Part shown: piece by piece, positions 1 through 64,000 of the stretch
Layout of the letters: each line of letters opens with the position of its first letter
Position numbering within the stretch: position 1 is the first letter of the stretch
DNA from: an uncultured archaeon
GTDB lineage: Archaea > Aenigmatarchaeota > Aenigmatarchaeia > QMZP01
DNA: 64,000 nucleotides
NCBI GenBank assembly: GCA_964537525.1
Contig: CAZIAB010000001.1
Coordinates: 425 to 64,424 of the forward strand
Reading direction: 5' to 3'
Program-made: the position numbers and the translations under genes
Notes under the pieces: generated by a model
Database searches by the model: none
What the model was told of the DNA's origin: nothing
The model's input: the letters and a program-made list of their open reading frames with translations, nothing else

Positions 1-873
1 CGGCGAGCCTCTCATCCACCGTTGCTCCTGATTGGATGGTTTTCATGAGCTTGTCAGCAGCTTCCTTACCAACCTCTTCTGCAGGCTTTCCCCTCTCGCC
101 GAGGCCGTCCGTCCCGAGGATGCAGCCGGTATCGGTCTCTGCCCAGGCGACCATGCCAGAGCCGGGACAGTCCGCCTCAACGTAATGCGAATCCATCCCT
201 ATTTTCAGGCCGAGCGGTGCGAGAGCCTTCCTGAAGGAGGACTCCTGTCTCTCCGCTACCTTTGGCTTCTGGAGTTCCTTTGTCGCTATAGAGATTCCCT
301 TTATGGAGGTTACCTTCCCTGGCTTGTCAAGCAGGATTGGGTTAAAACCATTGGATTTCCTGACCTTTATCGAGACCCTGGCGCCTCCAACAGGGTAGAA
401 GCCGTGCCTCTCCATATCGATTTCGGCATTGAAGCCCATCCTGGAAAGGACAGGTAAGAGAACGTGTTTCGTATAGAGAAGGGGTGGTGCATACTTGCCG
501 AATGTCGCCCCTCCGTTTATCCTTATGGAAACATCCCCAGTGGAGTGGCAGGATGGAAGCTGTAACGACTGGAAGATAAGGCCCGTGCTGCCTGCCGTGC
601 CTATCCTGACGTCAACCTTATCGTTGCATATCCTTCCTGGCGAGAACTCGAGCTCCTCTGAGCCGAGCTTGTCTCCCTTAAGTTGCGCAGAACACATGGA
701 CGCGACCGCCCTTATCCCCTCAAGGTGCTGGAAGCTCAGGCCGGGCTTTGGCCTGTTGGCCCTTATGTTGAAGAGATGGACGGGCTTTCCCGTGTATGCG
801 GACAGCCCTACGGAGGTTCGGGTTATCTGTCCCCCGCCTTCCCCGCACGCGCCATCGACCTCTATCATCATGC
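1..873 (-). CDS. rtcA: RNA 3'-terminal phosphate cyclase RtcA, partial (C-terminus lies beyond the left edge of the window)
   Basis: I translated the minus strand by hand from the ATGATG at 868-873. It reads MMIEVDGACGEGGGQITRTSVGLSAYTGKPVHLFNIRANRPKPGL..., with the canonical RtcA N-terminal GEGGGQI(L)R motif and A/GRxKPGL. There is no stop before position 1, which is why it is missing from the ORF track. Confidence 0.8.
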
Positions 874-915
874 TTAATTCTTGCAGGGGGTGTTATAAAA
901 ATTGTCCGGGGTTTC

Positions 916-2166
916 TTAGACCTTTATCTTGTCGCCGTTCTTTGGGGCAATGCAGTCAAATCCCATTGCCCTGACGTCCTTCACCAGGCCGTCGGGGTTG
1001 TCGCCATGGACGAAGAGAACCCTTCCGGGATTGGATTTCTTTATGTATTTGATTATATGGCTGCGGTCCGTGTGGGCAGAGAAGTCCATCTGCTCAATCC
1101 TCATCTTCGGCTTGACGTTGAGCCCCTCGTTGACGTATCTTCCTGTATCGAGAAGTGTCCTCCCGACCGTCCCCTCGACCTGGTATCCGGTGAATATGAG
1201 CGAGCACTTCTCCCTGTTGTAGAGGTTCTTCATGTAGTAGGAGACAGGCCCACCGTTCATCATCCCTGCGGTGGTTATGACGATACATGGGTTGGCTATC
1301 ACATTCTTCCTCTCCCTGCTCCTGTTTATCTTCCTTGCCCTGCTGAAGGCCCTCTGAAGTTCATGCGGATGGCTCAGGAACTCCTTATTGTTGAGCATTA
1401 TCTCTGTTGCCTCTATCCCCATGCCGTCGAGGAATATGGGGAATCCCAGGTCGTGCAACATTAAGAGCATCTCCTGGGTCCTTCCAACGGCAAAGCTGGG
1501 TATCAGGGCAATCCCGCCGCCGTAAACGGTTTCCTGGACAGTCTCCCTCAGCCTGTCACGAAGCTTCTCCCTCGGGGGGTGGTCCTTGTAGGAATATGTC
1601 GATTCACAGATTAGAATGTCAATGTCCTTCTCAGGTAGTTTGGCCCCCCCGACGAGCTGGGTGTCCGCGAACTTCAGGTCCCCTGTGAAGAGGATTCTCT
1701 TCTTCCCCGTGTCCAGCATGGGAGCGGCTGCGCCGGGTATGTGGCCGGCGTCATGGAGCGTTATCTGGGAGTCCGCGAATTTGATGGGGTTTTTGTAGCC
1801 AATTTCCTTCCTCTTTTCCATGAGGCGCTCTACATGCCCGGGAAGGTATAGGGGGGGCTCTCCCCTCTTCTTCTGGACCTTTATGGAGTCGTGAAGCAGG
1901 AGATAGGATATGTCAAAGGTTGCCTGGGTGGCATGGACGCTGTTCCTGTAGCCATCCCTGTAGAGCTGCGGCAGGAGTCCGGAGTGGTCTATGTGACAGT
2001 GGCTCAGGAAGACCGCGTCAATGGATTTTACGTCGGGCTTTATCGGGAGGAGGGTGTCCTGGACCTCTATGCCGTATTCCCACAGGAAAGTCTCTTTTTG
2101 CGTCCTGAGCAGCATGCCCATCCTGCCAACCTCTCGGGCGCCGCCCAGAAAAGTAATCTCAACCAT
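916..2166 (-). CDS. beta-CASP / metallo-beta-lactamase-fold ribonuclease (archaeal aCPSF2-like short form)
   Basis: 416-aa ORF with the HxHxDH motif (SHCHIDHSG), later Asp/His ligands and a beta-CASP arrangement. It lacks N-terminal KH domains, so it is the short aCPSF2-type form. It sits on the same strand directly upstream of rtcA. Confidence 0.8.
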   Translation of the reverse strand: MVEITFLGGAREVGRMGMLLRTQKETFLWEYGIEVQDTLLPIKPDVKSIDAVFLSHCHIDHSGLLPQLYRDGYRNSVHATQATFDISYLLLHDSIKVQKKRGEPPLYLPGHVERLMEKRKEIGYKNPIKFADSQITLHDAGHIPGAAAPMLDTGKKRILFTGDLKFADTQLVGGAKLPEKDIDILICESTYSYKDHPPREKLRDRLRETVQETVYGGGIALIPSFAVGRTQEMLLMLHDLGFPIFLDGMGIEATEIMLNNKEFLSHPHELQRAFSRARKINRSRERKNVIANPCIVITTAGMMNGGPVSYYMKNLYNREKCSLIFTGYQVEGTVGRTLLDTGRYVNEGLNVKPKMRIEQMDFSAHTDRSHIIKYIKKSNPGRVLFVHGDNPDGLVKDVRAMGFDCIAPKNGDKIKV

Positions 2167-2209
2167 CAGTTACCACAATTATATTATACTTGCCGCCCAA
2201 ATAATAAAT
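2167..2209. promoter_or_regulatory. 43-bp AT-rich divergent intergenic region between the beta-CASP RNase and rbcL; bidirectional promoter candidate
   Basis: Sequence ttaccacaattatattatacttgccgcccaaataataaat lies between two start codons on opposite strands. TATA-like elements (atattata) are present on both strands. Confidence 0.45.
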
Positions 2210-3424
2210 ATGCCAGAATACGTAGACCTCACCTACAAGCCCAGGGACGAACTGATTTGCGATTTCTACGTTGAGCCCTCCCCAGGCCACACGCTGAAAG
2301 ATGCTGCGGAGGACATTGCGCTGGAGTCCTCGACAGGAACGTGGACTGATGTTAAGACCAATAAGCCTCTGTCCGATAGGCTGGCTGCAAGGACCTTTGA
2401 GATAAAGGGAAACCGGATTCGGGTGGCATACCACAAGGAGCTGTTCGAGGCAGGGAACGTCCCCCAGATGATGAGCAGCATAGCCGGCAATATTTTCGGG
2501 ATGAAGAGCGTGAAGCACCTCCGGCTGGAGGACATAGAGTTCCCCTCCTCCATAGTGAGGTGGTATAAAGGACCCCAGGTCGGGATGAGGGAGATAAGGA
2601 GGATGACGAAGATAAGGAAGCGGCCCATTGTCGGGACGATATACAAGCCGAAGCTCGGCCTGAACGCGAGGGAGCAGGGGGAGCTGGCATACAAGATATA
2701 TTCCGCGGGGATGGACTACAGCAAGGATGACGAGAACCTCGGCTCAATGGTCTTCAACAAATTCCAGGACAGGGTCGTGAGGGTGCTGGATTCTGTTGAC
2801 AGGATAAAGAGCGAGCAGGGCAGGACCGTTGTTTATGCGGCCAACATAACCGCCCCTGTGGGTGACATGCTCAAGAGGGCACAGTTCGTTAAGGACCACG
2901 GAGGCAAGTGCATAATGATTGACATCCTGACGGCCGGGTGGAGCGCGCTGGAATACATAACCAAGCAGAGGATGGGGATGATAATACACGGCCACAGGGC
3001 AATGCACGCAGCCCTCACCAGGGACAAGAGGCACGGCGTCTCCATGCTGGTGCTCGCGAAACTCTCCAGGCTGTGCGGTGTGAGCGCCCTTCACACGGGA
3101 ACAATCGTCGGCAAGATGGAGGGTGAGGCAAAGGATATCCAGGAGATAGACAGGTTCATGAGGAGCAGCTGGTACGGCCTGAAGCCGACCATGCCAATCG
3201 CGTCAGGGGGGATGCACCCGGGTCTCGTTCCGAAGCTGATAGATCTTCTCAGCACTGACCTGATAATAACCTTCGGTGGGGGGCTGTGGGGACATCCGGA
3301 CGGGCCGGAAGCAGGGGCAAGGGCAATCAGGCAGAGCGTTGACGCTGTTATGGAGAAGATCCCCCTGAAGGAGTATGCCGAGGGACACGAGGAACTCAGG
3401 AGGGCCATGGAGTTCTGGGATTGA
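2210..3424 (+). CDS. rbcL: Ribulose-1,5-bisphosphate carboxylase/oxygenase large subunit, archaeal form III
   Basis: MPEYVDLTYKPRDE... with GTWTDV, the catalytic-lysine region GxxIYKPKLGL, GMDYSKDDENL, HGHRAMHAA and GGGxWGHPDG motifs. Length of about 404 aa is typical of form III. The start was moved from the ORF-track start (2021) to the ATG at 2210, where RbcL-like sequence begins. Confidence 0.9.
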   Translation: MPEYVDLTYKPRDELICDFYVEPSPGHTLKDAAEDIALESSTGTWTDVKTNKPLSDRLAARTFEIKGNRIRVAYHKELFEAGNVPQMMSSIAGNIFGMKSVKHLRLEDIEFPSSIVRWYKGPQVGMREIRRMTKIRKRPIVGTIYKPKLGLNAREQGELAYKIYSAGMDYSKDDENLGSMVFNKFQDRVVRVLDSVDRIKSEQGRTVVYAANITAPVGDMLKRAQFVKDHGGKCIMIDILTAGWSALEYITKQRMGMIIHGHRAMHAALTRDKRHGVSMLVLAKLSRLCGVSALHTGTIVGKMEGEAKDIQEIDRFMRSSWYGLKPTMPIASGGMHPGLVPKLIDLLSTDLIITFGGGLWGHPDGPEAGARAIRQSVDAVMEKIPLKEYAEGHEELRRAMEFWD

Positions 3425-3456
3425 TTTATGTTGATGGGGGACCAATAGATAATCAT

Positions 3457-3990
3457 ATGTACGAAATCAGGATACATGGCAGGGGAGGTCAGGGGGTGAA
3501 GACCACTGCGCACGTGCTAGGTAGGGCAGGCTTCCTGTCAGGGTATGAGACGCAGGACTTCGCGGTTTACGGCGCTGAGAGGAGAGGTGCTCCTGTGGCT
3601 AGCTTCTGCAGGATGGACAGGAAGCAGGTGCTGTCAAGAGGCTACATATTCAATCCTGACGCGGTCATAATAATGGACCCCACCATAGACAAGGCAATCT
3701 CTCTGGATGGGCTGAAGAACAGGGGTATCGTGCTGGTGAATTCGGAACATAAGATTGAGGGATTCAAGGGAGCAAAATTCATAGACGCGACCAAGATAGC
3801 GATTGAGAGCTTCGGGAAACCGATACCGAGCATAGCGATACTTGGCGCCTTCATACGGCTGTCCGGGATGATTCCCATGGAGAACCTGAAGAAGGCTATA
3901 AAGACAGAGCTCGCAGAGTCAGACCATAAGGAGGCAATACCAGGAAACATAAAGGCCTGCCAAAAATGTTTCGAGGAGATTGGTGGATGA
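3457..3990 (+). CDS. porG: 2-oxoacid:ferredoxin oxidoreductase gamma subunit (PorG-like), stand-alone
   Basis: MYEIRIHGRGGQGVKTTAHVLGRA... followed by FAVYGAERRGAPV, the hallmark N-terminus of POR/KOR gamma subunits, in about 178 aa. No alpha, beta or delta subunits are adjacent. The ORF-track start at 3421 is a TTG that overlaps the rbcL stop, so I used the ATG at 3457. Confidence 0.7.
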   Translation: MYEIRIHGRGGQGVKTTAHVLGRAGFLSGYETQDFAVYGAERRGAPVASFCRMDRKQVLSRGYIFNPDAVIIMDPTIDKAISLDGLKNRGIVLVNSEHKIEGFKGAKFIDATKIAIESFGKPIPSIAILGAFIRLSGMIPMENLKKAIKTELAESDHKEAIPGNIKACQKCFEEIGG

Positions 3991-4358
3991 TGGACATATT
4001 CGGGATGATATTCGGCTGGAACTGGAAGGTCAGGAGGACGAGGAGAAAGTGGGACAGGCTGAGGGAGGACGCACTCAAGAAGGAAGGTCGCCTGAGAAAG
4101 CTTCTCCTCGAGAAGCTGGACCACACAGAGGAGACGCTCAGGATTATAGAGGAGAGGAAGCTGTCGAGGAAGGACAGGCAGAGGAACATGAAGATCGTCA
4201 TGTCCGAGCTCAATTACATCAAGGACCTGCTCGAGGGGAAGATAATAGAGCAGGAAACCGTCTACAGGAAAGATGACTACAAGAAGCTGCCTCAGGTGAG
4301 GCCACAGCCGGGACAGCAATACAGGTATCCATACCCCCAGCAGAAGAAGAAGGGGTAA
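3987..4358 (+). CDS. hypothetical small protein: hydrophobic N-terminus followed by a highly charged K/R/E-rich helical region
   Basis: ATGATG at 3987 overlaps the porG stop (GGATGATGG). The product reads MMDIFGMIFGWNWKVRRTRRKWDRLRED... and ends in a Q/P/Y-rich tail. No recognisable domain. Confidence 0.35.
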   Translation: MMDIFGMIFGWNWKVRRTRRKWDRLREDALKKEGRLRKLLLEKLDHTEETLRIIEERKLSRKDRQRNMKIVMSELNYIKDLLEGKIIEQETVYRKDDYKKLPQVRPQPGQQYRYPYPQQKKKG

Positions 4359-4398
4359 TCCTTTTAATAACAGGATACAAGTTCTATACGGGTGGGGC

Positions 4399-5274
4399 AT
4401 GAAGGTTGCAATCCTTGGACCGGGAAAGAATGCCATCGGATACACGACAAAGAGGCTGCTTGAGGAGGGAAAGAATATTAAGATGAAGCCGAGCCTCATA
4501 CCAATCATAGATATCAGGCTGGTGATAAAGAAGAAGCTTGACGCTGTTTACGAGAAGAAGAGCCTTTCTGATTTTGACTACATCCTTCCGAGGATTGATT
4601 CCAAGAGGGCAAGGGTGGGCTATCCTGTGATGAGATTCCTTGACGAGATGGGTGTCATGAAGCCCTACAACGCAGAAACCGTGATGGTGGCACACAACAA
4701 ATTCATAACCCTGGAGAGGCTGGTATCGAAGGGGATAGAGGTTCCTGAAACATATATGACGGGGTCAAAAAGTTCAGCACTTTCGATAATAAGCAGGCAT
4801 AAGATGCCGGTGATGCTCAAGCTCCTCTCAGGCTTCGGAGGGCAGGGTGTCATGTTGATGGAGAGCAAGGAGGCAGCAAGGTCTGCCATAGAGACCATGA
4901 GGACCCTGAAGCAGGAGATTCTCATTGAGAAATACCTCCCGAACCCGGGCGAGGACATAAGGGGTATAGTTGCCGGTGATGAGATAATCGCCAGCTACAA
5001 GAGGATTGCAGCAAAGGGCGAGTCGCGCTCCAACATAAAGGCAGGGGGCAGGGGCGTCGCGTTCAAGCTCACCAGCGAGATGGAGGACATCTGCATCAAG
5101 TCGGCAAATGCCATAGGTGCTAAAGTATGTGCAATCGATATGATAGATACGAAAGGAAAAATAAACGTCCTGGAGGTCAACATAAACCCCGGCCTTGAGT
5201 GCATAGAGAAGGCGACCAACATAAACGTCGCGCAGAAGATAATGGATTTCGTGAAGTCAGAAATCAGGGGATAG
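4399..5274 (+). CDS. ATP-grasp family ligase (RimK / glutathione-synthetase-like alpha-L-glutamate ligase family)
   Basis: 291 aa with ATP-grasp architecture: central K-containing beta-strand region, GSKSSALS, LSGFGGQGVMLMES, and a C-terminal E..N metal-binding region (INVLEVNINPG). Confidence 0.7.
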   Translation: MKVAILGPGKNAIGYTTKRLLEEGKNIKMKPSLIPIIDIRLVIKKKLDAVYEKKSLSDFDYILPRIDSKRARVGYPVMRFLDEMGVMKPYNAETVMVAHNKFITLERLVSKGIEVPETYMTGSKSSALSIISRHKMPVMLKLLSGFGGQGVMLMESKEAARSAIETMRTLKQEILIEKYLPNPGEDIRGIVAGDEIIASYKRIAAKGESRSNIKAGGRGVAFKLTSEMEDICIKSANAIGAKVCAIDMIDTKGKINVLEVNINPGLECIEKATNINVAQKIMDFVKSEIRG

Positions 5275-6219
5275 CTAGAGGTTCTCGAGGAGGAGCTCAA
5301 AATCCTCTGGGTTGACTATCGGTTTCTTGAACATCCTGGCATCCTCCCTTATCCTGGGACAGGCAGTATTTATCAGGGCCTCTATTCCCATGCCCTCGAG
5401 CTGGGAGGGAAGGAATTCGTTGGCGGCAAGGATGCATGCGGAGAGCCCTTTCTTCCCGAGTTTCCTCTTCATGGAGATTGCTGCCTTTATCCCCATCTGC
5501 CCGGGCTTGGTGGATACCATGATTCCGAAGCTCTTTGCGTGGGAGGCCTTTGCCACCTGAATCATCCTCATCCTCTCCGCATTCCTCTTCTCGTTCCTCA
5601 TGTCAACCAACTCCGTTGTTTCGTAATCAAGGAAGAGGACGGGCTTCTTGACGGCCATGGCGAGACCGACCGGGTGGAAGGTCCCTGTTCCCATGAACAG
5701 GAAGCAGTCAACCACGCTCTCCAGGGGGATTGCTGCAGAGAAGTCGCACCCAAGGACCTGGCCTGGATATCTTGCAACGCTGGGGCTTCCCAGAAATATC
5801 TTTTTTCCGCGGGATTCGAGGAATCTCCTCGCTTTCGGAAGGCCGGAAAGGTACTGGAGGGTCGTTACCAGGCAGAGCTTCTTGTACTCCTTCAGGTTGG
5901 GGAGATGCCTTTTCAGGAGGGCGGTCGGGTCATAATCAACCCTGTATTCCTCGTAGATTACTGGAATCCTCGTCTTTATCCCATAGTCAGAGTGCCCGAT
6001 GTGGAGGATGAGGTCGCAGCCGAGCATCCTGGCTTCATCCTCCCTGAGATCGCAGGCACCGTAGCAGGGTGGAAGAGATAGTATGGTTTCTGTCCCCGAC
6101 TTCTCAAGTTCCCTGCACAATCCGGTTGCTCCTGGCTTCAGACCCTCGGGGACCTGGACGAAGACCCTCCCGGGCTTCCTTGCCCTCACCTTGCTCAGAA
6201 CCTGTTCAAGCTCAATCAT
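5275..6219 (-). CDS. dph2: 2-(3-amino-3-carboxypropyl)histidine synthase, diphthamide biosynthesis (Dph2)
   Basis: 314 aa. It has the three-domain Dph2 pattern with conserved Cys in each domain (PPCYGACD, LVTTLQY...GQVLGCDFS, INTACPR). Its start overlaps the stop of the upstream CorC gene by 4 bp. Confidence 0.8.
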   Translation of the reverse strand: MIELEQVLSKVRARKPGRVFVQVPEGLKPGATGLCRELEKSGTETILSLPPCYGACDLREDEARMLGCDLILHIGHSDYGIKTRIPVIYEEYRVDYDPTALLKRHLPNLKEYKKLCLVTTLQYLSGLPKARRFLESRGKKIFLGSPSVARYPGQVLGCDFSAAIPLESVVDCFLFMGTGTFHPVGLAMAVKKPVLFLDYETTELVDMRNEKRNAERMRMIQVAKASHAKSFGIMVSTKPGQMGIKAAISMKRKLGKKGLSACILAANEFLPSQLEGMGIEALINTACPRIREDARMFKKPIVNPEDFELLLENL

Positions 6220-7448
6220 CTCTTCACTATCCTGACCTTCCTTATGGTCTTTTCATCAGAATCCTCGATTATTATCTTGACCTTCTTGAGGAATATTATC
6301 TCGCCCTTCTTCGGTATCTCGCCCGTTCTCTTCTGTATGAGGCCCGCTATGGTATCGAACTCCCTTTCCGGGAGGCCGAGGTCCATGTAATCATCCAGCA
6401 TCTCCACGGTGACCCGGGCATCAACCAGTAGCTCCGAGGGGCTTATCCTCTTTATGTAGATGCTGGGCTTCCTGCTCTTGTCGAAGATGTCCCCTACTAT
6501 CTCCTCCATCACGTCATCTACTGTGATGAGGCCCTTCACGTGGCCGAACTCGTCAACCACAACCGCGATGACAGTGCCCTTTGCCTCGAAATCATAGAGC
6601 AGGCTCGCTATCTCCTTTGTTGCCGGCACGAAATATGGCTTCCTGCTTATTTTAGAGATTTTGGTTTTTGTCTTGCCTGCCTTCAGCTTTGCCAGTATCT
6701 CGTCCACGTCCACTATTCCCACCACGTTGTCCTCGTTGTCCATGTAGACAGGATACCTTGAGTAGGGGGTCTTGACGATGAAATCGATTACATCGCCTAT
6801 GGTTTTGCTTCCGTCTATCATGAGCATCTCATCCTTATGGGTCATCACCTCACCGACGTGGGTCTTCTCGAACTTTATGAGGCTGTTCATCATCCCTGCT
6901 ATCTCCCTCTTTATTATCCCCTGCTCTGCCCCAATCGTCACTATGGTTTTTAGCTCCTCCTCTGTGAGCTTCTCGGAACCCTTCTTGCCGAATATCCTCA
7001 TCATTAGGTTGCTGAATGCCTCCAGGCTCCTCACTATGGGGAAGAGAATCTTGCTTATTATCTCTACCGTCCTTGCAACCCTGAGAGCTACCTTCTCTGA
7101 GTGGTGGGTGGAATAGGACTTGGGGGTTATCTCGCCGAACATCAGGACGAGCAGCGTCATTATTCCCGTCGCTATGCCGACACCAGCATCACCGAACATC
7201 GATGTGGCGACAGAGGTTGCGATGGCTGCTGCTGATATGTTGACTATGTTGTTGCCGACCAGTATGGTCACAAGGAGCCTCTCTGGATTCGACTTTATCC
7301 TCTGCAGCGCTTCGGCTCCCCTCTTCTTCTGCCTCACCAGCGTCTTGACCTTTATGCTGCTTACCGACATGAGAGCGGTCTCTATGCCGGAGAAGAATGC
7401 AGAGAGGCATAGAAGTATCACGAGCGCTGCTATCTGGGCTTCAAGCAT
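6216..7448 (-). CDS. CNNM/CorC-family divalent-cation transporter (DUF21 TM domain + CBS pair + CorC_HlyC C-terminal domain)
   Basis: N-terminal 4-TM DUF21 region (LEAQIAALVILLCLSAFFSGIETALMSVS), tandem CBS domains and a C-terminal transporter-associated domain. The ORF-track start at 7505 is a TTG, so I used the in-frame ATG at 7448 (MLEAQ...). Confidence 0.8.
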   Translation of the reverse strand: MLEAQIAALVILLCLSAFFSGIETALMSVSSIKVKTLVRQKKRGAEALQRIKSNPERLLVTILVGNNIVNISAAAIATSVATSMFGDAGVGIATGIMTLLVLMFGEITPKSYSTHHSEKVALRVARTVEIISKILFPIVRSLEAFSNLMMRIFGKKGSEKLTEEELKTIVTIGAEQGIIKREIAGMMNSLIKFEKTHVGEVMTHKDEMLMIDGSKTIGDVIDFIVKTPYSRYPVYMDNEDNVVGIVDVDEILAKLKAGKTKTKISKISRKPYFVPATKEIASLLYDFEAKGTVIAVVVDEFGHVKGLITVDDVMEEIVGDIFDKSRKPSIYIKRISPSELLVDARVTVEMLDDYMDLGLPEREFDTIAGLIQKRTGEIPKKGEIIFLKKVKIIIEDSDEKTIRKVRIVKR

Positions 7449-7505
7449 ACTATAATATTGTATTCCGGGGTAATAATGCTTTTGGTCTGGTGGATAGTTG
7501 GGCAA

Positions 7506-7555
7506 TAAGCGTTGCCGGGACGAATGCTTTTTAAATAGTTTCCTGCAACTTTCTA
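7506..7555. promoter_or_regulatory. divergent promoter region between CorC (-) and hmgA (+); TATA box ttttaaat at 7528-7535
   Basis: The TATA element sits about 22-28 nt upstream of the hmgA ATGATG at 7556. This is consistent with a leaderless archaeal transcript. Confidence 0.45.
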
Positions 7556-8827
7556 ATGATGTCTGATATTACGGAGAAAAGCTCTGAGATAAGCGGGTTC
7601 CACAAGCTCAGCGTGGACGAGAAGCTCTCTGCCATAAAGGATTTTGCAGGTCTCGATGAGGAGGACCTGGAAACCCTCAAGAAGACCGGGAGGCTCGGGC
7701 TGGACGTTGCGACCAGGATGATAGAGAACGTTGTCGGGACTTTCGAGTTCCCCTTCGGCGTGGCCACGAACTTCAAAATCAACGGGAAGGACTATCTAAT
7801 CCCCATGGTAATCGAGGAGCCGAGCGTCGTGGCAGCTGCTTCCTATGCCGCGAAGCTGGCAAGGCCCAACGGATTCGAAGCAGAAACTGACGAGCCGGTG
7901 ATGATAGGCCAGGCCCAGATAGTGGACATCCCGGACATGGAAAAGGCAAAGAGGGGGATAGATGAGAGGAAGGAAGCGCTGATAGAGCTTGCCAGGAAGC
8001 AGGATTCCATGCTGGAGAGGTTCGGTGGCGGGCCGAGAGGGATTGAGGTCAGGGAGATAGAGACCGATGCCGGAAGGATGCTTATAATCCATTTGCTTGT
8101 TGACGTCAGGGACGCGATGGGAGCCAACGCGGTCAACACCATGGTGGAGAAGATATCCCCTCTCCTCGAGGAGATTACAGGAGGGAAGGTGAGATTGAGG
8201 ATAATATCCAACCTCGCGACAAAGCGCCTCGCCAGGGCGAAGGCGGTCTGGAAGAAGGACGTCCTGGGAGAGGATGTCATAGAAGGGATAATCCAGGCAT
8301 ACAATTTCGCGGTGAAGGACCCCTACAGGTGCACCACCCACAACAAGGGTGTAATGAACGGGATAGATGCGGTCACCATAGCCACTGGCAATGATTTCCG
8401 CGCGGTCGAGGCAGGGATGCATTCCTACGCAGCGATTGACGGATACAAGCCGATAACAAGGTATGAGAAGGATGGAGAAGGGAACCTTGTCGGGAGCATA
8501 GAGCTTCCCATAGCAGTCGGAACGGTTGGCGGGTGCACGAGGACCAACCCCGTAGCGAAGGTATCGCTAAAGATGCTCGGCGTCAAGACGGCGCAGGAGC
8601 TTGCGGGGGTGATGGCCTCGGTCGGCCTCGCGCAGAACTTTGCCGCCCTGAGGGCGCTGGCAACAGAGGGAATCCAGAGGGGTCACCTCAAGCTGCATGC
8701 CACCAACCTCGCGATAGTCGGGGGAGCCTCAGGTGAGATGGCAGAGAGGGTCGCGCAAAGGATGATAGAGGAAGGGAACATCTCTGCCTCGAGGGCAGAG
8801 CAGCTAGTGAAGGAAATGGGCGAATAG
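7556..8827 (+). CDS. hmgA: 3-hydroxy-3-methylglutaryl-CoA reductase, class II
   Basis: 423 aa. ENVVGTFEFPFGVA, DAMGANAVNTM, GTVGG and HLKLHA motifs are present. Length and motif spacing match class II (bacterial-type) HMGR rather than the longer archaeal class I enzyme. Confidence 0.85.
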   Translation: MMSDITEKSSEISGFHKLSVDEKLSAIKDFAGLDEEDLETLKKTGRLGLDVATRMIENVVGTFEFPFGVATNFKINGKDYLIPMVIEEPSVVAAASYAAKLARPNGFEAETDEPVMIGQAQIVDIPDMEKAKRGIDERKEALIELARKQDSMLERFGGGPRGIEVREIETDAGRMLIIHLLVDVRDAMGANAVNTMVEKISPLLEEITGGKVRLRIISNLATKRLARAKAVWKKDVLGEDVIEGIIQAYNFAVKDPYRCTTHNKGVMNGIDAVTIATGNDFRAVEAGMHSYAAIDGYKPITRYEKDGEGNLVGSIELPIAVGTVGGCTRTNPVAKVSLKMLGVKTAQELAGVMASVGLAQNFAALRALATEGIQRGHLKLHATNLAIVGGASGEMAERVAQRMIEEGNISASRAEQLVKEMGE

Positions 8828-8873
8828 CCATTCTTATATTATATACAATTATAGAATAGTTAACTGTGATTCC

Positions 8874-10220
8874 ATGGACTACTCCATATTCAGGTCATAT
8901 GACATAAGGGGGGTGTACGGGGAGAACCTGACAGACGGGATGATGGAAAACATAGGGAACCTCATCTGCCAGTATTCTGAGAAGAAGGATTTCGTTGTGG
9001 CCAGGGACGGGAGGCTTTCCTCGCCCGCGCTCTCTGAAGCCCTCATAAGGGGTGTGAGGAAGGCAGGGGGGAATGTGACCGATGTGGGAGTAAACCCTCT
9101 AGGAAGCGGTTTCTTCCGTGCATGGAAGAGCGGAATGATTTTCCTCTACGTGACAGGCTCCCACCTGGGAAAGGAGCACAACGGCGTCAAGCTCTTCCGC
9201 CCCAACGGGGAGGGGTTCAGGGAAGAGGAGATAATGAGGATAAGGGACATGTACAAGGAGGGCAGGTTCATTGAGAGGAAGGAAGGGAAGCTTGAGGTGG
9301 TAGACAGCAGGAAGGTCATTGACGGGTATATTGACTATCTCCTGTCAAGGATAAGGCCAAAGAGGAGGATGAGGATTATCCTGGACTGCGGGAATGGTGC
9401 CGCATCCCTTATTGCAGGGAAGCTGTTCAAGAAGGCGGGATTCGAGGTGAAGGTCCTCTTCGGAGAGCTGGATGGGAATTTTCCCAACAGGCAACCGGAC
9501 CAGATGAAGGACCCGCTCGATGCCCTGAAGGAGGGTGTCAGGGAGCATGACTTAGGGATAGCGTACGACGGCGACGGCGACAGGATGACGCCGGTTGACG
9601 ACAGGGGGAGGAAGCTCGAGCCAGAGCAGACGTCATACGTTATCCTTTCGGAGGTGCTCGGGAAGGAGAAGGGTCCGGTGGTAGCGAACGTGGAGTGCAC
9701 GAGGATGCTGGACGATGTAGCAGGGAGGTTCGGGAGAAGAGTCGAGAGGATAAAGGTCGGCCACACCTTCCTTGCAGAGACCATCCACAAGCTCGGCGGG
9801 GCATTCGGGGTGGAGAGGTCAGGCCACTTCATGCTTCCCTCGTTGATTCCTTACGATGACTCCCTTGCCATATCCTATTACATGGCTTGCGTCCTTTCTT
9901 CGCAGGACAGGAAGCTCTCGGAGATTGTTGACGGGATGAAATCGTCCCCCTTTGACAGGGACGGCTTCGAGTGTTCTGACAGCGTGAAGTTCAGGGTTAT
10001 AGAGAACCTCCAGAAGAGGTTCGGTGAAGAGTTTGAGAGGGTGAACACGATGGATGGTGTCAGGGTCGACTTCCCGGACGGCTGGGTCCTGATAAGGGCG
10101 TCCAATACATCGCCCAAGATAAGGATAACGGTCGAGGCGGACAATGAGGAACGCCTCAGGGAAATAAAGGAGAGGTTCGCGAAGGAACTGAAGAAAGAGA
10201 TAAGCGCACTGAAGGGGTAA
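8874..10220 (+). CDS. phosphohexomutase (phosphomannomutase / phosphoglucomutase / phosphoglucosamine mutase family)
   Basis: 448 aa. It carries the active-site Ser loop (TGSHLGKEHNG), the metal-binding GDGDR loop (AYDGDGDRM), the sugar-binding GExSGH (VERSGHFM) and the phosphate-binding RASNTSP loop. Confidence 0.8.
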   Translation: MDYSIFRSYDIRGVYGENLTDGMMENIGNLICQYSEKKDFVVARDGRLSSPALSEALIRGVRKAGGNVTDVGVNPLGSGFFRAWKSGMIFLYVTGSHLGKEHNGVKLFRPNGEGFREEEIMRIRDMYKEGRFIERKEGKLEVVDSRKVIDGYIDYLLSRIRPKRRMRIILDCGNGAASLIAGKLFKKAGFEVKVLFGELDGNFPNRQPDQMKDPLDALKEGVREHDLGIAYDGDGDRMTPVDDRGRKLEPEQTSYVILSEVLGKEKGPVVANVECTRMLDDVAGRFGRRVERIKVGHTFLAETIHKLGGAFGVERSGHFMLPSLIPYDDSLAISYYMACVLSSQDRKLSEIVDGMKSSPFDRDGFECSDSVKFRVIENLQKRFGEEFERVNTMDGVRVDFPDGWVLIRASNTSPKIRITVEADNEERLREIKERFAKELKKEISALKG

Positions 10221-10267
10221 GTATATAAACCCCTGTCACAATTATCTTAAGCGCAGAAGGTGGTTTC

Positions 10268-10537
10268 ATGGAGCTAAGGGTTGTTGAAAAGGGGAAGGAA
10301 AAGCTGAAGGTGGAGGTCCGGGGAGAGACCCACACGCTGCTCAATGTCCTGAGGGAGAACGCGTGGAGGGCCGGTGCCGGGCAGTCATCATACATGATAG
10401 AGCATCCGTACATGGCAGAACCCAAGATAATAGTCAGGGCAAAGGACCCGAAGAAAGTCCTCACGTCAGCGGCTCAGGCAATGTCCGACGACTCGAAGGC
10501 ATTCCTCACAGCATTCAAGAGGGCGTGCAAGAGATAA
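10268..10537 (+). CDS. rpoL: DNA-directed RNA polymerase subunit L (Rpo11)
   Basis: 89 aa. MELRVVEKGKEKLKVEVRGETHTLLNVL...HPYMAEPKIIVRAK matches the Rpo11/RpoL fold signature. A GGTGG ribosome-binding site lies 6 nt upstream of the ATG. Confidence 0.8.
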   Translation: MELRVVEKGKEKLKVEVRGETHTLLNVLRENAWRAGAGQSSYMIEHPYMAEPKIIVRAKDPKKVLTSAAQAMSDDSKAFLTAFKRACKR

Positions 10538-10576
10538 TTATTTAAATACCACTATTAAATAGTGACATGTGATTAT

Positions 10577-12904
10577 ATGCCTGGAAAGCTGTCCGGAAAG
10601 GTTAACGTAAAGGAGCTTGCCATGAAATACTGGTGGGCTGTAGCCCTGGTCCTGATAGTTTCCAGCGCGTTCTGGATAAGGTCGTTCCCTGCGAGGTTCG
10701 GGGAACTTCAGGCGCTTGACCCGTTCTTCTTCTACAGGACAGGTGAGTATGCCCTGCAGAACGGTTTGAGCGTGAATTATCATGACGCCCTCAGATACTT
10801 TCCTGACGGTGTCAACACCTACCAGATAGAATACATGCTTCCCATATATCTTCCGGTCTTCGGATACCTCTTGGTTTCGGCCCTGGGGTCTCAGATGACT
10901 TTCCTCCAGTTCAGCATAATATTCCCTGCAATCCTGGGAGCGATATCCGTCCTTGTGATGTATTTCCTGGGCAGGGAGCTCTTCCAGAGCAGGCTGGCAG
11001 GAATTTCCTCGGCATTCTTCATGGCAGTGATACCTGCGGCCGTGACCAGAACATCCGCAGGGTTCCTTGAGAAGGAGCCTGTTGCCGCGATATTCATACC
11101 GCTTACAGCATACTTCTTTGTCAGGGCATTCAGGAGGAAGTCACTGATTGACGGAATAATGTCAGGTATTTCCCTTGCGATGCTGGGGATGTCATGGGGC
11201 GGCGTCCAGTATATATATGCCCTTTACGTCGGTTTCTTCGGTGTCCTGTTCCTTACGGGAGGGATTCTCGTGCTCCTTAACTACCTGTTCGGGGGCCTTG
11301 ACAAATGGGTAAGCTCGATAGAGTCGTGCTATGACGAGAGGATTATTTTCTCATTCCTTCCGCTGGTGCTCATAGGGATTCCGCTCCACTGGGTTTTCCC
11401 GCACAACATAACAACCAATGCCGTGGCTGTTCAGTTGTCATTCGCAGTCGCAGGCGTGCTCGCAGTCAGGTACGGCGTTGAGAGATTCAAGCTGATAAAA
11501 TCAGAACTTCTTCCTTACGTGATACCAGGGATAATGGTCATAGGGGTTGTTGGTCTCCTCACGGGCTCAATGTTCATAGACAGCCTTGCAAGAGACGTTT
11601 CTGAATTCACGGGCCTGATGACCTTCGAGAAGGGCGTTATAGGGACGACCGTTGCTGAGAACGCTCCCGGTGACTGGGCTGCCATACAGTCAACGACAGG
11701 AAACAGCTATTCTTCGGCTTACCTTCCGCAACTGTCTTCGGTGTCATGGTTCTTCTCAGCAAGCCTGCTCATGATTCTGGGCATTGGTGCAATACTCTAC
11801 AGGGTATGGAAAAGGAAGGACTGGATTCTCATCCTTCCTGCGATATGGTTCTTCACCAGCATATTCGCGGTATTCTATTACGTGAGGCTGGTGTTCCTCA
11901 TAGCTGTCCCCGCATCCCTCCTTTCCGGGTTCTTTGCATACTGGGTAGTTGACAAGTCAAAAAGGACAGGGGCGTACAAGCGAATGGCTGACGCAGGAAA
12001 GAGGTTCAACCCCATAGCGATTATCCTGGTTGCGCTCGCAATCCTGCTCGTAATGACGAACTTCGCAAGCGCCTATGCATACGGCATAAACCTGGGTCCC
12101 TCCATATGCTTCCCGAGATATAATTCCAATGACCCCTTCGATGTCGAGCCCTGCATCACCTATGACGAGAACGGCAACGAGGTCTTTGCAGACAACCAGC
12201 CATGGTATGAGGCATTCGCATTCTTCAGAGACCAGACTCCTGAGGACAGCGTGATACTTTCATGGTGGGACTTCGGCCACTGGTTCCATGCGAGGGCTGA
12301 GAGGGCGTCCGTCGCTGACGGCGGCAACCTCTTCGGCTCAACGATAAACGTCCCGATAGCGCAGTGGTACGTGGACGACGTCTCGAACTGGGACGATCAC
12401 GAGGAATGGATAAAGAGCAAGGGCGTTACTCACATACTCATGGATTACACCCTCCCCGGCAAGTACGGGGCAATATCGAAGATTGCATCAGACGGCGAGC
12501 AGATAATAGGATACCTCCAGATGAACCAGGCAGGCACGCAGCAGAGGGAAAACGACACCATCTACGTCTTCAGCAACGGGCCATATGAGATTTGGCTTCC
12601 GATGGGACCGGACGGAGGACTGTCAGGGACGCCCATGTTCCTTATCTCACAGAACGGGCAGTATTACCAGAGGAGTTACATAAACGAGGTTTGTACAAAC
12701 CAGGGAATACTGACCGTCGGGAACCAGACCCCGTCAATGCCAGGGTGTGTGGGGCTCGCGGACTTTGGCGTTTTCTACGTCCCCCCTGAAGCAGAGAACT
12801 CGATATTCAACAGCCTGATGTTCATGGAGGGCAAGGGCCTCCCTGTGAAGAAGGTCTTTGACAACAGGTACGTGAAGATATACGAAGTCGAATACGGCGA
12901 GTAG
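10577..12904 (+). CDS. aglB: archaeal oligosaccharyltransferase AglB (STT3 family)
   Basis: About 775 aa. A multi-TM N-terminal half is followed by the WWDYG motif variant (ILSWWDFGHWF) and a C-terminal soluble domain. The start is uncertain: GTG at 10562, ATG at 10577 or ATG at 10622. Confidence 0.8.
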   Translation: MPGKLSGKVNVKELAMKYWWAVALVLIVSSAFWIRSFPARFGELQALDPFFFYRTGEYALQNGLSVNYHDALRYFPDGVNTYQIEYMLPIYLPVFGYLLVSALGSQMTFLQFSIIFPAILGAISVLVMYFLGRELFQSRLAGISSAFFMAVIPAAVTRTSAGFLEKEPVAAIFIPLTAYFFVRAFRRKSLIDGIMSGISLAMLGMSWGGVQYIYALYVGFFGVLFLTGGILVLLNYLFGGLDKWVSSIESCYDERIIFSFLPLVLIGIPLHWVFPHNITTNAVAVQLSFAVAGVLAVRYGVERFKLIKSELLPYVIPGIMVIGVVGLLTGSMFIDSLARDVSEFTGLMTFEKGVIGTTVAENAPGDWAAIQSTTGNSYSSAYLPQLSSVSWFFSASLLMILGIGAILYRVWKRKDWILILPAIWFFTSIFAVFYYVRLVFLIAVPASLLSGFFAYWVVDKSKRTGAYKRMADAGKRFNPIAIILVALAILLVMTNFASAYAYGINLGPSICFPRYNSNDPFDVEPCITYDENGNEVFADNQPWYEAFAFFRDQTPEDSVILSWWDFGHWFHARAERASVADGGNLFGSTINVPIAQWYVDDVSNWDDHEEWIKSKGVTHILMDYTLPGKYGAISKIASDGEQIIGYLQMNQAGTQQRENDTIYVFSNGPYEIWLPMGPDGGLSGTPMFLISQNGQYYQRSYINEVCTNQGILTVGNQTPSMPGCVGLADFGVFYVPPEAENSIFNSLMFMEGKGLPVKKVFDNRYVKIYEVEYGE

Positions 12905-13366
12905 TTATTGTTGCTTGGTTTCTCCCATGAAACCGCCCTTCTTATAGGCAGCGTAGAATATCATCAGCAGGAGGATTCCTGCCACGATGAAGACAGAGTT
13001 CTCTGAAGAGAGCCATGGTATGTAGCTCTCCACGAAATCCTGCTGGCTCGAGACGAACACCAGGACCAGGGCCGCTATCACAGCAACAAGGGAGAAATCG
13101 ACCTTCTTGTCATCTCCCCTGAAGACGTTGAGTATGAAGCCCAGGACGAAGAATATCACGAAGAGGATTGCCGCGTAGGGGAGGATGTCCATGACGAAGA
13201 CCGTGACTGCCTCTGAGGTGAGGGTCACCGCGGCTATCGCGAGGGATATCATGCCCTTTACAGACGACTTCTTGAAGACGTTGGATACCTCGAGCGACCC
13301 ATATACCACTGCCAAAACGAAGAAGAACGGAATCGCAATCTCAACGAACGTTGCCATGATTATCAC
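12905..13366 (-). CDS. hypothetical integral membrane protein (about 5 TM helices)
   Basis: 153 aa, strongly hydrophobic. It overlaps the downstream gene by 4 bp (ATGA), so the two form an operon. Confidence 0.45.
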   Translation of the reverse strand: MIIMATFVEIAIPFFFVLAVVYGSLEVSNVFKKSSVKGMISLAIAAVTLTSEAVTVFVMDILPYAAILFVIFFVLGFILNVFRGDDKKVDFSLVAVIAALVLVFVSSQQDFVESYIPWLSSENSVFIVAGILLLMIFYAAYKKGGFMGETKQQ

Positions 13367-14073
13367 GCAGCCCTTTTGTGTCTTTCAGCCTTCTCAAATT
13401 TTTTTGATATCTCTTCTATGCTTCTCCAGTATTGCTTGCCCCTCTTTTCAACATCAAAATCTGCAACGCCCGTCTGGATTTTGCCCGACCTTGCAAAGGC
13501 TTTTATAAGTTCCTCAGTTTCTGTCTTCATGTTCCAGTATGCAGCTGTCAGCGCGCCTATGTCAGCGCCTGCCGGTGCCTTCTCAATCTTCTCCACTATT
13601 CCCCTGAGATTTATCAGCCTGTCGTTTATTGCCTTCTTCATGTCATTATAATCATCGCTAAGGGTTTCCCTGGCCCGTCCTGCCAGGTATCCTGCAATCC
13701 CCCCCATGGCAGCGGAGCCTGCTAGATTCCCTTTGCCGCCCCTCTTCTCCTTGAAGAGGAGGCGGAAGAAGAACACCCATGCACCGACTATTAGTATCAG
13801 TATAATCCACCAGAACTGGCTGAGGGGAATGAACAGGGTCATCAGCCCGTTAATGACTATCACGGCGTAGAGCGCTATTGATATGAGGAGGCGCAGCCCT
13901 CCCCTGACCTCGTCGAGTACGTACTGGAGGATGAGGTATATGATGAGGAGGATGAAGACGGTGGGGAAGAAGAAGAGGTTGAATATGGCGTCTATCTGGT
14001 TCGTGTAGTAGCACTGCACGACATTGCAGTCTATCCTGAGGACTTCAATCAGCATCTGTATGAGGTCTGCCAT
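13363..14073 (-). CDS. hypothetical membrane protein (4 TM) with a C-terminal cytoplasmic helical domain
   Basis: 236 aa. TM helices in the N-terminal half, a Gly-rich loop (GGKGNLAGSAAMGGIAGYLAG), then a charged helical tail. Confidence 0.45.
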   Translation of the reverse strand: MADLIQMLIEVLRIDCNVVQCYYTNQIDAIFNLFFFPTVFILLIIYLILQYVLDEVRGGLRLLISIALYAVIVINGLMTLFIPLSQFWWIILILIVGAWVFFFRLLFKEKRGGKGNLAGSAAMGGIAGYLAGRARETLSDDYNDMKKAINDRLINLRGIVEKIEKAPAGADIGALTAAYWNMKTETEELIKAFARSGKIQTGVADFDVEKRGKQYWRSIEEISKKFEKAERHKRAA

Positions 14074-14265
14074 GCTTTAATTTGAATTAGCAAGCTTATA
14101 TTAATTGGACATCCCCGGATTCGTGACCGGCAGTGATTGTGTGGCTGGCATGAAAGTGCTTGCCGGGCCGCGGAAGGAAAAAAACAACAATAAAAACGCA
14201 ATGATATAATTTTATTAAGAACAACGGATATAACATTAATAATACAATAATTAACAGTGAAGCCA
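14074..14265. promoter_or_regulatory. AT-rich promoter/leader region upstream of the surface glycoprotein gene
   Basis: Long A/T tract (ggaaggaaaaaaacaacaataaaaacgcaatgatataattttattaag...) with TATA-like elements about 60 nt upstream of the ATG. This is typical of strongly expressed archaeal cell-surface genes. Confidence 0.4.
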
Positions 14266-17200
14266 ATGGGACCGGTTCTTGTTCGCGGGGGGAAACTGGC
14301 AGTCCTCCTTCTGGCAGGACTCTATATTGCTTTTACTGTCAGTGTCCTTGCTGCGACAGGGAATATTGATGTGACAATAGCATCGACCAACGGCACTTTC
14401 ATAGGAGGCACGGTTGGATTTACTTCAACGACCAACTCGAGCGCGGGTAATGTAACTTGGCAATATCATAACGGTTCCCAGTGGGTTGACATATGCACCA
14501 ACACCACTTACGGGACAAGCTTTTCCAATACGAGTTGTGACGTTTCTGGCATAGCAGAGGCCTATTATAATTTCAGCGCAGTGGCGAACATTACAGATGA
14601 TAACGAGAGCCGTTCGGATTATCTGAACCTGACCGTTGACAACAACCCGCCTGACGTGGATTTCGCCGCGAACAACCCGACGCAGAGCAACTGGACCAAC
14701 AGCGGGGTCGTTACGTTCAACGTGACGATAGCCGACAACAACACGCAGAGCTGCATATTCGAGCTCAACCATTCGGCATGGGCAAGCGCTGTCAATTACA
14801 CCAATTCGTCCTCCGGCGGGTCATGCTCATACCGTTTCGCAGACCTCGGTGACGGGAACTGGACGTATATTGCGTGGGCGAACGACAGCGCATCCAATTA
14901 CAACAGCACGGAAACCAGGTGGATAGTGGTGGAGACCGAAGTTCCTTCCGTTACGGTCCACACCCCTGGCTCGACCAACCAGAGCAGCGTCCCGGTTCTC
15001 TTCAACTTCACTGTGGTGGACGAGGTCGCGGCAACGACCAACTGCACCGTGTGGTTCAACGGCAGCCAGGTCTACAATAACGATTCCGTCCTCGACAACA
15101 CCCCCACGGAGTTCAGCCTCGCTTCCCTCGGCAGGGGCGACCAGACGTGGAAGATTAACTGCTCTGATGCCAACTATACGTATGCTTCTGGAACCACGAC
15201 GTTCGGCCTGTATCCGAACGTGGCGATTGAGGATTTCTGGTGGTCGCACTCCTCGAACAACAATACTGCCATCGGGGACGACATCAACGCAACAGTCCTC
15301 GTCAACCTTACGGGAAGCTTCAACCTTACGGATAACTTCACCGTCAGGATAAGGCTTGATTCGGGGACGTGGTATTCCCAGAACGTGAGCAACACCACCC
15401 TCACCACAGAGAGCCCCTCCCTGCCGCTCACCTTCATAGACAACATAACCGTCTCCTCTGCAGGGAACCACACGCTAACTGCGCAGCTCATCCTTTACGA
15501 GTCAGAGGCAGGGGACTCTTCTGACAATACCGCAACGGCGTACGTCTATGCGGGATACGTAGTGGAGCTTGCCAATGTCTGCTACGACGGGACCTGCACG
15601 TATAACAATATAAATGAGGCTCTTGTCCCGCCGGGAGAGAACGTAACGGTGAACGTCTCTGTCCAGTACCCGAACGGCAGCTATGTGACATCGGGTCTCT
15701 CGTCAGTGAATTTCAAGGTCTATAACAGGAAGGACTCGGGTAGTGTCCCTTACAACCCGACCTGGACGAACTCGTCCATGGGAACGGTTCAGGGTGGCGG
15801 CGCGACCGGCCACTACAAGTTCAACTATATTATACCCGACCTCGTTTGGGGCTCCAATTATCACAACCTAGCGGACGCGCCCGGAAGGTATTACCTTTAC
15901 GTCAACGTCACCAACGGGAATTACGTCAACCCTGCAAATCTTGATTATGCCTTCTACAACATAAGCGCCGGATACCTCACAATCAGCTACAGCATACCTT
16001 CTGCGGTGACCGACCTCGAGGGGGAGGATTACAAGATTGCATATTTAAATATTACGATATCCAATGCGGACGGCACGCTGGCCCTGCAGCAGATACAGCT
16101 GATAGAGGACGAGTCAGACGGCGTAGAGGCCTTCACCTTCGGGACGTATGACGGGAGCCCTGACTGCGACAGCGTTAACATAACCAGCCTGGCCAATGGC
16201 TCCACCCACACCACCTGCAGGATGAGGATAAAGACCTCCAGCACCGGCGATGACCGGTGGACTAACGTGACCGCTGTGGCTCGCGACGCGAACAACAACT
16301 TCTATTATTACTCGCTCAAGAGGACTTTCGATATTGATGATTCCTATACGAGCGGTGATACAGACCCTGGAACCACAGGAGGGACGCCGAGCGGAGGGGA
16401 TGACTTCAACTTCGCGGTGAGCATAACCGACTACCCAGCGAAGGTCTATGCATACCCGGGAGGGAGCAACAGGACGAACGTCACAATAAAGAACTCCGGT
16501 GACACGGTCCTCGTGGCAAAGCTGAAGGTCACTGCTTCGGGAGTGATAGACAGCACCACCATAACCCCTGTGAGCTACAGCCTGAGCCCCGGCTCGAGCT
16601 GGAACTTCACCGTTGACTTCACCATGGCAAGCGACGCAGAGGTGGGGGAATTTACCGGGATATTCACGGCCTACATGTCAACCGACGCTGACACCAACGA
16701 CGCGAAGACCTTCAAGGTGGTCGTGCTCGCTACAGAGGAACTGGCAGGGCAGATAAATGCATCGTGCCGGAACAAGACGGCCATGGTGGAGGCCATGTTC
16801 GCGAGGTTCAGGCTGATAAACCCCGCGGCAGTCAACGACAGCAACTACACGGCCGTGAAGAATCTCATGGACAAACTCAATTCAACCTTCATGGAGCTGC
16901 TGGCTGCGGTGGACGCGGAGGACTGGACAACCGCAAACACCCTGCTTTCAAGCCTGCAGGCAGACATTGACAATGCAGAATCTGCTCTCGCTGACCTCGA
17001 GCTGGAGCAGACGATGTCCTGGGGAGGCAGCTGGTCAGGGATATGGTTCTGGGTGATAATAGTGATAGTCATGGTCATAGTGGTCGGGTTCGTTGCATAC
17101 CTCTTCTACCCGCAGAAGAAGGGCCTCGGCTTCGCCCCGCCAATGCAGAAGGGGGGCTTCTTCGACAGGCTGAACGGAATCTTCCACTCGGCCAAGACCA

Positions 17201-17433
17201 AGACAAAGAGCATAAAAACTCCGAAAATCAAGAAGGAGGAGCCCGAGCCGGAGGCCCCACCGAGATACATAGAGGGGTATGAGAAGCACGGCAGAGAGGA
17301 CTTCCGGTACGGGAAGCAATCGAAAGGGATAATCAAGAAGATAAAGGACAAGTTCAAGAAGAAGAAGCCCCAGAAGGACATGTCAGAGTTCTTCTCATCA
17401 GGCAGCACCGAGAGGATAGTGAGCGATTACTGA
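14266..17433 (+). CDS. cell-surface glycoprotein (S-layer protein candidate): signal peptide, very dense N-x-S/T sequons, C-terminal TM anchor and K-rich cytoplasmic tail
   Basis: MGPVLVRGGKLAVLLLAGLYIAFTVSVLAA signal peptide. Sequons occur throughout (NGTF, NSS, NVTW, NGSQ, NTTY, NTSC...). The C-terminus has a TM helix (IWFWVIIVIVMVIVVGFVAYLF) followed by a basic tail. It lies immediately downstream of aglB. The ORF-track start at 14257 is GTG, so I used the ATG at 14266. Confidence 0.75.
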   Translation: MGPVLVRGGKLAVLLLAGLYIAFTVSVLAATGNIDVTIASTNGTFIGGTVGFTSTTNSSAGNVTWQYHNGSQWVDICTNTTYGTSFSNTSCDVSGIAEAYYNFSAVANITDDNESRSDYLNLTVDNNPPDVDFAANNPTQSNWTNSGVVTFNVTIADNNTQSCIFELNHSAWASAVNYTNSSSGGSCSYRFADLGDGNWTYIAWANDSASNYNSTETRWIVVETEVPSVTVHTPGSTNQSSVPVLFNFTVVDEVAATTNCTVWFNGSQVYNNDSVLDNTPTEFSLASLGRGDQTWKINCSDANYTYASGTTTFGLYPNVAIEDFWWSHSSNNNTAIGDDINATVLVNLTGSFNLTDNFTVRIRLDSGTWYSQNVSNTTLTTESPSLPLTFIDNITVSSAGNHTLTAQLILYESEAGDSSDNTATAYVYAGYVVELANVCYDGTCTYNNINEALVPPGENVTVNVSVQYPNGSYVTSGLSSVNFKVYNRKDSGSVPYNPTWTNSSMGTVQGGGATGHYKFNYIIPDLVWGSNYHNLADAPGRYYLYVNVTNGNYVNPANLDYAFYNISAGYLTISYSIPSAVTDLEGEDYKIAYLNITISNADGTLALQQIQLIEDESDGVEAFTFGTYDGSPDCDSVNITSLANGSTHTTCRMRIKTSSTGDDRWTNVTAVARDANNNFYYYSLKRTFDIDDSYTSGDTDPGTTGGTPSGGDDFNFAVSITDYPAKVYAYPGGSNRTNVTIKNSGDTVLVAKLKVTASGVIDSTTITPVSYSLSPGSSWNFTVDFTMASDAEVGEFTGIFTAYMSTDADTNDAKTFKVVVLATEELAGQINASCRNKTAMVEAMFARFRLINPAAVNDSNYTAVKNLMDKLNSTFMELLAAVDAEDWTTANTLLSSLQADIDNAESALADLELEQTMSWGGSWSGIWFWVIIVIVMVIVVGFVAYLFYPQKKGLGFAPPMQKGGFFDRLNGIFHSAKTKTKSIKTPKIKKEEPEPEAPPRYIEGYEKHGREDFRYGKQSKGIIKKIKDKFKKKKPQKDMSEFFSSGSTERIVSDY

Positions 17434-17437
17434 ATTC

Positions 17438-18466
17438 TTATTCAAGGATGTCCATCAGGGGGAAGTCCATGTCCAGTCGGGATGTATCCATTCCCTCAAG
17501 GGATTTGAATATATTGTCTATTTGACTGTTGTTGAGCGACTTGTATAGTTCCCTGAACATCAGGCCTGCCCTTATAGACCTGCCGATGGTTTTGTGCCAG
17601 CGCTCCTCGTACCTGGAAAGGAAGGCTTCCGAGAAATCGTTATTCCTGAAGGCCTCCTTCAGGACGTCTGCTGCTATCCTCCCGCAGGCCATGCCATAAA
17701 CTATCCCGCCGCCTGACCAGGGCTTTGTCTGGGACGCCGCATCGCCAACGAGGAGCGTCCTTCTGAAAGAGGTCCTGTGGAGACCGAAGGGTATGGAGCC
17801 AGCCCTCCTCTCGAAATCACCCAGTTTGAAAAATCTCTTCAGGACGGGGAAGGAGCTCCCTGCCCCGAGCATCCCGTATTCCGTCCTTTCTCCGCGCGGG
17901 ATTCTCCAGAGGAATCCATCCGTCCTTTTTTTATCAAACCATAGCTCCACGAAATCCTCCTCGCCCGGCTTGTCCTCTATGGCGATTATCCCCGGGACGC
18001 TCTCTGAACTTTGCCCGAAGTGCCTCCTTACGAGGGAATTTGGCCCGTCCGCTCCTACGAGGACCTCTGAGCGGAGCGTCCCTCCGCTGGTGGATACGGA
18101 AACACCCTCCCTTGTGACAGACACCTTGTTGACACTGGTCGCGAGAAGCTTTTCTGCCCTGCTCCTTTCCAGAAGGATGCGGTCAAACCTCTGACGGTCT
18201 ATCACGTAGGCAGCAATCCGCTTCTTCATCAGCTCCAGCTTCCCTCCGCCGGGAGAGTGGAGGACTGCTCCTTTGACCGTATGCTCTATGCATCCAGAGG
18301 GACGGAAGAACCTGTCAACGTTCCTTGATACGAGGCCTGAGCACTGTATCGGTCTTCCTGGCTCCTTCTTCTGGTCAATCAGCAGGGTGTCCAGATTTCT
18401 GCACTGCTCTGATACACAGGAGCCGGAGGGCCCTCCACCGATAACAATAATATCGCGCTTCTCCAT
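17438..18466 (-). CDS. geranylgeranyl reductase family FAD-dependent oxidoreductase (digeranylgeranylglycerophospholipid reductase-like)
   Basis: N-terminal dinucleotide-binding motif (IIVIGGGPSG), GADGPNS and GDAA motifs; about 342 aa. The ORF-track start at 18487 is TTG, so I used the ATG at 18466. ttataaat-type TATA boxes lie upstream on the minus strand. Confidence 0.8.
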   Translation of the reverse strand: MEKRDIIVIGGGPSGSCVSEQCRNLDTLLIDQKKEPGRPIQCSGLVSRNVDRFFRPSGCIEHTVKGAVLHSPGGGKLELMKKRIAAYVIDRQRFDRILLERSRAEKLLATSVNKVSVTREGVSVSTSGGTLRSEVLVGADGPNSLVRRHFGQSSESVPGIIAIEDKPGEEDFVELWFDKKRTDGFLWRIPRGERTEYGMLGAGSSFPVLKRFFKLGDFERRAGSIPFGLHRTSFRRTLLVGDAASQTKPWSGGGIVYGMACGRIAADVLKEAFRNNDFSEAFLSRYEERWHKTIGRSIRAGLMFRELYKSLNNSQIDNIFKSLEGMDTSRLDMDFPLMDILE

Positions 18467-18539
18467 AACATTTATAAGCCTTTTCAATATTTATAACCTA
18501 AAACAAGAGTATGTTATAGGCTTCTTCAGAGTGAATACC
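18467..18539. promoter_or_regulatory. AT-rich divergent promoter region between the geranylgeranyl reductase (-) and secF (+)
   Basis: tttataa / ttataaat elements on both strands lie within 73 bp between two divergent start codons. Confidence 0.4.
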
Positions 18540-19394
18540 ATGGCAAAGGGCAAAGGCGTTCTGGCTTCAAAATCAGTAATAATCATTCCTGTAATGATTC
18601 TCCTGCTCTCTGTGGGTTTCCTTGCATACGGTTACATGCAAACGGGGGAGTGGTTCCAGCGTTCCATAGAGCTGAAGGGAGGGACCCTTATAACCGTGAA
18701 CAGCCCCTCGGGATTCAGCACAGGCGAGATTACTGAATCGCTCGAGAGTGCTTACGGAACCATTGTCTTGAGGGAGCTTAGGAGCTTCTCGGGGTATGCG
18801 ATGACCATAGAGGTCTCTTCTGACGTGAATCCGGACGACGTCATCCGGACTCTTGGCTCGCTGGGAGTGGACGTGACAGACTCCTCCATAGAGACGATAG
18901 GACCCTCGCTCGGCGAAGCGTTCTGGTTCCAGGCGCAGCTCGGGATAGTAATCGCCTTCATATTCATGGGGATAATAGTCTTCGGGATATTCCGGACCCC
19001 TGTCCCATCCATGGCAGTCATGATGGCTGCGGTTTCTGACATAATAATCACGCTCGCCATGATGCAGGTCTTCGGCATTGAGCTCTCGCTCGCGAGCTTT
19101 GCCGCACTCCTCATGCTGATAGGTTATTCGATTGACACTGACATACTCCTCACGACCAGGATACTGAAGACAGAGGGTGACCTGAACGGGAAGATATGGT
19201 CGGCATTCAAGACAGGAATCACCATGACCGGGACAACCCTGGGGGTCCTGGTTGCAATACTGGTTACAACGTCATCTGCTGTCCTGTTCGGGATAGCGTC
19301 CGTCCTCGCGATAGGCCTCGTGATAGACATCATCAACACATGGCTGCAGAACGCGACTATACTGAAATGGCACGCAGAGAGGAGGGGGCTTTGA
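18540..19394 (+). CDS. secF: protein-export membrane protein SecF
   Basis: MAKGKGVLASK... with an N-terminal TM helix, a small periplasmic domain and the C-terminal SecD/F 5-TM bundle (LIGYSIDTDILLTTRI). The ORF-track start (18273) is upstream non-coding sequence, so I used the ATG at 18540. Confidence 0.8.
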   Translation: MAKGKGVLASKSVIIIPVMILLLSVGFLAYGYMQTGEWFQRSIELKGGTLITVNSPSGFSTGEITESLESAYGTIVLRELRSFSGYAMTIEVSSDVNPDDVIRTLGSLGVDVTDSSIETIGPSLGEAFWFQAQLGIVIAFIFMGIIVFGIFRTPVPSMAVMMAAVSDIIITLAMMQVFGIELSLASFAALLMLIGYSIDTDILLTTRILKTEGDLNGKIWSAFKTGITMTGTTLGVLVAILVTTSSAVLFGIASVLAIGLVIDIINTWLQNATILKWHAERRGL

Positions 19395-21193
19395 TGCTCA
19401 AGTACTGGAGGGTATGGCTTCTCGTGGTGATGGTATTCGCATCTGTAATGGCGATAGGTTTCAAGACCTACCCATACGGAAGGGATGCCGTGGAGATAGT
19501 CTATGTATCCAACGATTCTTCTGCGAGGGGAATCCTCGAGCAGGGCATGTTCATAACGAACATCAACGGTGAGAAGATACCTGACATCGGGACATGGAAC
19601 CTGATAACATCGGGAATCAGGGACCGGAACGTGACGCTCAGGGTCAACGGGAAGAACTATGAATTCTACGTTAATGAAACCATGGGAATAGACGCGATAG
19701 ATATAGAAAGGACCAACCTCAATTTCGGCCTTGACCTCAGGGGAGGGACGAGGATTATCCTTAAGCCAAAGGAGAACGCAACCAAGGAGACCATGGACCA
19801 GGTGATATCAACCCTCCAGACAAGGGCGAACATATACGGGCTCAGGGAGATGAACTTCTTCTCCATAAGGGGAGCGGACGGAGACTATTACCTGCAGATA
19901 GAGGTCGCGGGTATAAAGAGGGACATAATCGATGAGCTGCTCTCGGCGCAGGGCAGGTTCGAGGCAAAGATATCGAAGCCGGTTGAGATATCCGGGGGGT
20001 CGGGGACAATCCAACTGGTCTCTGAATCATTCCCGGTTACCATGGCAGGCAACGATACGATAATGATTGGGGGGATGGCATATGAGCAGGGAGACAGCTT
20101 CACTCTCGGCGGGATAGAGTTCGAGTACGTGAACGCAACTGACACGAGGCTCTTCCTCATGGGAAAGGCTTATGACGGCGATGACATAGAGCTCATATAT
20201 TCCGACCCGCAGAGGTCTGGCATCATGCCCATACAGGGAGGTTACAGGTTCTTCTTTGGCGTGCTGGTCTCTCCTGAGGGCGCGCAGAGGTTCGCTGACA
20301 TAACCTCCGGCGTGCAGAGCTACCTGGACCTTGTCGGTGGGGAGAGATACCTCGAGAGTGAGATATTCCTTTACCTGGATGAGCAGCTCGTATCGAGCCT
20401 GAGGATATCGTCAGACCTCGGCGGAAGAATAGTGCAGGAACCCCAGATAACGGGGAGCAGGGTGGAGCAGGAGGATGCGATACAGGAGAAGCTGAGGCTC
20501 CAGGCGATACTGAGGTCAGGCGAGCTTCCCACCTCACTGGAGACCGTCTCCGTAGGCGTTATATCACCCGCCCTCGGGGAGGAGTTCTTCAACTCGACCC
20601 TGTATGCGGCTCTCTTTGCTGCCGGCGCGGTCATAATAATAATATTCGTGAGGTACAGGAGCCTTAGGATTTCCATTCCCATGGTATTCATCGGGTTGTC
20701 AGAGGTCGTGATAATACTGGGGATATCCGCGGCAAATGATGCGATGATATGGCTGGTTGCCCTCCTCATAAACTTCCTGATAGTTTCCATTTCATGGTGG
20801 AAGAAATTCGAGATTGACATATACGCGTGGATAGGGGCGATACTGATACCTTTGCTGGGAATGGCGACATGGACCATAGACCTCCCGGCGATAGGCGGTA
20901 TAATCGCCGCGATAGGAACGGGCGTTGACCACCAGATAATCATAGCTGACGAGACCCTCAGCAGGAGGAGCGGGGACAAGAGGGACTACACTGTGAGGGA
21001 GAAGATAAAGAGGGCGTTCTTCATAATATTCGGCGCGGCAGCTACCACCATAGCCGCGATGATTCCGCTGATGTCGATAGGGATAGGGTTCGTCAGGGGC
21101 TTCGCGATAACCACCATAGTAGGCGTCCTGGCAGGCATCCTCGTGACGAGGCCAGCCTACGCGAGGATAATAGAGGCCATGAACAAGGAATAG
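19394..21193 (+). CDS. secD: protein-export membrane protein SecD
   Basis: MLKYWRVWLLVVMVF... with an N-terminal TM helix, a large periplasmic domain and the C-terminal SecD/F TM bundle. Its ATG overlaps the secF stop (ATGA), which indicates translational coupling. Confidence 0.8.
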   Translation: MLKYWRVWLLVVMVFASVMAIGFKTYPYGRDAVEIVYVSNDSSARGILEQGMFITNINGEKIPDIGTWNLITSGIRDRNVTLRVNGKNYEFYVNETMGIDAIDIERTNLNFGLDLRGGTRIILKPKENATKETMDQVISTLQTRANIYGLREMNFFSIRGADGDYYLQIEVAGIKRDIIDELLSAQGRFEAKISKPVEISGGSGTIQLVSESFPVTMAGNDTIMIGGMAYEQGDSFTLGGIEFEYVNATDTRLFLMGKAYDGDDIELIYSDPQRSGIMPIQGGYRFFFGVLVSPEGAQRFADITSGVQSYLDLVGGERYLESEIFLYLDEQLVSSLRISSDLGGRIVQEPQITGSRVEQEDAIQEKLRLQAILRSGELPTSLETVSVGVISPALGEEFFNSTLYAALFAAGAVIIIIFVRYRSLRISIPMVFIGLSEVVIILGISAANDAMIWLVALLINFLIVSISWWKKFEIDIYAWIGAILIPLLGMATWTIDLPAIGGIIAAIGTGVDHQIIIADETLSRRSGDKRDYTVREKIKRAFFIIFGAAATTIAAMIPLMSIGIGFVRGFAITTIVGVLAGILVTRPAYARIIEAMNKE

Positions 21194-21264
21194 TGGGTTT
21201 CTGGTTTTTGCTTGTGGTGATGATAAACTTTATTACGTGCGTGACACAAGTATAAACAGGTGAT
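21194..21264. promoter_or_regulatory. secD terminator-like T-run followed by a ppsA promoter with TATA box tataaa at 21251-21256
   Basis: tggtttctggtttttgcttg lies directly after the secD stop. The tataaa element is about 10 nt upstream of the ppsA TTG start at 21265. Confidence 0.35.
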
Positions 21265-23559
21265 TTGTTGGGATTCATATTGTGGTTCGATGACATAGGT
21301 AAGGACGACATCGAGAAGGTCGGGGGGAAGTGCGCGAACCTGGGGGAGATTGCGGACATACACGTACCGACGCTTCCCGGCTTTGCAATAACGGCAGGCG
21401 CCTATGACCACTTCATAAAGGGCGCGGGCCTGGGGGACCAAATAAAGAAGAGCCTTGAGGGGCTCGACGTAAAGAACCTGAGGGACCTGAGGAGAAGGGG
21501 CGCTGAGATAAGGAAGAGGGTTGCTTCTGCAAGAATCCCTGATGACCTCAGCAAGGAGATAATCGGTTCCTACAGGAAGCTGGGCAAGAAGCTCGGGAGG
21601 CCGAACCCCTTCGTTGCTGTGAGGTCCTCGGCGACTGCAGAGGACCTTCCGGGCGCCAGCTTTGCAGGCCAGCAGGACACATACCTGAACGTCTCGGGTG
21701 AGAAGGATCTTCTCAGCAGGGTCAGGGACTGCTTCGCTTCCCTGTTCACTGACAGGGCAATATCGTACAGGGTCGACAAGGGGTTTGACCACCTGAAGGT
21801 CAAGCTTTCCATAGGCGTCCAGAAGATGGTGAGGAGCGACGTCGGCTCATCGGGCGTGATGTTCACGATGGACCCGGATTCGGGGTTCGATGGCGTGGTG
21901 GTGATAAACGGGACGTACGGTCTGGGAGAATATCTCGTCCAGGGAAAGGTCACTCCTGACACATTCATAGTCTTCAAGAAGACCATGAAGATAATAGAGA
22001 AGAGCATCGGGAGCAAGAGGGTCAAGCTGATTAGGGGCGGGAGAGGGAACAGGGAGGCAAGAGTTTCCGAGGAGGACAGGAGCAAGTTCTGCATAACCGA
22101 TGAGCAGGTAAAGAAGCTCGCAGAGTATGCGATGATGATAGAGGATCACTACAAGAGGCCAATGGACATAGAGTGGGCAATAGACGGCGAGACAGGAGAG
22201 CTGTACATAGTGCAGGCAAGGCCCGAGACCGTCCATTCGGCAGGGAAGAAGAACATAATAAGGGATTATGTCCTTGAGGAGAAGGGCAAGGTAATCGCCA
22301 CAGGAGGCGCCGTGGGAAGGAAGATAGGCGTGGGGAAGGTGAACGTCATCAGGTCCTCGAAGGACATATACAGGTTCAAGGTCGGTGAGGTCCTGGTAAC
22401 AGAAATGACAGACCCGGACTGGGAGCCCATAATGAAGATAGCGTCCGCGATAGTGACTGACAGCGGGGGCCAGACAAGTCACGCCGCAATAGTATCAAGG
22501 GAGTTGGGTGTCCCGTGCATAATAGGGACAGACAACGCAACAGAACTCCTCAAGACGGGCATGGAGGTAACCGTAGACTGCTCAACCGGCGAGGGAAGGG
22601 TCTTCCGAGGGTTCCTGAAGTTCAGGATAATCGAGAAGGACGTGAGCAGGATACCGAGGACGAGGACGAAGATAATGCTTAACATAGGCGAGCCTAGCAG
22701 GGCATTCAGCCTCGCCAAGCTCCCGGTTGACGGGGTGGGTCTCGCGAGGGAGGAGTTCATAATAAGCAGCCACGTGGGCAAGCATCCCCTTTATCTCCTG
22801 GAGAAGGGCATGGGTGACGTTTACGTACAGGCCCTCGCAACCGGCATAGGAAAGATAGCCGCTGCCTTCTACCCGAGGCCTGTCATAGTGAGGTTGTCTG
22901 ACTTCAAGACGGATGAGTACGCCAACCTCAAGGGCGGGGAACATTACGAGCCAAAGGAGGACAACCCCATGCTGGGATGGAGGGGAGCGTCGAGATACTA
23001 TGACAAGATATTCTCCCTGGCATTCGAACTTGAGTGCAAGGCCCTCCGGATGGTCAGGGAAGACCTGAAACTGGACAACGTTATAATAATGGTCCCCTTC
23101 TGCAGGACCGTGGAGGAGGCAAAGAGGGTGAAGAGCGAGCTGTCCAGGTTCGGGCTGGACAGGAAATCCGGATGTGAGATGTACATGATGGCAGAGCTGC
23201 CGAGCAACATAATCCTTGCCGATGAGTTCGCAAAGCTCTTTGACGGCTTCTCAATAGGCTCGAACGACCTAACCCAGCTAACCTTGGGGCTTGACAGGAA
23301 CTCTGACAAGCTCTCATACCTCTTTGACGAGAGGAACGAGGCTGTCAAGCGGCTTATAGAGATGCTGATTAAGAAGGCCCACAAGAACAAGCCAAGGAGG
23401 AGTGTTGGCATATGCGGGGAGGCCCCCTCAAACTATCCGGATTTCACCGAATTCCTCGTGAGGACAGGGATAGATTCGATATCTGTGGAGCCTGACGTCG
23501 CTCTCAAGACAATCCTGCTTGTGGACAGGGTCGAGAAAAAAATCAGGGCAAAAGACTGA
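21265..23559 (+). CDS. ppsA: phosphoenolpyruvate synthase (pyruvate, water dikinase)
   Basis: 764 aa. N-terminal ATP-grasp PEP-utilizer region (GGKCANLGE), central phospho-His swivel domain (GGQTSHAAIVSRELGVPCIIG) and a C-terminal PEP-binding TIM barrel. An apparent TTG start; no in-frame ATG is seen upstream. Confidence 0.85.
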   Translation: MLGFILWFDDIGKDDIEKVGGKCANLGEIADIHVPTLPGFAITAGAYDHFIKGAGLGDQIKKSLEGLDVKNLRDLRRRGAEIRKRVASARIPDDLSKEIIGSYRKLGKKLGRPNPFVAVRSSATAEDLPGASFAGQQDTYLNVSGEKDLLSRVRDCFASLFTDRAISYRVDKGFDHLKVKLSIGVQKMVRSDVGSSGVMFTMDPDSGFDGVVVINGTYGLGEYLVQGKVTPDTFIVFKKTMKIIEKSIGSKRVKLIRGGRGNREARVSEEDRSKFCITDEQVKKLAEYAMMIEDHYKRPMDIEWAIDGETGELYIVQARPETVHSAGKKNIIRDYVLEEKGKVIATGGAVGRKIGVGKVNVIRSSKDIYRFKVGEVLVTEMTDPDWEPIMKIASAIVTDSGGQTSHAAIVSRELGVPCIIGTDNATELLKTGMEVTVDCSTGEGRVFRGFLKFRIIEKDVSRIPRTRTKIMLNIGEPSRAFSLAKLPVDGVGLAREEFIISSHVGKHPLYLLEKGMGDVYVQALATGIGKIAAAFYPRPVIVRLSDFKTDEYANLKGGEHYEPKEDNPMLGWRGASRYYDKIFSLAFELECKALRMVREDLKLDNVIIMVPFCRTVEEAKRVKSELSRFGLDRKSGCEMYMMAELPSNIILADEFAKLFDGFSIGSNDLTQLTLGLDRNSDKLSYLFDERNEAVKRLIEMLIKKAHKNKPRRSVGICGEAPSNYPDFTEFLVRTGIDSISVEPDVALKTILLVDRVEKKIRAKD

Positions 23560-23560
23560 T

Positions 23561-24199
23561 TCAGAAGCCGCCCAGTATGTCCCTTAGAACATCCTCTGGC
23601 TTTTCTGAATCCAGGACAGCGGAGGATACCAGAACACCGCTTGCGCCGAGCGCCAGGGCGGTCATGACGTCCTGGCCGGAATTAACGCCTGCCAGCACCC
23701 TTACTGCGGGGTTTGCGGTCCTGACCCTGCCTATCGTTTCTTCCAGGAGGTTACTGGAACCCGAGAACGGCAGTCCCTCCGCAGGCTCAAATGCAATGTA
23801 GCTCGGGCTCATGCCCGCTATCTGCTCCGCATGCCCGGCATCTGGCGCGAATACGACTGTAGATAAACCCACGTTCTTGGCCCTTTCAATCCTGTGCTTT
23901 ATATCATCCATGGAAAGGCTCCTTTCCGAATGGCTTATGAATGTCCCCTTTGCCCCTGCTGCCTTGACTGCCTCGGGAAGGATGTGACCCGTGCCCTGAC
24001 CGTAAGGGATGGGGTCTATGTGCTGTGCAAATACCTCGTTCTTGTAGGAAAGTGATTCTATGTCGGTCGGCTGCGCAGCAAGGACAATCCTCACTCCGCT
24101 GTCCTTTGACAGCCTGTTGGCTATGTCAGCGATGTACCTTGCCTTCCTGCCTATGCCCTGCTCATGAGCCTTAAGATTAACTATAAGAAGCTTCTCCAT
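23561..24199 (-). CDS. tpiA: triosephosphate isomerase, archaeal short form
   Basis: 212 aa. NLKAHE, the ISHSERS catalytic His/Glu region and a C-terminal phosphate-binding loop. It is convergent with ppsA, and the two stops are 1 nt apart. Confidence 0.85.
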   Translation of the reverse strand: MEKLLIVNLKAHEQGIGRKARYIADIANRLSKDSGVRIVLAAQPTDIESLSYKNEVFAQHIDPIPYGQGTGHILPEAVKAAGAKGTFISHSERSLSMDDIKHRIERAKNVGLSTVVFAPDAGHAEQIAGMSPSYIAFEPAEGLPFSGSSNLLEETIGRVRTANPAVRVLAGVNSGQDVMTALALGASGVLVSSAVLDSEKPEDVLRDILGGF

Positions 24200-24284
24200 T
24201 CACAATTGTTGTATCGCTGATTAATAAGCTAATGTTATCTTAACGTGAACGGTTCGGTTGGTTTTATAAAGCAGTGATATGTAG

Positions 24285-27200
24285 TTACGTCTTTGAGCTG
24301 AGCCTCTTTATCATGCTTATCTCTTCTTTCCTCGTCGTGGGGATTGCCGCAGGAGCGTTTATCTCAACAGGCGTTCCAGAGACTTCCGGGTAGACAATCT
24401 TTATCTCCTTCTTATTTTCGGTCTGAATCTCCTTCCATGCCCCAAGCTGGCCTGCCAAGTAGTCGACCTTGTTCTTGAAGGCATCCATCTCAGAATCCAT
24501 TATGTCCTCGTTTGTCTTTATCCGGGTCTCTATCTCGTCCCTGAGCTCGCTGACCTTCTCTTCCACGTCCTTGCCGTAATCCTTGATGCTACCGAGCCTC
24601 GTCCTGAGTTCTGTCACGGTCTCGCTGAGCTCCTTTATGGTCTTCTCTGATTCGGACAGTCTCTTTACCATTTCCTTCTGCCCCTCCGACATCTTCTTCA
24701 TGGATTCCACGCCCATCTTCTCTATGCTCTCGCTGAGCTTCTCCTCTATGCCGGGCATGCTGGCAAGCTCCCTGCCGAAGTCCTTTATGGTTTCCTTTGT
24801 CCTCATCTCAAGGTCCCTCGATTCCCTGAGTATCTTGTCAAAATCCCGCTTTCTTCTCTCTTCTGAGAGCTCGATGTCGCCAGACATCTCTGAAATCTCC
24901 TTCTTGGCCTCGGCAAGGACCAGCCTCTTGTGGTCATCTAGCATGCTTCTCGTCCTCGTCTCGTGTTCCTTTGACAGGGATACCATATCCGATTCCATCC
25001 TGGATATTCTCTCCCTTTCTGCAGACAGCTCTCCCTGAAGGCCTCTTATCTCCTTCAGGTATGCCTTTCCCTCATCCTCCAGCGTCTCCATCTTCTCTGT
25101 CATGTCCGAGAGGGAGGATATCTTTCCTGCCATCTCCTTTATCCTGGCAGAATTGCTGCCAAAGACCTTGAGCAGGGAGTCCATCACGGCAAGCTTCTTT
25201 CCAATCTCGTCTATCTCCCCTGCTGACATGTTTGAGATGTTTTCGAGGTTCGCGAGGCCTGATATCCTCTCCTTTATCCCGTTAATATCCTCAAGGCCGG
25301 ATTCTGTCTTCTTGGTCAGGGCAGAGATGCTGGATGATAATGACTTCTCCAGGACGGCTATCCTGCTGTTGAGGGAATTCTGGATGTCCTCCTGAGACGC
25401 CTTCAGCAGGCCAATGTCAGCTGCCGTCTTGTTGATTAGTTCCATGCCCTCGTCCAAATCAGAAGAGAGCTTGCTGTCCGTATCCATCCTTCCGGATTCG
25501 ATGTCATCGATCCTCTTGCTTATTGACTTCACGGTATTGATGAATTCTGATTCCTTGACCGTTCCCTTCCCGAGTCCCTCGCCCATCTTCGATAGGTAGG
25601 AAACCCTCTCCTTCATGACCCCAACATCTGCCATCATGCCCTCTGCCATTGCCAGGCTCTTTGCGAGGCTGCCTGAAACTATTGCCTGCGCCTTGAGCTC
25701 GTCATCAATAGATATCAGGTTCTCAGAGAGCTTGCTGAGCCTCTTCTCGTTGCCTGACACGTACGAATTGAGCTTCTTCTCCATGTCCTTTACCCTTGCG
25801 AGCCATGCCTTTGTATCATTGGTGTTCATGCCTGCCTGTTCCTTCCTTGCTTCCGCTATGTCCTGGGCCAGTTGCTTTATCCTGTCGTTTATTCCGGACT
25901 GCAGGGAGAGGTATGTTTCTTTCTGGTCACTTGAAAGCTGCTTCGCTCTCTCTTCAATCTTATTCTGGAGGGACAGGTTCATTTCCTTCTGGTCATCAGA
26001 GAGCTTCTTTGTTTTTTCGTCAATCTCGTTCTGGAGGGACAGGTTTATGTCTTCCTGTTCCCTGGAAAACTGCTTCGCCTTCTTGTCAATCTCAGAGCGC
26101 AGGGATGCAAGGATTTCCTTCTGGGATTCAGAGACCGTCCCTATGTACTTCCTCTGGTCACCTATCTCCTGCCTGATTGATGAGATGTCCTGGAAAATCC
26201 TGTCAAGCCTGGACTCCTTCTTGCTGTCCTTCCCTCCGAAGACCTTCTCCAGGGCAGCTATCCTCTGCCTCCCCTCGGACAGGTTCTCCTCAAGTGACTT
26301 GAGCTGCTTTGAAAACATCCGGAAAATCTTCGAGTTTGACTCGATGTCCGTTATCCTCGCCACGAGGCTTTCGACGTCATCATGAAGGGAAACGACATCT
26401 TTCTTTTGCTCCTCTGCCATCCTTCTAATCGTCTGGTTAATTTCAGAACGAACGGATGAAGGAACAGTCTTCTGTTCATCTGACAGTCTTCCGAGGATTT
26501 TCTTCTGTTCCCCAATCTCTTTATTGATTGCCTTGGAGTTCGAATCAATGGTTGCCATCCTTTCCGTGATTTTCTTGATGTCGTTCATAAGGCCAGGGAA
26601 GGTTTTCGTGTCCGATTCCATCCTGGTTATCCTTGTCATCAGCTTCCCGACGTCATCATGAAGGGAGGATGCATCTGTCTTCTGTTCACCTGCCATTTGC
26701 TTAATCCTCTGGTCTATTTCGGAGCGCATGGATGAAGAAGCGGCCCTCTGTTCATCTGACAGTCTTCCGAGGATTTTCTTCTGTTCCCCAATCTCCTTGC
26801 CGAACATCTTCGTGGCCGATTCGATACCACCTATCCTCTCCCTCGTGCTTTCAATCTCGTCAATGATTTCCGGGAGCGGCTTGGTTCCCATCTCGAGCGC
26901 AATCACCCTTCCCTTGACGTCATCAAGCTCCACGATTGCCTTGGGGAGGAGCTTTATGTTAGCAATCATCTCCTTTATCTTCTGCACCATGTCCATTGTC
27001 TTGGGTATCTGGCTGACGACCGCCTCCATGCCGATTACCCTCTCCTCGAGCTCATCAACGGATTTGGTGTTGTCAGAGACGTCAGCTACGAGATTCTCGA
27101 GCTTCGTGAGCCTGTCCCTCATCGAGTGCATGCTGTCAACGCTCTGCTGGACCGTCTTTGAGAATGACTCAAGCCTCACGAGCGTCTTTGAGAATTCACC

Positions 27201-29606
27201 TATGTCAGAGTCGTGCTTCCCTACCGCATCAATGAGCGGCTTGAGGGATGACATCTTTTCAGATAGTTTCTTTATCTCAGATTCGTGGCTGGATATTGAC
27301 TTTATCGGGGCATCCAGGGCAGCCAGCCTCTGGTTTATTGCCTTTATCTCCTTCTCGTGCTCGGGTAGCATGCCTATGTCAGCTATCCTGTCCTTTATCC
27401 TTGCTATGAGCTGCTGGTTCTTCGAAACGTCTGAGACCGCGAGGTCGAGCGCGACGACCCTCTCCCTGAGGGAGGCGATGAGCCCTGAATTCTCTGATGC
27501 CTGCTTTGAGACCGAATCGTAATCAGACGAGAGGGTTTTGGAATCAGAGAGTGTCTGCTGGATGGCTGACTTCATGCTCTCCATGTCAGACATTATTCCC
27601 GGGATTGCTGAAGCGGAATCCTGCAGGGAGGTCATGTCCTTCTGCATCCTGTCGAACCGCTTCTCCTGTGACTTCGAGTATCCGTCCATCTCAGAAGCCA
27701 ATCCTGAAAGGCGCTTCATCTCGTCAGAGATCCTTGAGAGCTGCTCGCCTTTCTCCTTGTCAATCCTCTTGTCCATCTCAGACCTTATGCTCTTTGATTC
27801 CTTGGCGAGCTTTTCATCGAGCATCTTCGAGAAGCTGTCAATGCCGTCAAGCCTCGAGCGGACAACATCTATCTCGGCAAGCGCGTTCCTCACGTCACCA
27901 ATCTCCCTGTCGAGCCTGTCCAGCCGGGATTCCTTCTTCTTGTCCGTCACGCCGAATTCCTTCTCTATGGCAGCTATCCTCTGCCTCTCCTCGGACAGGT
28001 TCTCCTCAAGTGACTTGAGCTGCTCTGCAAGGGACTGGCTCCTCTCTAAAAGAATCTCCTTTGCCTCGTTTATCTTGCCTATCGAATCCTCAACAGATGA
28101 GAGCCTCTTAGGGACCTCCCTGGTCATCGCGTCAATGTTCCGTGTCCTTTCACCGAGGGTTTCCAGAACACCCTGGTTATCCGATATCTGCTTGGAGGCG
28201 AGCTCCATCTTCGTCAGCCTCTCCCTCAGCTTCGCTATGGCATCAGAATTCTCCTCGAGGGTATCTATCCCTGATATCTGCTCCCTTATCTTCGCTATTA
28301 CCTCGGCGTTCGCCTTTGCCTGACCGGCTATGGCCTTGAGGTTGCCGGACATCCTGCTGTCAATCTCTGCAATCCTCTCGGATATTGCCTTCCTGACGGT
28401 CTCCTGGGTCCTGTCCATTATCTTCTCGTCAGAGGCCAGTTCCATGATATGCTTCTCTATGCTTGCCCTCTCAGAGGCGAGCATCTTGTCAAGCGAGAAG
28501 AGCCTGTTCTCCGAGTCCTCGAGCCGCTTGTTGAGGTTGGAGAAAAGGTCAGAGAACTCTGAACGGCTGACCGAATTCTTGGCAAAGCCGGTGAGCATGG
28601 ACTCTGCCTCGGACAGCTTCTGCTTGATTATCTTTATCTCAGAGGGCGCGTCCTCGAGCAGCCTGGATATCCTGGATAGCTCCGAGTCATGGGATTTCTT
28701 GTACCCCCTCATCTCCTCCTCGAGGTTGGATATCCTGTTTATCTCTGTCCTGAATTCCATCAGCTGGGCCTTGTTGTCATCGAGCCTCTTCTGGTCAAAG
28801 TCCTTCCTCATGGAATCGGCAGCCTTCTGCAGGTCCTTCAGGAGCTCTGACCTCAGCTCTGCGAGGGAATCGCCCTGGAACCTGGAGAGCTTCCCGAGCT
28901 TTGAGTCAAGCGTTTTTGAGAATTCCTCTGTGCTGTCTGCCCTCTTCCTCAAAAGCTTTATCTCCGCCAGCGTTCCCTCCAGGTCGGCCACGTTCTGGCT
29001 TATCTTGTAGAACGCGCTGTCCTGGGTCTTCTTGTATGCCCGGAATTCCTCCTCTATGCCGGCTATCCTCTTTATCTCCTTCCTGAACTCTGACATCTGG
29101 GACTTTATGTCCTGAACGCGCTTCTTCTCGAAATCATCCTTTATGGAGTCAATGTTCCTCTCCAGCTCCCTGACCATCTCCCTCCTCGTCTCCTCCAGCG
29201 ATTTCGATTGGTCGCGGAGGCTTGAACGCAGGAGGTTTACTGATTCGAGGTCCTTCTGCATCATGTTAATCTGATTTATTAGAGAGTTTATGACAGACTC
29301 GTCCTTGTCGCTTCTTTTCTTCTGCGAAGAAATCTCCTTCTCGATTCCGTCTATTGACCTGAGCTCGACGCCTATCTCTGCGAGCCTCTCCTTTATCGGT
29401 TCTACCTGGTTCTTGACGAAATCCATTATCTTCTGGCTCGCCTGCTGGTATGATTCCTGCATCCTGCTGAGCCGTTCGGAAAAGGAGTTGGACCTGGCTA
29501 TGAGCTCTTCCTTCTCCTTCTCGAGCGCGGCTATTATCCTTCTCTGCTGCTCCTCGTTCTTCTTGAGGCGGACCACCCCTGCCTCAAGCTCGCTGAGTTC
29601 CTTCAT
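24285..29606 (-). CDS. giant cytoplasmic coiled-coil protein (1773 aa) built from ~90-aa repeat units; no TM helix, no P-loop
   Basis: Essentially a continuous heptad-like E/K/R/L/S-rich sequence. Recurrent units have the form F-D/E-x-K-R...E-F-R/K-x-E-I-x-R-I...LEEE-x-R-x-Y-KK-x-x-DS...IK-x-L-R/K-K-R-x-D...FSK-x-LDSKLGKLS. There is no Walker A motif or SMC hinge. It overlaps the upstream 838-aa gene by 4 bp. Confidence 0.7.
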   Translation of the reverse strand: MKELSELEAGVVRLKKNEEQQRRIIAALEKEKEELIARSNSFSERLSRMQESYQQASQKIMDFVKNQVEPIKERLAEIGVELRSIDGIEKEISSQKKRSDKDESVINSLINQINMMQKDLESVNLLRSSLRDQSKSLEETRREMVRELERNIDSIKDDFEKKRVQDIKSQMSEFRKEIKRIAGIEEEFRAYKKTQDSAFYKISQNVADLEGTLAEIKLLRKRADSTEEFSKTLDSKLGKLSRFQGDSLAELRSELLKDLQKAADSMRKDFDQKRLDDNKAQLMEFRTEINRISNLEEEMRGYKKSHDSELSRISRLLEDAPSEIKIIKQKLSEAESMLTGFAKNSVSRSEFSDLFSNLNKRLEDSENRLFSLDKMLASERASIEKHIMELASDEKIMDRTQETVRKAISERIAEIDSRMSGNLKAIAGQAKANAEVIAKIREQISGIDTLEENSDAIAKLRERLTKMELASKQISDNQGVLETLGERTRNIDAMTREVPKRLSSVEDSIGKINEAKEILLERSQSLAEQLKSLEENLSEERQRIAAIEKEFGVTDKKKESRLDRLDREIGDVRNALAEIDVVRSRLDGIDSFSKMLDEKLAKESKSIRSEMDKRIDKEKGEQLSRISDEMKRLSGLASEMDGYSKSQEKRFDRMQKDMTSLQDSASAIPGIMSDMESMKSAIQQTLSDSKTLSSDYDSVSKQASENSGLIASLRERVVALDLAVSDVSKNQQLIARIKDRIADIGMLPEHEKEIKAINQRLAALDAPIKSISSHESEIKKLSEKMSSLKPLIDAVGKHDSDIGEFSKTLVRLESFSKTVQQSVDSMHSMRDRLTKLENLVADVSDNTKSVDELEERVIGMEAVVSQIPKTMDMVQKIKEMIANIKLLPKAIVELDDVKGRVIALEMGTKPLPEIIDEIESTRERIGGIESATKMFGKEIGEQKKILGRLSDEQRAASSSMRSEIDQRIKQMAGEQKTDASSLHDDVGKLMTRITRMESDTKTFPGLMNDIKKITERMATIDSNSKAINKEIGEQKKILGRLSDEQKTVPSSVRSEINQTIRRMAEEQKKDVVSLHDDVESLVARITDIESNSKIFRMFSKQLKSLEENLSEGRQRIAALEKVFGGKDSKKESRLDRIFQDISSIRQEIGDQRKYIGTVSESQKEILASLRSEIDKKAKQFSREQEDINLSLQNEIDEKTKKLSDDQKEMNLSLQNKIEERAKQLSSDQKETYLSLQSGINDRIKQLAQDIAEARKEQAGMNTNDTKAWLARVKDMEKKLNSYVSGNEKRLSKLSENLISIDDELKAQAIVSGSLAKSLAMAEGMMADVGVMKERVSYLSKMGEGLGKGTVKESEFINTVKSISKRIDDIESGRMDTDSKLSSDLDEGMELINKTAADIGLLKASQEDIQNSLNSRIAVLEKSLSSSISALTKKTESGLEDINGIKERISGLANLENISNMSAGEIDEIGKKLAVMDSLLKVFGSNSARIKEMAGKISSLSDMTEKMETLEDEGKAYLKEIRGLQGELSAERERISRMESDMVSLSKEHETRTRSMLDDHKRLVLAEAKKEISEMSGDIELSEERRKRDFDKILRESRDLEMRTKETIKDFGRELASMPGIEEKLSESIEKMGVESMKKMSEGQKEMVKRLSESEKTIKELSETVTELRTRLGSIKDYGKDVEEKVSELRDEIETRIKTNEDIMDSEMDAFKNKVDYLAGQLGAWKEIQTENKKEIKIVYPEVSGTPVEINAPAAIPTTRKEEISMIKRLSSKT
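25899..26160. repeat. 4 tandem copies of a 66-bp in-frame repeat (22-aa units QKExxLSLQNxIxExxKxLSxD) inside the 1773-aa coiled-coil gene
   Basis: ctgGAGGGACAGGtt... units recur at 25899, 25965, 26031 and about 26097 with the same period. The protein repeats are EQEDINLSLQNEIDEKTKKLSD / DQKEMNLSLQNKIEERAKQLSS / DQKETYLSLQSGINDRIKQLAQ. Confidence 0.7.
26400..26950. repeat. two direct copies of an approximately 276-bp in-frame repeat (about 92-aa units) inside the 1773-aa coiled-coil gene
   Basis: An identical 49-mer, tctgttcatctgacagtcttccgaggattttcttctgttccccaatctc, occurs at 26471 and 26747. The encoded units are INKEIGEQKKILGRLSDEQ(R/K)...SEI(D/N)Q(R/T)I(K/R)(Q/R)MA(G/E)EQK...SLHDDV..L..RIT..ES(D/N)(T/S)K. 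Confidence 0.7.
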
Positions 29607-32119
29607 GATGACAGCTCCTTTATTATGCTTCCAACCCTCTCCCTCTGCTCCCTGACATCCCTCTCGAGCTGGCGCCTCTCAGCCATGTTCTGCTTCAGGG
29701 CCTTCTCGAGTTCCTTCATGTCAAGGTTTATTTTCTCCTCCAGCACTCCATAGAGGGACCTTATCTCCTTCACCTGCTTGTCTATCATCGATATCTGGCT
29801 GACTATCCTCGATATCTGGTCCGAGACCTTCTCCCCGCTCGCGTCCATCCTCGAATCGAAAGCCTTGCTTATGTCATTCAGCTCGTCCGTCCTCTCCTTC
29901 AGGAACTTTATGTCAGTCAGCGCGCCCTGGAGGGTCGTCAGGTCGTTCCTGAGTGCATCGAGCCTCGACTCCTGTGAGGTGTTGGTTGCCTCGAGGGTCT
30001 CCTCCAGGGAAGCGAGCCTCTTGAAGTCTGCCTTTATCTGGTTCAGCTGCTCCTGCCTGTCAAGCATCCTTTTTTCGTCAATCTCCTTTGCCATTCCCTT
30101 CAGGCTCTTCTCGAGCGATGAATGGAGTTCGTCGCTTATTGCATCGAGCCTCTCCTTCTGGTATTGTATCATGTCGCTGAACTTCTTCTCGAGCTTCTCT
30201 GAGAAGCTCTCTACGTCAGACATCCTCGGCCCGAGAGCCAGGGCCCTTGAGATATTATCCTTCATCTTGCCCATCTCATCACTGAGCCTCTCGATTCCCT
30301 TGTCCATGACCTTCTTGCTTGCCCTGAGCTCCTCCTCGAGACCGGACACCCTCTTGGTCTCTGACTTGAACTCCTCGAGCTGGTTCTTGGAGTCAATCTC
30401 CCTCCTCTTGTCCATCTCCTTCTTTATATCAGAGACCTCGCTCTTTAGCTCCTTCTTGAGAGAATCTCCCAGCTTCGAGATGCTCTGCTTCTGCCCCTCC
30501 AGCAACTCGCTGAACCTGGCCTCCTGAATGGTAAGACGCTGCGCTATCGCGGATATGTCCTCGCGGTTCGTGGCGAGCTTCTCCGAGAGCCCGCTTATCT
30601 CAAGTCCCATTGATTCTGAACGCTGGACAACCATGTTCCTTGCCTCGAGGAACTTGTTGATTGCGATATCCTGGTTGTCAATCCTCTTGGGAAGGGTCTT
30701 CGTCTCTGACCATATCGTGTTGATGTTGTCCCTGGTCTCCTCGTTCCTCTTGACCTGCCTCTCGTGGAACTTCTTCAGCTTGTTTACGTCTGCCTGGAGA
30801 CCCCTCTCTATGGAGGACATCCTCTTCTCTAGCCAGACCTTTATGTTCTCAGGCGCCTCTATGTTCTTTATTGCCTCGTAGAGCTCATTCTCTCTCTTGT
30901 CAGAGAGCTTCATCCTTTCGTCAATCAACATGTCCCTCTTTTCCAGTTCAGCGAACCTCGGCTGTATCAGGGAGAGGAAGGTCTTGTGGATGTCCTTGTC
31001 AATCTTGTCCATGTCCTTCTTCTGGATTTCCCTGAGGTCCTGGTATATCTTATCGGTGACGCTCTCTATCTTCTTCTTTATGTCATCTCTCAGGCCCTTG
31101 ACCCCATCGGAGAGACGGTCCTCCTGCTCGTCCATGTCCTTGGAGAGCTGGTCCTTGTCTGACCTGAGCTCTGCTATGTCCTCCCTGAGCTTCTGGAGGT
31201 TCAGGACCTCCTCCTTGAGGTGGTTGAGCCTGACGTTGAAATCATTGACCAGGTCCCTCATGTCCCTTACCTCGTTCACGGCAGGGTCGAGCTTTGTCTT
31301 GAGCTTCTTGCCTACCAAATCCGGTATCACCTGCTCTATTATCTCGTCGCTGGAGAATATCAGCTTCCTGAGCTTCTGGACGTTGTCAGGCCCGAGCTTC
31401 TGGTTCAACTGCTCGTATCTCTCCTCAAGGTCAGGGAACCTCTCGAGTATCTTTGACTTGTCCTCCAGGTTGGAAACGCGATAATCCAGCTTCTTGCTGG
31501 TGTTGTCAATGTTCCTTGCAATCTCCGAGATTGCCTTCTTCAGGTCGAATATCTGCGACTGGAAATCGACTTCCTCACCGAACGAGGCCAGTTGCCTTCC
31601 TGCTGCTCCGCCACCCCCGCCCTGGGGAAGGGGCTGCATTGCCTGCTGATTGAGCCTGTCCGCGAGCTCGGTTAATTTCGCTTCCATGTCAGAAAGCTTG
31701 CCGAGCTTACCCAGCTCTTCTGACATCGCTGAAAGCTTTGAATCAACCTTCTTCTTTATCATCTCTGACAATTCTTTCTTCATCCCCGATTCATTCTTTG
31801 ATGAAGAATTCTGCGCAGAGGCTTGGGCTGGCTGGGGATTCGTGCCGGTTTGTTGCGGCTTTTCCTGAGCAGCCGCATGGGAGGATTTAAGCCCCTCCTC
31901 GAGATTTTGCGCGGCCTTCCCGAGGTTCGAGAGCCCTCCGGAATCGTTTTTCTCTCCCTCTGGCGATTCGCGGACTCCCTTGGTGACCTCTTCTATTATG
32001 CTAGCGAGATTCCTGTTTTTCTCGAGAAGCTCGAGCTTTTCGCTTTCCAGCTTCCTGATGTTGTCATCTTCCTTGTCAAGCTCCTTCTTCATGTTACCGA
32101 GCTTCTTTTCGCCAGCCAT
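29603..32119 (-). CDS. cytoplasmic coiled-coil protein (838 aa), paralogous repeat architecture to the 1773-aa protein; N-terminal region with Q/P/G-rich low-complexity inserts
   Basis: A continuous coiled-coil. It contains the same type of ~90-aa units as the 1773-aa protein (e.g. EIDEKRMLDRQEQLNQIKADFKRLASLEETLEATNTSQESRLDALRNDLTTLQGALTDIKFLKERTDELNDISKAFDSRMD). Q/P-rich and GGGGG low-complexity stretches occur near residues 80-190. No TM helix or P-loop. Confidence 0.7.
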   Translation of the reverse strand: MAGEKKLGNMKKELDKEDDNIRKLESEKLELLEKNRNLASIIEEVTKGVRESPEGEKNDSGGLSNLGKAAQNLEEGLKSSHAAAQEKPQQTGTNPQPAQASAQNSSSKNESGMKKELSEMIKKKVDSKLSAMSEELGKLGKLSDMEAKLTELADRLNQQAMQPLPQGGGGGAAGRQLASFGEEVDFQSQIFDLKKAISEIARNIDNTSKKLDYRVSNLEDKSKILERFPDLEERYEQLNQKLGPDNVQKLRKLIFSSDEIIEQVIPDLVGKKLKTKLDPAVNEVRDMRDLVNDFNVRLNHLKEEVLNLQKLREDIAELRSDKDQLSKDMDEQEDRLSDGVKGLRDDIKKKIESVTDKIYQDLREIQKKDMDKIDKDIHKTFLSLIQPRFAELEKRDMLIDERMKLSDKRENELYEAIKNIEAPENIKVWLEKRMSSIERGLQADVNKLKKFHERQVKRNEETRDNINTIWSETKTLPKRIDNQDIAINKFLEARNMVVQRSESMGLEISGLSEKLATNREDISAIAQRLTIQEARFSELLEGQKQSISKLGDSLKKELKSEVSDIKKEMDKRREIDSKNQLEEFKSETKRVSGLEEELRASKKVMDKGIERLSDEMGKMKDNISRALALGPRMSDVESFSEKLEKKFSDMIQYQKERLDAISDELHSSLEKSLKGMAKEIDEKRMLDRQEQLNQIKADFKRLASLEETLEATNTSQESRLDALRNDLTTLQGALTDIKFLKERTDELNDISKAFDSRMDASGEKVSDQISRIVSQISMIDKQVKEIRSLYGVLEEKINLDMKELEKALKQNMAERRQLERDVREQRERVGSIIKELSS

Positions 32120-32415
32120 CCTGAATCATACCCCCTGGAAACGGTTCTTCCCGGATACTGCAATTTTTGAGGAAAATTAGAAAGTTTTTTCCGGGTGAAA
32201 ATTTCCTCTGGAATTCTCATAGTAAATAATTATAAAGGGGCTATATAAATCAAAAAGGACTGCTTTTTATATGTTAATACTATTATGCTGATATTTGTTT
32301 TTTTCAGAAAAATCGCCCAAAAAAAGATACTGTGTATACGACTTTTTGGGGGGTAAGCCTCATTTTTCGTTTTTTACGGAAAATTTTATATTACACGCAT
32401 ACAATACTTTATTGC
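32120..32415. promoter_or_regulatory. about 300-bp markedly AT-rich divergent intergenic region
   Basis: Composition here departs sharply from the surrounding ~50% GC. It contains ttataaagggg, ctatataaatc, ttttatatgttaatactattatg, poly-T and poly-A runs, and TATA-like boxes on both strands. It sits between the 838-aa coiled-coil gene (-) and a hypothetical gene (+). Confidence 0.4.
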
Positions 32416-33072
32416 ATGATAAAGAAAGAGAAGATAACGGACTACAGGAACTTCTGGCTCATCTGGCTCAGCTGCGCAGGGAAACCAGACAAGGGAGAAT
32501 CGCTTTTCGGGATACAGAATGCATGGGACATCAAGACAAACTATCTCTATCATCATGAGACCGGTCTCGGAAAGCCCTTGTACGTGCATATGATAAGGAA
32601 AAACTACATCCGCAAGGAAAAGACAAAACTGGTCCCGAATTTTGCCTGGATAAACGAGTACATAAAGGAAATCGTTGGTGAGGGGGTGGGCAATACATGG
32701 TATCCGAGCGTCTTCATCGGCGGGCGGTGGCCGATTGTCCAGAGCTTCATAGAGAAGAACGCGAACGTGCTTTTCAGCATGGAGAACCTGAAAACTCTCT
32801 ATAAGGAAGATAGGAACATACTTGGCGAGTCCGGTCGTCACATCTTTACAGACATTTTCCTTTACGTAATCTTTTCGAACATGATACAATTCTGTAAAAA
32901 ATACCACGCTGACATCGTATTAAGAATCCTTTCTACTTTCATATCAGTGTTCGCAGACAGGGACCTGCTCAATTACATAAGGAAGATGCACAGCCAGATC
33001 GGTGATAACGTACCAGTATTGATATCCAATGAAGCAGAGATGAACAGGCTCATGTACCCATTTAAGTGGTGA
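32416..33072 (+). CDS. hypothetical protein, aromatic-rich (W/Y/F), no recognisable domain
   Basis: 218 aa from the ATG at 32416 (MIKKEKITDYRNFWLIWLSCAGKPDKGE...). The ORF-track start at 32332 is GTG and lies inside the AT-rich tract. The ORF is uninterrupted, but I recognise no homology, so confidence is low. Confidence 0.4.
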   Translation: MIKKEKITDYRNFWLIWLSCAGKPDKGESLFGIQNAWDIKTNYLYHHETGLGKPLYVHMIRKNYIRKEKTKLVPNFAWINEYIKEIVGEGVGNTWYPSVFIGGRWPIVQSFIEKNANVLFSMENLKTLYKEDRNILGESGRHIFTDIFLYVIFSNMIQFCKKYHADIVLRILSTFISVFADRDLLNYIRKMHSQIGDNVPVLISNEAEMNRLMYPFKW

Positions 33073-33263
33073 CCCGCTCATGTCTTTATTATTTTCAGTG
33101 AACGCTTTTGCCACCAACCATCGCTCGCCGCAGTTACCCTGTTGTATCAATGCGGCATTCTAGTGGTTAATTGGCGACATCCTTAACTGTAAAGGGGTTC
33201 TGTAACCTGATATTTATAAAGCTAAAGCCTGAATATAGAGTATCTGGGCTTGAAGGTGGTGCA

Positions 33264-34037
33264 ATGACCAGGATAATAGGCATAGTTTCCGGGAAGGGGG
33301 GAGTCGGTAAGACCACCGTAGCTCTCAACATAGGAACCGTCCTCGCAAAGAAATACAAGAAGGACGTCATAATAGTTGACGGCAACATGACGACATCCCA
33401 CCTCGGTCTGTACATGGGGATGTACTATTATCCAATATCGCTCAACCACGTCCTTTCAGGGGAGGTCGTGATAGACAAGGCAATGTACGACTACAGCATC
33501 CCCGGGGTGAGGATAATACCCGCCTCACTGTCACTGGATGACCTGAAGGGGATGGACGTTTCTGAAATGAAGAAGCACGTAAAGGAACTGTTCGGAAAGG
33601 CCGATTTCGTCATACTCGACGGGGCGCCGGGGTTCGGAAGGGAGGCCATGGCAACCATCAGAGCGTCTGATGAGGTACTCTTCGTGATGACGCCGTTCGT
33701 CCCGCCGCTGATGGACGTCATCAAGTGCTACCAGGTCGCCGAGGAGCTGGGCGTCAGGTCTCTGGGCGTCGTCCTTAACATGACCGGTGAGGGGAGGCAC
33801 GAGCTCGGCAAGCAGGAGGTCGAGCAGCTGATAGAGCTTCCTGTGATATCCATGATACCGAGGGACAAGGAGGTCCTCAGGAGCCTCTCTGCAAAGCTTC
33901 CTGTAACTGACATGAGCCCCAACACCAAATCCAGCAGGGAGCTTGACAGGCTGGCGGCATACATAGCAGGCGAATACTACACCCCGCCCGGGATGGTTTC
34001 AAGGCTCTCTGGCCTGTTCAGAAGGCCAAAGGCCTAA
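33264..34037 (+). CDS. minD: MinD/ParA-family P-loop ATPase (archaeal MinD-like)
   Basis: MTRIIGIVSGKGGVGKTTVALNIG... with a deviant Walker A (GKGGVGKT) and a Walker B region (FVILDGAPG). About 257 aa with no DNA-binding extension. A GGTGG ribosome-binding site lies 7 nt upstream. Start moved from the ORF-track start (33171) to the ATG at 33264. Confidence 0.85.
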   Translation: MTRIIGIVSGKGGVGKTTVALNIGTVLAKKYKKDVIIVDGNMTTSHLGLYMGMYYYPISLNHVLSGEVVIDKAMYDYSIPGVRIIPASLSLDDLKGMDVSEMKKHVKELFGKADFVILDGAPGFGREAMATIRASDEVLFVMTPFVPPLMDVIKCYQVAEELGVRSLGVVLNMTGEGRHELGKQEVEQLIELPVISMIPRDKEVLRSLSAKLPVTDMSPNTKSSRELDRLAAYIAGEYYTPPGMVSRLSGLFRRPKA

Positions 34038-34241
34038 TATCATTAGCAGAATGGATTTCAATAGTTTTCTGGTTGCTCCGTTGTGCCCCGAGGGGTATCG
34101 GCTTTTCAAACCCAGACCGCACCCAGAACCAATATAAGCAATGCTTGGTTCGAATTCTGGGAGCGAAAGCTATGGTAAGCCGAGAATAGTTTCTTATATC
34201 ACAATGAACATATTATTAATAGTCGCTGTAATGGAAATGTA

Positions 34242-34790
34242 ATGCTGATGGGCATGGCAGGTGATATAGGATCCACTATAAGGAAGAACTCGATTTCTGT
34301 AATCGTGATGCCGAACACGGCCTATAACGAGACCCTGAAGGACATAGTGAGCGCTGCGCTGGATAAGCACGGCTCGCTCTGTTACATATCGCTCAACAAG
34401 CCATACAACAGCGTGATGACATATCTGAAGAACAAGGGGATTAGTTCTGAGAACATAATATTCATAGACGCGGTGACGAAAAAGCCAGAATCCGATTCAG
34501 ACCAGGTGATATACGTTTCTTCGCCGACAGCACTGACAGAGATTAACATAACCATGAACAAGGTCCTCGAGGCAGGCGGGATAAAGGCCGTCCTCATAGA
34601 TTCCATATCGACGCTTCTGCTCTACACAGAGGAATCGGTCGTCCTGAAGTTCGTGCATTCAATCGTCTCGAAGATGAGGAGCGACAGCAATGACTGCATA
34701 ATGGCTGCCATAGAGGACGAATCCACAAGAGAACTTATAGATGACATGTCAATGTTCGTTGACGAGATTCTGGAGCTGGGCAGGAAATGA
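34242..34790 (+). CDS. inactivated KaiC/RecA-like domain protein (P-loop-less KaiC-like; probably the family catalogued as DUF835)
   Basis: 182 aa. It aligns to the RecA/KaiC core (LCYISLNKPYNSVMTYLKNKGISSENIIFIDA ... KAVLIDSISTLLLY ... KFVHSIVSKMRSDSNDCIMAA), but the Walker A position reads VIVMPNTAYNE with no GxxxxGK[TS]. It is a clear paralog of the ORF at 44715-45332. Confidence 0.6.
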   Translation: MLMGMAGDIGSTIRKNSISVIVMPNTAYNETLKDIVSAALDKHGSLCYISLNKPYNSVMTYLKNKGISSENIIFIDAVTKKPESDSDQVIYVSSPTALTEINITMNKVLEAGGIKAVLIDSISTLLLYTEESVVLKFVHSIVSKMRSDSNDCIMAAIEDESTRELIDDMSMFVDEILELGRK

Positions 34791-35701
34791 ATCCAGTAAA
34801 AGGCAAGACCGGAGGGTCAGGGGCCTCAGAGAAACCCGGGGAACCGGAGATAATCAAATCAATAGTCCTGGATACGATATCAGAGCTAATTATATATCAG
34901 GACACTGAGATGAGGATACTCTGGGTGAACAAGGCTGCTGCGGAGTCAGTGAAGAAGAATCCAGGGGAGCTTGCAGGGAAGCACTGCTACGAGGTCTGGC
35001 CCGGGCACAATAAACCCTGCGTTGGTTGTCCTATCATGAAATCACTGAAGAGCGGGAAGCAGGAAACAGGTGAGGTGACCACCCCTGATGGGAGGGTCTG
35101 GATTATCAGGGGATATCCTGTAATCGAAAACGGGAAGATTGTGAACATGGTGGAAATCGTGCTCGAGATGACCGAGCAGAGGAAGATAGAAGAGAGATAC
35201 AGGAGCCTGGTCGAGCTTGCTCCTGACGGTATAATCAGCGCGGACACGAAAGGGAACATCATTACGTGCAACGATGCCTTTGCAGAGCTCTCTGGCTACA
35301 GGAAGGATGAAATTGCCGGGAAGAATTTCGTGAATCTCCCGACGCTTAGAAAGAGGGACCTGCCAAGGTACATCAAGCTCTTTGCTTCTGTCGTTCGCGG
35401 GAAAAGGCCCGGGCCGTTTGAGTTCGAGTGGGTCCATAAGGACGGCTCTGTCAGGATGGGCGACATCCGCATCGGGGTATTGAAGAAGGACGGGAAGATA
35501 ACAGGCATCCAGGCAGTCATCAGGGACGTTACGAACAGGAAGAAGGCAGAGGAGAATGTTAGCAAGAGAACAGAGGAACTGGAGAGGATAAACAAGCTCT
35601 CCATCGGAAGGGAAGTCAAGATGTCAGAACTCAAGAAAAGGCTAGGGAGGCTTGAGGCTCTGCTGAAGAAGCACGGGATTAGTGAGAAGGATGTGGATTA
35701 G
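34787..35701 (+). CDS. double-PAS-domain signalling protein with a C-terminal coiled-coil
   Basis: Two PAS-like segments (ISELIIYQDTEMRILWVNKAAAE... and APDGIISADTKGNIITCNDAFAELSGYRKDEIAGKNF...) followed by a helical K/E-rich tail. The first PAS carries an HCYEVWPGHNKPCVGCP Cys cluster. The start overlaps the upstream stop (ATGA). Confidence 0.75.
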   Translation: MNPVKGKTGGSGASEKPGEPEIIKSIVLDTISELIIYQDTEMRILWVNKAAAESVKKNPGELAGKHCYEVWPGHNKPCVGCPIMKSLKSGKQETGEVTTPDGRVWIIRGYPVIENGKIVNMVEIVLEMTEQRKIEERYRSLVELAPDGIISADTKGNIITCNDAFAELSGYRKDEIAGKNFVNLPTLRKRDLPRYIKLFASVVRGKRPGPFEFEWVHKDGSVRMGDIRIGVLKKDGKITGIQAVIRDVTNRKKAEENVSKRTEELERINKLSIGREVKMSELKKRLGRLEALLKKHGISEKDVD

Positions 35702-35703
35702 GG

Positions 35704-38700
35704 ATGAACGTCTACAACCTTTTGCCTCTGGTTGCTTTTTCTTCAAACATTGCGCTTGCCCTTTACATACTGTACAGGAATCCCGGGGACAGGCTGAACA
35801 GGATATTCAGCATCGTGCTTTTCTCGGTGGCGGTCTGGTCAATCGGAGAATTTCTATCCTTCACGTCAGCAACGCCTGAGATGTCCGTCCAGCTTTATAC
35901 GATTGCGTGGTCAGGCTCATTGCTGGTTCCGGGCGTGCTGCTGCATTTCTTCCTGGAGTTCACAGGGAGCAGTATAATTAAAAGGAAAAGGAACATACCT
36001 CTTCTTTACCTGCCATATGCGTTCTTCCAGTGCATGGTGATTTTCATGCCAGGCCTCCTGGCGGAATCTGCAAGCGCCACATACTGGGGATACGGATTCG
36101 TGCGCGGGATTCTTTACGTCCCTGTCGTGTTATACCTGCTGGGTTATACGATTGCAGGGATCCTTGCATGCTACAGGTTCTATCTCAAATCCGCAGGCAG
36201 GGTGAGGAATCAGGCAAGGCTCCTCATAATTTCCATGGTCTTCTCGCTGATAGGTGGCATCATAACCGATGTCTTCATGCTGAACGTGGGGTTCGCGGCG
36301 TTCCCGCCCCTGACAACGACATTCTCGACCTTCACTGGGGCGATAATAGCCTATGCAATAGTCAGGCACGGGCTCATGTCTCCCATGAGTTTCAGCATAC
36401 GGAGGAAGACTGCCACGGTCTTTTTGCTGTTCATCATAGCCTTCTGTGCTTTCACGTTTTCCCTGGAGAGCATCTTCTCAGCGAGCGTTGTAGAGGTCCA
36501 GGCCAGGGAGCACCTTGAAACGATAACCCAAATCAAGACGAACTGGATTGATTCTTACATGGGTGACAGGGAGAGCGACATCAAACTCCTTGCATCATCA
36601 TCATCTGTCAGACAGGCATTCAACGGGAAACTTGGCATAGAGATCCAGCTCGCGAAGGACAGCATAAAGCAGAAAGCGATTGAAGTTGCTGGCCAGGTCG
36701 ACGATTACATCAGCAGCCATCCCGGCATGACGGTCGGGGAGCTCCAGAACGACCCGGCGTTCCAGGAGATTGCGGTCCAGCAGGTCGGGGAGACAGGATA
36801 CACGGCACTCACTGATTATGATACCCTGATATGCAGGTTCCATAAGAACCCCGACCTCGTTGACGTTGATTTGCATTCCTTTGCTGAAAGCCTTCCCGGG
36901 TTCTGGTCTGTAATGTCAGAGACAGAAGGAGGAAATGAAGCAGAGGGCTTCTATGACTGGGAAGAGCCTGACGGCAGCATGAAGGAGAAATATATGTATA
37001 TCACGATTCCCATGAGGAGAACAGCCGACGGTGTGGGGGGGCTGAGCGTTGCGGCAACGACCTATCTTGAGGAGTATGAATCCACGATGAAGCTGGCAAA
37101 GGAGTATGAGGATTATTTCCTTGGTTTCATGGAGAACTATGATTATCGTGAGATGTTCCTGATAAGTGCGGGTGGCGAGGTCTGGTGGGCAGCAAGAGAA
37201 AAGAGCGGAATTGGGAAGGACCTTGATGAAGAGCCTTACAACCAAACGGCGCTTGCACGCGTATACAGGGAATCCAGGAACGAGGGCAGGGCTTTCTATG
37301 ACTATGAAATTGATGTGACGGGCGAGGCGTCATTCTTTATTTCTTTTCCCGTTTACATAGAGGACAGGCTCGCTGGGATAATCGTCCTGCAGACAGGGAC
37401 GGAAGACATTGACAGCATCCTGGAGGACAGGACAGGCCTCGGGGAAACCGGGGAAAGCTATCTCGTGGGTGCGGATTACCTCATGAGGTCAAACTCGAGG
37501 TTCCATGAGGAAAGCACGATACTCAGGCTGAGGGTTGATACGGATAACGCAAAGGACTGCTTCCTTCATAAAACCCTTCGTGAAGAAGAAATCGGGGAAA
37601 TGCACGGGGAGATAAAGATAACCAGCAACTACATGGGAACGAGCGTCCTTGGGACGCATGAATACATACCTGAAATGGATTTGTGCCTCCTCGTTGAAAT
37701 CAGCGAGTCAGAGTTGTTCGCTCCCATAAGCGAGATGCAGCAGGGCTTGTTGATATACTTCATCATCATCGTGGTTCTGGGTGCGTTGGTTTCTATTCTC
37801 GTATCCAGCTCTATAACGAAACCCATAATCCGGCTAAGGGATGCCGTGGTTGAGATTGGCAGGGGAAAGCTCAATACCAGGATACTGGTCAATACAGGGG
37901 ACGAGATAGGCGAACTTGCATCTGCTTTCAGGAAGATGACAGGTAACCTGAGGGATTCGCGCAGGGAGATAGAGAAGCGTGCCGAGGAACTGGAGAAGAG
38001 CGTCCATGAGAGGACTGAGCAACTTGACGTGAGGGTCAAGGAACTTACGGACACCAAGACTGCCATCCTTAACATGATGGAGGACGTTGACAAGACCAAC
38101 ATGGAACTGATGAATACCCAGAAGCAGCTGAAGAAGAGCCTTTCTGAGCTGGAGGAGGTCGATGTCAAGAAGAACCAGTTCATCTCCATAGCCGCCCATG
38201 AGCTGAAGACCCCGCTCACGTCGATACATGGATTCTCACAGCTCCTGCTAAACAAGAATGTCGCAGAAAAGGTTGATATGAGGAACAAATACCTCAAGAT
38301 AATGGACCACGAAACCAGGAGGCTTGCAAACCTCGTTGATGACATCCTTGACCTATCCAGGATAGACATGGGGACAATGAAATTCAGCCTTGATAACGTT
38401 GACATGAACGAACTGCTTGACAGCATCAGGAAAGAGGCGGACGTGCTCATAAAGAACAAGGGCCTCCAGCCTGAATATGAGATAAGCAAGAAACTGCCGA
38501 AGGTAAGGACAGACCCTGAGAAGCTGACGCAGGTGCTGATAAACCTGATAAACAATGCCGCGAAATATACCCCAAAGGGCAAGGTAACGTTAAAGGCCTT
38601 GAGGGAAGACCACAGCGTGCGTTTCGTCATAAAGGATACCGGCATAGGGATACCGAAAAACAAGCAGAAAAAGATATTCGAGAGGTTCTACCAGATTGAT

Positions 38701-38955
38701 TCTTCATACACGAGGAGCGCCGGGGGAACCGGTTTGGGCCTTGCACTCTGCAAGGAGTTCATAGAGATGCTTGGCGGTGAGATATGGGTGAACAGCGAAC
38801 CTGGAAAGGGGAGCGAGTTCCATGTCCTACTGCCAATCAGGGCCACCCTCAAGAAGGGTGCCAAGGAGAGAGCGAGAGAAAGCCTAATGAAGGCCAAGAT
38901 TGTTTTGCCTGATGCGGAAAAAGCTACCTTGAAACAGCCCACTCAATCCTCCTGA
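35704..38955 (+). CDS. sensor histidine kinase: N-terminal 7-8 TM domain, large extracytoplasmic Cache-like sensor domain, TM, HAMP, coiled-coil, HisKA, HATPase_c
   Basis: 1083 aa. About 8 TM helices in residues 1-250, a roughly 450-aa extracytoplasmic region, a TM helix (LLIYFIIIVVLGALVSILV), a HAMP-like region (IRLRDAVVEIGRGKLNTRI...GDEIGELASAFRKM), the H-box FISIAAHELKTPLTSI, an N-box LINLINNAAKYT and G-boxes DTGIGI / GGTGLGLALC. No receiver domain. Confidence 0.85.
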   Translation: MNVYNLLPLVAFSSNIALALYILYRNPGDRLNRIFSIVLFSVAVWSIGEFLSFTSATPEMSVQLYTIAWSGSLLVPGVLLHFFLEFTGSSIIKRKRNIPLLYLPYAFFQCMVIFMPGLLAESASATYWGYGFVRGILYVPVVLYLLGYTIAGILACYRFYLKSAGRVRNQARLLIISMVFSLIGGIITDVFMLNVGFAAFPPLTTTFSTFTGAIIAYAIVRHGLMSPMSFSIRRKTATVFLLFIIAFCAFTFSLESIFSASVVEVQAREHLETITQIKTNWIDSYMGDRESDIKLLASSSSVRQAFNGKLGIEIQLAKDSIKQKAIEVAGQVDDYISSHPGMTVGELQNDPAFQEIAVQQVGETGYTALTDYDTLICRFHKNPDLVDVDLHSFAESLPGFWSVMSETEGGNEAEGFYDWEEPDGSMKEKYMYITIPMRRTADGVGGLSVAATTYLEEYESTMKLAKEYEDYFLGFMENYDYREMFLISAGGEVWWAAREKSGIGKDLDEEPYNQTALARVYRESRNEGRAFYDYEIDVTGEASFFISFPVYIEDRLAGIIVLQTGTEDIDSILEDRTGLGETGESYLVGADYLMRSNSRFHEESTILRLRVDTDNAKDCFLHKTLREEEIGEMHGEIKITSNYMGTSVLGTHEYIPEMDLCLLVEISESELFAPISEMQQGLLIYFIIIVVLGALVSILVSSSITKPIIRLRDAVVEIGRGKLNTRILVNTGDEIGELASAFRKMTGNLRDSRREIEKRAEELEKSVHERTEQLDVRVKELTDTKTAILNMMEDVDKTNMELMNTQKQLKKSLSELEEVDVKKNQFISIAAHELKTPLTSIHGFSQLLLNKNVAEKVDMRNKYLKIMDHETRRLANLVDDILDLSRIDMGTMKFSLDNVDMNELLDSIRKEADVLIKNKGLQPEYEISKKLPKVRTDPEKLTQVLINLINNAAKYTPKGKVTLKALREDHSVRFVIKDTGIGIPKNKQKKIFERFYQIDSSYTRSAGGTGLGLALCKEFIEMLGGEIWVNSEPGKGSEFHVLLPIRATLKKGAKERARESLMKAKIVLPDAEKATLKQPTQSS

Positions 38956-39301
38956 TGAGGTCATTGTTGTCAAAGGGTTTCGTGATGTAGTCAAGAATCA
39001 TCAGTTTCTTGAGGGTGCGGTAATTGATTTCCTTTGATTTCAGTATGGTAAGGAAGACTATCTTCGTTTTCCTGGTTTTCGGGGTTTCCCTTATCTTCTT
39101 CGCGACATCGGTTCCCTTCATACCGGGCATCATTATGTCAAGCAGTAGAAGGTCTGGCTTCTCATTCTCGATAATTTCGAGGGCTTCCCTGCCATTGCCC
39201 GCAGTCACTACGTCAAAGCCCTTTGAATCGAGCAGGTCCCTTATCAGAATTAACAGATTCTCTTCATCATCAACGACCATTATCTTTTTCTTCTTGGGCA
39301 T
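38924..39301 (-). CDS. stand-alone CheY-like response-regulator receiver domain protein
   Basis: 125 aa. IMVVDDE, the phospho-acceptor D in LLLLDIMMPG, and T/K positions (FLTILKS...ITKPF). No output domain. Its 3' end overlaps the histidine-kinase 3' end by about 30 nt in a convergent arrangement. Confidence 0.85.
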   Translation of the reverse strand: MPKKKKIMVVDDEENLLILIRDLLDSKGFDVVTAGNGREALEIIENEKPDLLLLDIMMPGMKGTDVAKKIRETPKTRKTKIVFLTILKSKEINYRTLKKLMILDYITKPFDNNDLIRRIEWAVSR

Positions 39302-39326
39302 GTCATGTCCTGAGATGCAGAAGATG

Positions 39327-39698
39327 TCATCCGATAATCTTCTTGATTCTCTTCAGTAAATCGGCGTTGTCAAATGGTTTCGTGATGTAATCCGAGACTC
39401 CCATCTTCTTCAGCGTGTCTTTTCCGGATTCAGAGAACTTTGCAACGGTCAGGAAGGCGACTTTCAGGTCCTTTGTCCCGGGGTCTGCCCTTATCTTCTC
39501 GCAGACCTCCCTGCCGCTCATCCCGGGCATCATCATGTCGAGGAGGACCAGGTCAGGCTTGGTCTTCTTCAGTTTCTCCAGGGCTTCCCTGCCATTGCTG
39601 ACCGCTATCACGTTATATCCCTCGGCCCCCAGGATTGCCTTTATCAGCTCAAGAAGTGAAGACTCGTCATCCACTGCCATTATGGTCTTTGACATCAT
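39327..39698 (-). CDS. stand-alone CheY-like response-regulator receiver domain protein (tandem paralog)
   Basis: 123 aa. IMAVDDE, LVLLDMMMPG, FLTVAKF...ITKPF. Paralogous to the adjacent receiver. Confidence 0.85.
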   Translation of the reverse strand: MMSKTIMAVDDESSLLELIKAILGAEGYNVIAVSNGREALEKLKKTKPDLVLLDMMMPGMSGREVCEKIRADPGTKDLKVAFLTVAKFSESGKDTLKKMGVSDYITKPFDNADLLKRIKKIIG

Positions 39699-39791
39699 TT
39701 ATATTTGTTTATGTTTTATTTAAATCTGAATTCCGGCGTCTGTTTTATAAACCGGTCCGCCAATATATTAATTACTATAGTAGTGGTGATT
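39699..39791. promoter_or_regulatory. AT-rich divergent promoter region between the CheY pair (-) and the KaiC-like gene (+)
   Basis: ttttatttaaat and gttttataaacc TATA-like boxes. A GGTGA ribosome-binding site lies 5 nt before the KaiC ATG. Confidence 0.4.
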
Positions 39792-40646
39792 ATGGCAGGG
39801 GTCAAGGCAAAGATAGACATCTCCAAGATAAAGAAGGCCGTGAAGAAGGAATTCTCAGAGAAGGGAAGCAAGACAGAGATTGTTACAAAGGTCGGAAGGG
39901 AATACATAAAGACCGGCATAAAGGGTTTCGATGCGCTGTTCGAGATAGGGATACCCAGGGGAGCGATAGTTCTGGTTGCAGGTGGGCCCGGATCTGGGAA
40001 GACGACGCTCTGCCTTCACATGATAATAAATGCCGCGAGGGCAGGAAAGAAATGCCTTTACATGTCATTCGAGGAGTCAGAGGAGAGGCTCTTCCAGCAC
40101 ATGGAGGACTTCGGCTGGGTCCCGAAGGCGGTGGACAAGAAGAACCTCCTGATAAGAAGGTTCAGCTCCTTCGACATATCAAAGGCCATAGACGCCATGC
40201 TGGCTAAACAGAAAGGCGAGCTCATGATAGACTTCGAACCCGTCATCCTTCCGAAGGGCTTTGTCCCGGACTTCGTGATAGTGGATTCTGTCAGCTCTAT
40301 ATCGTCCAACTTCATCGGCAGGGAGGAGAGCTACAGATCATACATAGAACATTTATTCAGGTTCTTCGAGGATAAGGGCTCAACGACATTCATGATATCA
40401 GAGACCGACCAGAACACGGTCTCCTACAGCAGGACCGGCGTCGAGGAATTCCTCGCAGACGGCGTCGTGGCCCTCTACAACATAAGGAGGGGTGACGTGA
40501 GGGAGATGGCCCTTGAAGTGATAAAGATGAGAGGGACCAAGCACAAGAAGAAGCTGGTTGCGACAAAGGTGGTTGGCGGCGTCGGGATAGAGGTGTATCC
40601 GGAGCAGGAAGTGTTCGGTGCGACAGAGGCAAGGCAGATAGGATAG
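39792..40646 (+). CDS. single-domain KaiC/RadA-like ATPase (RecA superfamily) with intact Walker A and B motifs
   Basis: About 284 aa. GIKGFDALFEIGIPRGAIVLVAGGPGSGKTTLCLHMI (Walker A), CLYMSFEESEERL, DFVIVDSVSS (Walker B region), TTFMISE. Start moved from the ORF-track start (39705) to the ATG at 39792. Confidence 0.8.
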   Translation: MAGVKAKIDISKIKKAVKKEFSEKGSKTEIVTKVGREYIKTGIKGFDALFEIGIPRGAIVLVAGGPGSGKTTLCLHMIINAARAGKKCLYMSFEESEERLFQHMEDFGWVPKAVDKKNLLIRRFSSFDISKAIDAMLAKQKGELMIDFEPVILPKGFVPDFVIVDSVSSISSNFIGREESYRSYIEHLFRFFEDKGSTTFMISETDQNTVSYSRTGVEEFLADGVVALYNIRRGDVREMALEVIKMRGTKHKKKLVATKVVGGVGIEVYPEQEVFGATEARQIG

Positions 40647-40659
40647 CCGTTAAATTATT

Positions 40660-43600
40660 ATGGTATTTCATACTCGCAGATTGCTGGCATTCGCTTTTCT
40701 GTTTTTGGCAGTAACACCTGGTCTGGTGATGGCTGCCCCGAGCGTGAGCCTGTCCTCGCCCGATGACGGAAATGTATCGTTGTCCGGGAGCGTGGCGTTT
40801 GAGTGCAATGCCACGGCAGACTCGCTGACAGAACTCGCTCTGTATACAGACATCATCGGGGGCTGGTCAGCATATGAGACTGCATATTACGGACAACTGT
40901 CCGAGGATTCCAACACGCTTCTGTTGTGCAACTTCACCGGATATGCGTGCAGCGATTCCACGGGAACGGATTCCGGGACATCCATAACGGCGGGCAAGAT
41001 AGGGGGCGGCGTCTTCGTGGACGGGACCGACACGCTAACCTTTTCCAGTGCAGGCAACTTCGACGTGCTGGAGGGCTCGATTGAGATGTGGGTGAAGCCA
41101 GAGGGCAACCTGAGCGGGCAGCACTGGCTCTTCATCGTTGCGCAGAGCCCGAGCGTGCACACGACAGAGTACAGGCTATGGATAGCGGATGACGTCCTGT
41201 ATTTCAGGTTCATGGACGAATACGAATCCCCGTCCAGCGTGTGGAGGGACGTTTCCTCGTGGAATCCCGGGGAGTGGCATCATGTTGCAGCTACGTGGAA
41301 AGCAAGCACGGATTCGATGGAACTTTATGTTGACTCTAGCACGGGCGGGAATTCCTATAATATCGGCGGTATGGGTTACATGGGCTCCATGGGTGACACC
41401 ATGTACGTGGGAAGCTACAAACTGGGTTCAGGCCAGTTCAACGGAACGATGGATGAGTTCAGGATAAGCGATTACGAGAAGAGCGCATCAGAGATAAACG
41501 ATTCCTACATGACCGGCCTGACCAACGTGACCTCCGCCGGCGGGCAATGGACCGTCAGCGGGATAAGCGACGGGACGTATGTGTGGAACTGCATGGCAAC
41601 TGACAACGCATCGGTTACTGGATGGAACGACACGAACAGGACCCTCTACGTGGACGCGTCCAGCCCGCCTGTCGTAAATTCAGTTACAACGGTCCCGAAC
41701 ACGACTGACGGGCTTGACCCGGGCATAGACATAAACGTCACCGCGAACATAACGGACGTGAGCGGAGTCAATGCGAGCATACTCATGTACAGGAGGTCAG
41801 GGACGTCTACGTGGAGCAACGTGACCATGAACAACATAACCCCAGACATCTGGAACGGTTCCTTCCCGGTTCCCCTGCCGCCGGGTACGTGGGAATACGC
41901 GATATGGTACAACGACAGCAACTCTCACTCGAACCAGACAGCCGTAATGAACGTCTCCGCTGAGTATGATTATTCCTGGTCATTATCGCCCTCTTCCATG
42001 GGAACCACTTACATTGTCGCAGGAGAGACCGGAACTCTCGGGGATCTGCATATAACGAACACGGGCGAATATCCGCTGAATTTCAACATATCGTCCACGT
42101 GGGGGGACACATCATTCAACGTATCAGACCCGGACAGCTTTGACATAGGAGTAGGCCAGTCGAGGACCATAAACGTGACGGTGACGGCCTCGGTGACTCC
42201 TTACGAATATGCAGTCAATATAACGATAGGCTGCACGACTCCGGGAGCGAGCACGACCTCCTCTGTGGTGGATGCCTCCCTGATATCTTACGTGGGCGGG
42301 CCCCAGCTCACGGTGACTATAACGAACCATCCCGTTTCCGTCCTTCAGAGCCAGTCGAACATCGTGTTCAATGCGACCGTGAAGAACATAGGTAACGAGA
42401 CTGCTAACGGCACGTGGATAAACTGGACGTTCCCGGCGGGGTGGTCAAACTCCTCGGGGAACGTGACATACTTTGCAGGGAACATAGCGGCAGGCTCCAC
42501 GTTCTACTCGAACATCGTCATGTACACCTCGTCTTCTGCTGCGGCAGGGGTGTCGCAGGTATACCTGAACGCGAGCTCCAACCAGACCTATAACGGCTCT
42601 GACAGCACCCTGATCGGGATATCCTGCAGCAGCTCTGACAGCGTCTGCGGTTCGGGGTGCACCTACCTGACCGATTCCAACTGCGCTGCCCCGGGGGGCG
42701 ACGGGGGGAGTTCCGGCACCTCGGGCACCGTGGTCTCGGGCGGGGGCAGGGCATCCTATTACAGGCTTGACCTGAAGCTTCCCGCAAGGCTTGACCTTTT
42801 CAGGGGAGACATAGAGGACGTCGAGATAGTCGTGATGAACACCAACAACGTCGGGTTTTCAGAGCTAACCCTTTCATCAGGGGGTTACAGGTCAACCCTG
42901 ATATCCCTGTATTCGGGCATCCAGAACGGGACGATTGAGGCGAACTCTGAGATGCCGTTCACGCTGCGCATAAACGTTCCCGGCTACATGGCATACGGGG
43001 AGTATCCTGTAACAATCACTGCCACTGCATACGGGGGCCTGAACACGACCGTTGAGGGCTCTGCAACAATAAGGCTGCTCGTCCACAGCGTTGATGAGAA
43101 CGAAACAATCTCACTTTTCAGGGAAGCACAGAAGGCAATCGGGATAATGAACAGCGCGGGCATCCCAACCAACAGGACGTCAAGGATTCTCGAAGCCGCG
43201 TCCTCATACCTCGATGACTGGAATTATGACAAGGTAAAGGAACTTTCCCTGCTCATACTGGGATACAAGAACAGCTCGCTTGCCGCGAGGGCAATGCTCG
43301 GGGAGCTGGACGAGGGTATCTGGTATGCAGAGAGGTATGGCCTTTCTTTCCCTGAAACCACCAAGCTCAAGTCGCTTGCGTATTCGGCGCTCGCAAGGGA
43401 GGATTTCCAGAGGGCCGAAGATAGGTCTGAATCCGCGCTCCTCACGCTCGCGGTGGAGACGGGCACGGTTCTCCCGCTATTCATGTTCATTGAGAACAAC
43501 TGGCTCCTTATAATCCTCTCCTTTGCCGGGCTATCTGTCATCATGTTCTTTGGCAGGAGGGTGGTTATCCTGTCCCTAATAGAAAGGAGAATAAAGCGCC

Positions 43601-44718
43601 TCTCCGAAGAGAACGGAATCCTTGAGAAGCTGATTTCAGTTTCCAGCTCTGATTACTTCATAGAGAAGAGCATAAGCAAGGGGGAGTATAAGAAGAGTAT
43701 GGATGAATACAGCAGGAAATACTCAGTAAACAAGAGGGAGGAGATACGGCTCAGAGTCAGGAAGATGCTCCTCAAGTCGCGCGGCAGGAAGGCTGCGGAG
43801 GGAAAGAGGATGGAGATGTTCAGGGAACTGATGGCCGAGACGCAGAACAGGTACTTCAGGGAAAGGAAGATTTCCAGGACAGTATACAATTCAACGATAA
43901 GGGAGATATCCAGGGAGATTGCTGACCTGGAGAACAGGAAAGGTGTTAGCACCTCGCTGAAGGCTGCCGTTTCCATAATGATCATCCTGTTGCTTGTGCC
44001 CATGGGGGTTGGTGCAACTCCGCAGCAGGACGCTCTCGGTGCGATAAATGCAGCGGAGGGTCAGATTTCAGACATGGAATCCCTGGGCCTTGGAACGGAA
44101 TATGCGAACGGCACCCTGAACGAGGCCAGGTTCCTATACAACGAGGGCTATTACGCCGGGGCGCAGTCCCTTGCAGAAGAGGTAGGAGATATAAAGGAAT
44201 CTGCTATAAGGGTGGACGGGCTGGTTGATGAAGTGGAGTCAAAGCTCTACGACGTCGGCGCGCAGGGAATAGACGTGTCCGGTCCGTGGGGGCTCTTCTA
44301 CCAGGCAATGGATTCGCTGGAAATGGAGGATTTCGTCACGGCAGAATCGCTTCTTGAGGAGGCATATGAAAAGCTGGACGAGCTCGAGGAGCGCGCCTCC
44401 CTCGAGAGGGCACTCGGAAGCAGCGACACCATGGGCATCGTGGTGAACAACTGGGAATGGTTTTTCTTTTTCCCGGGGCTGTTCGTTTTATGCTTCCTCA
44501 TTACGCGCAAGCTGACATCCAAGGCATTCATCAGGAAGAAGATTAAAAGGCTGGAGAGGGAGAGGGATGACATATCGGGCATGATAAAGGAGGCCCAGAA
44601 AATGTATTTCCAGGATGACAGCCTCGGAAAGATAGAGTATGAGAGCAGGGTGGACAGGTACAATGAGAGACTTGTAGACGCTAAGAAGAACCTGACCGCC
44701 ATGAGGAAGAGGCTTTAG
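40660..44718 (+). CDS. giant surface protein (1352 aa): signal peptide, N-terminal ConA-like/LamG lectin-fold domain, long N-x-S/T-rich beta-rich region, then a duplicated [TM helix + cytoplasmic SHOCT-like coiled-coil] module at the C-terminus
   Basis: Signal peptide MVFHTRRLLAFAFLFLAVTPGLVMA|AP. LamG-like core (GSIEMWVKP...WHHVAATW...LYVDS...GTMDEFRI). Dense sequons. Near the C-terminus, TM(LLIILSFAGLSVIMFF)-IKRLSEENGILEKL...SISKGEYKKSMDEYSRKY is followed by a second TM(WEWFFFFPGLFVLCFLI)-IKRLERERDDISGMIKE...LGKIEYESRVDRYNERL. Confidence 0.75.
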   Translation: MVFHTRRLLAFAFLFLAVTPGLVMAAPSVSLSSPDDGNVSLSGSVAFECNATADSLTELALYTDIIGGWSAYETAYYGQLSEDSNTLLLCNFTGYACSDSTGTDSGTSITAGKIGGGVFVDGTDTLTFSSAGNFDVLEGSIEMWVKPEGNLSGQHWLFIVAQSPSVHTTEYRLWIADDVLYFRFMDEYESPSSVWRDVSSWNPGEWHHVAATWKASTDSMELYVDSSTGGNSYNIGGMGYMGSMGDTMYVGSYKLGSGQFNGTMDEFRISDYEKSASEINDSYMTGLTNVTSAGGQWTVSGISDGTYVWNCMATDNASVTGWNDTNRTLYVDASSPPVVNSVTTVPNTTDGLDPGIDINVTANITDVSGVNASILMYRRSGTSTWSNVTMNNITPDIWNGSFPVPLPPGTWEYAIWYNDSNSHSNQTAVMNVSAEYDYSWSLSPSSMGTTYIVAGETGTLGDLHITNTGEYPLNFNISSTWGDTSFNVSDPDSFDIGVGQSRTINVTVTASVTPYEYAVNITIGCTTPGASTTSSVVDASLISYVGGPQLTVTITNHPVSVLQSQSNIVFNATVKNIGNETANGTWINWTFPAGWSNSSGNVTYFAGNIAAGSTFYSNIVMYTSSSAAAGVSQVYLNASSNQTYNGSDSTLIGISCSSSDSVCGSGCTYLTDSNCAAPGGDGGSSGTSGTVVSGGGRASYYRLDLKLPARLDLFRGDIEDVEIVVMNTNNVGFSELTLSSGGYRSTLISLYSGIQNGTIEANSEMPFTLRINVPGYMAYGEYPVTITATAYGGLNTTVEGSATIRLLVHSVDENETISLFREAQKAIGIMNSAGIPTNRTSRILEAASSYLDDWNYDKVKELSLLILGYKNSSLAARAMLGELDEGIWYAERYGLSFPETTKLKSLAYSALAREDFQRAEDRSESALLTLAVETGTVLPLFMFIENNWLLIILSFAGLSVIMFFGRRVVILSLIERRIKRLSEENGILEKLISVSSSDYFIEKSISKGEYKKSMDEYSRKYSVNKREEIRLRVRKMLLKSRGRKAAEGKRMEMFRELMAETQNRYFRERKISRTVYNSTIREISREIADLENRKGVSTSLKAAVSIMIILLLVPMGVGATPQQDALGAINAAEGQISDMESLGLGTEYANGTLNEARFLYNEGYYAGAQSLAEEVGDIKESAIRVDGLVDEVESKLYDVGAQGIDVSGPWGLFYQAMDSLEMEDFVTAESLLEEAYEKLDELEERASLERALGSSDTMGIVVNNWEWFFFFPGLFVLCFLITRKLTSKAFIRKKIKRLERERDDISGMIKEAQKMYFQDDSLGKIEYESRVDRYNERLVDAKKNLTAMRKRL

Positions 44719-45332
44719 CCGGGCGGGAGCTCGGGGGTGTCGAGACCGGACAGGCCGTAAGGCCAGACAGCACCTGAATCGTGGCTTATCTTCCCTGGCT
44801 CATCGGGGGGTTTTCCTTCCCTGTCCATGGCCGTAAGGTCCTTTGTTTCATCAGCGAACATGACTAAATCGTCTATGAATTCATCAACGTTGACTTCGGA
44901 AACGGTATCCCTCGAAATCATGTAAACAATCTTGCCGGGATTCCCTGCCTTGACGCTGTTGGTGAACCTGAGCACGGATGATGGCTCATGGTATCTGAGG
45001 AGGCAGGATATGTCATCGAACACGAAGGCGTTGCACCTCTTCTTCATCCTGAGTATTGCCCCGGAAATCTCATCAATCGCAGAGGGTGAGGATATGTATA
45101 AGCATCTCTCTGTGGATTCCTGGCTCGAATAGTGGCTGCTGAGGGTGTCTATGAAGCAAAGACTCTTTGCGTCAATGCCGTTCTTTTTCAGTGTTTTCAT
45201 TGCAGAAGAAACAGTATCACTGAGGCACACGTAGCATATCCTATGGTTCCTGAGCTTCTTGATGATGTTCGTTTTCTTGAAATGCTCATCAGACCTTATG
45301 AGGAAAATGAAGAGCCCGTTCTTATCAAACAT
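44715..45332 (-). CDS. inactivated KaiC/RecA-like domain protein, paralog 2 (no P-loop)
   Basis: 205 aa. ICYVCLSDTVSSAMKTLKKNGIDAKSLCFIDT...CLYISSPSAIDEISGAILRMKKRCNAFVFDDISCLLRY...KIVYMISRD aligns to the ORF at 34242 and to the KaiC core, but lacks Walker A. It ends in a P/G-rich tail. Convergent with the 1352-aa gene, overlapping it by 4 bp. Confidence 0.55.
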   Translation of the reverse strand: MFDKNGLFIFLIRSDEHFKKTNIIKKLRNHRICYVCLSDTVSSAMKTLKKNGIDAKSLCFIDTLSSHYSSQESTERCLYISSPSAIDEISGAILRMKKRCNAFVFDDISCLLRYHEPSSVLRFTNSVKAGNPGKIVYMISRDTVSEVNVDEFIDDLVMFADETKDLTAMDREGKPPDEPGKISHDSGAVWPYGLSGLDTPELPPG

Positions 45333-45377
45333 TGCAACACAAGTATTATTTGGTTTCCGGATGACTTAAAATTATGC

Positions 45378-48300
45378 TTACTTCAGTGCATCCCTTATCT
45401 TCCTGTCAATCTCTCCGACCTTTTCCTCGCTCCTCTTCCTCATGCTCTCGAATGCCTCCTTTGATATTATTCCTGACTTGTACTGGTTCTCAAGGAGCCT
45501 TAGCATCCTCTGGTTCTTCGCCTTCTCTGTCCTCAGAACGTCCACGTCGCTGCTGGGCCTGACGGCTCCTGCAACCTGCCTCGCCTCGGACAGCCTTCCC
45601 TTGAGAAGAATCTTCAGGTTCCTGGTCATCCTCCTCATGAAGATTACCAGGACTGCTATTACCACTGCAAACACTATGATAAGTATGACCCACCATGGAA
45701 GGAAGCCGCGCGACAGTATGTCATCGAGCAGGTCCTCTGCCTCCCTTATGAGCTGCCATGCATTGTATACAGAATCGAGCGCGGCATCGTACAGCTCCTT
45801 CTGGAGGTAGTTCTCGGCGAGCTCTATCTCGTTCTCTATGTCCTTTATGAGGTCTTCCACGGGCGAGACGTCGTACCCCGATGCCTTCGCGCTCTCTGTC
45901 CTTGTCTTGAGCTCCCTGAGCTTGGCCTTGAGCCTGACGAGCTCGAAGTCTATGAGCTCCTTCCTGGAGGTGAAGACGAAGAGTGTGAATACCTTGCTGT
46001 CCTTTGACTGGTTGGAATCCGCGGTTATCATGACCTCGTGCTGCCCGGATGCTATCCCGAAGGGGACGAGTATCTTCATGGTGAAGGTTGCCTCCTCTCC
46101 CGCTGCCAGAGTCCCTATGTTCCTCGGTTCGATGATGAACCAGTTTTCCTCTGTCGAGCGGGCGGTCAACTGGACGTTGGTGGCGGGGGAGTCGCCGGTA
46201 TTCTTGACGAGTATGTTGACGTACCTTATCACACCGACCTCGACACCCACCTCCCTGTCGTACTCTGTTATGTTCAGCCTGGCCTGGCCGCCGCCCCCTC
46301 CGGGCCCTGCCTCCTCTGGCGCGCCTCCCTCCTCTCCGCTCGGCGGGGGCGGGGCAGGTGCCTCGCCTATGACGTCAAAGGTCCCGTTGGCAGTGGCATA
46401 GAGGTTATTGACCGTGTTGTACGTCACCTTCACGTTGAGCGTGTAGGTTCCCGGCGGCTGGCTGGTGAATATGTAGGCGCTGACAGAGGGGTCAGTGCTC
46501 GCATCGAAAGTCTTGTTCTCCCCCGCGCCTATGTTGGCTGAGAAGTGCTGGTAGTCCCAGGTCTGCCCCTGGCCAGAGACCCAGTATTCTATCAGGACGT
46601 CAAGGTTGTCAACGTCGCCCTTGTTCTCGGCGTAAAGCTCGAAGTTGAGGATGTCCCCTGGCTCGACCTCCTTGTTTAGTATGTTGACCCCGACGTCGTA
46701 GGGCCCTCCCAGGGAGACCCTTATGTAATCATAGGCAACCGTGTAATACCCTCCTATGGTGGCATTGAGTATGACGTTGTATACCCCGACCGGTGCCAGG
46801 GGCGGCATGGCATAGTTGTAGGTATAGACTCCCACCGACTCCCTTGTCATGCTCGCCTTCGTGGTGCTGAAGTACGGACTGTTGACGGGGTTCAGCACGT
46901 TCAGGTTTATGCTGTCCGGGTCCGTGAGCATGCCAGAGCTGTCAGTGAACCACATCACGAACTTCATGATGCTGTTCTGGTACCAGAGCGGGTAGATTCT
47001 CATGTCAGCGTGTATGCCGTAGCTCGGCGGGTGGTCGGTCATGGTGAAGGTGTAGTTCTGGGTGCTGTTGACGTAAAAGCCGACCTGCGTCTCGTAATAT
47101 GTGGAGTTTACGAGGACCGTGTAGTTTCCTGCCGGATAGCCGTAGGTGGGGAAGTCGATGTATATCCCCGCGTAATCGTTCCTTATGAAGCCGTCGCTCT
47201 CTGTCAGGTATGACTTGTTGAAGATTGTCTCGTTATCAGGGTTTAGTATCACGACTTCGACGGTGACGTTGCCTATATTCTGCTCGCCTGAAGATTCCTT
47301 TGCCCTGTAATAGACAGAGCCCTGGTATCCCTGGTTGCTGTATTCATCGCTCAGGGTGAACATTATCGGGCTCAGTTTCGTGTATACGTAGAAGGTGTCG
47401 CTTCCTGTCTCATTCTCGCCCAGGTCGTCCTCTGCATACACCCATGCCGTGTAGTTTCCGATGTAGGTGGTGTTGCCCCACGTGGAGGGATAATATGCAT
47501 ACCAGCACGAGGTGCTTCCCGGACCGCTTCCGGTGCATCCCCCCCAGTAAAGCCTGGTCATCGAGACGGTGTTGTTGGTCCCGTCGGGCCTGGTCACCGT
47601 CACGTTGATGGGCATGAGTATCGGGCGGTCGGACTGGGCCGTGACGTTTGAGTATATGAGAACGCTCCCCAGCTGCTCTGCGTAATCGGGTATGACCTCG
47701 ACGTCCACGATGGGCTTTATGTAGGGGCTCAGCAGGATTGTCACGTCGATTTCATCGGGCTCGGCAGAAGCGTTGGTTGCATTTATCGTGTAGTTGGCTG
47801 TCCATGTGCTCTGGCCCGCGATTCCGCTGACGTTGTAGTAGAACGTCAGCTCGTACTCATCATCCGAATCTATGGCGAAGGCCGTGGAACTGACGTTGGT
47901 GTGGTTTACCTCCGCGGGGGTGACGCTGAAATCAATCAGCACGTTTCCTGTATTGTTAACTAGAACCATGCAGGCGACTCCCACGTCAGGGCTCTGGGAG
48001 TGCTCGCAATAGGTCTCATTCACGTACCAGCTGGCGTTGACAGGGACTGTCAGGCTCACGTTGAGCGAGAAGTTCCCGGCGTTGTTCGATGTTATGTTGA
48101 GCGTCCCGTTGTAGGTTCCCGGCGGGTATGCGAAGGGGACGGTGGCATTGAGCAGGATTTCCTGGGACTGGCCTGTGGAGAGGTCGTGCGGGCCTTCTGA
48201 TGAGAGAGTGGCAGATAAGCTCCCGGGACCTGTCAGGTTCAGGGTGACGTTATAGACAACGTCATTCCCTGAAGAGAGGATAGTCACATTGCCGAAGCTG

Positions 48301-51296
48301 CCGGAGGTCCCATGCTCGAGAGAGCCCGTGATATTTTCCTTGTCAACCTCCAGTGTAACGTTCGGTGTTACGGTGACGTTGACAATGCTCCAGTTGTACA
48401 TCGTCCCTATGTCAATCTCTTCCCAGCTAACGGTGACGTTTATGGTATAGTTTCCCGCAGGCGTCCCGCTCATCACGGTGACGTTGTACGTAACGTTGCA
48501 GGAAGAATCAACTGACACGTTGCCGCAGTCATATGACGTCCCCCCTGTCGCGTTCAGGTAACCGAGATCCATCGAGAGGTTTATCTCTGTGTCGAATGCC
48601 GTAACTGCCCCTATGTTAGTCGTGTTTACAGAGAGGTTGAAGGAATCGCCGGCATACCAGTTCACGATGTCCGTGGTGAAGTTGCCGGGCGTCACGTTGA
48701 TTGAGACATTGGTTCCGGAAACTATCACAGTGAGATTGATTAGATGGAAGTCGCTGGTGGTTGATACGTTCAGCGTCCCGTTGAAGATTCCCGGGGCCTG
48801 GTCCGAGGAGACGTTCACGTTAACCGTGACGTCCTGGTCAGTTCCGGGATTTATGTAAGATATCGGACCGGCAGGATTGAATATGAACTGGAAGTCATCC
48901 AGACCAGTCACGGTGAAGTTGACGTCCTCAATCCTGTAGTTTCCCGTGGAGTTTATGTTTATCGTGCCCATCTGCTTCTCGAACCCGGGACCCACCCTGA
49001 CAGAGAGATTATCGGTGTCAACGAGCATTATTGGGTTCTGGGCTATCGTCACGTTGAAGAGGGTGTAATTGTAGTCAGTGGAAGCGTCTGGATTCGTCCA
49101 GTCTATCGTTATGTTGAATTCATAGGTCTCGTTGGTTGATGCCGCAAGCGCGGTTAAGTTGAAGTGCCTGACACAGCTCAGGTCTATGAGGACGTCGCTG
49201 CAGGAATAGAAGGTCTCGTTGGAGGAGAAGTTCTGGGGAACGGACATGGTGATGTTGGTATCGTATGCGGTGCCGTTGCCTATGTTGCTCATCGTGACCG
49301 TGAGGATAAAGCTTTCGTTGTCGTACCAAGTAACGTTGGTAAGGACCTTGGAAACGGGACTGGGTGTCACCGTTGCGTTGGTAGTGGGAGCTTCGACAGC
49401 GAAGTTGTCGTAATCCGTGCCGTTGTTCCCGTCCCTGATTGCCGTGCAGTTCAGGTAATAGAGGCCGAGCCCGCTGGGCGCGGTGAAGTTTATGCTGTAG
49501 CTGCCGTCACCGTTGTCCGTTATGTTATCCACGTTCGTCTTGTCCCCGGGACTATCGGAATGGTAATATGTACAGTTGACGTCATCTGCCCCTGATATGT
49601 TGGTATCCTGCCTGTAGTTCTTTACCCATAAAGTTGCATTTACTTCCCTGTCAGGTAGGCCGGAGGGGTTCAGAATCGTGAGCGAAGCATAGAACTGGGC
49701 CGTGACGTTGAATGTGTGGTAGGATTCATTGAGCAGGTATCCGTCATGGTTGTATATCCTTGCTGTGTAGTTCCAGTAGCCCTCCGCGGACGTGCTTGGG
49801 AGGGTATAGAGGTTTGACCAGACACCGTCCCCTGCTGCCTGGTCGCCGTGGCCGGAATCGCTGTCATCATAGAGGACAATCGTAACATCATCAGCCGTGG
49901 ATGGCGTTCCCATGTCAAGGGTCGCGTTGGTGTGGTTGGTGAGGTTCCACCCGTCAACCGTGACGTTTACCCAAAGAAGGACGGTCTCGTTCCTGTTGTA
50001 TATGGTGTAGTTTGTTTGAGGGTAGGAAGCTATTATCCATTTCTCTGCAGCGGATTCCGTTATCTCCGGCGCGTACTGGAGGTTGCTCCTGACGTTCGTC
50101 ACCAGGCTCGGTGTCCTTGCGGAATGGCTCGATACGAAGACCGTCTTAGCCCATATGGAAGAGCCGGGGGACATGGTGGCCTCGGGGTTCATCCTGATTC
50201 CAATCCTGCCCAGCGCGGTGCTGTTATCGGCATAAAGGCTGGACGTGCTGGAGTTCTCCAGGATTATCCCGGTTATGTGGCTCGCCGAAAGGTAGGTGGC
50301 CATGATCCATGAGAAAGGGTTGGTCGAGTTCTTGTCCAGGATGTTGTAGGTAGAACTGTACGCGAGGCTCGCGTCGAATGCAGGGGCCCCTGCATCTGCG
50401 CTCCTGTTCACTGAGTACGTGGCATTGTTGGTTATGTTGTACTCGAGCCTGTACCAGGGAATGGTCGGGTAGAAGTAGTATTTCTTCGTTATGAGGGTCT
50501 CGTTCGTAACGTTGTCGATCTGTCCCCAATATACCTCGTCACCCGTCTGGGTCACGGTTATCCTCACATTGCCTACCACTGCATCCATGCTCATGTTGAG
50601 GTCCCAGCTGAAGTTGTGGCTCCCGTTGGTGAACGCCAGGTATTCCCTTGTCCTCTGGCCGCTGCTGCTGTATATGAACTGCTCCTCTTCGTGGGCGATG
50701 TCGTAGACCCTGTAGAGGCCTGAGGTGTTCTCCCCGCGCCTCGTGTCGAAATAGAACAGGTAGTTGGTGTTATTTATGTAGAACTCGTCACCGGAGGGGT
50801 TGAACGTTATGTTGTAGCCGAGCTCCTGGTAGCTCCAGGTTCTTTCCTGTTTCTGGCCGTTCTGCACGGTATCAAAATACAGGTAGAAATTCCTGTCCTT
50901 GCTCTCGTTGTACCATGTCGTCCCGTTCAGTATGAATATTACCTCGCCGTTTGCTGATGCCGCTGCATCATAGTCTCCGTTGGGGTCGAACTGCACAGGG
51001 AGCTCTTGCAGGACAGCGCCTGTGGAGACGTTGTATTCAACCAACCTGAGGGAGAGGTTATCGAAGGTTCCTGAGGCTGACATGTTCTCGAGCAGGTAGG
51101 TGAAGTTCACCTGGTACTCCACGGGCCAGTCGGTCCTGTTCTCGCCCGAGGTGTTTATGTCGAGCCTTATCCTGTAGTGCCAGGACGAGTTCCACCAGAC
51201 GTCATTATAGTTCTCTGACCTGGTAAAGCTGTTGCTGATGATAAACCCTGCCAGCACAATCGCCAGCATCAGTGCCAGGCCAATTCTTTTATTCAT
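45378..51296 (-). CDS. giant surface protein (1972 aa): signal peptide, very long N-x-S/T-saturated beta-rich ectodomain, P/G-rich linker, CARDB-like domain, helical stalk, TM helix, cytoplasmic SHOCT-like tail
   Basis: MNKRIGLALMLAIVLAGFIISNSF signal peptide. About 7 sequons per 100 aa where I counted. The APAPPPPSGEEGGAPEEAGPGGGGG linker is followed by LNITEYDREVGVEVGVIRYVNILVKNTGDSPATNVQLTARS (CARDB-like), a coiled stalk and TM (WWVILIIVFAVVIAVLVIF). The C-terminal ...LLENQYKSGIISKEAFESMRKRSEEKV matches the SHOCT consensus. Confidence 0.75.
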   Translation of the reverse strand: MNKRIGLALMLAIVLAGFIISNSFTRSENYNDVWWNSSWHYRIRLDINTSGENRTDWPVEYQVNFTYLLENMSASGTFDNLSLRLVEYNVSTGAVLQELPVQFDPNGDYDAAASANGEVIFILNGTTWYNESKDRNFYLYFDTVQNGQKQERTWSYQELGYNITFNPSGDEFYINNTNYLFYFDTRRGENTSGLYRVYDIAHEEEQFIYSSSGQRTREYLAFTNGSHNFSWDLNMSMDAVVGNVRITVTQTGDEVYWGQIDNVTNETLITKKYYFYPTIPWYRLEYNITNNATYSVNRSADAGAPAFDASLAYSSTYNILDKNSTNPFSWIMATYLSASHITGIILENSSTSSLYADNSTALGRIGIRMNPEATMSPGSSIWAKTVFVSSHSARTPSLVTNVRSNLQYAPEITESAAEKWIIASYPQTNYTIYNRNETVLLWVNVTVDGWNLTNHTNATLDMGTPSTADDVTIVLYDDSDSGHGDQAAGDGVWSNLYTLPSTSAEGYWNYTARIYNHDGYLLNESYHTFNVTAQFYASLTILNPSGLPDREVNATLWVKNYRQDTNISGADDVNCTYYHSDSPGDKTNVDNITDNGDGSYSINFTAPSGLGLYYLNCTAIRDGNNGTDYDNFAVEAPTTNATVTPSPVSKVLTNVTWYDNESFILTVTMSNIGNGTAYDTNITMSVPQNFSSNETFYSCSDVLIDLSCVRHFNLTALAASTNETYEFNITIDWTNPDASTDYNYTLFNVTIAQNPIMLVDTDNLSVRVGPGFEKQMGTININSTGNYRIEDVNFTVTGLDDFQFIFNPAGPISYINPGTDQDVTVNVNVSSDQAPGIFNGTLNVSTTSDFHLINLTVIVSGTNVSINVTPGNFTTDIVNWYAGDSFNLSVNTTNIGAVTAFDTEINLSMDLGYLNATGGTSYDCGNVSVDSSCNVTYNVTVMSGTPAGNYTINVTVSWEEIDIGTMYNWSIVNVTVTPNVTLEVDKENITGSLEHGTSGSFGNVTILSSGNDVVYNVTLNLTGPGSLSATLSSEGPHDLSTGQSQEILLNATVPFAYPPGTYNGTLNITSNNAGNFSLNVSLTVPVNASWYVNETYCEHSQSPDVGVACMVLVNNTGNVLIDFSVTPAEVNHTNVSSTAFAIDSDDEYELTFYYNVSGIAGQSTWTANYTINATNASAEPDEIDVTILLSPYIKPIVDVEVIPDYAEQLGSVLIYSNVTAQSDRPILMPINVTVTRPDGTNNTVSMTRLYWGGCTGSGPGSTSCWYAYYPSTWGNTTYIGNYTAWVYAEDDLGENETGSDTFYVYTKLSPIMFTLSDEYSNQGYQGSVYYRAKESSGEQNIGNVTVEVVILNPDNETIFNKSYLTESDGFIRNDYAGIYIDFPTYGYPAGNYTVLVNSTYYETQVGFYVNSTQNYTFTMTDHPPSYGIHADMRIYPLWYQNSIMKFVMWFTDSSGMLTDPDSINLNVLNPVNSPYFSTTKASMTRESVGVYTYNYAMPPLAPVGVYNVILNATIGGYYTVAYDYIRVSLGGPYDVGVNILNKEVEPGDILNFELYAENKGDVDNLDVLIEYWVSGQGQTWDYQHFSANIGAGENKTFDASTDPSVSAYIFTSQPPGTYTLNVKVTYNTVNNLYATANGTFDVIGEAPAPPPPSGEEGGAPEEAGPGGGGGQARLNITEYDREVGVEVGVIRYVNILVKNTGDSPATNVQLTARSTEENWFIIEPRNIGTLAAGEEATFTMKILVPFGIASGQHEVMITADSNQSKDSKVFTLFVFTSRKELIDFELVRLKAKLRELKTRTESAKASGYDVSPVEDLIKDIENEIELAENYLQKELYDAALDSVYNAWQLIREAEDLLDDILSRGFLPWWVILIIVFAVVIAVLVIFMRRMTRNLKILLKGRLSEARQVAGAVRPSSDVDVLRTEKAKNQRMLRLLENQYKSGIISKEAFESMRKRSEEKVGEIDRKIRDALK
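46285..46365. repeat. GC-rich low-complexity tract encoding a Pro/Gly/Ala/Glu linker in the 1972-aa protein
   Basis: ggccgccgccccctccgggccctgcctcctctggcgcgcctccctcctctccgctcggcgggggcggggcagg on the plus strand. It corresponds to APAPPPPSGEEGGAPEEAGPGGGGG in the minus-strand product. Confidence 0.6.
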
Positions 51297-53060
51297 TCAT
51301 CCACCAAGAAGCTTCTTCGTTTTCTGGAATGCCTCCCTGCTTATCAAACCGCTCCTGAAGGATTCCTCAAGCTCCTTCAGCATCATCTCCCTCCTGGATA
51401 GCTTCTTTCCTTCTGTCTCCATCCGTTCCGCTTCCTTTTTCCCTGCTTTCTTTGGCTGCTCCCTTGCAGGCTTTGCTCCTTCCTTTACACGTTCTCCTGT
51501 TTCCGCTGTTTCCATGGGATTCTCTGGAGCGGTTTCCTGCTCACCTTCCACTGCAGGCTCTTTTGCCTGTTTTGCATGCTCGCCTGTTTCCGTAGGCTCT
51601 TCTGCAGGAGACGGCGCGGAAATCTTTCCTTCGGGGGCGGGGGCGCCGCTCCTCTCTCCTGCTATCTTCTTCTCAATCTCCTTCAGCCTGTCAAGGTTCA
51701 GCTTCTTTGCCTTCTCGTATTCGTCCTTCTTGAGGGTCCCTGCCTTGAACTGCTCCTCCATCATCTCGAGCACGGAATTTATCTCATCCTTCTGCTCCTG
51801 GTACTTGACGAGCCTGGGCGATTCCTGCATGCCCGTGTCTGCCATGGCTGACATCCTTGTCTCGAGGTTGTCCCTCATCTCCTCTAGTTCTTCCTTTGTC
51901 ACCAGACCTGACGTCTTGGTGTTGACCTCGTCCATACCCTTCATCATCTCCTGTATGAGCTCGCTGGCAGTGTCCTGCTTTGCCTTGTAGAGCATGAAGT
52001 CCTCAAGGCGCTTGTTCAGCTCCATGAATATCCCGTCAATCTTGTCACCCACCCTCTTGATTCTCTTTTCTGTCTCGTCTACCATTATCATCCTGCTCGC
52101 TATGTTCTTGCTGAACTCGACCACCTTCTCGAGGCTTCCCATCTCGCTGAGAACGGATTCGACCAGTCCCACCTTCTTTATTATAACTGACGTGATTTCG
52201 TCCAGCTTCTCTATCTTGGCCTCGTTCTGCTTTATGTCAGAGTCCAGCTTCGTGAGCAGCTTGGTGAACCTCTCTGGCTTGAGCGTGGCCATTGTCTCGT
52301 TCATGTCCTCTGTCTTCATTGCCACGTCGCTGAGCCGCCCGTCTATGCTCGCTGTGCTGGACCTCAGTTCTCCCAGCTCCTCCATTATTCTCCTCACGGT
52401 ATCTGCATTGCCGTCCTTCTCGTCCTTCACGGCGTCCAAGAATGCCTTGAGCTTCTCGAGCTGGACCTGCATCTTCTCCACCCTCGGAAGGACCTCTATA
52501 CCAGATGGCCTTATCTCGTTCACGAGCCTGGTTATGATGTTCTTTATGTCAGCGGTGTCTACCGTTCCTACTGCCGCCATGTCCTTTGAAATCTTCTTTG
52601 CCGGCTCAGGAGGTGCGGCGACCGGTTCAGCGGAGGGAAGCTCGTCCCCGCCAAGACCCTCGCCCGGACCGGGTTGTGACATGGGGATTATGGGTTCATC
52701 ATACTTCTCCTCCTTTGATTCCTTTGCAGGTTCTCCTGTATCCGATGGCTTGGCCTTCCTTCCTTTCTTCGGTTTCTTGGCCTTGCCTTTGGCTTTCTTT
52801 GGTTTTTCTTCCATTTCTCCTTCTTCCGGTACCTCTGCGGGCACTGCAGCAGCGGGAGATTCTTTATCAACCTCCTCCTCGAGCTTCGCTATCTCTGCCT
52901 TGATTTCATCGAGCTTCTTCTGGTTCTTTCCCTTTACCTCATTGTAATGCTCCTCGCTTATGCTTGCCTCGTTGTATGCCTCTTCCAGCGAGGACAGGAG
53001 CATCTCTATGTCCTCCTTCTGTTTCTGCATCTCAACGAGTTTTTCCTTCTTTCCGGGCAT
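51297..53060 (-). CDS. cytoplasmic coiled-coil protein (587 aa) with three SHOCT-like motifs (N-terminal, internal, C-terminal), a lysine-rich low-complexity linker and P/A/E-rich spacers
   Basis: N-terminal ...LEEAYNEASISEEHYNEVKGKNQKKL. Linker KPKKAKGKAKKPKKGRKAKP. Internal ...EEQFKAGTLKKDEYEKAKKLNLDRL. C-terminal REMMLKELEESFRSGLISREAFQKTKKLLGG, which is a near-consensus SHOCT motif. No TM. Its stop abuts the start of the 1972-aa gene, and it lies 12 bp downstream of the giant ATPase-fusion gene. Confidence 0.65.
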   Translation of the reverse strand: MPGKKEKLVEMQKQKEDIEMLLSSLEEAYNEASISEEHYNEVKGKNQKKLDEIKAEIAKLEEEVDKESPAAAVPAEVPEEGEMEEKPKKAKGKAKKPKKGRKAKPSDTGEPAKESKEEKYDEPIIPMSQPGPGEGLGGDELPSAEPVAAPPEPAKKISKDMAAVGTVDTADIKNIITRLVNEIRPSGIEVLPRVEKMQVQLEKLKAFLDAVKDEKDGNADTVRRIMEELGELRSSTASIDGRLSDVAMKTEDMNETMATLKPERFTKLLTKLDSDIKQNEAKIEKLDEITSVIIKKVGLVESVLSEMGSLEKVVEFSKNIASRMIMVDETEKRIKRVGDKIDGIFMELNKRLEDFMLYKAKQDTASELIQEMMKGMDEVNTKTSGLVTKEELEEMRDNLETRMSAMADTGMQESPRLVKYQEQKDEINSVLEMMEEQFKAGTLKKDEYEKAKKLNLDRLKEIEKKIAGERSGAPAPEGKISAPSPAEEPTETGEHAKQAKEPAVEGEQETAPENPMETAETGERVKEGAKPAREQPKKAGKKEAERMETEGKKLSRREMMLKELEESFRSGLISREAFQKTKKLLGG

Positions 53061-53072
53061 GTCTTACACCTC

Positions 53073-56000
53073 CTATTTAATGGTTCCTCCAATCTTCCGG
53101 ATCCTGTTCCTGACAGAATCCATGTATGTCTTGGCCATCGTGAACATCGTTTGCCTGACCTTGTCCTTGGCCAGCTTCAACTCAAACTCAATGTCAGTCA
53201 CGTCAAGTCCCCTTGACTTCAACCTCGCAACCTCCATCTCGATTTCATTGAGCTCGGTGTCGTACTTGACATAGGTGTTTATCTCGACCTCCGAGAGCCT
53301 TCCGACGTCATGGAGGAGCGGCCTGAACTCTATGAAATAGGGCTTTCCGTGGTTGAACTCGGCGTTCTGGAACATTCCAGTCCCTGTCTTGAGCTTGGTG
53401 ATAGTTGAAGCATACTCTGAGCCGTACTTCTGCTTGACCCTCCTGATGTCGCCCGTGTATTTCGTTCGCATCTGTATCTCGTTGGATATGTTGGCCCTGA
53501 TGGCCCCCTTGAAGTCCATGAGTACCTGCGATATCAGCCAGATGCCAATCCCCCACTTTCGGAACTCTCTGCAACCCCTCTCCAGCGCTACATAGCCGCC
53601 CTTCCCGCCATACTTCGGGAGAAGGCGATGGACCTCATCGTAGACAATGAAGAGCTTCAGCTCCCTTGCCTCTGGCCACGGTATCTTGAATATGTCGCTT
53701 ATCGTCCTCCTGACGAATGTGTCAAGCTGGGCCGGGTCCATCTTGTCTATCAGGACTACCGTTATCTCCCCGGGCACCATGTAGTTCCTGACGTCTATGC
53801 TGGTCTCGGGGTCTGTTATCTTGATTAGCCTCCCGGGGAACCTCTTGGCGTCCGTAGGCTTAAGGCCGAAGTTCGGGTAGAGGTCAAGCATCTTCTTGTC
53901 CCTGCAGGGCCTCAGGAACCCTGTCCACTGCGCAGTGGGGTCGAAAACTATGATGGGAATCTTCCTCTTCAGGAGCTCTTCCACGGCAATCATCGCAGAG
54001 ACCGTCTTGCCCGCTCCTGTAGAGCCGGCGGATATGCCGTGGGTCTGGAGCTGCCTCACGTCCATGTACGCATTGACGTCTGTCTCTGCAATCCTTCCTA
54101 TGAGGAATGAATCTTTCCCTGCCTGCGGGAGCTTCTTCATGTCCATCGGGAATATGTATCGCGACTTCTTCTTGTGCTTCTCCTTCCACCATCTCCATGC
54201 ATAGAACCCGCCGTATACGGCAGGAATCATCATGAACATTATCAGGTATGTCACCCATGACATGAAGACGTTCCTCAGGGCGACGAGCAGTCCGGGAAGC
54301 TCGGTGACCTCGAACGCATCCGAGGCGAACGCATATTTCGTCCCGTACCAGTATGAGACGTTTGCCTCTATCACGTACCTGTCATACGGCGTCTCATAAG
54401 GTATCGTGATGTTCCTCCTGAAGGCATACTTCTGCTCGACGCCCACGGTCTCCTTCATGGTCGTGATAATCTCGTCCGTGTTGAGGTTCTTTATCTTGTA
54501 TTCGGCGACTATGTCCTCGACCGTCGCGGTCTCTCCCATGTTGACGAGCGTTACCTCGAACCTGAACTCCTCGCCTGGAGCGACGGTCTTTGTCAGGGCC
54601 TTTATGGCGACGTCGAGCAGGGGTATCGGGACCTGGACCACGTTTATAGTGACCGGCGTCCTGTAGGTCTTGTTGAGCTCCACCAGGTGGGTTATTATGT
54701 CGCCCGTGTATATCCCCGGTGCCGTATTGGGCATGCTGTAGAGCTTTATCTTTATCTGCTCTGTCTGGCCGCCGGCAACCGTTATCAGCGGCCTCTCTAT
54801 GGTTACCATGTCCCATATGGGCGAGCCTGCCTGCACGCTGGTCTCAACTGTTATGGGGGTATTCCTGTTGTTCCTGATTTCCATGGAGTGTATCTCATAA
54901 TCCCCCTGGTCAAGGACGACGTATATCAGCGTTGAATCTATCTCTATCTGTGGCGCCCCTCCTGCCGCCCCTGCTGCTGCCCCGGCACCTGCCCCGGCAC
55001 CGCCGGCCGCGCCTCCGCCCCCTCCTCCTTCTGCCGGCGGAGGCGGCTCAGGGATGATTATCGGGCAGTCAGTGGGGCAGTTGGCGTTGGACTCTCCGTA
55101 ATCATCATGACAGATCCTGTCACCGCAAATGTACTGAGCGAGGACGAATGCCCCTGTCATCGTGGTCGAGTTCGCTGTGACTATTCCGCTCGACGTGTTG
55201 ACGTCCGTGTCGAGCCTCGTCCACCCGGTCGCGTTGGTGCATCCGCTCAAAAGGACCCAGGACGAGCACCTGTATATCCCGAGCGACGTGAGGGAAAAGT
55301 CGTTCGTCTTGCACGTTCCTGCCGTGTAGCACTCTTCAGAGGTGAAGTTCACCGTTCCGTAGGTGTAGTTGAGCTGGCTGGTGTTTATCCAGACACCCTT
55401 GAGCGACTTGGTCGGGAGGCGGACGTTCGGTATTTCACCGAACATGTATGGGTTGTAGACGTCATCCTGGAGGTATGTGTTGTAGAGGGTCGCGGTCTCG
55501 TTGAGGAAGTCCGTCCTTATGTCATAGGCCCTCATGTCAATGGTCTCGTTGTAGTATCCGCCGAGCGTGGCGTTGCTGGCGAAGTTGAACAGGACCGTGG
55601 ACTCTCCGGGTACGAAAAGGGTGAAGTCTACTGATATCGCGGGCTTGTGTATCTTCTCCTCGTCCTTCGTATAGCCGTGGAATATGACCGCAGGGTATAT
55701 CTCGAAGCTCGTGTTGGTCGAGTTGCAGTTACCGGAATAGTCGCACGCGGTGGTGCTCGCGTAATGGACCCCAACCTGGCTTGTGTTGGAGAAATACTGG
55801 CGGAAGGTGTAGATATCACCGGTCATGTAAAGGTAGGTCATGTCGTAGACCTGCGTTGAGATGTCAGGGTATGTTATCGTCAGGGTCGCGTTCTTCACTC
55901 CTCCTGTATCGGTCGCGTTCGTTATTATCTCCACTGTGGAGTTGGACGGCACCTTGGCGGGAACGTAGAGGCTGATGAGTGGGGGATAGGGGTCCTGGTA

Positions 56001-59000
56001 TATTATGGCCTTTGTCTCATAGTCAGAGAGCACGAGGCTGTAGTTCGTGTAAATCACGGTCAGGTTCAGGTCATATCCCCTTGCCAGGGATATGTTCGGG
56101 GCCGTTATGTTCATCCCCCAGAGGTTCGTCGTGTTGGAGAAGGTCAGGTTATTGAACGTCATCTGCTGGGACCAGGTCGCGTTCCTCATCACCAGGGTGA
56201 AGTTGAGGTAGTTGCTGTCGTTCAGGGGAAGGCCTCCATAGGTCACATTGGCATAGACCCAGGTGCTCTGGCCGGGGGTTATGTTTATGGTCGGGCTCGT
56301 CTCGGTGGGGCTCGTTATGTTGAGGGAATAGGGATGGACGCGGAGGTAGACAGTCGTGTATCTGGTCGGCGGGTCGGCGCTGACATTCTGCGTGGTAACG
56401 AGCCCGGAATAGTTGGTGAACGACGCGACGAAGGGCGCGGTGTAGTTTATCCTCAGAGTCTCGTAGTTTCCTATGGGCATGTAGAGCCTGGTGGCGTTTA
56501 TCCCTATGTAAGGGTAGATGTCGCCTGACTTGACGATGTCCAGTATCACGTATGCGTTGCCTATATTCTGTATCTCTATGTACCCGAAGGTGCCCGAAGT
56601 CTGGTGGCTTACCGTGACGTCAATCACTGGCGGGGTCTGCAGCCAGGAAAGGTTGAGAGGGACATTCACCACCAGGGTCACGGTGTCAGTTGAAAGGCCG
56701 GAGGCGTTGGCCTGGAGCGTCCCGAAGTACTGGCCCGTCTCGTACATCATCGGCACCCCCACATCAACGTTTACGTATTCATAGTCTCCCGGCTCTATCA
56801 GGGATATGTTGACGGGGTAGTAGGTCTGGGTGAAGTTCGAGCACACGGTACCGGAAAGGCAGTGGAAGGTTATGTTTGTGGCGTTGGCGTTTCCTATTGA
56901 CTGTATGGTCATGGTGCTGTTGTATGAGTTCCCGCCCATTATCACGTATGAAAGGTTTGCCTGGACTATGTCTATCATGGGATTCGGGAGGACGTTCACT
57001 ATTATGGAGGTCGTGTTGCTTCCTGCAGAGGAGTCAAGGTTGGTCCAGTTGGAGCTTATGTTCACGTAATACTCGCCAGGTAGCGTGCCGTTGACTATGT
57101 ATATCCTTGACTCGCCCGTGCCAGAGCTGTATTTCATTATTGTTCCCACGGAGAAGGTGTTCGGTATTGAGGTCCAGCCTGACGGGATGCTTATGTTCGC
57201 ATTGACGCTGTATGCGCGGGCGTATTCAGGCGACAGGGTGAAGTTGACGTCGAACGAGCTTCCGGTGTATAGCCTTACGTCAGAGATGTTCACGTAAGTA
57301 ACGTTGGGCTCTATGAGCATGGGGGTATTGGCGGCCCCGAGGACAGGGACCTTTGCGGTGCATCCCCAGAGTCCTGCGGTGTCGTTCGCGCAGACGCTGA
57401 TATTGTGGTAGCCTCCCGATGTTCCGTTATAAGTGACGTTGTAGACCGGCTTCAGCGCGCCGCTCATGTACTGCTTCAGGATGGTCCCGTTCGGGAGGGT
57501 CACGTTTATCCATGCCGTGCTCACGTCGAAATTGTCTGTTATGCGAGCGGATATGTTCACGACCTCGAACCCTACCTCGAATACCATAGGGGTTATGTTG
57601 ACCTGGGTTATGTTCGGGGGTATGTCCGTGACATTAAGATAGAAGTCTGTCCCGTATTCGTTCGGTGTTGCGGTGGTGTTCCTTGTCAGCAGGTTGACAT
57701 AATAGAGTCCCTGCTGCTGTCCGGAAAGAATCTGGTAGTAGACCGAGACGTTCCTCCTGGTCTGCTTGTCAAGGTCGAAGTAGCTCGGTTCCGTATAGAC
57801 AAGGTCTGTCCCATTGCCGAGCTTGTAGACCCTGAAGGCGGTCTTCCTGTTGCCGGTGTTGTAGACGCTTATGTTGCCTATGAACCCTGATGTATTGAGT
57901 AGGGCAAGGACCTTTGTGAAGTTGGTCGGGGTCCTCCACCACGAGGTGTTGAGAGGAACGGTTATGTTTATCATGGAATCGTCGGTCCCTGCGTTGCTCG
58001 TGGTTGCCCTCAGGTACGTCCAGTAGTCATCGGGGTCCTGGCCCGCGGGTATGATTGCGGTGAGCTGGACAGTGAAATTGTATCCTGCTGCGAGGAAGCC
58101 CTGGGTCGATGGGATTATCGTTATCTCGCACTCCGGGCATTCTGTCGCGAAGTTGCCTGCGGCGTCAACGAGAGCGAGCTCTATGTCCTCCACCGCGTCG
58201 TTGCCCGAGGAAACGACCGTCACGCTCCCTATATAGGTCGTCTTGTCGTGCGGGGTGGTGTTGTGCAGGTAGCTGGGCGTTATCTCCACCACCGGGTTGG
58301 AAGAGACGTCAAACATGGTGTAGTTGCTGCTCATGTTCGTGGTCAGTTCCGGGTTGGTCCACGAGGCATTGACCCAGAGCTTTATAAGCATCGGGGGCGT
58401 TCCCTCAGGGACCCTGACATGGAGGTCCCACGTGCAGTTATCCCATGGGGCCATGTCGCCGCACGACTGGAAGGTGTCGTTGATTTCTATGGTGTCGTTG
58501 GGCTCATCGTAAGCAATCAGCTCGACGTCATACATGTTCGCCGGGCCCTCGCTGGTGAAGTTGACCACGAGGTCAACCTCGAAGTCATTGGACTGCGTTA
58601 TGCCATTGACCAGGACCTCATAGGTCGTGTAGACCCTGCCCCACGACTTGCCCCAGACGGAAAGGTTGCCCGCGTAGCTGTAGTTCTTGTTGTATTCCCA
58701 GCCGAGGTCCCTGGCCCAGACCGTGACGGCGTGCTCACCGTCTATCAGCGGGACATAGGTGAGCCTGTATAAATCTCCGCTGGGGGTCATGTTGGTCATG
58801 GTGTGGTTGTGGATGCTGCCGTTCGGGAGCTCTATCTGCGCCCAGACCAGGTCGACCCCTATATCGTCTGTCACGTTCGCCGTTATGTTGGTGTAGTTCA
58901 GGTTCGCCTCGAGGCTCACGTTCGGGATGGCCGATACGTTGGTTATGACGGGGGGTGTCACGTCGCGGACGTAGAGGCTTCCCTCTGCCTGGTCCGTGTG

Positions 59001-62000
59001 GACGATTATCTCCATCTCAGGGGCATCCGTTATGTTGCACTTGAAGGTTATGTTACCCTTCTGCACGGGCTCGAATGTGTAGTTCGTATAGCCCGTGCTG
59101 TTGGTGGTGAAGTTCTCTATGAACTGGTAAGGCTGGCTGTACCAGTGATACCAGAGATCGACGTCATAGTTCGGGATGCCGTTCATGGATTCCGAGTCGA
59201 TGACCCTGCATATGGTAGTGAAATTTATTGGGTAGGGGAGCTGCGTCCCGTTCGTTGGGTATATCCACTGGACTATTGAGAGGCCGGAAACTATTATGGT
59301 CACGTAATCCTCGCCGGATGCGTAATAGGTCTTGCTGGCGTTGGCCTTGATTGTCCGGTTTCCGGTCGCCTGGTTGCTCAGGTTTAGCGGCCTGGAGATG
59401 CCATCGCCAAGGTAGGAGCTTTCATTCCACCAGAGAGGGTTGGTTGTCGCGGTCATGTCATTTCCCATCTCGTCTGTTACGTCAACCGTAAGCGTCACGG
59501 TCTCGTTCTTTGCGTATGCGGTGTTGTTCTCAGGGGATGTTATGTTGAGGATAAGGACGCCCCTCACCTCGAGGTATGTTTCGTAGGTGTCGGAATCCTC
59601 TAGCCCGCTCTTGGTTGCATTGATGTATACGGTGTAGTTGCCGGGGTTGATGGTGTCAGTGACGTTATAGGTGATGTTGCAGTTGCCCACGGAATTGGTT
59701 ATGCAGAAGTCTATGAAGCCGGTAGAGTTCCAGAACGTGACGTTCGCCCCTGCCGCATTGCCCACGTTGGCGTCCTTAACGTGCACGTCTATCTCTGTCT
59801 CGTGCGGGCTATAGCTGTCGTTCCTGTATATCCATGCCTCCGAGAGGTCGATGTCGTCTATCTTGAGCTGTCTCCTCACCCTTATTATGGACGTCCTGTA
59901 GCTCATGTTCGTCGTGGTGTTGTAGTAGAGAGTGCTGTCGTTGCCTATGGTGCAGGTTATGTTGTAATAGTCAGGACTCTCGAGCCCGGTGTTCCAGTTC
60001 CACGTTGCCTCGCCAGTCCCGTCGCTGTCGTCGCTGTCCTGGTATGTGCCGTTCTTGTAGAAGGACACGTTGTATCCCGTTATTACCTGGTTGGTGTTGT
60101 TGTCCCGGACGTAGCACCTCAAGGTCACCCACGTCCCTGCATCGACCTCTGTCCCGTTCGCTGGCAGGATGTTATAGACCCAGCTCCATCCATAGACAAG
60201 GACGCTGGTCTGGTTGTTGCCCAGGTCGAAATACTGCCTCGTGGCGTTCATCCTCAGTATCTCGGAGCCGAGGACGTAGTTATAAGGAACGAGCCACGTC
60301 GAGTTATACCACCCCTGGCTCCCGTCAGTGGTGTCGTTGATAAGAATCCAGCTCTCGTTGAACCAGTAGGCATGGGAATCGCTTATCTGGTTGCCGCATT
60401 CGTCGCCTACCGTGAGGTTCAGCGTTTCCGTGACGTTCCTGTTGAGGACCTGGCCTGAGGAGGGGCTGGTGGTGTTCACGTAAAGCTGGCCGTAAACGGT
60501 GAGGGGCCTCGCCGACGCGTTCAGCGGCTGGTAGCATGAGTCTGAAGTCCCTCCAATCCAGTACTGGACCCCGACATCGGAACCGCAGTCAGGAGGATAG
60601 TCCACAGAGCACCTCCCGCTGTCCGCGGTGGTGCAGTCCATCTCCACGGTGTAGTTGGCGTGGTCCTCTGTGACCCAGACCTTGCCGTCCGTCCCGTTGG
60701 GGTATTCTCCCTCGTCGTAATCGTAAATCACGAATTCGAGGAAGGCAGTCTGGGAGCCGAGCCTCCTTACGGTAGAGTTGGAACTGCCCAGGCTGAAGCT
60801 CACGTTGTCGGCCTCTATGGTGAAGTTGTAGGGCCCTATCTCGTCGCTGAAGTTGAACTGGTCAACCGTCATGAACCTGTACTGGTTGACGCCCATGTCA
60901 GCGCACGTGAACTCCTGGTAGAAGTATACGTATTTCCCGATGAGGTTGTTCTTGTAGGTCTCGTTTATAAGAGTCCAGTTGGTCCAGTCCCCGGCAGTCT
61001 GGTTCCATATCCTCTTCCACAGGGTCACGTTGTTGTAGTTGCCGTCATTGTCGGTCACCCTCACGGCAAAGGTGAACGTCCTTCCCCAGCCGTCAAGCGT
61101 CGGGCTGACGCTCGGGTTGGAGAGCACAGGGGCAAGCCCGAGGAAGAACTTGTTGATATAGAAGGACTCGTTGTTCCCGTAGAAGGTCTTGGAAACCACC
61201 ATGCTCAGGTTATACCAGCCTGTCCCCCTCGCTGTGTCGAGCCATGTAAAGTTATACCAGCCTCCGCCCTCGGACCATGAGCCGTACGAGCTTGTGTTGT
61301 GTATCGGGTTCGTGTTGCTCCTGTTGTAGTAGTTGGGGAATATCATCATGCTGTATATGACATTCGCGTCCGCAACCATCTCGCAGTCATCGTTTATGGT
61401 GCCGTTCATTATGACCGGCTGGCCCCAGAGGAATCCCTCGCCGTTCGGGTAATGTATTACCGGAACCAGGTTGCTCTTTATCGTAAGGTTGTATTCGCTC
61501 GAGTTGGCTGACTTGAAGCAGGTATCGTTCTGCAACCCTCCGGAGCCACCCTTCCATATCTGGTTTCCTGTCGTGTAGTTGCATTCCTGTATTGGCGCGT
61601 CCGTGGGGAAGAAGTAGCTTATGTGGCCGCTTCCGTTGGAGACCGTGGTTATTCCCGGGTCCCATGAGGTCGGGTCTGATGCGTTGGTGGTTACCCAGAA
61701 GCTCGCGTTCACGTTCGAGCCCGCGGTCATGCCCCTGTCAGTGTCCCATATGCGGAGGGAAAGCTCCTGCTCGTCGCTGCCGTTCCTCCAGACGTATTCG
61801 TCGTCTCCCATGTAATACTGGACCTGGACGTCGTCCTTCTCCACGGTGTAGTTGACGGGTGAGGTCTGGTTCTCCAGGGCAGGTATCCTCGTGTCCTGCG
61901 CGTGGAAGTAGTATTCCCATGTATCTATGTTGTTGCAGTCGGTTTCCTGCCACGAAAGTATTGCGTTCTCCGATATCGGACCGTAGAGGGTGGTAGTGTT

Positions 62001-64000
62001 GACCGGCGAGCCCCAGAATGCCTCCCCGTATTTCCTCACGAAGAGCTCGAGCGTCACGTTGTCGAGGTCCTCGTCGGTAACGTTGACGCTGAAGTAGAAC
62101 CTCTCGCCCCACCCACCCGGATTCGTGAGGGGAAGCGTATCATTGAGGACAGGGGTAGTGCTCACAAAGAAGTGGTCTGCCTGATAATCAGTTCCGTTGT
62201 AGTAGAAGTTGCTGAATGATGTGGTTGTCGTTGAATACCACCTTGCCAGCTTACCTGCCGTCCCCCAAGTGCAGTTGTAGTAACCGGTCGTCTGGTTAGT
62301 TACTGGTGTGCAGGAGAAATTCGCGCTGCTCTCGTGGGTAAGCGTGAAGGACGCGTTCACGTCCTCCCTGAACATGTCGCAGTCGTCGTCAACGAACACC
62401 TCCATGGTGACGTCCTCCACCCCCCTCTCGAAATCGTCACCTATGCTGGGCTCTGTTATGTCATTGTACAGGTTGCCCCAGATGCTCATGTTGTATTCTG
62501 GGGTGACGTTGTTGTAGTAGCACGAGTCGGTTATCTGCGCGTACCACGTCTGGTTCCCTGGCCTGTAGACAGGGACGTCGCAGCCGGGGTCGAAGTATAT
62601 GTTTGAATATCCGGAGGTGTTAGTGGTGTTGTCTGTCCCGTAGTCGTATTCAGAGCCGTTATAGGTGACGTAGAGCGTCACGTTGTAGCCGCTCCCTATC
62701 AGCTCGTTCTTTATCAGGTCCGTTATGTTGACTGTTACGAGTGCCGTCTGGGTCCCTGTCCTGTTGGCGACCGAGTGAGAGAAGACGCGCTCTATCTTCG
62801 CAATGTCTGTGGTTATGTTGGGACCGGAGACGTTGTTCGTGTAGTTCGTGTTGGTGCCGTCCATTATCTTGAAGTGGAAGAGGTTGTCGTCACCTATGTG
62901 GCTGCAGTCGAAGTTCCCAACGCTCAGGTTGCACCAGTCCCTTCCACCTATTATCGTGGTGTTGTTCATGAGTACGTAGGACGACCCTCCGTTGGTGGAT
63001 ACGTAGAGCTCGCAGGTCACGTTGTCCTGCTGGGTGTCCCAGATATAGGTAGAGTATTCGAAAACGTCACCCCATCCGCTCTGGTTGGGAGTCAGGCCGG
63101 TCTGGTTTATCGTGGGCGGCGTATTCAGCAGGAATATCCAATCGTCCCAGACAGTGGAGTTGCTGTTGTACCAGGGCTTGCTGGAGTTGAGCCTTATGTC
63201 CCAGTACCCGCCCATGTGGAACGAGGTGTCCCACGTGTAGTTATACCAGCCGCTTCCCTCCTCCTCAGGGGAGTAGGACTCCCATTCATCGAGGGGCGAA
63301 CTGAAGGAGATGTCGGTTGCTGCGGAATCCTGCATGTCGCTCATGCCGCAGTCCGTGGTGACGTTGAACCTGGAGATCACGGAGTCACCCACGGCAATGA
63401 TGTCATCCTCATCCGGAAGTTCCAGGTTGTTCTTAAGCTGGCCGATTATGCTCATGTTGTAGCTGCTTCCGAAGGCAGGGGTGTAATAGCATTCGTCCTC
63501 GGACGTTATGTTGGCCCTGAACCTGTGCGTGCCCGCCGTGTAGAAGGGAGTGCACAAGGGGTCAAAATAGATACCCAGGTCACCGCTGGAATTTGTCTGG
63601 TTGAGCGTTCCTGAATCCCAGTCATTCAAATCAGTTCCGTTGAGGTTGACGAATATTGTTCCGTTCACCCCTCCGCTGGTTATGATGTCGCTGCCGTTGT
63701 CAAGGTCTATGAAATAGAATGCGAGGTAGCTTGTCTCAGAACCCTCCCTGTTGACCATGGAGTTTATGCTAAAGCTCCTTGGTATCGCGGTAAGCCTGTC
63801 CTTGAGCATGTCAAAGCTTCTCGTGTCCGTCGTGGACGTGTCGCCCCACATGTCAGTCGCGTTTATCTTGAAGTAGTTCGTTCCCACGTCATCGCACTCA
63901 AAGCTCATCGTCAGGTTGTACTCCTGCTCTCCGCTGGGTGTCAGCGTGAGGTTCGTAACGAGGGTCCAGTTATCTGTTGAGTTGTAGGACTTCCATAAAT
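53073..64000 (-). CDS. giant surface protein (more than 3640 aa, N-terminus beyond the window edge) fused by a single TM helix to a C-terminal cytoplasmic HerA/FtsK-superfamily (DUF87-like) P-loop ATPase domain
   Basis: The reading frame stays open to position 64000 (hand translation upstream of the track start gives ...LWKSYNSTDNWTLVTNLTLTPSGEQEYNLTMSFE...). Thousands of residues are N-x-S/T-rich. Near the C-terminus: a CPTDCP segment, then a PEPPPPAEGGGGGGAAGGAGAGAGAAAGAAGG linker, two CARDB-like domains and TM (WVTYLIMFMMIPAVYGGFYAWRWW). The cytoplasmic part has Walker A (GISAGSTGAGKTVSAMI...IPIIVFDPTAQWTGF), Walker B (LFIVYDEVHRLLPK) and a HerA-type arginine-finger region (REFRKWGIGIWLISQVLMDFKGAIRANISNEIQMRT). 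It ends in a coiled-coil with the SHOCT-like ...LKSRGLDVTDIEFELKLAKDKV. Confidence 0.8.
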   Translation of the reverse strand, partial: LWKSYNSTDNWTLVTNLTLTPSGEQEYNLTMSFECDDVGTNYFKINATDMWGDTSTTDTRSFDMLKDRLTAIPRSFSINSMVNREGSETSYLAFYFIDLDNGSDIITSGGVNGTIFVNLNGTDLNDWDSGTLNQTNSSGDLGIYFDPLCTPFYTAGTHRFRANITSEDECYYTPAFGSSYNMSIIGQLKNNLELPDEDDIIAVGDSVISRFNVTTDCGMSDMQDSAATDISFSSPLDEWESYSPEEEGSGWYNYTWDTSFHMGGYWDIRLNSSKPWYNSNSTVWDDWIFLLNTPPTINQTGLTPNQSGWGDVFEYSTYIWDTQQDNVTCELYVSTNGGSSYVLMNNTTIIGGRDWCNLSVGNFDCSHIGDDNLFHFKIMDGTNTNYTNNVSGPNITTDIAKIERVFSHSVANRTGTQTALVTVNITDLIKNELIGSGYNVTLYVTYNGSEYDYGTDNTTNTSGYSNIYFDPGCDVPVYRPGNQTWYAQITDSCYYNNVTPEYNMSIWGNLYNDITEPSIGDDFERGVEDVTMEVFVDDDCDMFREDVNASFTLTHESSANFSCTPVTNQTTGYYNCTWGTAGKLARWYSTTTTSFSNFYYNGTDYQADHFFVSTTPVLNDTLPLTNPGGWGERFYFSVNVTDEDLDNVTLELFVRKYGEAFWGSPVNTTTLYGPISENAILSWQETDCNNIDTWEYYFHAQDTRIPALENQTSPVNYTVEKDDVQVQYYMGDDEYVWRNGSDEQELSLRIWDTDRGMTAGSNVNASFWVTTNASDPTSWDPGITTVSNGSGHISYFFPTDAPIQECNYTTGNQIWKGGSGGLQNDTCFKSANSSEYNLTIKSNLVPVIHYPNGEGFLWGQPVIMNGTINDDCEMVADANVIYSMMIFPNYYNRSNTNPIHNTSSYGSWSEGGGWYNFTWLDTARGTGWYNLSMVVSKTFYGNNESFYINKFFLGLAPVLSNPSVSPTLDGWGRTFTFAVRVTDNDGNYNNVTLWKRIWNQTAGDWTNWTLINETYKNNLIGKYVYFYQEFTCADMGVNQYRFMTVDQFNFSDEIGPYNFTIEADNVSFSLGSSNSTVRRLGSQTAFLEFVIYDYDEGEYPNGTDGKVWVTEDHANYTVEMDCTTADSGRCSVDYPPDCGSDVGVQYWIGGTSDSCYQPLNASARPLTVYGQLYVNTTSPSSGQVLNRNVTETLNLTVGDECGNQISDSHAYWFNESWILINDTTDGSQGWYNSTWLVPYNYVLGSEILRMNATRQYFDLGNNQTSVLVYGWSWVYNILPANGTEVDAGTWVTLRCYVRDNNTNQVITGYNVSFYKNGTYQDSDDSDGTGEATWNWNTGLESPDYYNITCTIGNDSTLYYNTTTNMSYRTSIIRVRRQLKIDDIDLSEAWIYRNDSYSPHETEIDVHVKDANVGNAAGANVTFWNSTGFIDFCITNSVGNCNITYNVTDTINPGNYTVYINATKSGLEDSDTYETYLEVRGVLILNITSPENNTAYAKNETVTLTVDVTDEMGNDMTATTNPLWWNESSYLGDGISRPLNLSNQATGNRTIKANASKTYYASGEDYVTIIVSGLSIVQWIYPTNGTQLPYPINFTTICRVIDSESMNGIPNYDVDLWYHWYSQPYQFIENFTTNSTGYTNYTFEPVQKGNITFKCNITDAPEMEIIVHTDQAEGSLYVRDVTPPVITNVSAIPNVSLEANLNYTNITANVTDDIGVDLVWAQIELPNGSIHNHTMTNMTPSGDLYRLTYVPLIDGEHAVTVWARDLGWEYNKNYSYAGNLSVWGKSWGRVYTTYEVLVNGITQSNDFEVDLVVNFTSEGPANMYDVELIAYDEPNDTIEINDTFQSCGDMAPWDNCTWDLHVRVPEGTPPMLIKLWVNASWTNPELTTNMSSNYTMFDVSSNPVVEITPSYLHNTTPHDKTTYIGSVTVVSSGNDAVEDIELALVDAAGNFATECPECEITIIPSTQGFLAAGYNFTVQLTAIIPAGQDPDDYWTYLRATTSNAGTDDSMINITVPLNTSWWRTPTNFTKVLALLNTSGFIGNISVYNTGNRKTAFRVYKLGNGTDLVYTEPSYFDLDKQTRRNVSVYYQILSGQQQGLYYVNLLTRNTTATPNEYGTDFYLNVTDIPPNITQVNITPMVFEVGFEVVNISARITDNFDVSTAWINVTLPNGTILKQYMSGALKPVYNVTYNGTSGGYHNISVCANDTAGLWGCTAKVPVLGAANTPMLIEPNVTYVNISDVRLYTGSSFDVNFTLSPEYARAYSVNANISIPSGWTSIPNTFSVGTIMKYSSGTGESRIYIVNGTLPGEYYVNISSNWTNLDSSAGSNTTSIIVNVLPNPMIDIVQANLSYVIMGGNSYNSTMTIQSIGNANATNITFHCLSGTVCSNFTQTYYPVNISLIEPGDYEYVNVDVGVPMMYETGQYFGTLQANASGLSTDTVTLVVNVPLNLSWLQTPPVIDVTVSHQTSGTFGYIEIQNIGNAYVILDIVKSGDIYPYIGINATRLYMPIGNYETLRINYTAPFVASFTNYSGLVTTQNVSADPPTRYTTVYLRVHPYSLNITSPTETSPTINITPGQSTWVYANVTYGGLPLNDSNYLNFTLVMRNATWSQQMTFNNLTFSNTTNLWGMNITAPNISLARGYDLNLTVIYTNYSLVLSDYETKAIIYQDPYPPLISLYVPAKVPSNSTVEIITNATDTGGVKNATLTITYPDISTQVYDMTYLYMTGDIYTFRQYFSNTSQVGVHYASTTACDYSGNCNSTNTSFEIYPAVIFHGYTKDEEKIHKPAISVDFTLFVPGESTVLFNFASNATLGGYYNETIDMRAYDIRTDFLNETATLYNTYLQDDVYNPYMFGEIPNVRLPTKSLKGVWINTSQLNYTYGTVNFTSEECYTAGTCKTNDFSLTSLGIYRCSSWVLLSGCTNATGWTRLDTDVNTSSGIVTANSTTMTGAFVLAQYICGDRICHDDYGESNANCPTDCPIIIPEPPPPAEGGGGGGAAGGAGAGAGAAAGAAGGAPQIEIDSTLIYVVLDQGDYEIHSMEIRNNRNTPITVETSVQAGSPIWDMVTIERPLITVAGGQTEQIKIKLYSMPNTAPGIYTGDIITHLVELNKTYRTPVTINVVQVPIPLLDVAIKALTKTVAPGEEFRFEVTLVNMGETATVEDIVAEYKIKNLNTDEIITTMKETVGVEQKYAFRRNITIPYETPYDRYVIEANVSYWYGTKYAFASDAFEVTELPGLLVALRNVFMSWVTYLIMFMMIPAVYGGFYAWRWWKEKHKKKSRYIFPMDMKKLPQAGKDSFLIGRIAETDVNAYMDVRQLQTHGISAGSTGAGKTVSAMIAVEELLKRKIPIIVFDPTAQWTGFLRPCRDKKMLDLYPNFGLKPTDAKRFPGRLIKITDPETSIDVRNYMVPGEITVVLIDKMDPAQLDTFVRRTISDIFKIPWPEARELKLFIVYDEVHRLLPKYGGKGGYVALERGCREFRKWGIGIWLISQVLMDFKGAIRANISNEIQMRTKYTGDIRRVKQKYGSEYASTITKLKTGTGMFQNAEFNHGKPYFIEFRPLLHDVGRLSEVEINTYVKYDTELNEIEMEVARLKSRGLDVTDIEFELKLAKDKVRQTMFTMAKTYMDSVRNRIRKIGGTIK
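54955..55050. repeat. GC-rich low-complexity tract encoding the Pro/Gly/Ala linker of the giant ATPase-fusion protein
   Basis: cctgccgcccctgctgctgccccggcacctgccccggcaccgccggccgcgcctccgccccctcctcctt corresponds to PEPPPPAEGGGGGGAAGGAGAGAGAAAGAAGGAP in the minus-strand product. Confidence 0.6.

Follow-up and report, generated by a model that had tools for sequence, protein, structure and literature searches.

A two-component system with two stand-alone receivers beside KaiC-like and surface-protein genes in an uncultured aenigmatarchaeon, with a possible protein–protein output

Genes and features of the locus

The window, a stretch of 64,000 nt from contig CAZIAB010000001.1 of an uncultured archaeon (Aenigmatarchaeota), contains four genuine two-component genes, which encode a PAS-PAS protein, a histidine kinase of 1083 aa and two stand-alone receivers, REC1 and REC2 (Table 1; all positions are window coordinates). 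On re-examination, their open reading frames were found at exactly the positions first given. The genes of sKaiC182, the PAS-PAS protein and the kinase form one operon with sKaiC182 first; the sKaiC182 stop codon overlaps the PAS-PAS start codon (ATGA, a 4-nt overlap), the PAS-PAS and kinase genes are 2 nt apart, and the three are predicted to be translationally coupled. REC1 and REC2 lie on the minus strand, convergent with the kinase gene, whose 3′ end the pair overlaps by 32 nt, and divergent from the KaiC-like gene. The receivers are therefore not co-transcribed with the kinase. The region between REC2 and the KaiC-like gene contains TTTATATT and TTTTATAAA boxes, which are probably candidate archaeal promoters. 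Comparison with the lengths of these genes in syntenic loci places the most likely start of the KaiC-like gene at 39792 and that of the MinD gene at 33264.

A six-frame scan of the window revealed no further REC, kinase or tail-bearing sensor, and together with Pfam searches of the window ORFs it revealed no DNA-binding response regulator in the 64 kb, in agreement with the earlier statement that none is nearby. The Pfam searches also returned no Che or archaellum gene in the 64 kb. The whole two-component module is embedded in a surface-apparatus cluster of approximately 40 kb, a placement that appears to be new.

Table 1. Positions, strands and supporting data of the features in the 64,000-nt window
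Feature	Position	Strand	Details
Two cytoplasmic coiled-coil giants (1773 aa, 838 aa)	24285..32119	-	Presumed scaffold
Archaeal MinD-type ATPase, 257 aa, SGKGGVGKTT	33264..34037	+	TIGR01969 minD_arch
sKaiC182, degenerate KaiC-domain protein without Walker A (iKaiC; DUF7504/DUF7090/DUF835-like)	34242..34790	+	
Kinase-less PAS-PAS sensor, 304 aa	34787..35701	+	PAS1 28-132, PAS2 136-249, tail ~262-300
PAS1 motif C67-Y-E69-x8-C78-x2-C81-P82	34985..35032	+	Candidate Fe-S, metal or redox site
C-terminal coiled-coil tail EELERINKLSIGREVKMSELKKRLGRLEALL of PAS-PAS protein	35570..35686	+	Locally built HMM
Sensor histidine kinase, 1083 aa	35704..38955	+	Pfam, TM scan, invariant boxes, orthologs
N-terminal 7TM module, aa 6-223, HisKA_7TM PF16927	35719..36372	+	Pfam, hydropathy peaks
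Extracytoplasmic sensor domain, aa 259-681, Cache-type	36478..37746	+	AlphaFold, Foldseek
Transmitter core: HAMP 700-751, signalling helix 752-822, HisKA 823-889, HATPase_c 937-1045	37801..38838	+	
REC1, stand-alone receiver, 125 aa	38924..39301	-	Pfam 97.1 bits; acceptor D55 at nt 39137-39139
REC2, stand-alone receiver, 123 aa	39327..39698	-	Pfam 100.7 bits; acceptor D54 at nt 39537-39539
REC2/KaiC-like intergenic region	39699..39791	.	93 nt, AT-rich, divergent
KaiC284, single-domain KaiC-like ATPase (DUF7125 type), 284 aa	39792..40646	+	Pfam KaiC 1.7e-48
Surface-apparatus genes	40660..63908	.	Pfam, TM and signal-peptide scan
1352-aa Laminin_G_3 membrane protein	within 40660..63908	+	
1972-aa signal-peptide protein, C-terminal anchor	within 40660..63908	-	
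587-aa coiled-coil protein	within 40660..63908	-	
Giant of >3611 aa, C-terminal HerA-like ATPase	within 40660..63908	-	
u205, second iKaiC paralog	44715..45332	-	30% identical to sKaiC182, E 5e-18

The kinase consists, in order, of a HisKA_7TM module (Pfam match at aa 9-225, 3.3e-21, 76.6 bits against a gathering cutoff of 28.6), TM8 (236-258), an outside domain, TM9 (682-704), HAMP, a coiled-coil linker, HisKA carrying H832 (67.5 bits) and HATPase_c (113 bits). Pfam detected no REC domain in it, as had been claimed. The 7TM module foreseen in the original prediction is supported by seven hydropathy peaks, though the kinase has nine TM helices in total and its outside domain spans approximately 420 aa. 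The codon of H832 was verified at nt 38197-38199, and H832, N947/N951, D978-G980-G982 and G1008-G1012 (the H, N, G1 and G2 boxes) are invariant in the kinase alignment; the enzyme is thus a HisKA-type kinase with intact catalytic residues.

The suggestion that the outside domain be checked for dCache or CHASE led to a Cache fold. The AlphaFold model (pLDDT 89.5) has a long N-terminal helix and tandem PAS-like modules between two TM helices, with three PAS/Cache-like modules predicted after the helix, and Foldseek matched it to the dCache ligand-binding domains of McpH (8bmv), DctB (3by9), PctA (5ltx) and Mlp24 (6ior) with E ~1e-9 and TMt 0.5-0.57 over ~213 columns. The Pfam match to dCache_1 (PF02743; aa 473-598) scored 44.6 bits, just under the gathering cutoff of 45, and kinase orthologs carry precomputed PF02743 matches. 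More than 575 relatives of the outside domain were found in metagenomes, most of them without the 7TM module and KaiC neighbours; the family lies near KaiC in just 2 of 80 loci.

Response_reg is the sole Pfam domain in both REC1 (9e-28) and REC2 (7e-29), and in an alignment with codons checked both keep the residues matching D12, D13, D57, T87, Y106 and K109 of Escherichia coli CheY. REC1 and REC2 thus look functional as phosphorylatable receivers, and the two CheY-like proteins without output domain described at the outset are confirmed with a complete acceptor pocket. The original prediction was to be given up if the receivers lacked the acceptor Asp or if a DNA-binding response regulator was co-transcribed nearby; the acceptor Asp residues are intact and the 64 kb hold no such regulator, and therefore neither finding was made. 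The best NCBIfam matches were of the PhoB, PleD, YycF, MtrA and DivK types, with no CheY model among the best 25 listed for each receiver. REC1 and REC2 are 54% identical, and REC1 scores below REC2 against the receivers of two other loci, L172 and L173, to the latter of which REC2 is 70% identical. REC2 is thus the conserved ortholog, and REC1 a lineage-specific duplicate.

The PAS-PAS protein matches PAS_4 in its first domain (8e-25) and PAS/PAS_9 in its second (1.6e-23), and has orthologs in L003/L004 (79% identity) and L005/L006 (39%), the gene being missing from L001/L002/L007. The original prediction saw a possible metal or redox site in HCYEVWPGHNKPCVGCP, which was found at aa 66-82 with codons verified. 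Across three orthologs, with identities as low as 39%, C67, E69, C78, C81 and P82 do not vary, which supports such a site for the cysteines and the glutamate, but not for H66 and H74, which are not conserved among the same orthologs. CxxC-P is an arrangement characteristic of Zn knuckles and of redox-active disulfides, and just three Cys are conserved in PAS1, so PAS1 might carry Zn in a structural role or act as a thiol/disulfide switch in place of holding an Fe-S cluster; this is a real possibility, although we consider it somewhat doubtful. In the [4Fe-4S] redox sensor OrpR of Desulfovibrio vulgaris, C52, D/E54, C61 and C65 bind the cluster (PMC8359166). Like this PAS domain, PAS1 has three conserved Cys. 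The second residue after its first Cys is acidic, a placement identical to that in OrpR homologs, which argues against the Zn or disulfide site; the spacing, C-x10-C-x2-C in PAS1 versus C-x8-C-x3-C in OrpR, argues for it, and the likeness is one of pattern.

The C-terminal tail of the PAS-PAS protein scored 57.6 bits with its HMM, which matched 22 proteins, in every case at a distance of 1-18 aa from the C-terminal end. All 12 of the tail proteins with precomputed Pfam domains are without HisKA and HATPase, and the HMM did not find the tail in ~80 mostly bacterial kinase loci. The PAS-PAS protein thus appears to belong to a new class of kinase-less sensors with a common C-terminal tail.

KaiC284 (Pfam KaiC, 165.5 bits) retains Walker A, Walker B and the catalytic glutamates, with GGPGSGKT, SFEESEE and FVIVDS intact. 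It has 2078 homologs, shows 58-68% identity across Aenigmatarchaeota, Nanoarchaeota and Anstonellales, and is syntenic with giant surface proteins. KaiC284 was rejected as ArlH, scoring 47.9 bits with the ArlH model against a cutoff of 215, with no arl genes in the window, and it was rejected as a cyanobacterial-type KaiC, as it has a single domain and scored 81.5 bits with NCBIfam circ_KaiC against a cutoff of 546. Pfam searches of the ORFs gave no KaiA- or KaiB-like match in the window.

sKaiC182 matches KaiC (26.9 bits), DUF7504, DUF7090 and, under the Pfam cutoff, DUF835. Its family (3650 cluster representatives) has no GxxxxGK[ST] P-loop in the alignment, while sKaiC182 keeps a Walker-B-like DSISTLL. 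The AlphaFold model (pLDDT 90) resembled KaiC, PH0284, PH0186, FlaH and RecA most closely in Foldseek (TMq 0.6-0.74), and the iKaiC proteins are thus predicted to be of KaiC/RecA-like fold without Walker A. The position of the paralog u205 is conserved in L001 and L007. Among the 150 best iKaiC matches, 19 of the 22 over-long proteins (>300 aa) examined are coiled-coil-like in composition, with their iKaiC domains fused to coiled coils, and the ten over-long matches scanned with Pfam contained no REC, giving no REC-iKaiC fusion in this subfamily.

The MinD protein, with a deviant Walker A, passes the archaeal MinD model (204.1 bits against a cutoff of 201.75), and its gene is conserved upstream of sKaiC in L001, L003 and L007, where the coiled-coil giants are also syntenic. 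The latter have no TM helices, an E+K+Q+L+A+R fraction of 0.49-0.53 and coiled-coil matches to DUF7310 and Baculo_PEP_C. Orthologs of the surface-apparatus genes occur in L088, L090 and L173.

Recurrence of the kinase, receiver and KaiC-like genes

Synteny extends over the entire block in loci of four further metagenome samples or assemblies, where the kinases are 75-80% identical. Furthermore, at least five additional lineages, picked by hand from search matches, have the kinase core and the REC2 ortholog beside a degenerate KaiC domain, with KaiC-like ATPases close by; given this choice by hand, the recurrence is not an enrichment statistic. In L172 and L173, the transmitter core is 56-57% identical whereas the sensor parts differ, the REC is 70% identical and forms an operon with iKaiC, and KaiC-like genes lie 5-9 kb away, L173 also having giant surface-protein genes. 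L005 has the order kinase-REC-122aa-KaiC223, as well as a REC next to an iKaiC that is next to a giant protein, L008 (Altiarchaeales) has KaiC-iKaiC-sensor-sensor-kinase-REC and then iKaiC, and L176 has a single overlapping operon of kinase-kinase-REC-REC-x-iKaiC-ArsA/MinD-like. REC2 orthologs thus adjoin iKaiC genes, or share an operon with them, in all five of these loci. The set is usually found beside active single-domain KaiC-like ATPases and a block of conserved giant membrane-anchored surface proteins. Judging from these gene orders, DPANN-type and Altiarchaeales loci repeatedly combine kinase core, REC2 and iKaiC, with the sensor part swapped, and the conserved adjacency of kinase core and REC2 ortholog is the basis on which we pair the two as putative partners.

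The components also occur apart. KaiC284 and giant proteins are present without kinase or REC in L088 and L090, within the stretch seen, and iKaiC is present without a two-component system in L175; the two-component system is therefore accessory and not the core of the apparatus.

Proposed signalling and alternative explanations

We propose that the locus encodes an archaeal two-component system with a protein–protein, non-transcriptional output, a reading to which we give an even chance. The linkage of kinase, receivers and KaiC is one of gene neighbourhood. Kinase activity would be set by a ligand outside the cell, sensed through the Cache domain, and possibly also by a membrane cue received through the 7TM module. 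From the cytoplasm, the co-translated PAS-PAS protein may contribute a further signal, probably of redox or Fe-S type, by way of its conserved coiled-coil tail. H832 would pass its phosphoryl group to D54 of REC2 and also to D55 of the duplicate REC1, which may act as an additional output or as a sink for phosphate. Once phosphorylated, REC would bind the assembly of iKaiC and KaiC-like ATPase, possibly with MinD and the coiled-coil scaffold, and this assembly would tune how the surface apparatus encoded next to it is built or how active it is.

Protein–protein output is the prevailing mode in archaea, and stand-alone receivers, singled out in the original prediction, are the usual state there and no peculiarity (PMC5847659). 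An output onto KaiC-like partners, also suggested there, is supported by the comparative neighbourhood and by published fusions (iKaiC-REC, REC-DUF835(iKaiC) and REC-PAS-PAS-DUF835 in Methanomicrobia and Thermoplasmata; PMC5847659), the choice of partner coming from gene context. In addition, the literature ties KaiC-like ATPases to surface structures of archaea (PMC4858521; CirA, PMC13464002). The lack of a REC-iKaiC fusion in this subfamily, the position of the receivers off the kinase transcript, the occurrence of KaiC284, giants and iKaiC without the system, and an outside-domain family mostly unlinked to KaiC count against the proposal.

The neighbourhood may instead be circumstantial, the system sitting in a variable region by the surface cluster and its receivers acting on partners elsewhere, such as a transcription factor or a general stress pathway. 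Most archaeal REC-only regulators indeed have no conserved neighbourhood (Galperin et al.; PMC5847659), KaiC284 and giants dispense with the system in L088 and L090, and the PAS gene comes and goes among loci with 75-80% identical kinases. However, kinase core, REC2 and iKaiC stay together where KaiC284 is ~58-62% identical and gene order is otherwise rearranged, and we regard a circumstantial neighbourhood as unlikely.

The KaiC/iKaiC module may also be an input, with the state of the KaiC-like ATPase modulating the kinase through iKaiC and the PAS-tail protein, and the receivers acting on targets encoded elsewhere. The coupling of sKaiC182 to the PAS-PAS and kinase genes and the order of genes in L008 agree with this direction of signalling, for which the cyanobacterial clock, running from KaiC through SasA/CikA to RpaA, is a precedent. 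However, in L172, L173 and L176 iKaiC adjoins or shares an operon with REC instead of preceding the kinase, searches of the window gave neither a KaiB-like nor a SasA-like domain, and published fusions link iKaiC with REC and not with kinases (PMC5847659), making an input role quite improbable. A pathway resembling chemotaxis or the archaellum switch, in which the receivers would act as CheY proteins and control motility, follows the analogy drawn in the original prediction but is very hard to credit: single-domain receivers that keep T87/Y106-type switch residues and the role of the KaiC-like ArlH in the archaellum motor (PMC4858521) fit it, but the 64 kb hold no CheA, CheW, MCP, CheF or archaellum gene, the listed receiver matches include PhoB, PleD and DivK in place of CheY, KaiC284 falls far below the ArlH cutoff, and the kinase is HisKA-type, not CheA-type.

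Beyond the protein–protein output proposed above, the kinase-less tail sensors (PAS arrays, dCache-HAMP and sCache-HAMP, with a ~40-aa tail ELE+FNKLxVGRELKMxELKK+I) might connect in trans to a single conserved kinase-REC-iKaiC/KaiC hub, which would control a DPANN-specific envelope-spanning apparatus of giant surface proteins, a HerA-like-ATPase-fused giant, MinD and coiled-coil scaffolds. We offer this as a speculative extension that is rather unlikely to hold in full; if true, the apparatus would be a candidate host-contact machine of small symbiotic archaea.

Comparison with known systems

Like the cyanobacterial KaiC-SasA/CikA-RpaA system, the locus combines a KaiC-family ATPase with a histidine kinase and receivers. 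Receiver-like domains (the KaiA N-terminus and the CikA PsR) dock onto Kai complexes. However, clock KaiC has two domains and KaiC284 one, KaiA, KaiB and SasA-type domains were not found here, RpaA binds DNA whereas REC1 and REC2 are without output domain, and nothing at the locus suggests an oscillator. The dCache sensors PctA, McpH, Mlp24 and DctB share the fold of the outside domain and its place between two TM helices followed by HAMP, but they have two modules, whereas the ~420-aa domain of the kinase has three predicted modules and is preceded by a 7TM module.

Single-domain KaiC-like ATPases also occur with surface-structure genes in the cases of ArlH/FlaH, CirA of Haloferax volcanii and the KaiC arCOGs linked to type IV pili (PMC4858521). 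By contrast, the neighbours of KaiC284 are giant Laminin_G/MG2/NPCBM_assoc proteins and a HerA-like-ATPase-fused giant, and the window has no pilin, ArlI/J or TadC genes.

The closest relatives in design are the archaeal REC-only systems (Galperin et al., 2018, PMC5847659), including FilI/FilR2 of Methanosaeta and QarB/QarC of H. volcanii (PMC13464002), in which, as here, a HisKA-type kinase is paired with REC-only regulators. These retain every phospho-acceptor residue and have no DNA-binding output, a protein–protein output being inferred. A DNA-binding regulator is a further partner of FilI and of QarB, whereas this 64-kb window has none. Most archaeal kinases are cytoplasmic with PAS/GAF domains, whereas this one has nine TM helices and a large Cache-type outside domain, dCache being reported as rare in archaea outside Methanomicrobia (PMC5847659). 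Furthermore, the genes of most archaeal REC-only proteins have no conserved neighbourhood, whereas these receivers do.

The same blocks, receiver, tandem PAS and inactivated KaiC, make up the REC-iKaiC regulators, namely iKaiC-REC of Methanosarcinaceae and REC-DUF835 and REC-PAS-PAS-DUF835 of Methanomicrobia and Thermoplasmata (PMC5847659), whose signalling partner is presumed, as here, to be a module of the KaiC family; the KaiC-hub proposal of Makarova et al. (2017), cited in the same paper, belongs with them. With such fusions already published and output-less receivers the archaeal norm, the general arrangement is known. The published regulators are single polypeptides, whereas the blocks here are separate genes and the PAS-PAS protein has an extra C-terminal tail; the iKaiC proteins are, moreover, of the DUF7504/DUF7090 branch, and the setting is one of DPANN-type genomes, beside giant surface proteins.

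Kinase, receivers and kinase-less sensors of the module

The four open reading frames of the original prediction were recovered with exact coordinates and with translations that agree with its description. In Pfam, the 1083-aa kinase comprises HisKA_7TM (aa 9-225), HAMP (700-751), HisKA (823-889) and HATPase_c (937-1045) domains and no receiver domain. A dCache_1 match at aa 473-598 falls just short of its cutoff (44.6 versus 45 bits). H832 is retained, as are the N, G1 and G2 boxes. A hydropathy scan indicated nine transmembrane (TM) helices with the N-terminus outside. Seven of them are clustered at the N-terminus and separated by a short basic loop (RRK) from TM8 (236-258); TM8 and TM9 (682-704) flank the outside domain (259-681), and HAMP follows TM9. 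The outside domain had been put at 450 aa; it is present, but with a size of about 420 aa. The AlphaFold model of aa 255-705 (pLDDT 89.5) begins with a long helix and continues with three PAS/Cache-like alpha/beta modules, and the best PDB matches in Foldseek were the dCache ligand-binding domains of McpH, DctB, PctA and Mlp24 (E ~1e-9, TMt 0.5-0.57, ~213 columns), assigning to the Cache type a region for which dCache and CHASE had both been considered. Compared with a standard dCache domain, the modelled domain appears to have one module more.

The outside-domain family is common in metagenomes, with at least 575 confirmed matches among the 600 stretches listed by the metagenome scan. The 7TM module accompanied it in one of the 80 loci kept and a KaiC-like gene was nearby in two, which marks the sensor part as a mobile input module, whose promiscuity makes it unusable as an argument for a link to KaiC. 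Close relatives with the source label Patescibacteria (CPR bacteria) were also found (P0008, P0010, P0029 and P0031; 43-55% identity), reflecting either a domain common to DPANN archaea and CPR bacteria or mixed bins. An exact-sequence look-up of the window kinase returned no record, and orthologs were used for comparison. When genome contigs were searched with a profile of the full-length kinase alignment, generic HisKA and HATPase motifs dominated and almost all returns were bacterial kinases, the only useful locus being L008 (Altiarchaeales).

REC1 (125 aa) and REC2 (123 aa) each contain a receiver domain and nothing else (Pfam), and both retain residues matching D12, D13, D57, T87, Y106 and K109 of Escherichia coli CheY. 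The original reading of two tandem output-less CheY-like proteins thus stands with a correction of strand, as both genes lie on the minus strand, convergent with the kinase gene, whose 3' end is overlapped by 32 nt. They are divergent from the gene of the KaiC-like ATPase KaiC284 across an AT-rich spacer of 93 nt. REC2 shares 70% identity with the receiver of locus L173; REC1, at 54% identity to REC2, gives lower scores than REC2 against the L172 and L173 orthologs, marking it as a lineage-specific duplicate. No DNA-binding response regulator is encoded within the 64-kb window, extending the absence first noted near the module.

Pfam places a pair of PAS domains, at aa 28-132 and aa 136-249, in the 304-aa protein encoded upstream of the kinase. 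Its gene was found in the window, L003/L004 and L005/L006 and is missing from L001, L002 and L007, making it an accessory input. In the ortholog alignment, C67, E69, C78, C81 and P82 of PAS1 are invariant down to 39% identity; the cysteines of the possible metal or redox site proposed for PAS1 are thus kept, but the two histidines of the motif vary among orthologs. The PAS domain of Desulfovibrio OrpR, which carries a redox-sensitive [4Fe-4S] cluster, has three conserved cysteines, the first of which is followed two positions later by an acidic residue (PMC8359166). Although the cysteine spacing differs (x10/x2 in PAS1, x8/x3 in OrpR), this likeness makes an Fe-S or redox role of PAS1 plausible by analogy; alternatively, the same cysteines may form a Zn site or a thiol switch. 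PAS2 is similar to FixL/LOV-type PAS domains, with the LOV cysteine missing.

The C-terminal part of the PAS-PAS protein is a conserved coiled-coil tail, EELERINKLSIGREVKMSELKKRL. A local HMM of this tail (~40 aa, ELE+FNKLxVGRELKMxELKK+I) matched 22 proteins, every match lying 1-18 residues from the C-terminal end; tail proteins include P0009, P0013, P0018, P0027-29, P0040, P0042-44, P0047 and P0049. Neither HisKA nor HATPase occurs in any of the 12 with precomputed Pfam domains, and their input domains vary among PAS arrays, dCache-HAMP, sCache-HAMP and other Cache types. None of the ~80 mostly bacterial kinase loci from the full-length kinase profile search contained the tail. Wherever context was seen (window, L003, L005, L008 and L095), tail-bearing sensors are encoded directly upstream of a kinase and a REC-only gene. 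If real, these kinase-less sensors would form a class defined by a common C-terminal tail, which goes beyond published knowledge; a literature search with the motif string found nothing relevant and no paper printing it.

Degenerate KaiC proteins and the conserved neighbourhood

The protein encoded before the PAS-PAS protein, sKaiC182, is an inactivated KaiC domain (iKaiC) in which Walker A is missing and a Walker-B-like DSISTLL is retained. Its model (pLDDT 90) matched KaiC, the Pyrococcus KaiC-like proteins PH0284 and PH0186, FlaH and RecA (Foldseek, TMq 0.6-0.74), and its family counts 3650 cluster representatives at E <= 0.001. The 205-aa protein u205 is an iKaiC paralog with no helix-turn-helix and no other Pfam match. 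Among the best 150 matches, 22 over-long proteins (>300 aa) were examined, of which 19 have a coiled-coil-like composition (E+K+Q+L+A+R fraction 0.44-0.59) without a predicted TM helix, tying the iKaiC domain to coiled-coil scaffolds like those of the window. In a search for REC-iKaiC fusions within the window's iKaiC subfamily, Pfam detected no REC domain in 10 of the over-long proteins. The degenerate KaiC domain (DUF7504) was observed inside coiled-coil proteins of 430-860 aa in many relatives (P0264, P0269, P0275-77, P0282, P0287, P0289, P0291, P0341 and others), which suggests that it acts on or within a coiled-coil scaffold such as the 838-aa, 1773-aa and 587-aa proteins of the window.

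Functional links were read from gene context in loci hand-picked from search matches. The kinase transmitter core (HAMP to CA) shows 56-57% identity to the kinases of L172 and L173, from two other DPANN lineages, and the sensor parts of these kinases differ: one is a short HAMP kinase encoded downstream of three SBP_bac_3 genes, and the N-terminus of the second is unassigned. In both loci a receiver shares one operon with an sKaiC182 homolog, and two KaiC-like ATPase genes are found 5-9 kb away from this pair. In L173 the pair also adjoins orthologs of three window proteins, namely those of 1972 aa and 587 aa and the HerA-fused giant. The gene order in L005 is PAS-tail, SBP, sCache-HAMP-tail, 7TM-Cache kinase, REC, a 122-aa protein and the KaiC-like KaiC223, with REC, iKaiC and a giant protein side by side 6 kb further on. 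L008 has the order KaiC, iKaiC, two tail-bearing sensors, kinase, REC and iKaiC, and L176 holds, in one overlapping operon, two kinases, two RECs, a 202-aa protein, iKaiC and an ArsA/MinD-like ATPase. Within the window's own lineage, the association recurs in four near-identical syntenic loci. In the stretches seen of L088 and L090, KaiC284 and the giants occur without a two-component system, and L175 has iKaiC with the two-component system absent, making the two-component system a recurrent rather than obligate accessory of the KaiC/surface-protein cluster.

Three further features of these loci were recorded (see the table). A conserved pair of genes, for an unassigned ~110-aa protein and a 222-223-aa KaiC-like (DUF7125) ATPase, is divergent from the KaiC284 ortholog in other lineages, directly follows kinase-REC in L005 and is missing from the window. 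The 202-aa protein of L176, encoded between the two REC genes and iKaiC, has a faint match to CheX (a CheY-P phosphatase) and may be a dedicated REC phosphatase of that lineage. On the 1.1-Mb DPANN contig of L172, an intein containing a LAGLIDADG endonuclease domain is encoded within the gene for RNA polymerase A''.

Features of the module, its surroundings and related loci
Feature	Position	Strand	Remark
218-aa protein	32416-33072	+	upstream of MinD in 4/4 syntenic loci of window's lineage
MinD	33264		start codon probable; TIGR01969 above cutoff
sKaiC182	34242-34790	+	iKaiC
PAS-PAS protein	34787-35701	+	304 aa
Coiled-coil tail	35570-35686		in PAS-PAS protein
Kinase	35704-38955	+	1083 aa
REC1	38924-39301	-	125 aa
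REC2	39327-39698	-	123 aa
KaiC284	39792-40646	+	start codon probable; active single-domain KaiC-like ATPase
u205	44715-45332		iKaiC paralog
HerA-fused giant	53073-63908	-	>3611 aa; frame open to 63998 at window end
Conserved gene block	39792-63908		also in L088, L090, L173
Tail-bearing gene	L005:9064-9996
Tail-bearing genes	L008:4206-8812
Tail-bearing gene	L095:8268-11041
~110-aa/KaiC-like pair	L005:13167-14169
~110-aa/KaiC-like pair	L088:2081-3081
~110-aa/KaiC-like pair	L090:57-1057
~110-aa/KaiC-like pair	L172:8843-9876
~110-aa/KaiC-like pair	L173:8810-9810
202-aa protein	L176:4456-5064		faint CheX match
A'' gene with intein	L172:12207-14804

Surface-protein block around the module

The window carries archaeal markers (diphthamide synthase, HMG-CoA reductase, AglB/STT3, a RuBisCO large-subunit homolog, aCPSF-type beta-CASP, SecDF and PPDK), and the closest named relatives of its proteins are from Aenigmatarchaeota, Nanoarchaeota, Anstonellales and the 'DPANN group', with one locus from Altiarchaeales. 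Its assignment to a DPANN-type archaeon is based on these markers and on the source names of the best matches. The module lies inside a block of ~40 kb running from after the TIM gene (24285) to the window end. Besides the 218-aa protein, MinD, the module and KaiC284, this block encodes two cytoplasmic coiled-coil giants (1773 and 838 aa), a 1352-aa Laminin_G_3 membrane protein, u205, a protein of 1972 aa that carries a signal peptide and is anchored at its C-terminus, a 587-aa coiled-coil protein and the HerA-fused giant. The last has an NPCBM_assoc-type domain (aa 2332-2401), one TM helix (3214-3232) and a C-terminal cytoplasmic HerA/DUF87 P-loop ATPase (3270-3376), an unusual joining of a translocation-type ATPase to a huge extracellular protein; orthologs with the same fusion or position occur in L173 (5380 aa) and L088 (13450 aa). 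Across DPANN-type lineages, the conserved gene block consists of the KaiC-like ATPase (58-68% identity across phyla), a ~1350-aa Laminin_G_3 membrane protein, a small iKaiC, a ~1950-aa surface protein, a ~550-650-aa coiled-coil protein and the HerA-fused giant, and no description of it was found in the literature searched.

The unassigned 218-aa protein had no Pfam (including helix-turn-helix), NCBIfam or PADLOC match and was not seen in the more distant lineages examined; a DNA-binding role is conceivable. A scan for sigma-70 promoters and intrinsic terminators, whose models are bacterial and inapplicable to archaea, returned background numbers. A known defence system was rejected because PADLOC matches were partial and to generic domains only.

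Signalling scenario and comparison with known systems

The module thus combines an intact kinase with two intact output-less receivers, and it recurs in genomes together with iKaiC, KaiC-like ATPases and the surface-protein block. A real two-component system with non-transcriptional output is highly probable. We slightly favour the iKaiC/KaiC module as its partner, propose the surface apparatus only tentatively as its target, and regard the following scenario as a whole as evenly balanced. The outside Cache domain, perhaps together with the 7TM module, would set kinase activity, and the PAS-tail protein would contribute a cytoplasmic, possibly redox, input. The phosphoryl group would pass from H832 to REC2 and REC1, and phosphorylated REC may bind an iKaiC/KaiC-like assembly that might also include MinD and the coiled-coil scaffold; such binding may in turn alter how the surface apparatus is assembled or how active it is.

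Signalling could also run the other way: KaiC/iKaiC would then feed into the kinase, as KaiC does into SasA. Alternatively, the partners of the receivers may be encoded elsewhere, the conserved receiver-iKaiC neighbourhood notwithstanding. A phosphate-sink role of REC1 would be compatible with the rivals of the main model alike. The chemotaxis or archaellum analogy drawn originally is disfavoured, since the 64-kb window contains no Che or archaellum genes, the 25 top-scoring NCBIfam matches listed per receiver are of PhoB/PleD/DivK type and include no CheY model, and KaiC284 does not qualify as ArlH.

REC-only proteins represent ~40% of archaeal response regulators, and protein-protein output is the prevailing archaeal mode (PMC5847659); the protein-protein output predicted originally agrees with this and is therefore not new. 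The targets of output-less receivers are a standing gap in archaeal signal transduction, as most of them had no conserved gene neighbourhood in the 2018 census and their function could thus not be inferred (PMC5847659). KaiC-like ATPases are linked to surface structures through ArlH (PMC4858521) and CirA (PMC13464002), KaiC arCOGs occur beside type IV pili (PMC4858521), and the KaiC family was proposed as a 'hub' (Makarova et al., 2017, as cited in PMC5847659). iKaiC-REC proteins are known from Methanosarcinaceae, and REC-DUF835 and REC-PAS-PAS-DUF835 proteins from Methanomicrobia and Thermoplasmata (PMC5847659); the separate REC, PAS-PAS and iKaiC genes of the window look like a split-gene counterpart of the published REC-PAS-PAS-DUF835.

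Beyond published systems, REC-only genes and iKaiC share a conserved neighbourhood in DPANN and Altiarchaeota, a constant kinase core is paired with changing inputs, and the module lies inside a cluster of giant surface proteins and HerA; the predicted combination of 7TM and three-module Cache domain as input is likewise new. For the two receivers and their kinase, the neighbourhood recurs across DPANN-type lineages and Altiarchaeales with a degenerate KaiC domain, fused to receivers elsewhere in archaea, as constant companion. If the tail common to kinase-less sensors is real, it would add a new mode of combining inputs to two-component signalling. Embedded in a ~40-kb block of giant surface proteins and cytoplasmic ATPases that DPANN-type lineages conserve, the module could be the point at which a cell-surface or host-contact machine is regulated, and the 'KaiC hub' idea is brought down to concrete, testable small proteins: REC1/REC2, sKaiC182/u205 and KaiC284.

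Follow-up and report, generated by a model that had tools for sequence, protein, structure and literature searches.

A putative cytoplasmic adaptor for surface-protein tails, encoded between two large surface proteins of a DPANN archaeon

The window analysed here, a stretch of 64,000 nucleotides, comes from a small symbiotic DPANN archaeon of the Aenigmatarchaeota. The gene calls were confirmed for p1352 (40660-44718, plus strand) and, on the minus strand, for p205 (44715-45332), p1972 (45378-51296) and p587 (51297-53060). Beyond p587 the minus strand carries a giant gene that extends from 53073 past the end of the window, with 3641 aa visible. In the direction of transcription the order is giant, p587 and p1972, so that p587 lies between the two surface proteins. 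The junction between giant and p587 is 12 nt long and contains a GGAGGTG Shine-Dalgarno-like motif, and the ATG of p1972 directly abuts the TGA stop of p587. These three genes constitute one tightly, translationally coupled operon.

The visible ectodomain of the giant (54291..64000, minus strand) comprises more than 3236 aa, bears 6 sequons per 100 aa and runs past the window end; orthologues measure between 3430 and 11234 aa. The original prediction had given this protein a helical membrane-proximal stalk and a SHOCT-like tail, and neither was found. The beta-rich ectodomain enters the TM helix directly, without a helical stalk, and in the C-terminal region (53073..54290, minus strand) the TM helix (aa 3237-3268) leads to a cytoplasmic tail of about 375 aa, which is composed of a HerA/FtsK-type P-loop ATPase of ~285 aa (aa 3280-3564) and three helices (aa 3568-3638). 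The stretch LKSRGLDVTDIEFELKLAK, which had been read as the tail motif, lies at the turn between two C-terminal helices, and it showed no similarity to the module of p587 and p1972 described below (E above 0.1). When the C-terminal helices were compared with all four module profiles, hhalign gave E values of 0.04-0.39, and the module HMM found no match in them.

The assignment of the ATPase is supported by motifs, HMMs and fold. Walker A (GSTGAGKT) and Walker B (VYDEVH) motifs are present, Pfam DUF87 and HerA_C score above their cut-offs (30.7 bits against 23.2, and 26.8 bits against 22, respectively), and the AF2 model (pLDDT 88.7) matches the fold of HerA 4d2i with a Foldseek E of 5e-13, as well as those of the FtsK motor and of TcpA, a conjugative coupling protein; weak NCBIfam matches to CedD and TraD were also obtained. 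The giant tail is therefore a HerA/FtsK superfamily ATPase, which shares with the hexameric translocases HerA, FtsK and TcpA/TraD the Walker motifs, the DUF87 and HerA_C signatures and a HerA-like fold. In contrast to HerA, its ATPase has no N-terminal barrel domain and is fused via a single TM helix to an extracellular domain of several thousand residues.

This arrangement recalls the SPEARE proteins, known from Nanohaloarchaeota (Hamm et al. 2019, PMC6642349; reanalysed in PMC10266531), in which one TM helix connects a giant ectodomain to a cytosolic VirB4/TraG/HerA-class ATPase with C-terminal helices behind it (PMC10266531). The giant presents the same parts in the same order (Ig-like/beta-rich ectodomain, TM, ATPase of that class, C-terminal helices), and both kinds of protein come from DPANN archaea whose genomes measure about 1 Mb. 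By domain architecture the giant is thus a SPEARE-type protein, an assignment that covers the part visible in the window; the N-terminus, where a SPEARE protein would carry its Sec signal peptide, lies beyond the window end. Two differences should be noted: the phylum is Aenigmatarchaeota and not Nanohaloarchaeota, and downstream of the giant there is p587 and then another large surface protein, whose tail matches it, whereas SPEARE genes are accompanied by a second VirB4/TraG ATPase.

The protein p587 (51297..53060, minus strand) consists, from its N-terminus, of module S1, a disordered K/P/E-rich linker, a conserved helical core, module S2, another disordered linker and module S3. S1 (aa 11-62; 52875..53030), S2 (aa 420-470; 51651..51803) and the shorter, C-terminal S3 (aa 553-586; 51303..51404) were each modelled by AF2 as a confident helix-loop-helix hairpin with pLDDT about 90 (helices 4-30 and 36-67, 415-439 and 445-470, and 556-569 and 575-585, respectively), joined by long disordered linkers. 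As had been anticipated, the three are related to one another (E 1.4e-13 for S1 against S2 by hhalign, and 3e-8 and 2.6e-5 for the other profile-profile comparisons), and all three are kept in 20/20 aligned family members. The all-helical core (aa 169-407; 51840..52556), defined from the family alignment and AF2, has an HMM that matched 164 of the 187 proteins retrieved, so that p587 has at least 164 relatives with this core. A TM helix and a signal peptide were looked for in p587 and neither was found, and it has 0.17 sequons per 100 aa, where the ectodomains have about 6; p587 is therefore cytoplasmic, in agreement with the original prediction.

The lysine-rich stretch foreseen in p587 is also present. 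The tract EKPKKAKGKAKKPKKGRKAK (aa 85-104; 52749..52808, minus strand), with 12 K/R in 20 residues, lies inside linker 1 (aa 68-168). Tracts of this kind (>=12) occur in 18/143 members of the family and in 1/143 shuffled sequences, that is, they are enriched but not universal, and it is their composition and not their sequence that is conserved. When Foldseek was run with the p587 model, its top local matches were the ESCRT-I headpiece (Vps23-C with Vps28-N) and the cytosolic hairpin of Get1, systems in which 60-aa helical hairpins of separate subunits pack into heteromeric complexes; at E 0.8-2 these matches are not significant and serve as an analogy only.

The second surface protein, p1972 (45378..51296), is heavily N-glycosylatable and contains NPCBM_assoc/CARDB-like and MG2-like beta domains. 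Its C-terminal part was correctly predicted as a stalk, a TM helix and a module. The extracellular stalk (aa 1777-1859; 45720..45968, minus strand) is acidic, lacks sequons and is probably helical, judging from its sequence and its similarity to the modelled C-terminal helices of the giant. It is followed by the TM helix (aa 1866-1887; 45636..45701), with a flank charge of -3 outside and +3 inside, a basic stretch, and the S-module (aa 1921-1971; 45384..45536), which was recognised by BLAST, profile and HMM matches. The layout, stalk included, is kept in 10 orthologues with 34-83% identity. According to the positive-inside rule and the absence of N-glycosylation sequons the tails, this module included, are cytoplasmic, and the topology check thus bore out the earlier expectation.

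The module itself is a helix-loop-helix of ~50 aa, with three copies in p587 and one at the extreme C-terminus of p1972. Sequence comparison by three routes without shared training data (BLAST, profile-profile alignment and an HMM trained on p587 modules alone) shows that these copies are homologous. BLAST cross-matches between p587 and p1972 orthologues reached E about 1e-6. Separately built p587 and p1972 profiles matched in register along about 50 columns, with E values of 1e-8 to 1e-13, and the p1972 tail profile found the p587 modules at E 1e-9, 2e-12 and 4e-8, S2 being the best match (2e-12). The HMM of p587 modules recovered the p1972 tail at E 2e-8, and in p1972 orthologues it matched only at the extreme C-terminus, in every orthologue found. 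A crude co-variation test between the p587 modules and the p1972 tail showed no excess of same-genome similarity (permutation p 0.77-0.96).

It could be argued that the motifs are generic charged amphipathic helices whose resemblance is a compositional accident, and generic charged helices are what the original prediction itself had named as its refutation. In favour of this, Pfam SHOCT is below threshold everywhere, the module instances give many weak and mutually inconsistent Pfam matches (GvpG, CdvA, YqgQ), and the helices of p1352 and the giant match the module at noise or borderline level. Against this stand the in-register profile matches just given and the behaviour of the HMM with one family left out, which hit only the C-termini of p1972 orthologues and had no match in 759 other window ORFs or in reversed-sequence ORFs. 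Furthermore, a whole-library module search gave 360 cluster representatives with E values no worse than 1e-3, and almost all of them belong to this one family. We consider this explanation very improbable; it is refuted for p587 and p1972, and what is left of it concerns the giant and part of the case of p1352.

The original prediction had one tail module uniting all the surface proteins with p587. This holds for p587 and p1972, but not for the giant, with its ATPase tail, nor for p1352, which has a different repeat. In the C-terminal region of p1352 (43099..44715, plus strand) the order is stalk 1 (aa 814-933), TM1 (947-965), module A (976-1033), module B (1045-1091), TM2 (1100-1119), stalk 2 (1127-1250), TM3 (1265-1282) and module C (1291-1352), and this order is kept in orthologues. 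The tandem duplication of a stalk-TM-tail unit was thus correctly foreseen, and A, B and C are related to one another (E 4e-6 to 1e-13), but their similarity to the p587/p1972 module is only marginal: the best hhalign E is 1.6e-4, with 50% probability, and most values are 0.005-0.03. With filters off, the module HMM found nothing in them at E 10 or better. An S-module was taken to be a sequence that the module HMM finds or that reaches at least E 1e-5 when profiles are compared, and by this measure the p1352 modules fall outside; they are a different module, possibly distantly related, and p1352 has no demonstrable place in the docking scheme proposed below.

As regards the relation to SHOCT, the suggested check with PF09851 did not reach the gathering cut-off of 27 bits, taken as the threshold of membership. 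In the window only the p1972 tail matched, with 19.0-19.9 bits; whole proteins gave nothing at E 0.01 or better, and the C-terminal motif of p587, described before as a near-consensus SHOCT, had no PF09851 match. Among the 58 module instances, 13 matched SHOCT at E 1 or better (best E 2.6e-4), and in p1972 tails SHOCT ranked first or second among the Pfam matches. SHOCT domains consist of two amphipathic alpha-helices and a short loop, without insertions or deletions, show strong conservation of a glycine in the loop and of a glutamate that precedes an aromatic residue, and lie within about 50 residues of the C-terminus in 89% of cases (PMC3581485). The module likewise forms AF2 hairpins with a short loop and aligns essentially without gaps (58 columns for sequences of 48-58 aa). 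The loop Gly is conserved in at least 90% of S2 (G441) and S3 (G571) sequences and in 9/10 p1972 tails, with Ala, Ser or Gly at this position in S1. The Glu is at the canonical position in S2 only ([DE]-Y); in S3 and in the tail of p1972 it lies one residue off (E-A-[FY]), and S1 has H-Y. The p1972 tail (1921-1971 of 1972) and S3 (553-586 of 587) are C-terminal, while S1 and S2 are not.

In common with SHOCT and the SHOCT-like families DUF1707 and SHOCT_2, then, the module is a short helix-loop-helix with a loop Gly followed by [ILV]-[ILV]-[ST]-x-x-x-[FY], and, like SHOCT, it aligns ungapped and frequently forms the very end of a protein, after a TM helix. It differs from SHOCT in scoring at most 19.9 bits against the cut-off of 27, in measuring about 50 aa instead of about 30, because both helices are extended, in having a conserved K-x-N-x-x-[KR]-L...I motif in the second helix, and in being present three times per protein in p587, N-terminus included. 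An intermediate sequence connects it with curated models: P0168, which the module profile picked out of 1.84 billion proteins (E about 1e-11), passes Pfam DUF1707 'SHOCT-like' (40.6 against 27.6 bits) and GvpG (57.4 against 30.6 bits), which bridges the module to the SHOCT-like superfamily. Of the 58 module instances, 27 match GvpG weakly and 4 match SHOCT_2 weakly. By these sequence criteria we regard the module as SHOCT-like, below the Pfam SHOCT threshold.

This relationship bears on what the module may do. SHOCT had been presented as an established oligomerisation motif, a view contradicted by the study that defined it, in which experiment gave no support for oligomerisation and one SHOCT domain did not self-oligomerise (PMC3581485). 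In addition, a later comparative genomics study gives SHOCT-like bihelical domains the predicted role of holding disparate domains at the inner leaflet of the membrane (PMC11237479). Both reports favour an alternative in which the hairpins are membrane-proximal anchors on the inner leaflet and p587, a scaffold or regulator peripheral to the membrane, could work without touching p1972; the two would share the module only because both must lie flat on the membrane. The consistently basic p1972 tail module (charge +2 to +6), the enrichment of K-rich tracts in p587 linkers and the p587-like proteins whose modules have no visible tail-bearing partner (L016-L018) fit this possibility. However, S1 and S2 are neutral to acidic (mean charges -1.5 and -0.1), and the heptad-like hydrophobic seam of these highly charged modules resembles a bundle interface and not a lipid-binding face. 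Moreover, the four repeats of P0168 are placed outside the cell, because they lie behind a signal peptide. We judge the anchoring alternative rather unlikely.

The gene neighbourhood was studied in the window and 22 further loci (23 sequences, a few of them near-duplicates). The p587-core gene adjoins a gene with a TM-ATPase tail in 21/23 sequences, and in the Aenigmatarchaeota (the window and L001-L015, 16 sequences) a protein with TM and C-terminal module follows directly in 12/12 of those sufficiently complete. Outside them, the p587-core HMM finds its gene beside TM-ATPase genes in L016 and L019-L022, and when ATPase homologues were taken as the starting point the p587-core gene was immediately downstream in 2/2 loci (L021, L022). 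Locus L021 is a miniature cassette, in which a 722-aa ATPase protein, a p587-like protein and a 306-aa stalk-TM-module protein are followed by MinD. The family is also found in Micrarchaeota and Woesearchaeota, and the pairing of p587 core and TM-ATPase genes spans three DPANN phyla. In L022 (Woesearchaeota) the p587 core comes after ATPase genes and no module is detectable; in L016, L017 and L018 the p587-like protein has three modules and the module-tail partner is absent from the available flanking sequence, which for L016 (Micrarchaeota) is a 10-kb flank. Because of L022 and L016, the deeper linkage is that of the p587 core with the ATPase-anchored protein, not that of module with module.

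Such linkage, even where the module is missing, is what would be expected if the main task of p587 were to serve the HerA/FtsK-type translocase of the giant, as an accessory or coupling factor or by recruiting substrates, with the modules and the p1972 tail being secondary. Such a machine would transport DNA or protein through the membrane, and nucleic acid would be bound by the K-rich tracts, which are enriched in the p587 family. The fold matches to HerA DNA translocases, TcpA and FtsK, the weak CedD and TraD matches and the secretion-channel role proposed for SPEARE proteins (PMC10266531) agree with this. Nevertheless, domain searches revealed no recognisable nucleic-acid-binding domain in p587, most family members lack the K-rich tract, and the same module at the p1972 tail in every orthologue, the miniature included, would be left unexplained. 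For these reasons we hold this option to be improbable.

We count as established that the modules are homologous and fold as hairpins in AF2, that p587 and the tail of p1972 lie in the cytoplasm, and that the genes are coupled and keep their order; physical contact of any kind, and which surface binds which, are what we infer. A plausible role for p587 is that of a putative cytoplasmic adaptor for surface-protein tails. The giant combines its huge glycosylated ectodomain and one TM with a cytoplasmic HerA/FtsK-type ATPase, probably hexameric, and p1972 is the second large surface protein, anchored through its helical stalk and one TM helix. In the proposed mechanism, p587 would act as a cytoplasmic scaffold beneath the membrane: its helical core most likely engages the ATPase side of the giant, and its hairpins, on flexible K/P/E-rich linkers, most likely dock onto the tail hairpin of p1972, onto each other and/or onto the membrane. 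Such docking would cluster giant and p1972 into one complex. That the operon encodes a conserved DPANN cell-envelope apparatus with p587 as the scaffold clustering both surface proteins is a reading to which we give about even chances. The negative co-variation test, the SHOCT domain that did not self-oligomerise, the absence of a module-tail partner in L016, L017 and L018, the core without modules in L022 and the PF09851 scores below cut-off weigh against it. A broader proposal, that giant, p587, p1972 and MinD form a previously undescribed, DPANN-wide envelope machine in which the SHOCT-like hairpin serves as docking code, is tentative and, in our opinion, has only a modest chance of being correct. 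If true, a hexameric HerA/FtsK-type motor would be tethered covalently to a giant fibre and wired, via p587, to another anchored fibre. The wiring in the cytoplasm would stay constant, whereas nothing would stop the ectodomains from growing, from about 300 to >11,000 residues, and these symbionts would use the machine for contact with the host or for the transfer of macromolecules.

Gene calling placed five genes in the span 43480-53060 and its flank: p1352 (40660-44718, plus strand) and, on the minus strand, p205 (44715-45332), p1972 (45378-51296), p587 (51297-53060), all four named by the length of their products in amino acids, and the gene of a giant protein, which starts beyond the window end and has its stop at 53073 (3641 aa visible). 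The giant stop is separated from the p587 ATG by 12 nt, with a GGAGGTG motif in the gap, and the p1972 ATG directly abuts the p587 TGA. N-glycosylation sequons occur at 4.4-6.1 per 100 aa in the three ectodomains (p1352, p1972 and the giant), against 0-1.5 in the stalks, loops and tails, the regions behind the TM helices included, and 0.17 in p587, a drop that provides a clean topology marker. In addition, the charge across every TM helix satisfies the positive-inside rule. The tails and p587 are therefore cytoplasmic, as had been assumed.

The original prediction was that all three surface proteins end in the same stalk, TM and SHOCT-like tail, and that p587, carrying the same motif, may act as an adaptor bundling these tails. 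A word-indexed search recovered 41 homologues of p587, every one unannotated; the relatives of p587 belong to Candidatus Aenigmatarchaeota MAGs with genomes of ~1 Mb, which makes a DPANN archaeon the most likely source of the window. In an alignment of 20 of the 41 homologues, three motifs are kept: an N-terminal one (consensus EDIEILLSSLEEAYSEASITEEHYKEVKGKNQKKL), one following the core (consensus EIEGLLxMLEEQFKAGxLKxxEYEKAKxxNxERL) and a C-terminal one (consensus MLKELEESxKKGLISKxAxEKTKKLI). The motifs are set apart by a conserved core of ~240 aa, which is helical, and by K/P/E-rich linkers that vary. In the AlphaFold2 model every motif folds with confidence as a helix-loop-helix hairpin (pLDDT ~90), the core consists of long helices and the linkers are disordered.

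The same module recurs at the end of p1972, in its final 50 residues, and the order helical stalk, one TM helix, basic stretch and module is kept in ten orthologues with 34-83% identity. Because the C-terminal 240 aa of p1972 recovered just two fragments in a word-indexed search, the tails of the orthologues were taken from fetched loci. Three lines of evidence, none of them trained on sequences of the other family, support a common origin of the p1972 tail and the modules of p587: BLAST cross-matches between p587 and p1972 orthologues (E ~1e-6); profile-profile comparison of separate alignments (E 1e-9, 2e-12 and 4e-8, over ~50 in-register columns); and an HMM made from the p587 modules alone, which found the p1972 tail (E 2e-8) and matched only the very C-terminus in each of the orthologues. 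The module HMMs gave no further match in the 759 six-frame ORFs of the window and none in reversed sequences. The alternative that the motifs are just generic charged helices is refuted for p587 and p1972, and we consider it highly improbable. The idea of a shared module thus holds for p587 and the p1972 tail; it fails for the giant, and the modules of p1352 constitute a family of their own.

With regard to the affinity of the module, Pfam searches with whole proteins and isolated tails gave no SHOCT match above threshold, and the p587 C-terminus, for which a "near-consensus" SHOCT had been claimed, gave none at all. The sole PF09851 match in the window was the p1972 tail, which at 19-20 bits falls short of the gathering score of 27. 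When 58 module instances drawn from the families were compared with Pfam, SHOCT was matched by 13, SHOCT_2 by 4 and GvpG by 27, all below threshold. Searched with the module profile, 1.84 billion cluster representatives yielded 360 proteins with E no higher than 1e-3. One of these, P0168 (283 aa), carries four SHOCT-like repeats (LEEAYEEGKIDEEKYEA...) in tandem after its signal peptide and exceeds the Pfam thresholds of both GvpG (57.4 vs 30.6 bits) and DUF1707, the "SHOCT-like domain" (40.6 vs 27.6); it shows that hairpins of this kind can be deployed outside the cytoplasm too. Given this bridge and the sub-threshold PF09851 score, we place the module outside PF09851 but within the SHOCT-like bihelical class, as a divergent member extended to ~50 aa. 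NCBIfam had no match for p587, p205, the p1972 tail or p246 (a gene neighbouring MinD), and profiles of the p587 family and of the module, searched against PDB sequences, returned noise alone (RPN7, E 0.046; a botulinum-like toxin segment, E 0.005; CdvA, E 2.9). Foldseek found no PDB match to the p587 model at E 1e-3 or better; its best local matches, ESCRT-I hairpins, CdvA and Get1, have E ~1 and serve as analogy only. CdvA and GvpG, which recur weakly and never significantly, were rejected as family assignments of the window proteins.

The giant has no helical stalk before its TM helix, and the region behind this helix, the best-conserved part of the protein, consists of a P-loop ATPase followed by three C-terminal helices, not of the SHOCT-like tail proposed. 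The ATPase (Walker A GSTGAGKT, Walker B VYDEVH) is above the Pfam thresholds for DUF87 and HerA_C, and Foldseek matches of its model (pLDDT 88.7, pTM 0.82) include HerA (E 5e-13), TcpA, FtsK and STIV2 B204. The stretch LKSRGLDVTDIEFELKLAK, formerly read as a SHOCT-like motif, is the turn joining the first two terminal helices and is unrelated to the module (E >0.1, profile comparison); these helices missed the accepted thresholds and were rejected as members of the module family. The order ectodomain, TM helix, ATPase and C-terminal helices is the architecture of the SPEARE-type giants of Nanohaloarchaeota, which present an ectodomain, a TM helix, a VirB4/TraG-like ATPase and a coiled coil (PMC10266531). 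Orthologues of the giant were called at 3430 to 11,234 aa (the latter in the related locus L002), and complete paralogues of ~725 aa with its ATPase tail occur in several DPANN phyla. The terminal hairpin of the giant (53085-53297, minus strand) resembles the p1972 stalk (45720-45968, minus strand; hhalign E 3e-6, 88% probability, 46 columns), with a common G-x-D-[VT]-[ST] turn. As they lie on opposite sides of the membrane (the hairpin inside, the stalk outside), equating the two was set aside, and the match is treated as a resemblance of one helical hairpin to another.

In p1352 the order is stalk, TM1, two modules, TM2, stalk, TM3 and one module, and it is kept in orthologues. The stalk halves are also duplicated (profile comparison, E 2.7e-6), so the tandem repeat noticed earlier is a real duplication of a stalk-TM-module unit, although what is repeated is not the p587/p1972 module. 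The three p1352 modules are related to each other at E 4e-6 to 1e-13 and form a separate family. Against the p587/p1972 module, profile comparison gave E 1.6e-4 to 0.03 and the module HMM detected none of them; with accepted thresholds missed on both counts, they were rejected as members of that family, to which they are possibly distantly akin. An intact KaiC-like ATPase gene (39705-40646, plus strand) adjoins p1352 in the window and its orthologues in three other loci (L001, L004 and L005). This suggests that the two make a functional pair apart from the cassette of giant, p587 and p1972. Protein p205 has no Pfam or NCBIfam match and no Walker A motif. Its orthologue in L015 matches a degenerate KaiC-like protein (DUF7504/DUF835-type) encoded at 34242-34790 on the plus strand (E 1e-16), and the window therefore holds two inactive-looking KaiC-like paralogues, p205 and this protein, besides the intact one.

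The synteny of the cassette was evaluated in the window and 22 related loci, that is 23 sequences with a few near-duplicates among them. A p587-core gene lies beside a TM-ATPase-tail gene in 21 of the 23. Sixteen sequences are from Aenigmatarchaeota (the window and L001-L015), and 12 of them extend far enough to show the downstream partner; in all 12 the gene directly next encodes a protein that has a TM helix and carries the module at its C-terminus. Of 187 proteins retrieved, 164 possess the p587 core, and each of them bears one to four modules; this sizeable p587-like family extends to Micrarchaeota (P0074, MBU1196971.1). A search for homologues of the ATPase domain gave 489 matches, complete proteins of ~725 aa included, and in the two loci inspected from this side (L021 and L022) a p587-core gene was immediately downstream. 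Locus L021 holds a miniature cassette (4489-10063) of three proteins with 722, 527 and 306 aa, followed by MinD. The first combines a small ectodomain with a TM helix and the ATPase, the second is p587-like, and the third has a single beta domain, then a helical stalk, a TM helix and, at the C-terminus, a module; this third protein matches p1972 aa 1676-1968 by BLAST (E 5e-22). In L022, from Woesearchaeota, two ATPase paralogues are followed by a p587 core without module, and a tail-bearing partner is absent from the locus, while in L016, from Micrarchaeota, a p587-like protein with three modules neighbours a 2390-aa protein without the module tail. Therefore, the deepest association is that of the p587 core with an ATPase-anchored protein. 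The pairing of module and tail comes on top of it and is well kept in L021 and throughout Aenigmatarchaeota.

In six loci of other Aenigmatarchaeota (L003, L007, L009, L011, L012 and L014), the next genes after the orthologue of p1972 are those of p246, MinD and a coiled-coil protein. In the window they occupy 24285-34037, ~11 kb away from p1972, and the stretch between holds p205, p1352, the KaiC-like ATPase, a 7TM histidine kinase (35704-38955), a PAS protein (34787-35701) and the degenerate KaiC. This separation looks like an insertion or rearrangement.

We regard p587 as a putative sub-membrane scaffold of the giant/p1972 apparatus, a reading to which we give roughly even chances. Its core would engage the cytoplasmic ATPase side of the giant, and for its three hairpins, carried on flexible linkers, the docking sites would be the hairpin of the p1972 tail, one another and/or the membrane. 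The bundling role first proposed took SHOCT as an established oligomerisation motif, which is wrong, since the experiment in the defining paper gave no support for oligomerisation (PMC3581485). For SHOCT-like domains, anchoring to the inner leaflet was later predicted in a comparative study (PMC11237479), and the main rival to the scaffold casts the hairpins as lipid anchors, which we hold to be rather unlikely. When p587 modules were compared with the p1972 tail, a crude co-variation test gave no excess of same-genome over between-genome similarity (p 0.77-0.96); there is no sign of co-evolution or gene conversion, and the result is neutral evidence. In another explanation, less probable still, p587 would be chiefly a coupling or substrate-binding factor of a translocase, with its K-rich tract binding nucleic acid. 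This tract is real (aa 85-104), and at least 12 K/R in 20 aa are found in 18/143 members of the p587 family vs 1/143 shuffled sequences; the feature is enriched, yet absent from most members.

DPANN archaea rely on physical contact with their hosts, and the way they attach and exchange material is largely obscure. SPEARE-type giants are the leading candidates for these functions, with partners so far undefined. Two conserved partners can now be assigned to the giants, a p587-like scaffold and a stalk-TM-module surface protein. The original observation is partly confirmed, and its interpretation partly supported. The 50-aa hairpin is a small, concrete candidate interaction element open to experiment, and with it the SHOCT-like domains, which are poorly understood, gain a multi-copy variant from archaea; this variant offers a natural test of hairpin-hairpin versus membrane binding. 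Expression and imaging would be much simpler with the miniature cassette (722, 527 and 306 aa) than with the giants, which makes this cassette an attractive surrogate. The interest of the system rests on this conserved, testable partner set and on a miniature model cassette for the surface giants of DPANN archaea.

Follow-up and report, generated by a model that had tools for sequence, protein, structure and literature searches.

A lectin-headed surface protein with a duplicated membrane anchor, encoded beside KaiC-like and two-component genes in a DPANN archaeon

The 64,000-nt stretch of archaeal DNA analysed here (hereafter, the window) carries an intact open reading frame of 1352 codons, surrounded by genes for KaiC-like and two-component proteins (Table 1). 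The gene for a KaiC-like ATPase ends 14 nt upstream of this frame, its true start probably being the Met at 39792, and the convergent gene p205 overlaps the frame's stop codon by 4 nt. Loci encoding related proteins are titled Aenigmatarchaeota or Woesearchaeota. The PEP synthase encoded in the window has its nearest named homologs in Aenigmatarchaeota (67-69% identity); the next closest come from a DPANN group archaeon and from Nanohaloarchaea. Together, the family loci and the PEP synthase homologs place this surface protein in a DPANN archaeon, a tiny organism of the symbiotic type.

Table 1. Genes and protein features at the locus, with positions numbered along the window.
Feature	Residues	Position	Strand	Basis and details
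o182, p205 paralog, second inactivated-KaiC-type protein		34242..34790	+	Pfam KaiC 26.9 bits (cut-off 26.6), DUF7504, DUF835, DUF7090
7TM-Cache-HAMP histidine kinase		35704..38955	+	Pfam
Receiver-only response regulator		38924..39301	-	Pfam
Receiver-only response regulator		39327..39698	-	Pfam
KaiC-like ATPase, intact Walker A (GGPGSGKT)		39705..40646	+	Pfam PF06745, E 1.7e-48
Surface protein with fused double anchor (whole ORF)	1-1352	40660..44718	+	ORF listing, homologs
N-terminal signal peptide	1-26	40660..40737	+	Hydropathy peak KD 2.32 at residues 8-26, after basic residues
ConA-like/LamG jelly roll	122-280	41023..41499	+	Pfam, AF2, Foldseek
CARDB/NPCBM_assoc-type Ig-like domain	570-639	42367..42576	+	Pfam PF10633, E 2.2e-7, above cut-off
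Cys-rich motif C-x3-D-x2-C-G-x-G-C-x4-D-x2-C	656-675	42625..42684	+	Alignment
Unit A membrane-proximal helical ectodomain	809-937	43084..43470	+	AF2, hhalign
TM1, predicted outside to inside, then RR	947-965	43498..43554	+	KD 2.01; 15 relatives keep the helix and trailing basic residues
Cytosolic loop (predicted), two helical-hairpin repeats	966-1043 and 1044-1093	43555..43938	+	hhalign, AF2
TM2, internal signal-peptide-like helix	1102-1120	43963..44019	+	KD 2.25
Unit B helical ectodomain	1121-1254	44020..44421	+	AF2 (five helices), hhalign, HMM
TM3, predicted outside to inside, then RK..K..RKK	1264-1286	44449..44517	+	KD 1.65
Third hairpin copy, C-terminal, cytosolic (predicted)	1287-1352	44518..44715	+	hhalign, AF2
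p205, divergent KaiC-like protein without Walker A (inactivated-KaiC type)		44715..45332	-	Pfam matches of family members

The frame is a genuine, conserved gene, and its product could be aligned with 19 relatives at 31-100% identity. A first-pass annotation made from the sequence had described an exported protein with a lectin-like head on a glycosylated stalk, and this description agrees with what we find. The N-terminus has the expected signal-peptide-like stretch, with probable cleavage between VMA and AP by the -3/-1 rule. There are 41 N-X-S/T sequons, 38 of which fall within residues 27-946 (4.1 per 100 aa), and a gene for the oligosaccharyltransferase AglB/STT3 lies in the same window. 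The window also encodes other large, sequon-rich anchored proteins (p1972, p1058 and p3611). Residues 27 to ~945 lie outside the cell and comprise an Ig-like and LamG head, CARDB-type domains, a four-cysteine knot and a helical domain.

The head was recognized by both profile and structure searches. Residues 122-280 match Pfam Laminin_G_3 (PF13385) across profile positions 3-151 of 151, at 62.3 bits (cut-off 27.6) and E 7.4e-17. All four LamG motifs singled out previously fall inside this match (GSIEMWVKP at 139, WHHVAATW at 206, LYVDS at 222 and GTMDEFRISD at 262). AF2 models residues 22-345 as entirely beta (pLDDT 85.4, pTM 0.78), with Ig-like strands flanking the jelly roll at residues 27-~85 and ~290-335. 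A Foldseek search of this model against the PDB returned 334 matches at E <= 0.001, the best of them (E ~1e-9) being the HCN lectin-like domains of clostridial neurotoxins and NTNH and domain 4 of the arabinanase AbnA. With these nearest solved folds the head shares a jelly-roll beta-sandwich (probability 1.0, ~220-235 aligned positions, rmsd 3.3-4 A), but sequence identity is just 12-16%, and here the jelly roll, with Ig-like strands on either side, forms the head of a membrane protein from an archaeon.

Several beta-sandwich domains follow between residues ~340 and ~790, among them the CARDB/NPCBM_assoc-type domain. Within the Cys-rich motif, C656, D660, C663, G664, G666, C667, D672 and C675 are invariant across 19 sequences.

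The C-terminal third of the protein contains an internal duplication, as had been proposed, and three methods place it far above chance. BLASTP aligns residues 794-1034 with 1096-1351 at E 4e-15; the Smith-Waterman score of the two copies is 146, against 35.8 +/- 6.0 for 300 shuffles (z = 18.5); and hhalign comparisons of family profiles of the two copies give probabilities of 99.0-99.6%. The duplicated element is, however, larger than the tandem TM-SHOCT module first described. Each unit spans ~240 aa and runs from a helical ectodomain (~130 aa) through a membrane helix into a cytosolic helical hairpin. The anchor thus consists of two paralogous units placed end to end, unit A with two cytosolic hairpins and unit B with one.

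Each part of these units has its counterpart. The ectodomain of unit A, modelled by AF2 as five helices (pLDDT 82-92), is itself built of two ~60-aa half-repeats (half versus half, hhalign probability 94.7), and as a whole it matches that of unit B at a probability of 99.0 (E 7e-18). The latter carries a near-invariant YAN(D/G)TLNEA motif, and the unit B HMM finds stand-alone B proteins at E 1e-42 to 1e-50. The membrane helix and tail of A match those of B at a probability of 99.6 (E 3e-24). In the tails, the hairpin repeat has the core Q..YF..G.isK..Y and is a helix-turn-helix in AF2 models; repeat-versus-repeat hhalign probabilities are 98.1-98.8, and the helices of the third copy occupy model positions 480-532 and 539-566. 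An anchor profile matched 2,606 protein clusters, and no Pfam or NCBIfam family covers the anchor. Among the best 150 of the 2,606 profile matches, 83 are A-only anchors, 40 are fused forms and 19 are stand-alone B proteins.

This arrangement bears on how the chain is likely to cross the membrane. The first-pass annotation had proposed an in-out-in topology from two C-terminal hydrophobic helices, each followed by IKRL, with a short extracellular loop between them. Both helices and both motifs are present (IKRLS at 978 and IKRLE at 1295). Between them, however, lies a third hydrophobic helix, TM2, which is conserved in 15 of 15 aligned relatives, and the "short loop" at residues 1121-1263 is a domain of ~143 aa. 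All three helices occur in each of the 15 relatives with a positive-inside charge pattern, TM3 in those relatives having KD 1.2-2.5 and basic residues after it in every case. From hydropathy, charge distribution and comparison with split genes, we predict that the chain, starting outside, enters the cell through TM1, returns outward through TM2 and re-enters through TM3. The in-out-in proposal survives in part: an extracellular placement of the segment beginning ATPQQDALG is most likely, but it requires three C-terminal membrane helices, residues 1102-1120 included, rather than two. For the anchor, AF2 reaches a pTM of just 0.43, with TM2 confidence below 50, and does not fix how the two units are placed relative to each other.

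The other part of the earlier description, that the tails are SHOCT domains, fared less well. SHOCT is a mostly C-terminal domain of ~30 aa with two amphipathic helices and a strongly conserved Gly and Glu (PMC3581485). Searches with PF09851 gave no match at E <= 10 in the three tails of the 1352-aa protein, none at E <= 1 in 45 tail fragments from 15 relatives, and at most 10.3 bits over 10 residues in the family consensus sequences (cut-off 27). These negative results for the protein, its relatives and the consensuses speak against a SHOCT identity for the tails. A lectin with a tandem TM-SHOCT C-terminus, two membrane helices there and a short loop outside the cell is accordingly very improbable. 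It would account for the IKRL and helix-turn-helix that come after each of two membrane helices, and the succession of hydrophobic helix, Gly and second helix is reminiscent of the published SHOCT description (PMC3581485); the tail of the neighbouring p1972 also has a sub-threshold SHOCT match (19.1 bits, E 0.0011). It is contradicted not only by the HMM searches but also by the third conserved hydrophobic helix and by the ~130-aa ectodomain inside the duplicated unit. What the hairpins share with SHOCT is a short two-helix motif close to a C-terminus that tends to follow a membrane helix and in some cases overlaps a coiled coil. They differ in length (~50 aa), in their core and in number, with three copies, two of them internal. 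Within the family, a Gly is common at the turn of the predicted helix-turn-helix, and the only conserved positions are Q, Y/F and a later Y.

Unit B also occurs as a gene of its own. In six related loci (L001, L002, L026, L028, L029 and L036) it is a separate gene overlapping or directly following the big gene, and in at least five split relatives the downstream B gene overlaps the big gene's stop codon. In L001 and L002, where B is a gene of its own, the counterpart of TM2 is the signal peptide at the N-terminus of the B protein. TM2 is preceded by K/R and followed by small residues at -3/-1 (between VGA and TP), an n-h-c pattern found in 15 of 15 relatives. Because unit B starts with a signal-peptide-like helix and is a separate gene in several relatives, the duplication is best read as two paralogous neighbouring genes joined into one; in evolutionary terms the direction may have been fusion or fission. 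Could the long frame instead be an artefact, in which a stop codon or frameshift lost in sequencing or assembly falsely joins two real neighbours? The A and B parts do lie in different frames, as separate genes, in L001, L002 and L028, and extra frame breaks occur in L032 (a 1.1-Mb contig). Against this, the fused frame is intact in 21 further, independent loci from different projects, in homologs 31-100% identical, and in 17 of 19 aligned family proteins, and a protein from another assembly (P0001) is 100% identical to the one described here. The artefact reading is effectively refuted.

The genes around the anchor recur as well. In 19 of 34 loci, a homolog of the KaiC-like ATPase is encoded no more than 10 kb from the family gene, and some KaiC-family gene is equally close in about three quarters of the loci with usable flanks; in eight loci with long flanks none was found. 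A homolog of the ATPase also adjoins the remote anchor proteins P0020 and P0023, and KaiC genes stand beside anchors whose heads are unrelated (DUF2341, GEVED). The p205 family is found directly next to the family gene in 10 fetched loci. Its members match Pfam KaiC (up to 30.8 bits), DUF7504 (45.9 bits), DUF835 and DUF7090, and p205 itself has no Pfam match. Of the related loci, 14-15 have receiver homologs and 11 have kinase homologs. Archaea commonly carry KaiC-like genes, so chance alone should produce some of this adjacency. Makarova, Galperin and Koonin reportedly described, in 2017, archaeal KaiC-like ATPases, inactivated KaiC domains and their association with two-component proteins. 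In archaea, KaiC and inactivated KaiC are described as hubs of signalling with links to two-component systems (PMC5847659), and both PMC5847659 and PMC6393860 cite these authors for KaiC-centred signalling networks. The gene adjacency suggests that the surface protein may be coupled to the KaiC-like proteins.

Taken together, we favour, with a probability of roughly 0.6, a Sec-exported adhesin of a DPANN archaeon that binds host cells or glycans and is linked through its two-unit anchor to KaiC-based signalling. The protein would be an N-glycosylated surface protein of an Aenigmatarchaeota-related organism. A glycan or glycoprotein carried by a host cell or substrate is the probable ligand of the LamG head, as suggested by the fold of this domain and by the literature on LamG proteins of DPANN archaea (PMC5498576, PMC7443923). 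Units A and B are encoded as one gene here and by neighbouring genes elsewhere, so they probably associate with each other in the membrane. TM2 might either be retained as a membrane helix or be cut by signal peptidase after VGA (residue 1120), which would free unit B as a separate polypeptide. For the KaiC-like ATPase and the Walker-A-less KaiC-like proteins, the probable docking sites are the three cytosolic hairpins, and docking there would link the surface protein with the histidine kinase and receiver proteins encoded alongside.

A structural role is the main competitor, though a distinctly less probable one. The protein could be a structural, S-layer-type component of the envelope, its beta-sandwiches and LamG domain forming a coat on a helical stalk and anchor, with the KaiC and two-component genes either unrelated or concerned only with expression. 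The beta-rich ectodomain, helical stalk, C-terminal anchor and high sequon density would all suit such a role, as would the eight loci lacking a KaiC-family gene within reach, and the proximity of p1972, p1058 and p3611 gives the region the look of a general envelope-protein island. Yet the cytosolic parts (~135 aa and 66 aa, with three conserved repeats) exceed what anchoring needs, an inactivated-KaiC-type gene is the immediate neighbour both here and in the 10 fetched loci, and KaiC genes accompany the anchor even where the head is different. These points argue against a purely structural role.

This adhesin candidate resembles several known systems in part. DPANN archaea have many LamG proteins, for which a role in contact with the host has been suggested (PMC5498576, PMC7443923). 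Those of Mia14 (Micrarchaeota) and of Nanohaloarchaeota are described there as likewise large, exported and organism-specific, with many N-glycosylation sequons and with LamG combined with CARDB/PKD-like beta-sandwich domains, and host contact is presumed; the protein found here, which combines a signal peptide and 41 sequons with LamG and NPCBM_assoc/CARDB-type domains, has the layout of this class. In contrast to our protein, the published descriptions considered here include no doubled anchor, internal signal-peptide-like helix or KaiC linkage (PMC5498576, PMC7443923). The present family, which we liken to them by descriptions, belongs to Aenigmatarchaeota-like genomes. In the SlaA/SlaB system of Sulfolobales, adjacent genes encode a large outer protein and a smaller partner with a helical stalk and membrane anchor. 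Compared by layout alone, both systems pair a big protein with a smaller anchored partner encoded next to it, but here both partners are anchored, are paralogous in the anchor and are often fused. As in the KaiC networks, this locus groups the genes for an active KaiC-like ATPase and two Walker-A-less KaiC-like proteins with those for a histidine kinase and receiver-only regulators; the difference is that here they accompany the gene for a large surface protein with a lectin head and this anchor module.

Upstream of its membrane anchor, the LamG protein has the makings of an exported, glycosylated surface protein. Two arginines precede a hydrophobic segment at residues 8-26 that ends in VMA|AP, resembling a Sec signal peptide. 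Residues 27-946 hold 38 of its 41 N-X-S/T sequons, and the 64-kb window also contains an AglB/STT3 oligosaccharyltransferase gene. Laminin_G_3 matches residues 122-280 over the full Pfam profile (62.3 bits against a cut-off of 27.6, E 7.4e-17), and the four LamG motifs picked out by eye in the first-pass annotation (residues 139, 206, 222 and 262) fall inside this match. NPCBM_assoc, on residues 570-639, is the second Pfam domain above threshold. A Cys-rich motif at residues 656-675, C-x3-D-x2-C-G-x-G-C-x4-D-x2-C, is invariant in 19 of 19 family members; a Pfam family match was sought for it and none found, and either a disulfide knot or a metal site is conceivable.

AlphaFold2 modelled residues 22-345, using 19 family sequences, as an all-beta domain (pLDDT 85.4, pTM 0.78) with 334 Foldseek matches in the PDB at E <= 0.001. 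The top matches (E ~1e-9, probability 1.0) are the HCN jelly rolls of clostridial neurotoxins and NTNH proteins, which are lectin-like, and domain 4 of the arabinanase AbnA, which is carbohydrate-binding. By sequence, the head finds only weak pentraxin matches in the PDB, and the pentraxin fold is the same. Together, the Pfam match, the confident all-beta model and the jelly-roll matches confirm the ConA/LamG fold first proposed from motifs. The sequence flanking the LamG domain on both sides looks like two halves of one Ig-like domain, and a Big_7 match is present in some relatives. The best-supported reading is a predicted-glycosylated DPANN surface protein with a lectin-fold head.

C-terminal to the ectodomain, hydropathy reveals three hydrophobic segments, at residues 947-965 (TM1), 1102-1120 (TM2) and 1264-1286 (TM3), so that the hydrophobic helices of the first-pass annotation hold up but not its count of two. 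All three are retained across 15 aligned relatives, and the charges around them are consistent: basic residues follow TM1 and TM3 and precede TM2. These segments and their conserved charges imply an out-in-out-in order: an external ectodomain, TM1, a cytosolic loop (966-1101), TM2, a second ectodomain (1121-1263), TM3 and a cytosolic tail (1287-1352). What had been taken for a short extracellular loop is, in this topology, the whole second ectodomain. TM2 ends in small residues at -3/-1 (VGA|TP in the LamG protein), giving it the n-h-c arrangement seen in signal peptides.

The internal duplication suspected at the C-terminus is borne out by every comparison. BLASTP of the protein against itself aligns residues 794-1034 with 1096-1351 (E 4e-15); the two halves, unit A and unit B (which begins with TM2), reach a Smith-Waterman score of 146 against 35.8 +/- 6.0 for shuffles (z = 18.5); and family-profile comparison relates ectodomain A to ectodomain B (probability 99.0, E 7e-18) and the TM and tail of A to those of B (probability 99.6, E 3e-24). 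Because these alignments cover the ectodomain as well as the TM and tail, the duplicated unit is, judged by sequence, a helical ectodomain, a TM and a cytosolic hairpin. Each ectodomain in turn holds two half-repeats of ~60 aa (profile probability 90-95), and the hairpin has an extra second copy in unit A (98.1-98.8). An AlphaFold2 model of residues 786-1352 (pLDDT 75.9, pTM 0.43) has five helices per ectodomain, with TM1 and TM3 each extended by a cytosolic helix of ~50 residues that leads through a turn to a second helix; confidence at TM2 is <50. Sequon density is uninformative on how unit B lies in the membrane, the helical domains being sequon-poor on both membrane sides. No solved structure was matched by the anchor sequence, and Foldseek comparison of its model with the PDB returned generic helical bundles only (best E 0.26).

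The cytosolic hairpin repeat, ~50 aa with a core of Q..YF..G.isK..Y, had been assigned to SHOCT. The Pfam SHOCT profile gave no match at E <= 10 to the three tails of the LamG protein and none at E <= 1 to 45 tail fragments from 15 relatives, and against family consensus sequences it reached at best 10.3 bits over ten residues (cut-off 27). SHOCT as published consists of two helices with a conserved Gly (PMC3581485), a description that the repeat resembles only loosely. On the three negative HMM tests, we reject the assignment.

The anchor module lies outside the coverage of Pfam and NCBIfam in our scans, and its own profile detects 2,606 representative proteins (clusters) at E <= 0.001, 719 of them at E <= 1e-30. 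Among the best 150 of these 2,606 matches, 83 have unit A only, 40 have A and B together and 19 are stand-alone B proteins of 218-335 aa. For 39 of the A-only proteins in this set, which are 400 to 5,086 aa long, the match ends <=40 aa from the C-terminus. The ectodomain repeat can also expand into long arrays, since two homologs, P0119 (2584 aa) and P0159 (2710 aa), carry 21-22 tandem copies.

Full-family relatives show how the two units are joined. A protein search returned one 100% identical entry and 18 such relatives, with identity down to 32% and nearly all 1350-1480 aa long; the family's loci belong to Aenigmatarchaeota, Woesearchaeota and uncultured archaeon entries and to a few bins labelled Methanosarcinales. 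Two of the relatives, 1114 and 1111 aa long, end after unit A, and the next gene in both codes for a 254-260-aa protein with a signal peptide, helical ectodomain, TM and hairpin, i.e. unit B. At one relative's locus, L001, gene B begins with a start codon that shares bases with the stop codon ending gene A (ATGTATAG). Stand-alone B proteins are encoded at L001 (13339-14111) and L002 (13329-14093). Across reading frames at 34 genome loci, the units are fused in 21 and split in L001, L002, L026, L028, L029 and L032, the last with additional frame breaks that may be sequencing errors. Both arrangements recur among remote relatives whose heads differ: the unit-B proteins of L026 and L029 have 463 and 485 aa, P0020, with a DUF2341 head, has A and B fused, and P0023, whose head is GEVED, has unit B in a protein of its own (479 aa) encoded next. 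The anchor therefore fuses two paralogous units, which some relatives encode as neighbouring genes. An assembly artefact joining two genes was rejected because the fused frame is kept at 21 independent loci, each from its own assembly. In a neighbour-joining tree, the outgroups are split and lie outside an ingroup that is mostly fused, with both forms mixed in one clade; at least two fusion or fission events occurred, of which the tree gives no direction.

By the usual logic of gene fusion, units that are fused in some genomes and neighbours in others probably work together, most simply as a pair in the membrane. Because the fused relatives keep all features of a cleavable signal peptide, a cut at TM2 that would yield two chains is a real possibility, if still the minority outcome.

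The surroundings of the gene are those of an archaeal chromosome, with genes for form-III-type RuBisCO, HMG-CoA reductase, diphthamide synthase, SecDF, PEP synthase and triosephosphate isomerase; among named homologs, those closest to the PEP synthase come from Aenigmatarchaeota (67-69% identity), and other DPANN archaea rank next. Directly upstream of the LamG gene is a KaiC-like ATPase whose Walker A is intact (Pfam E 1.7e-48), preceded by two receiver-only response regulators and a 7TM-Cache-HAMP histidine kinase and, further upstream, by a PAS protein, the KaiC-like protein o182 and a MinD-like ATPase. The listed TTG start of this KaiC-like gene adds a hydrophobic extension; translation more likely begins at Met 39792 (MAGVKAK...), since tblastn alignments to homologs at other loci start at residue ~36 or later. 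Directly downstream, the convergent gene of p205 overlaps the LamG stop codon. p205 itself has no Pfam match, and we call it KaiC-like because its relatives and its paralog o182, which lack Walker A, match KaiC (up to 30.8 bits), DUF7504 (45.9 bits), DUF835 and DUF7090; hhalign between the p205 and KaiC families gives a weak result (probability 3.4%, P 0.013). p205 and o182 correspond to the inactivated-KaiC type described for archaeal signalling (PMC5847659). At L001 and L002, the genes directly upstream of the LamG gene encode glycosyltransferases (GT2, PMT_2) or a sulfatase, phosphodiesterase and PAPS reductase, a hint that the surface protein or its glycans may be modified in lineage-specific ways.

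Among the fetched loci, 19 have a KaiC homolog and 17 a p205/o182 homolog, and the inactive type is the immediate next gene in 10, as in the window. A KaiC-family gene lies <=10 kb away in about three quarters of the loci with usable flanks. KaiC genes also adjoin P0020 and P0023 despite their unrelated heads, and none stands beside the homolog P0021. In the fetched loci, the KaiC link thus tracks the anchor and not the LamG head; it is common without being universal. With cytosolic parts that are long and repeat-built and KaiC-type genes adjacent, gene order, and only gene order, suggests that the anchor is coupled to KaiC-based signalling. If the link were merely positional, the LamG protein would be one more envelope protein of an uncultured archaeon, and we consider a purely structural envelope role plausible, though the less likely reading. 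The reading that joins these observations, to which we give a probability of about 0.2, is that the A/B module may be an undescribed, widespread archaeal transmembrane coupling device. A large variable adhesin (A) would pair with a small paralogous partner (B) in the membrane, their hairpins recruiting the KaiC-like ATPase and inactive KaiC-like proteins, and fused forms, if cut at the internal signal peptide, would act as surface-protein polyproteins. KaiC-based signalling would in that case either register DPANN-host contact or control it.

Several other large proteins are encoded in the window (table below). p1972 carries a helical stretch and a single TM at 1869, and its tail matches SHOCT below threshold (19.1 bits). 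This layout looks akin to the LamG protein's anchor, but kinship is at most putative because narrow anchor-family HMMs do not detect the C-terminus of p1972. Orthologs of p1972 occur at five related loci. Residues 6-62 of p587 weakly match the hairpin-repeat HMM (E 1.6e-4), and its C-terminus (SFRSGLISREAFQKTKKLL) is SHOCT-like by eye, with no match to Pfam SHOCT. In p3611, a single TM-like stretch near residues 3215-3240 is followed by a HerA/DUF87 P-loop ATPase domain (~3270-3430), which would join a huge surface protein and a cytoplasmic HerA-like ATPase in one chain. At related loci, giant genes of 3338 and 4711 aa also lie downstream, at a distance of two to three genes and beyond a small HTH gene. 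The 1058-aa protein, without a Pfam match at E <= 1e-5, is by its predicted features another uncharacterised surface protein, and the coiled-coil pair is conserved in the syntenic locus L003.

Coordinates of the features discussed (in the window unless a locus is named)
Feature	Coordinates	Strand	Description
LamG gene	40660..44718	+	ORF coding 1352 aa
Cys-rich motif of LamG protein	42625..42684	+	residues 656-675
KaiC-like gene, extension from listed start 39705	39705..39791	+	29 residues, hydrophobic
1058-aa protein	14257..17433	+	signal peptide, 53 sequons, one TM at residue ~929
Two adjacent very long coiled-coil proteins	24285..32119	-	1773 and 838 aa; weak coiled-coil-type Pfam matches only
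p1972	45378..51296	-	second large surface protein; 109 sequons, signal peptide, NPCBM_assoc/CARDB domains
p587	51297..53060	-	soluble coiled-coil protein, no hydrophobic segment
p3611	53073..63908	-	giant, at least 3611 aa, frame open at window end; 191 N-X-S/T sequons, Ig-like domains
Genes upstream of LamG gene, L001	7584..9944		modification-type genes (see text)
Genes upstream of LamG gene, L002	5596..9901		modification-type genes (see text)

DPANN archaea live attached to other cells, and to our knowledge the molecules that make and sense this contact are almost unknown. The anchor module, with its nested duplication, its fused and split forms and its association with KaiC genes, appears undescribed in the libraries and papers searched. 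It offers testable targets in the head (ligands), the internal signal peptide (processing) and the cytosolic repeats (partner binding). LamG surface proteins of DPANN archaea are a known kind, already proposed as mediating host contact (PMC5498576, PMC7443923), and the LamG protein is of the same kind as these candidates. To such suspected adhesins, our analysis adds a defined anchor module, in two-gene and fused form, that is found repeatedly near KaiC-type signalling genes.
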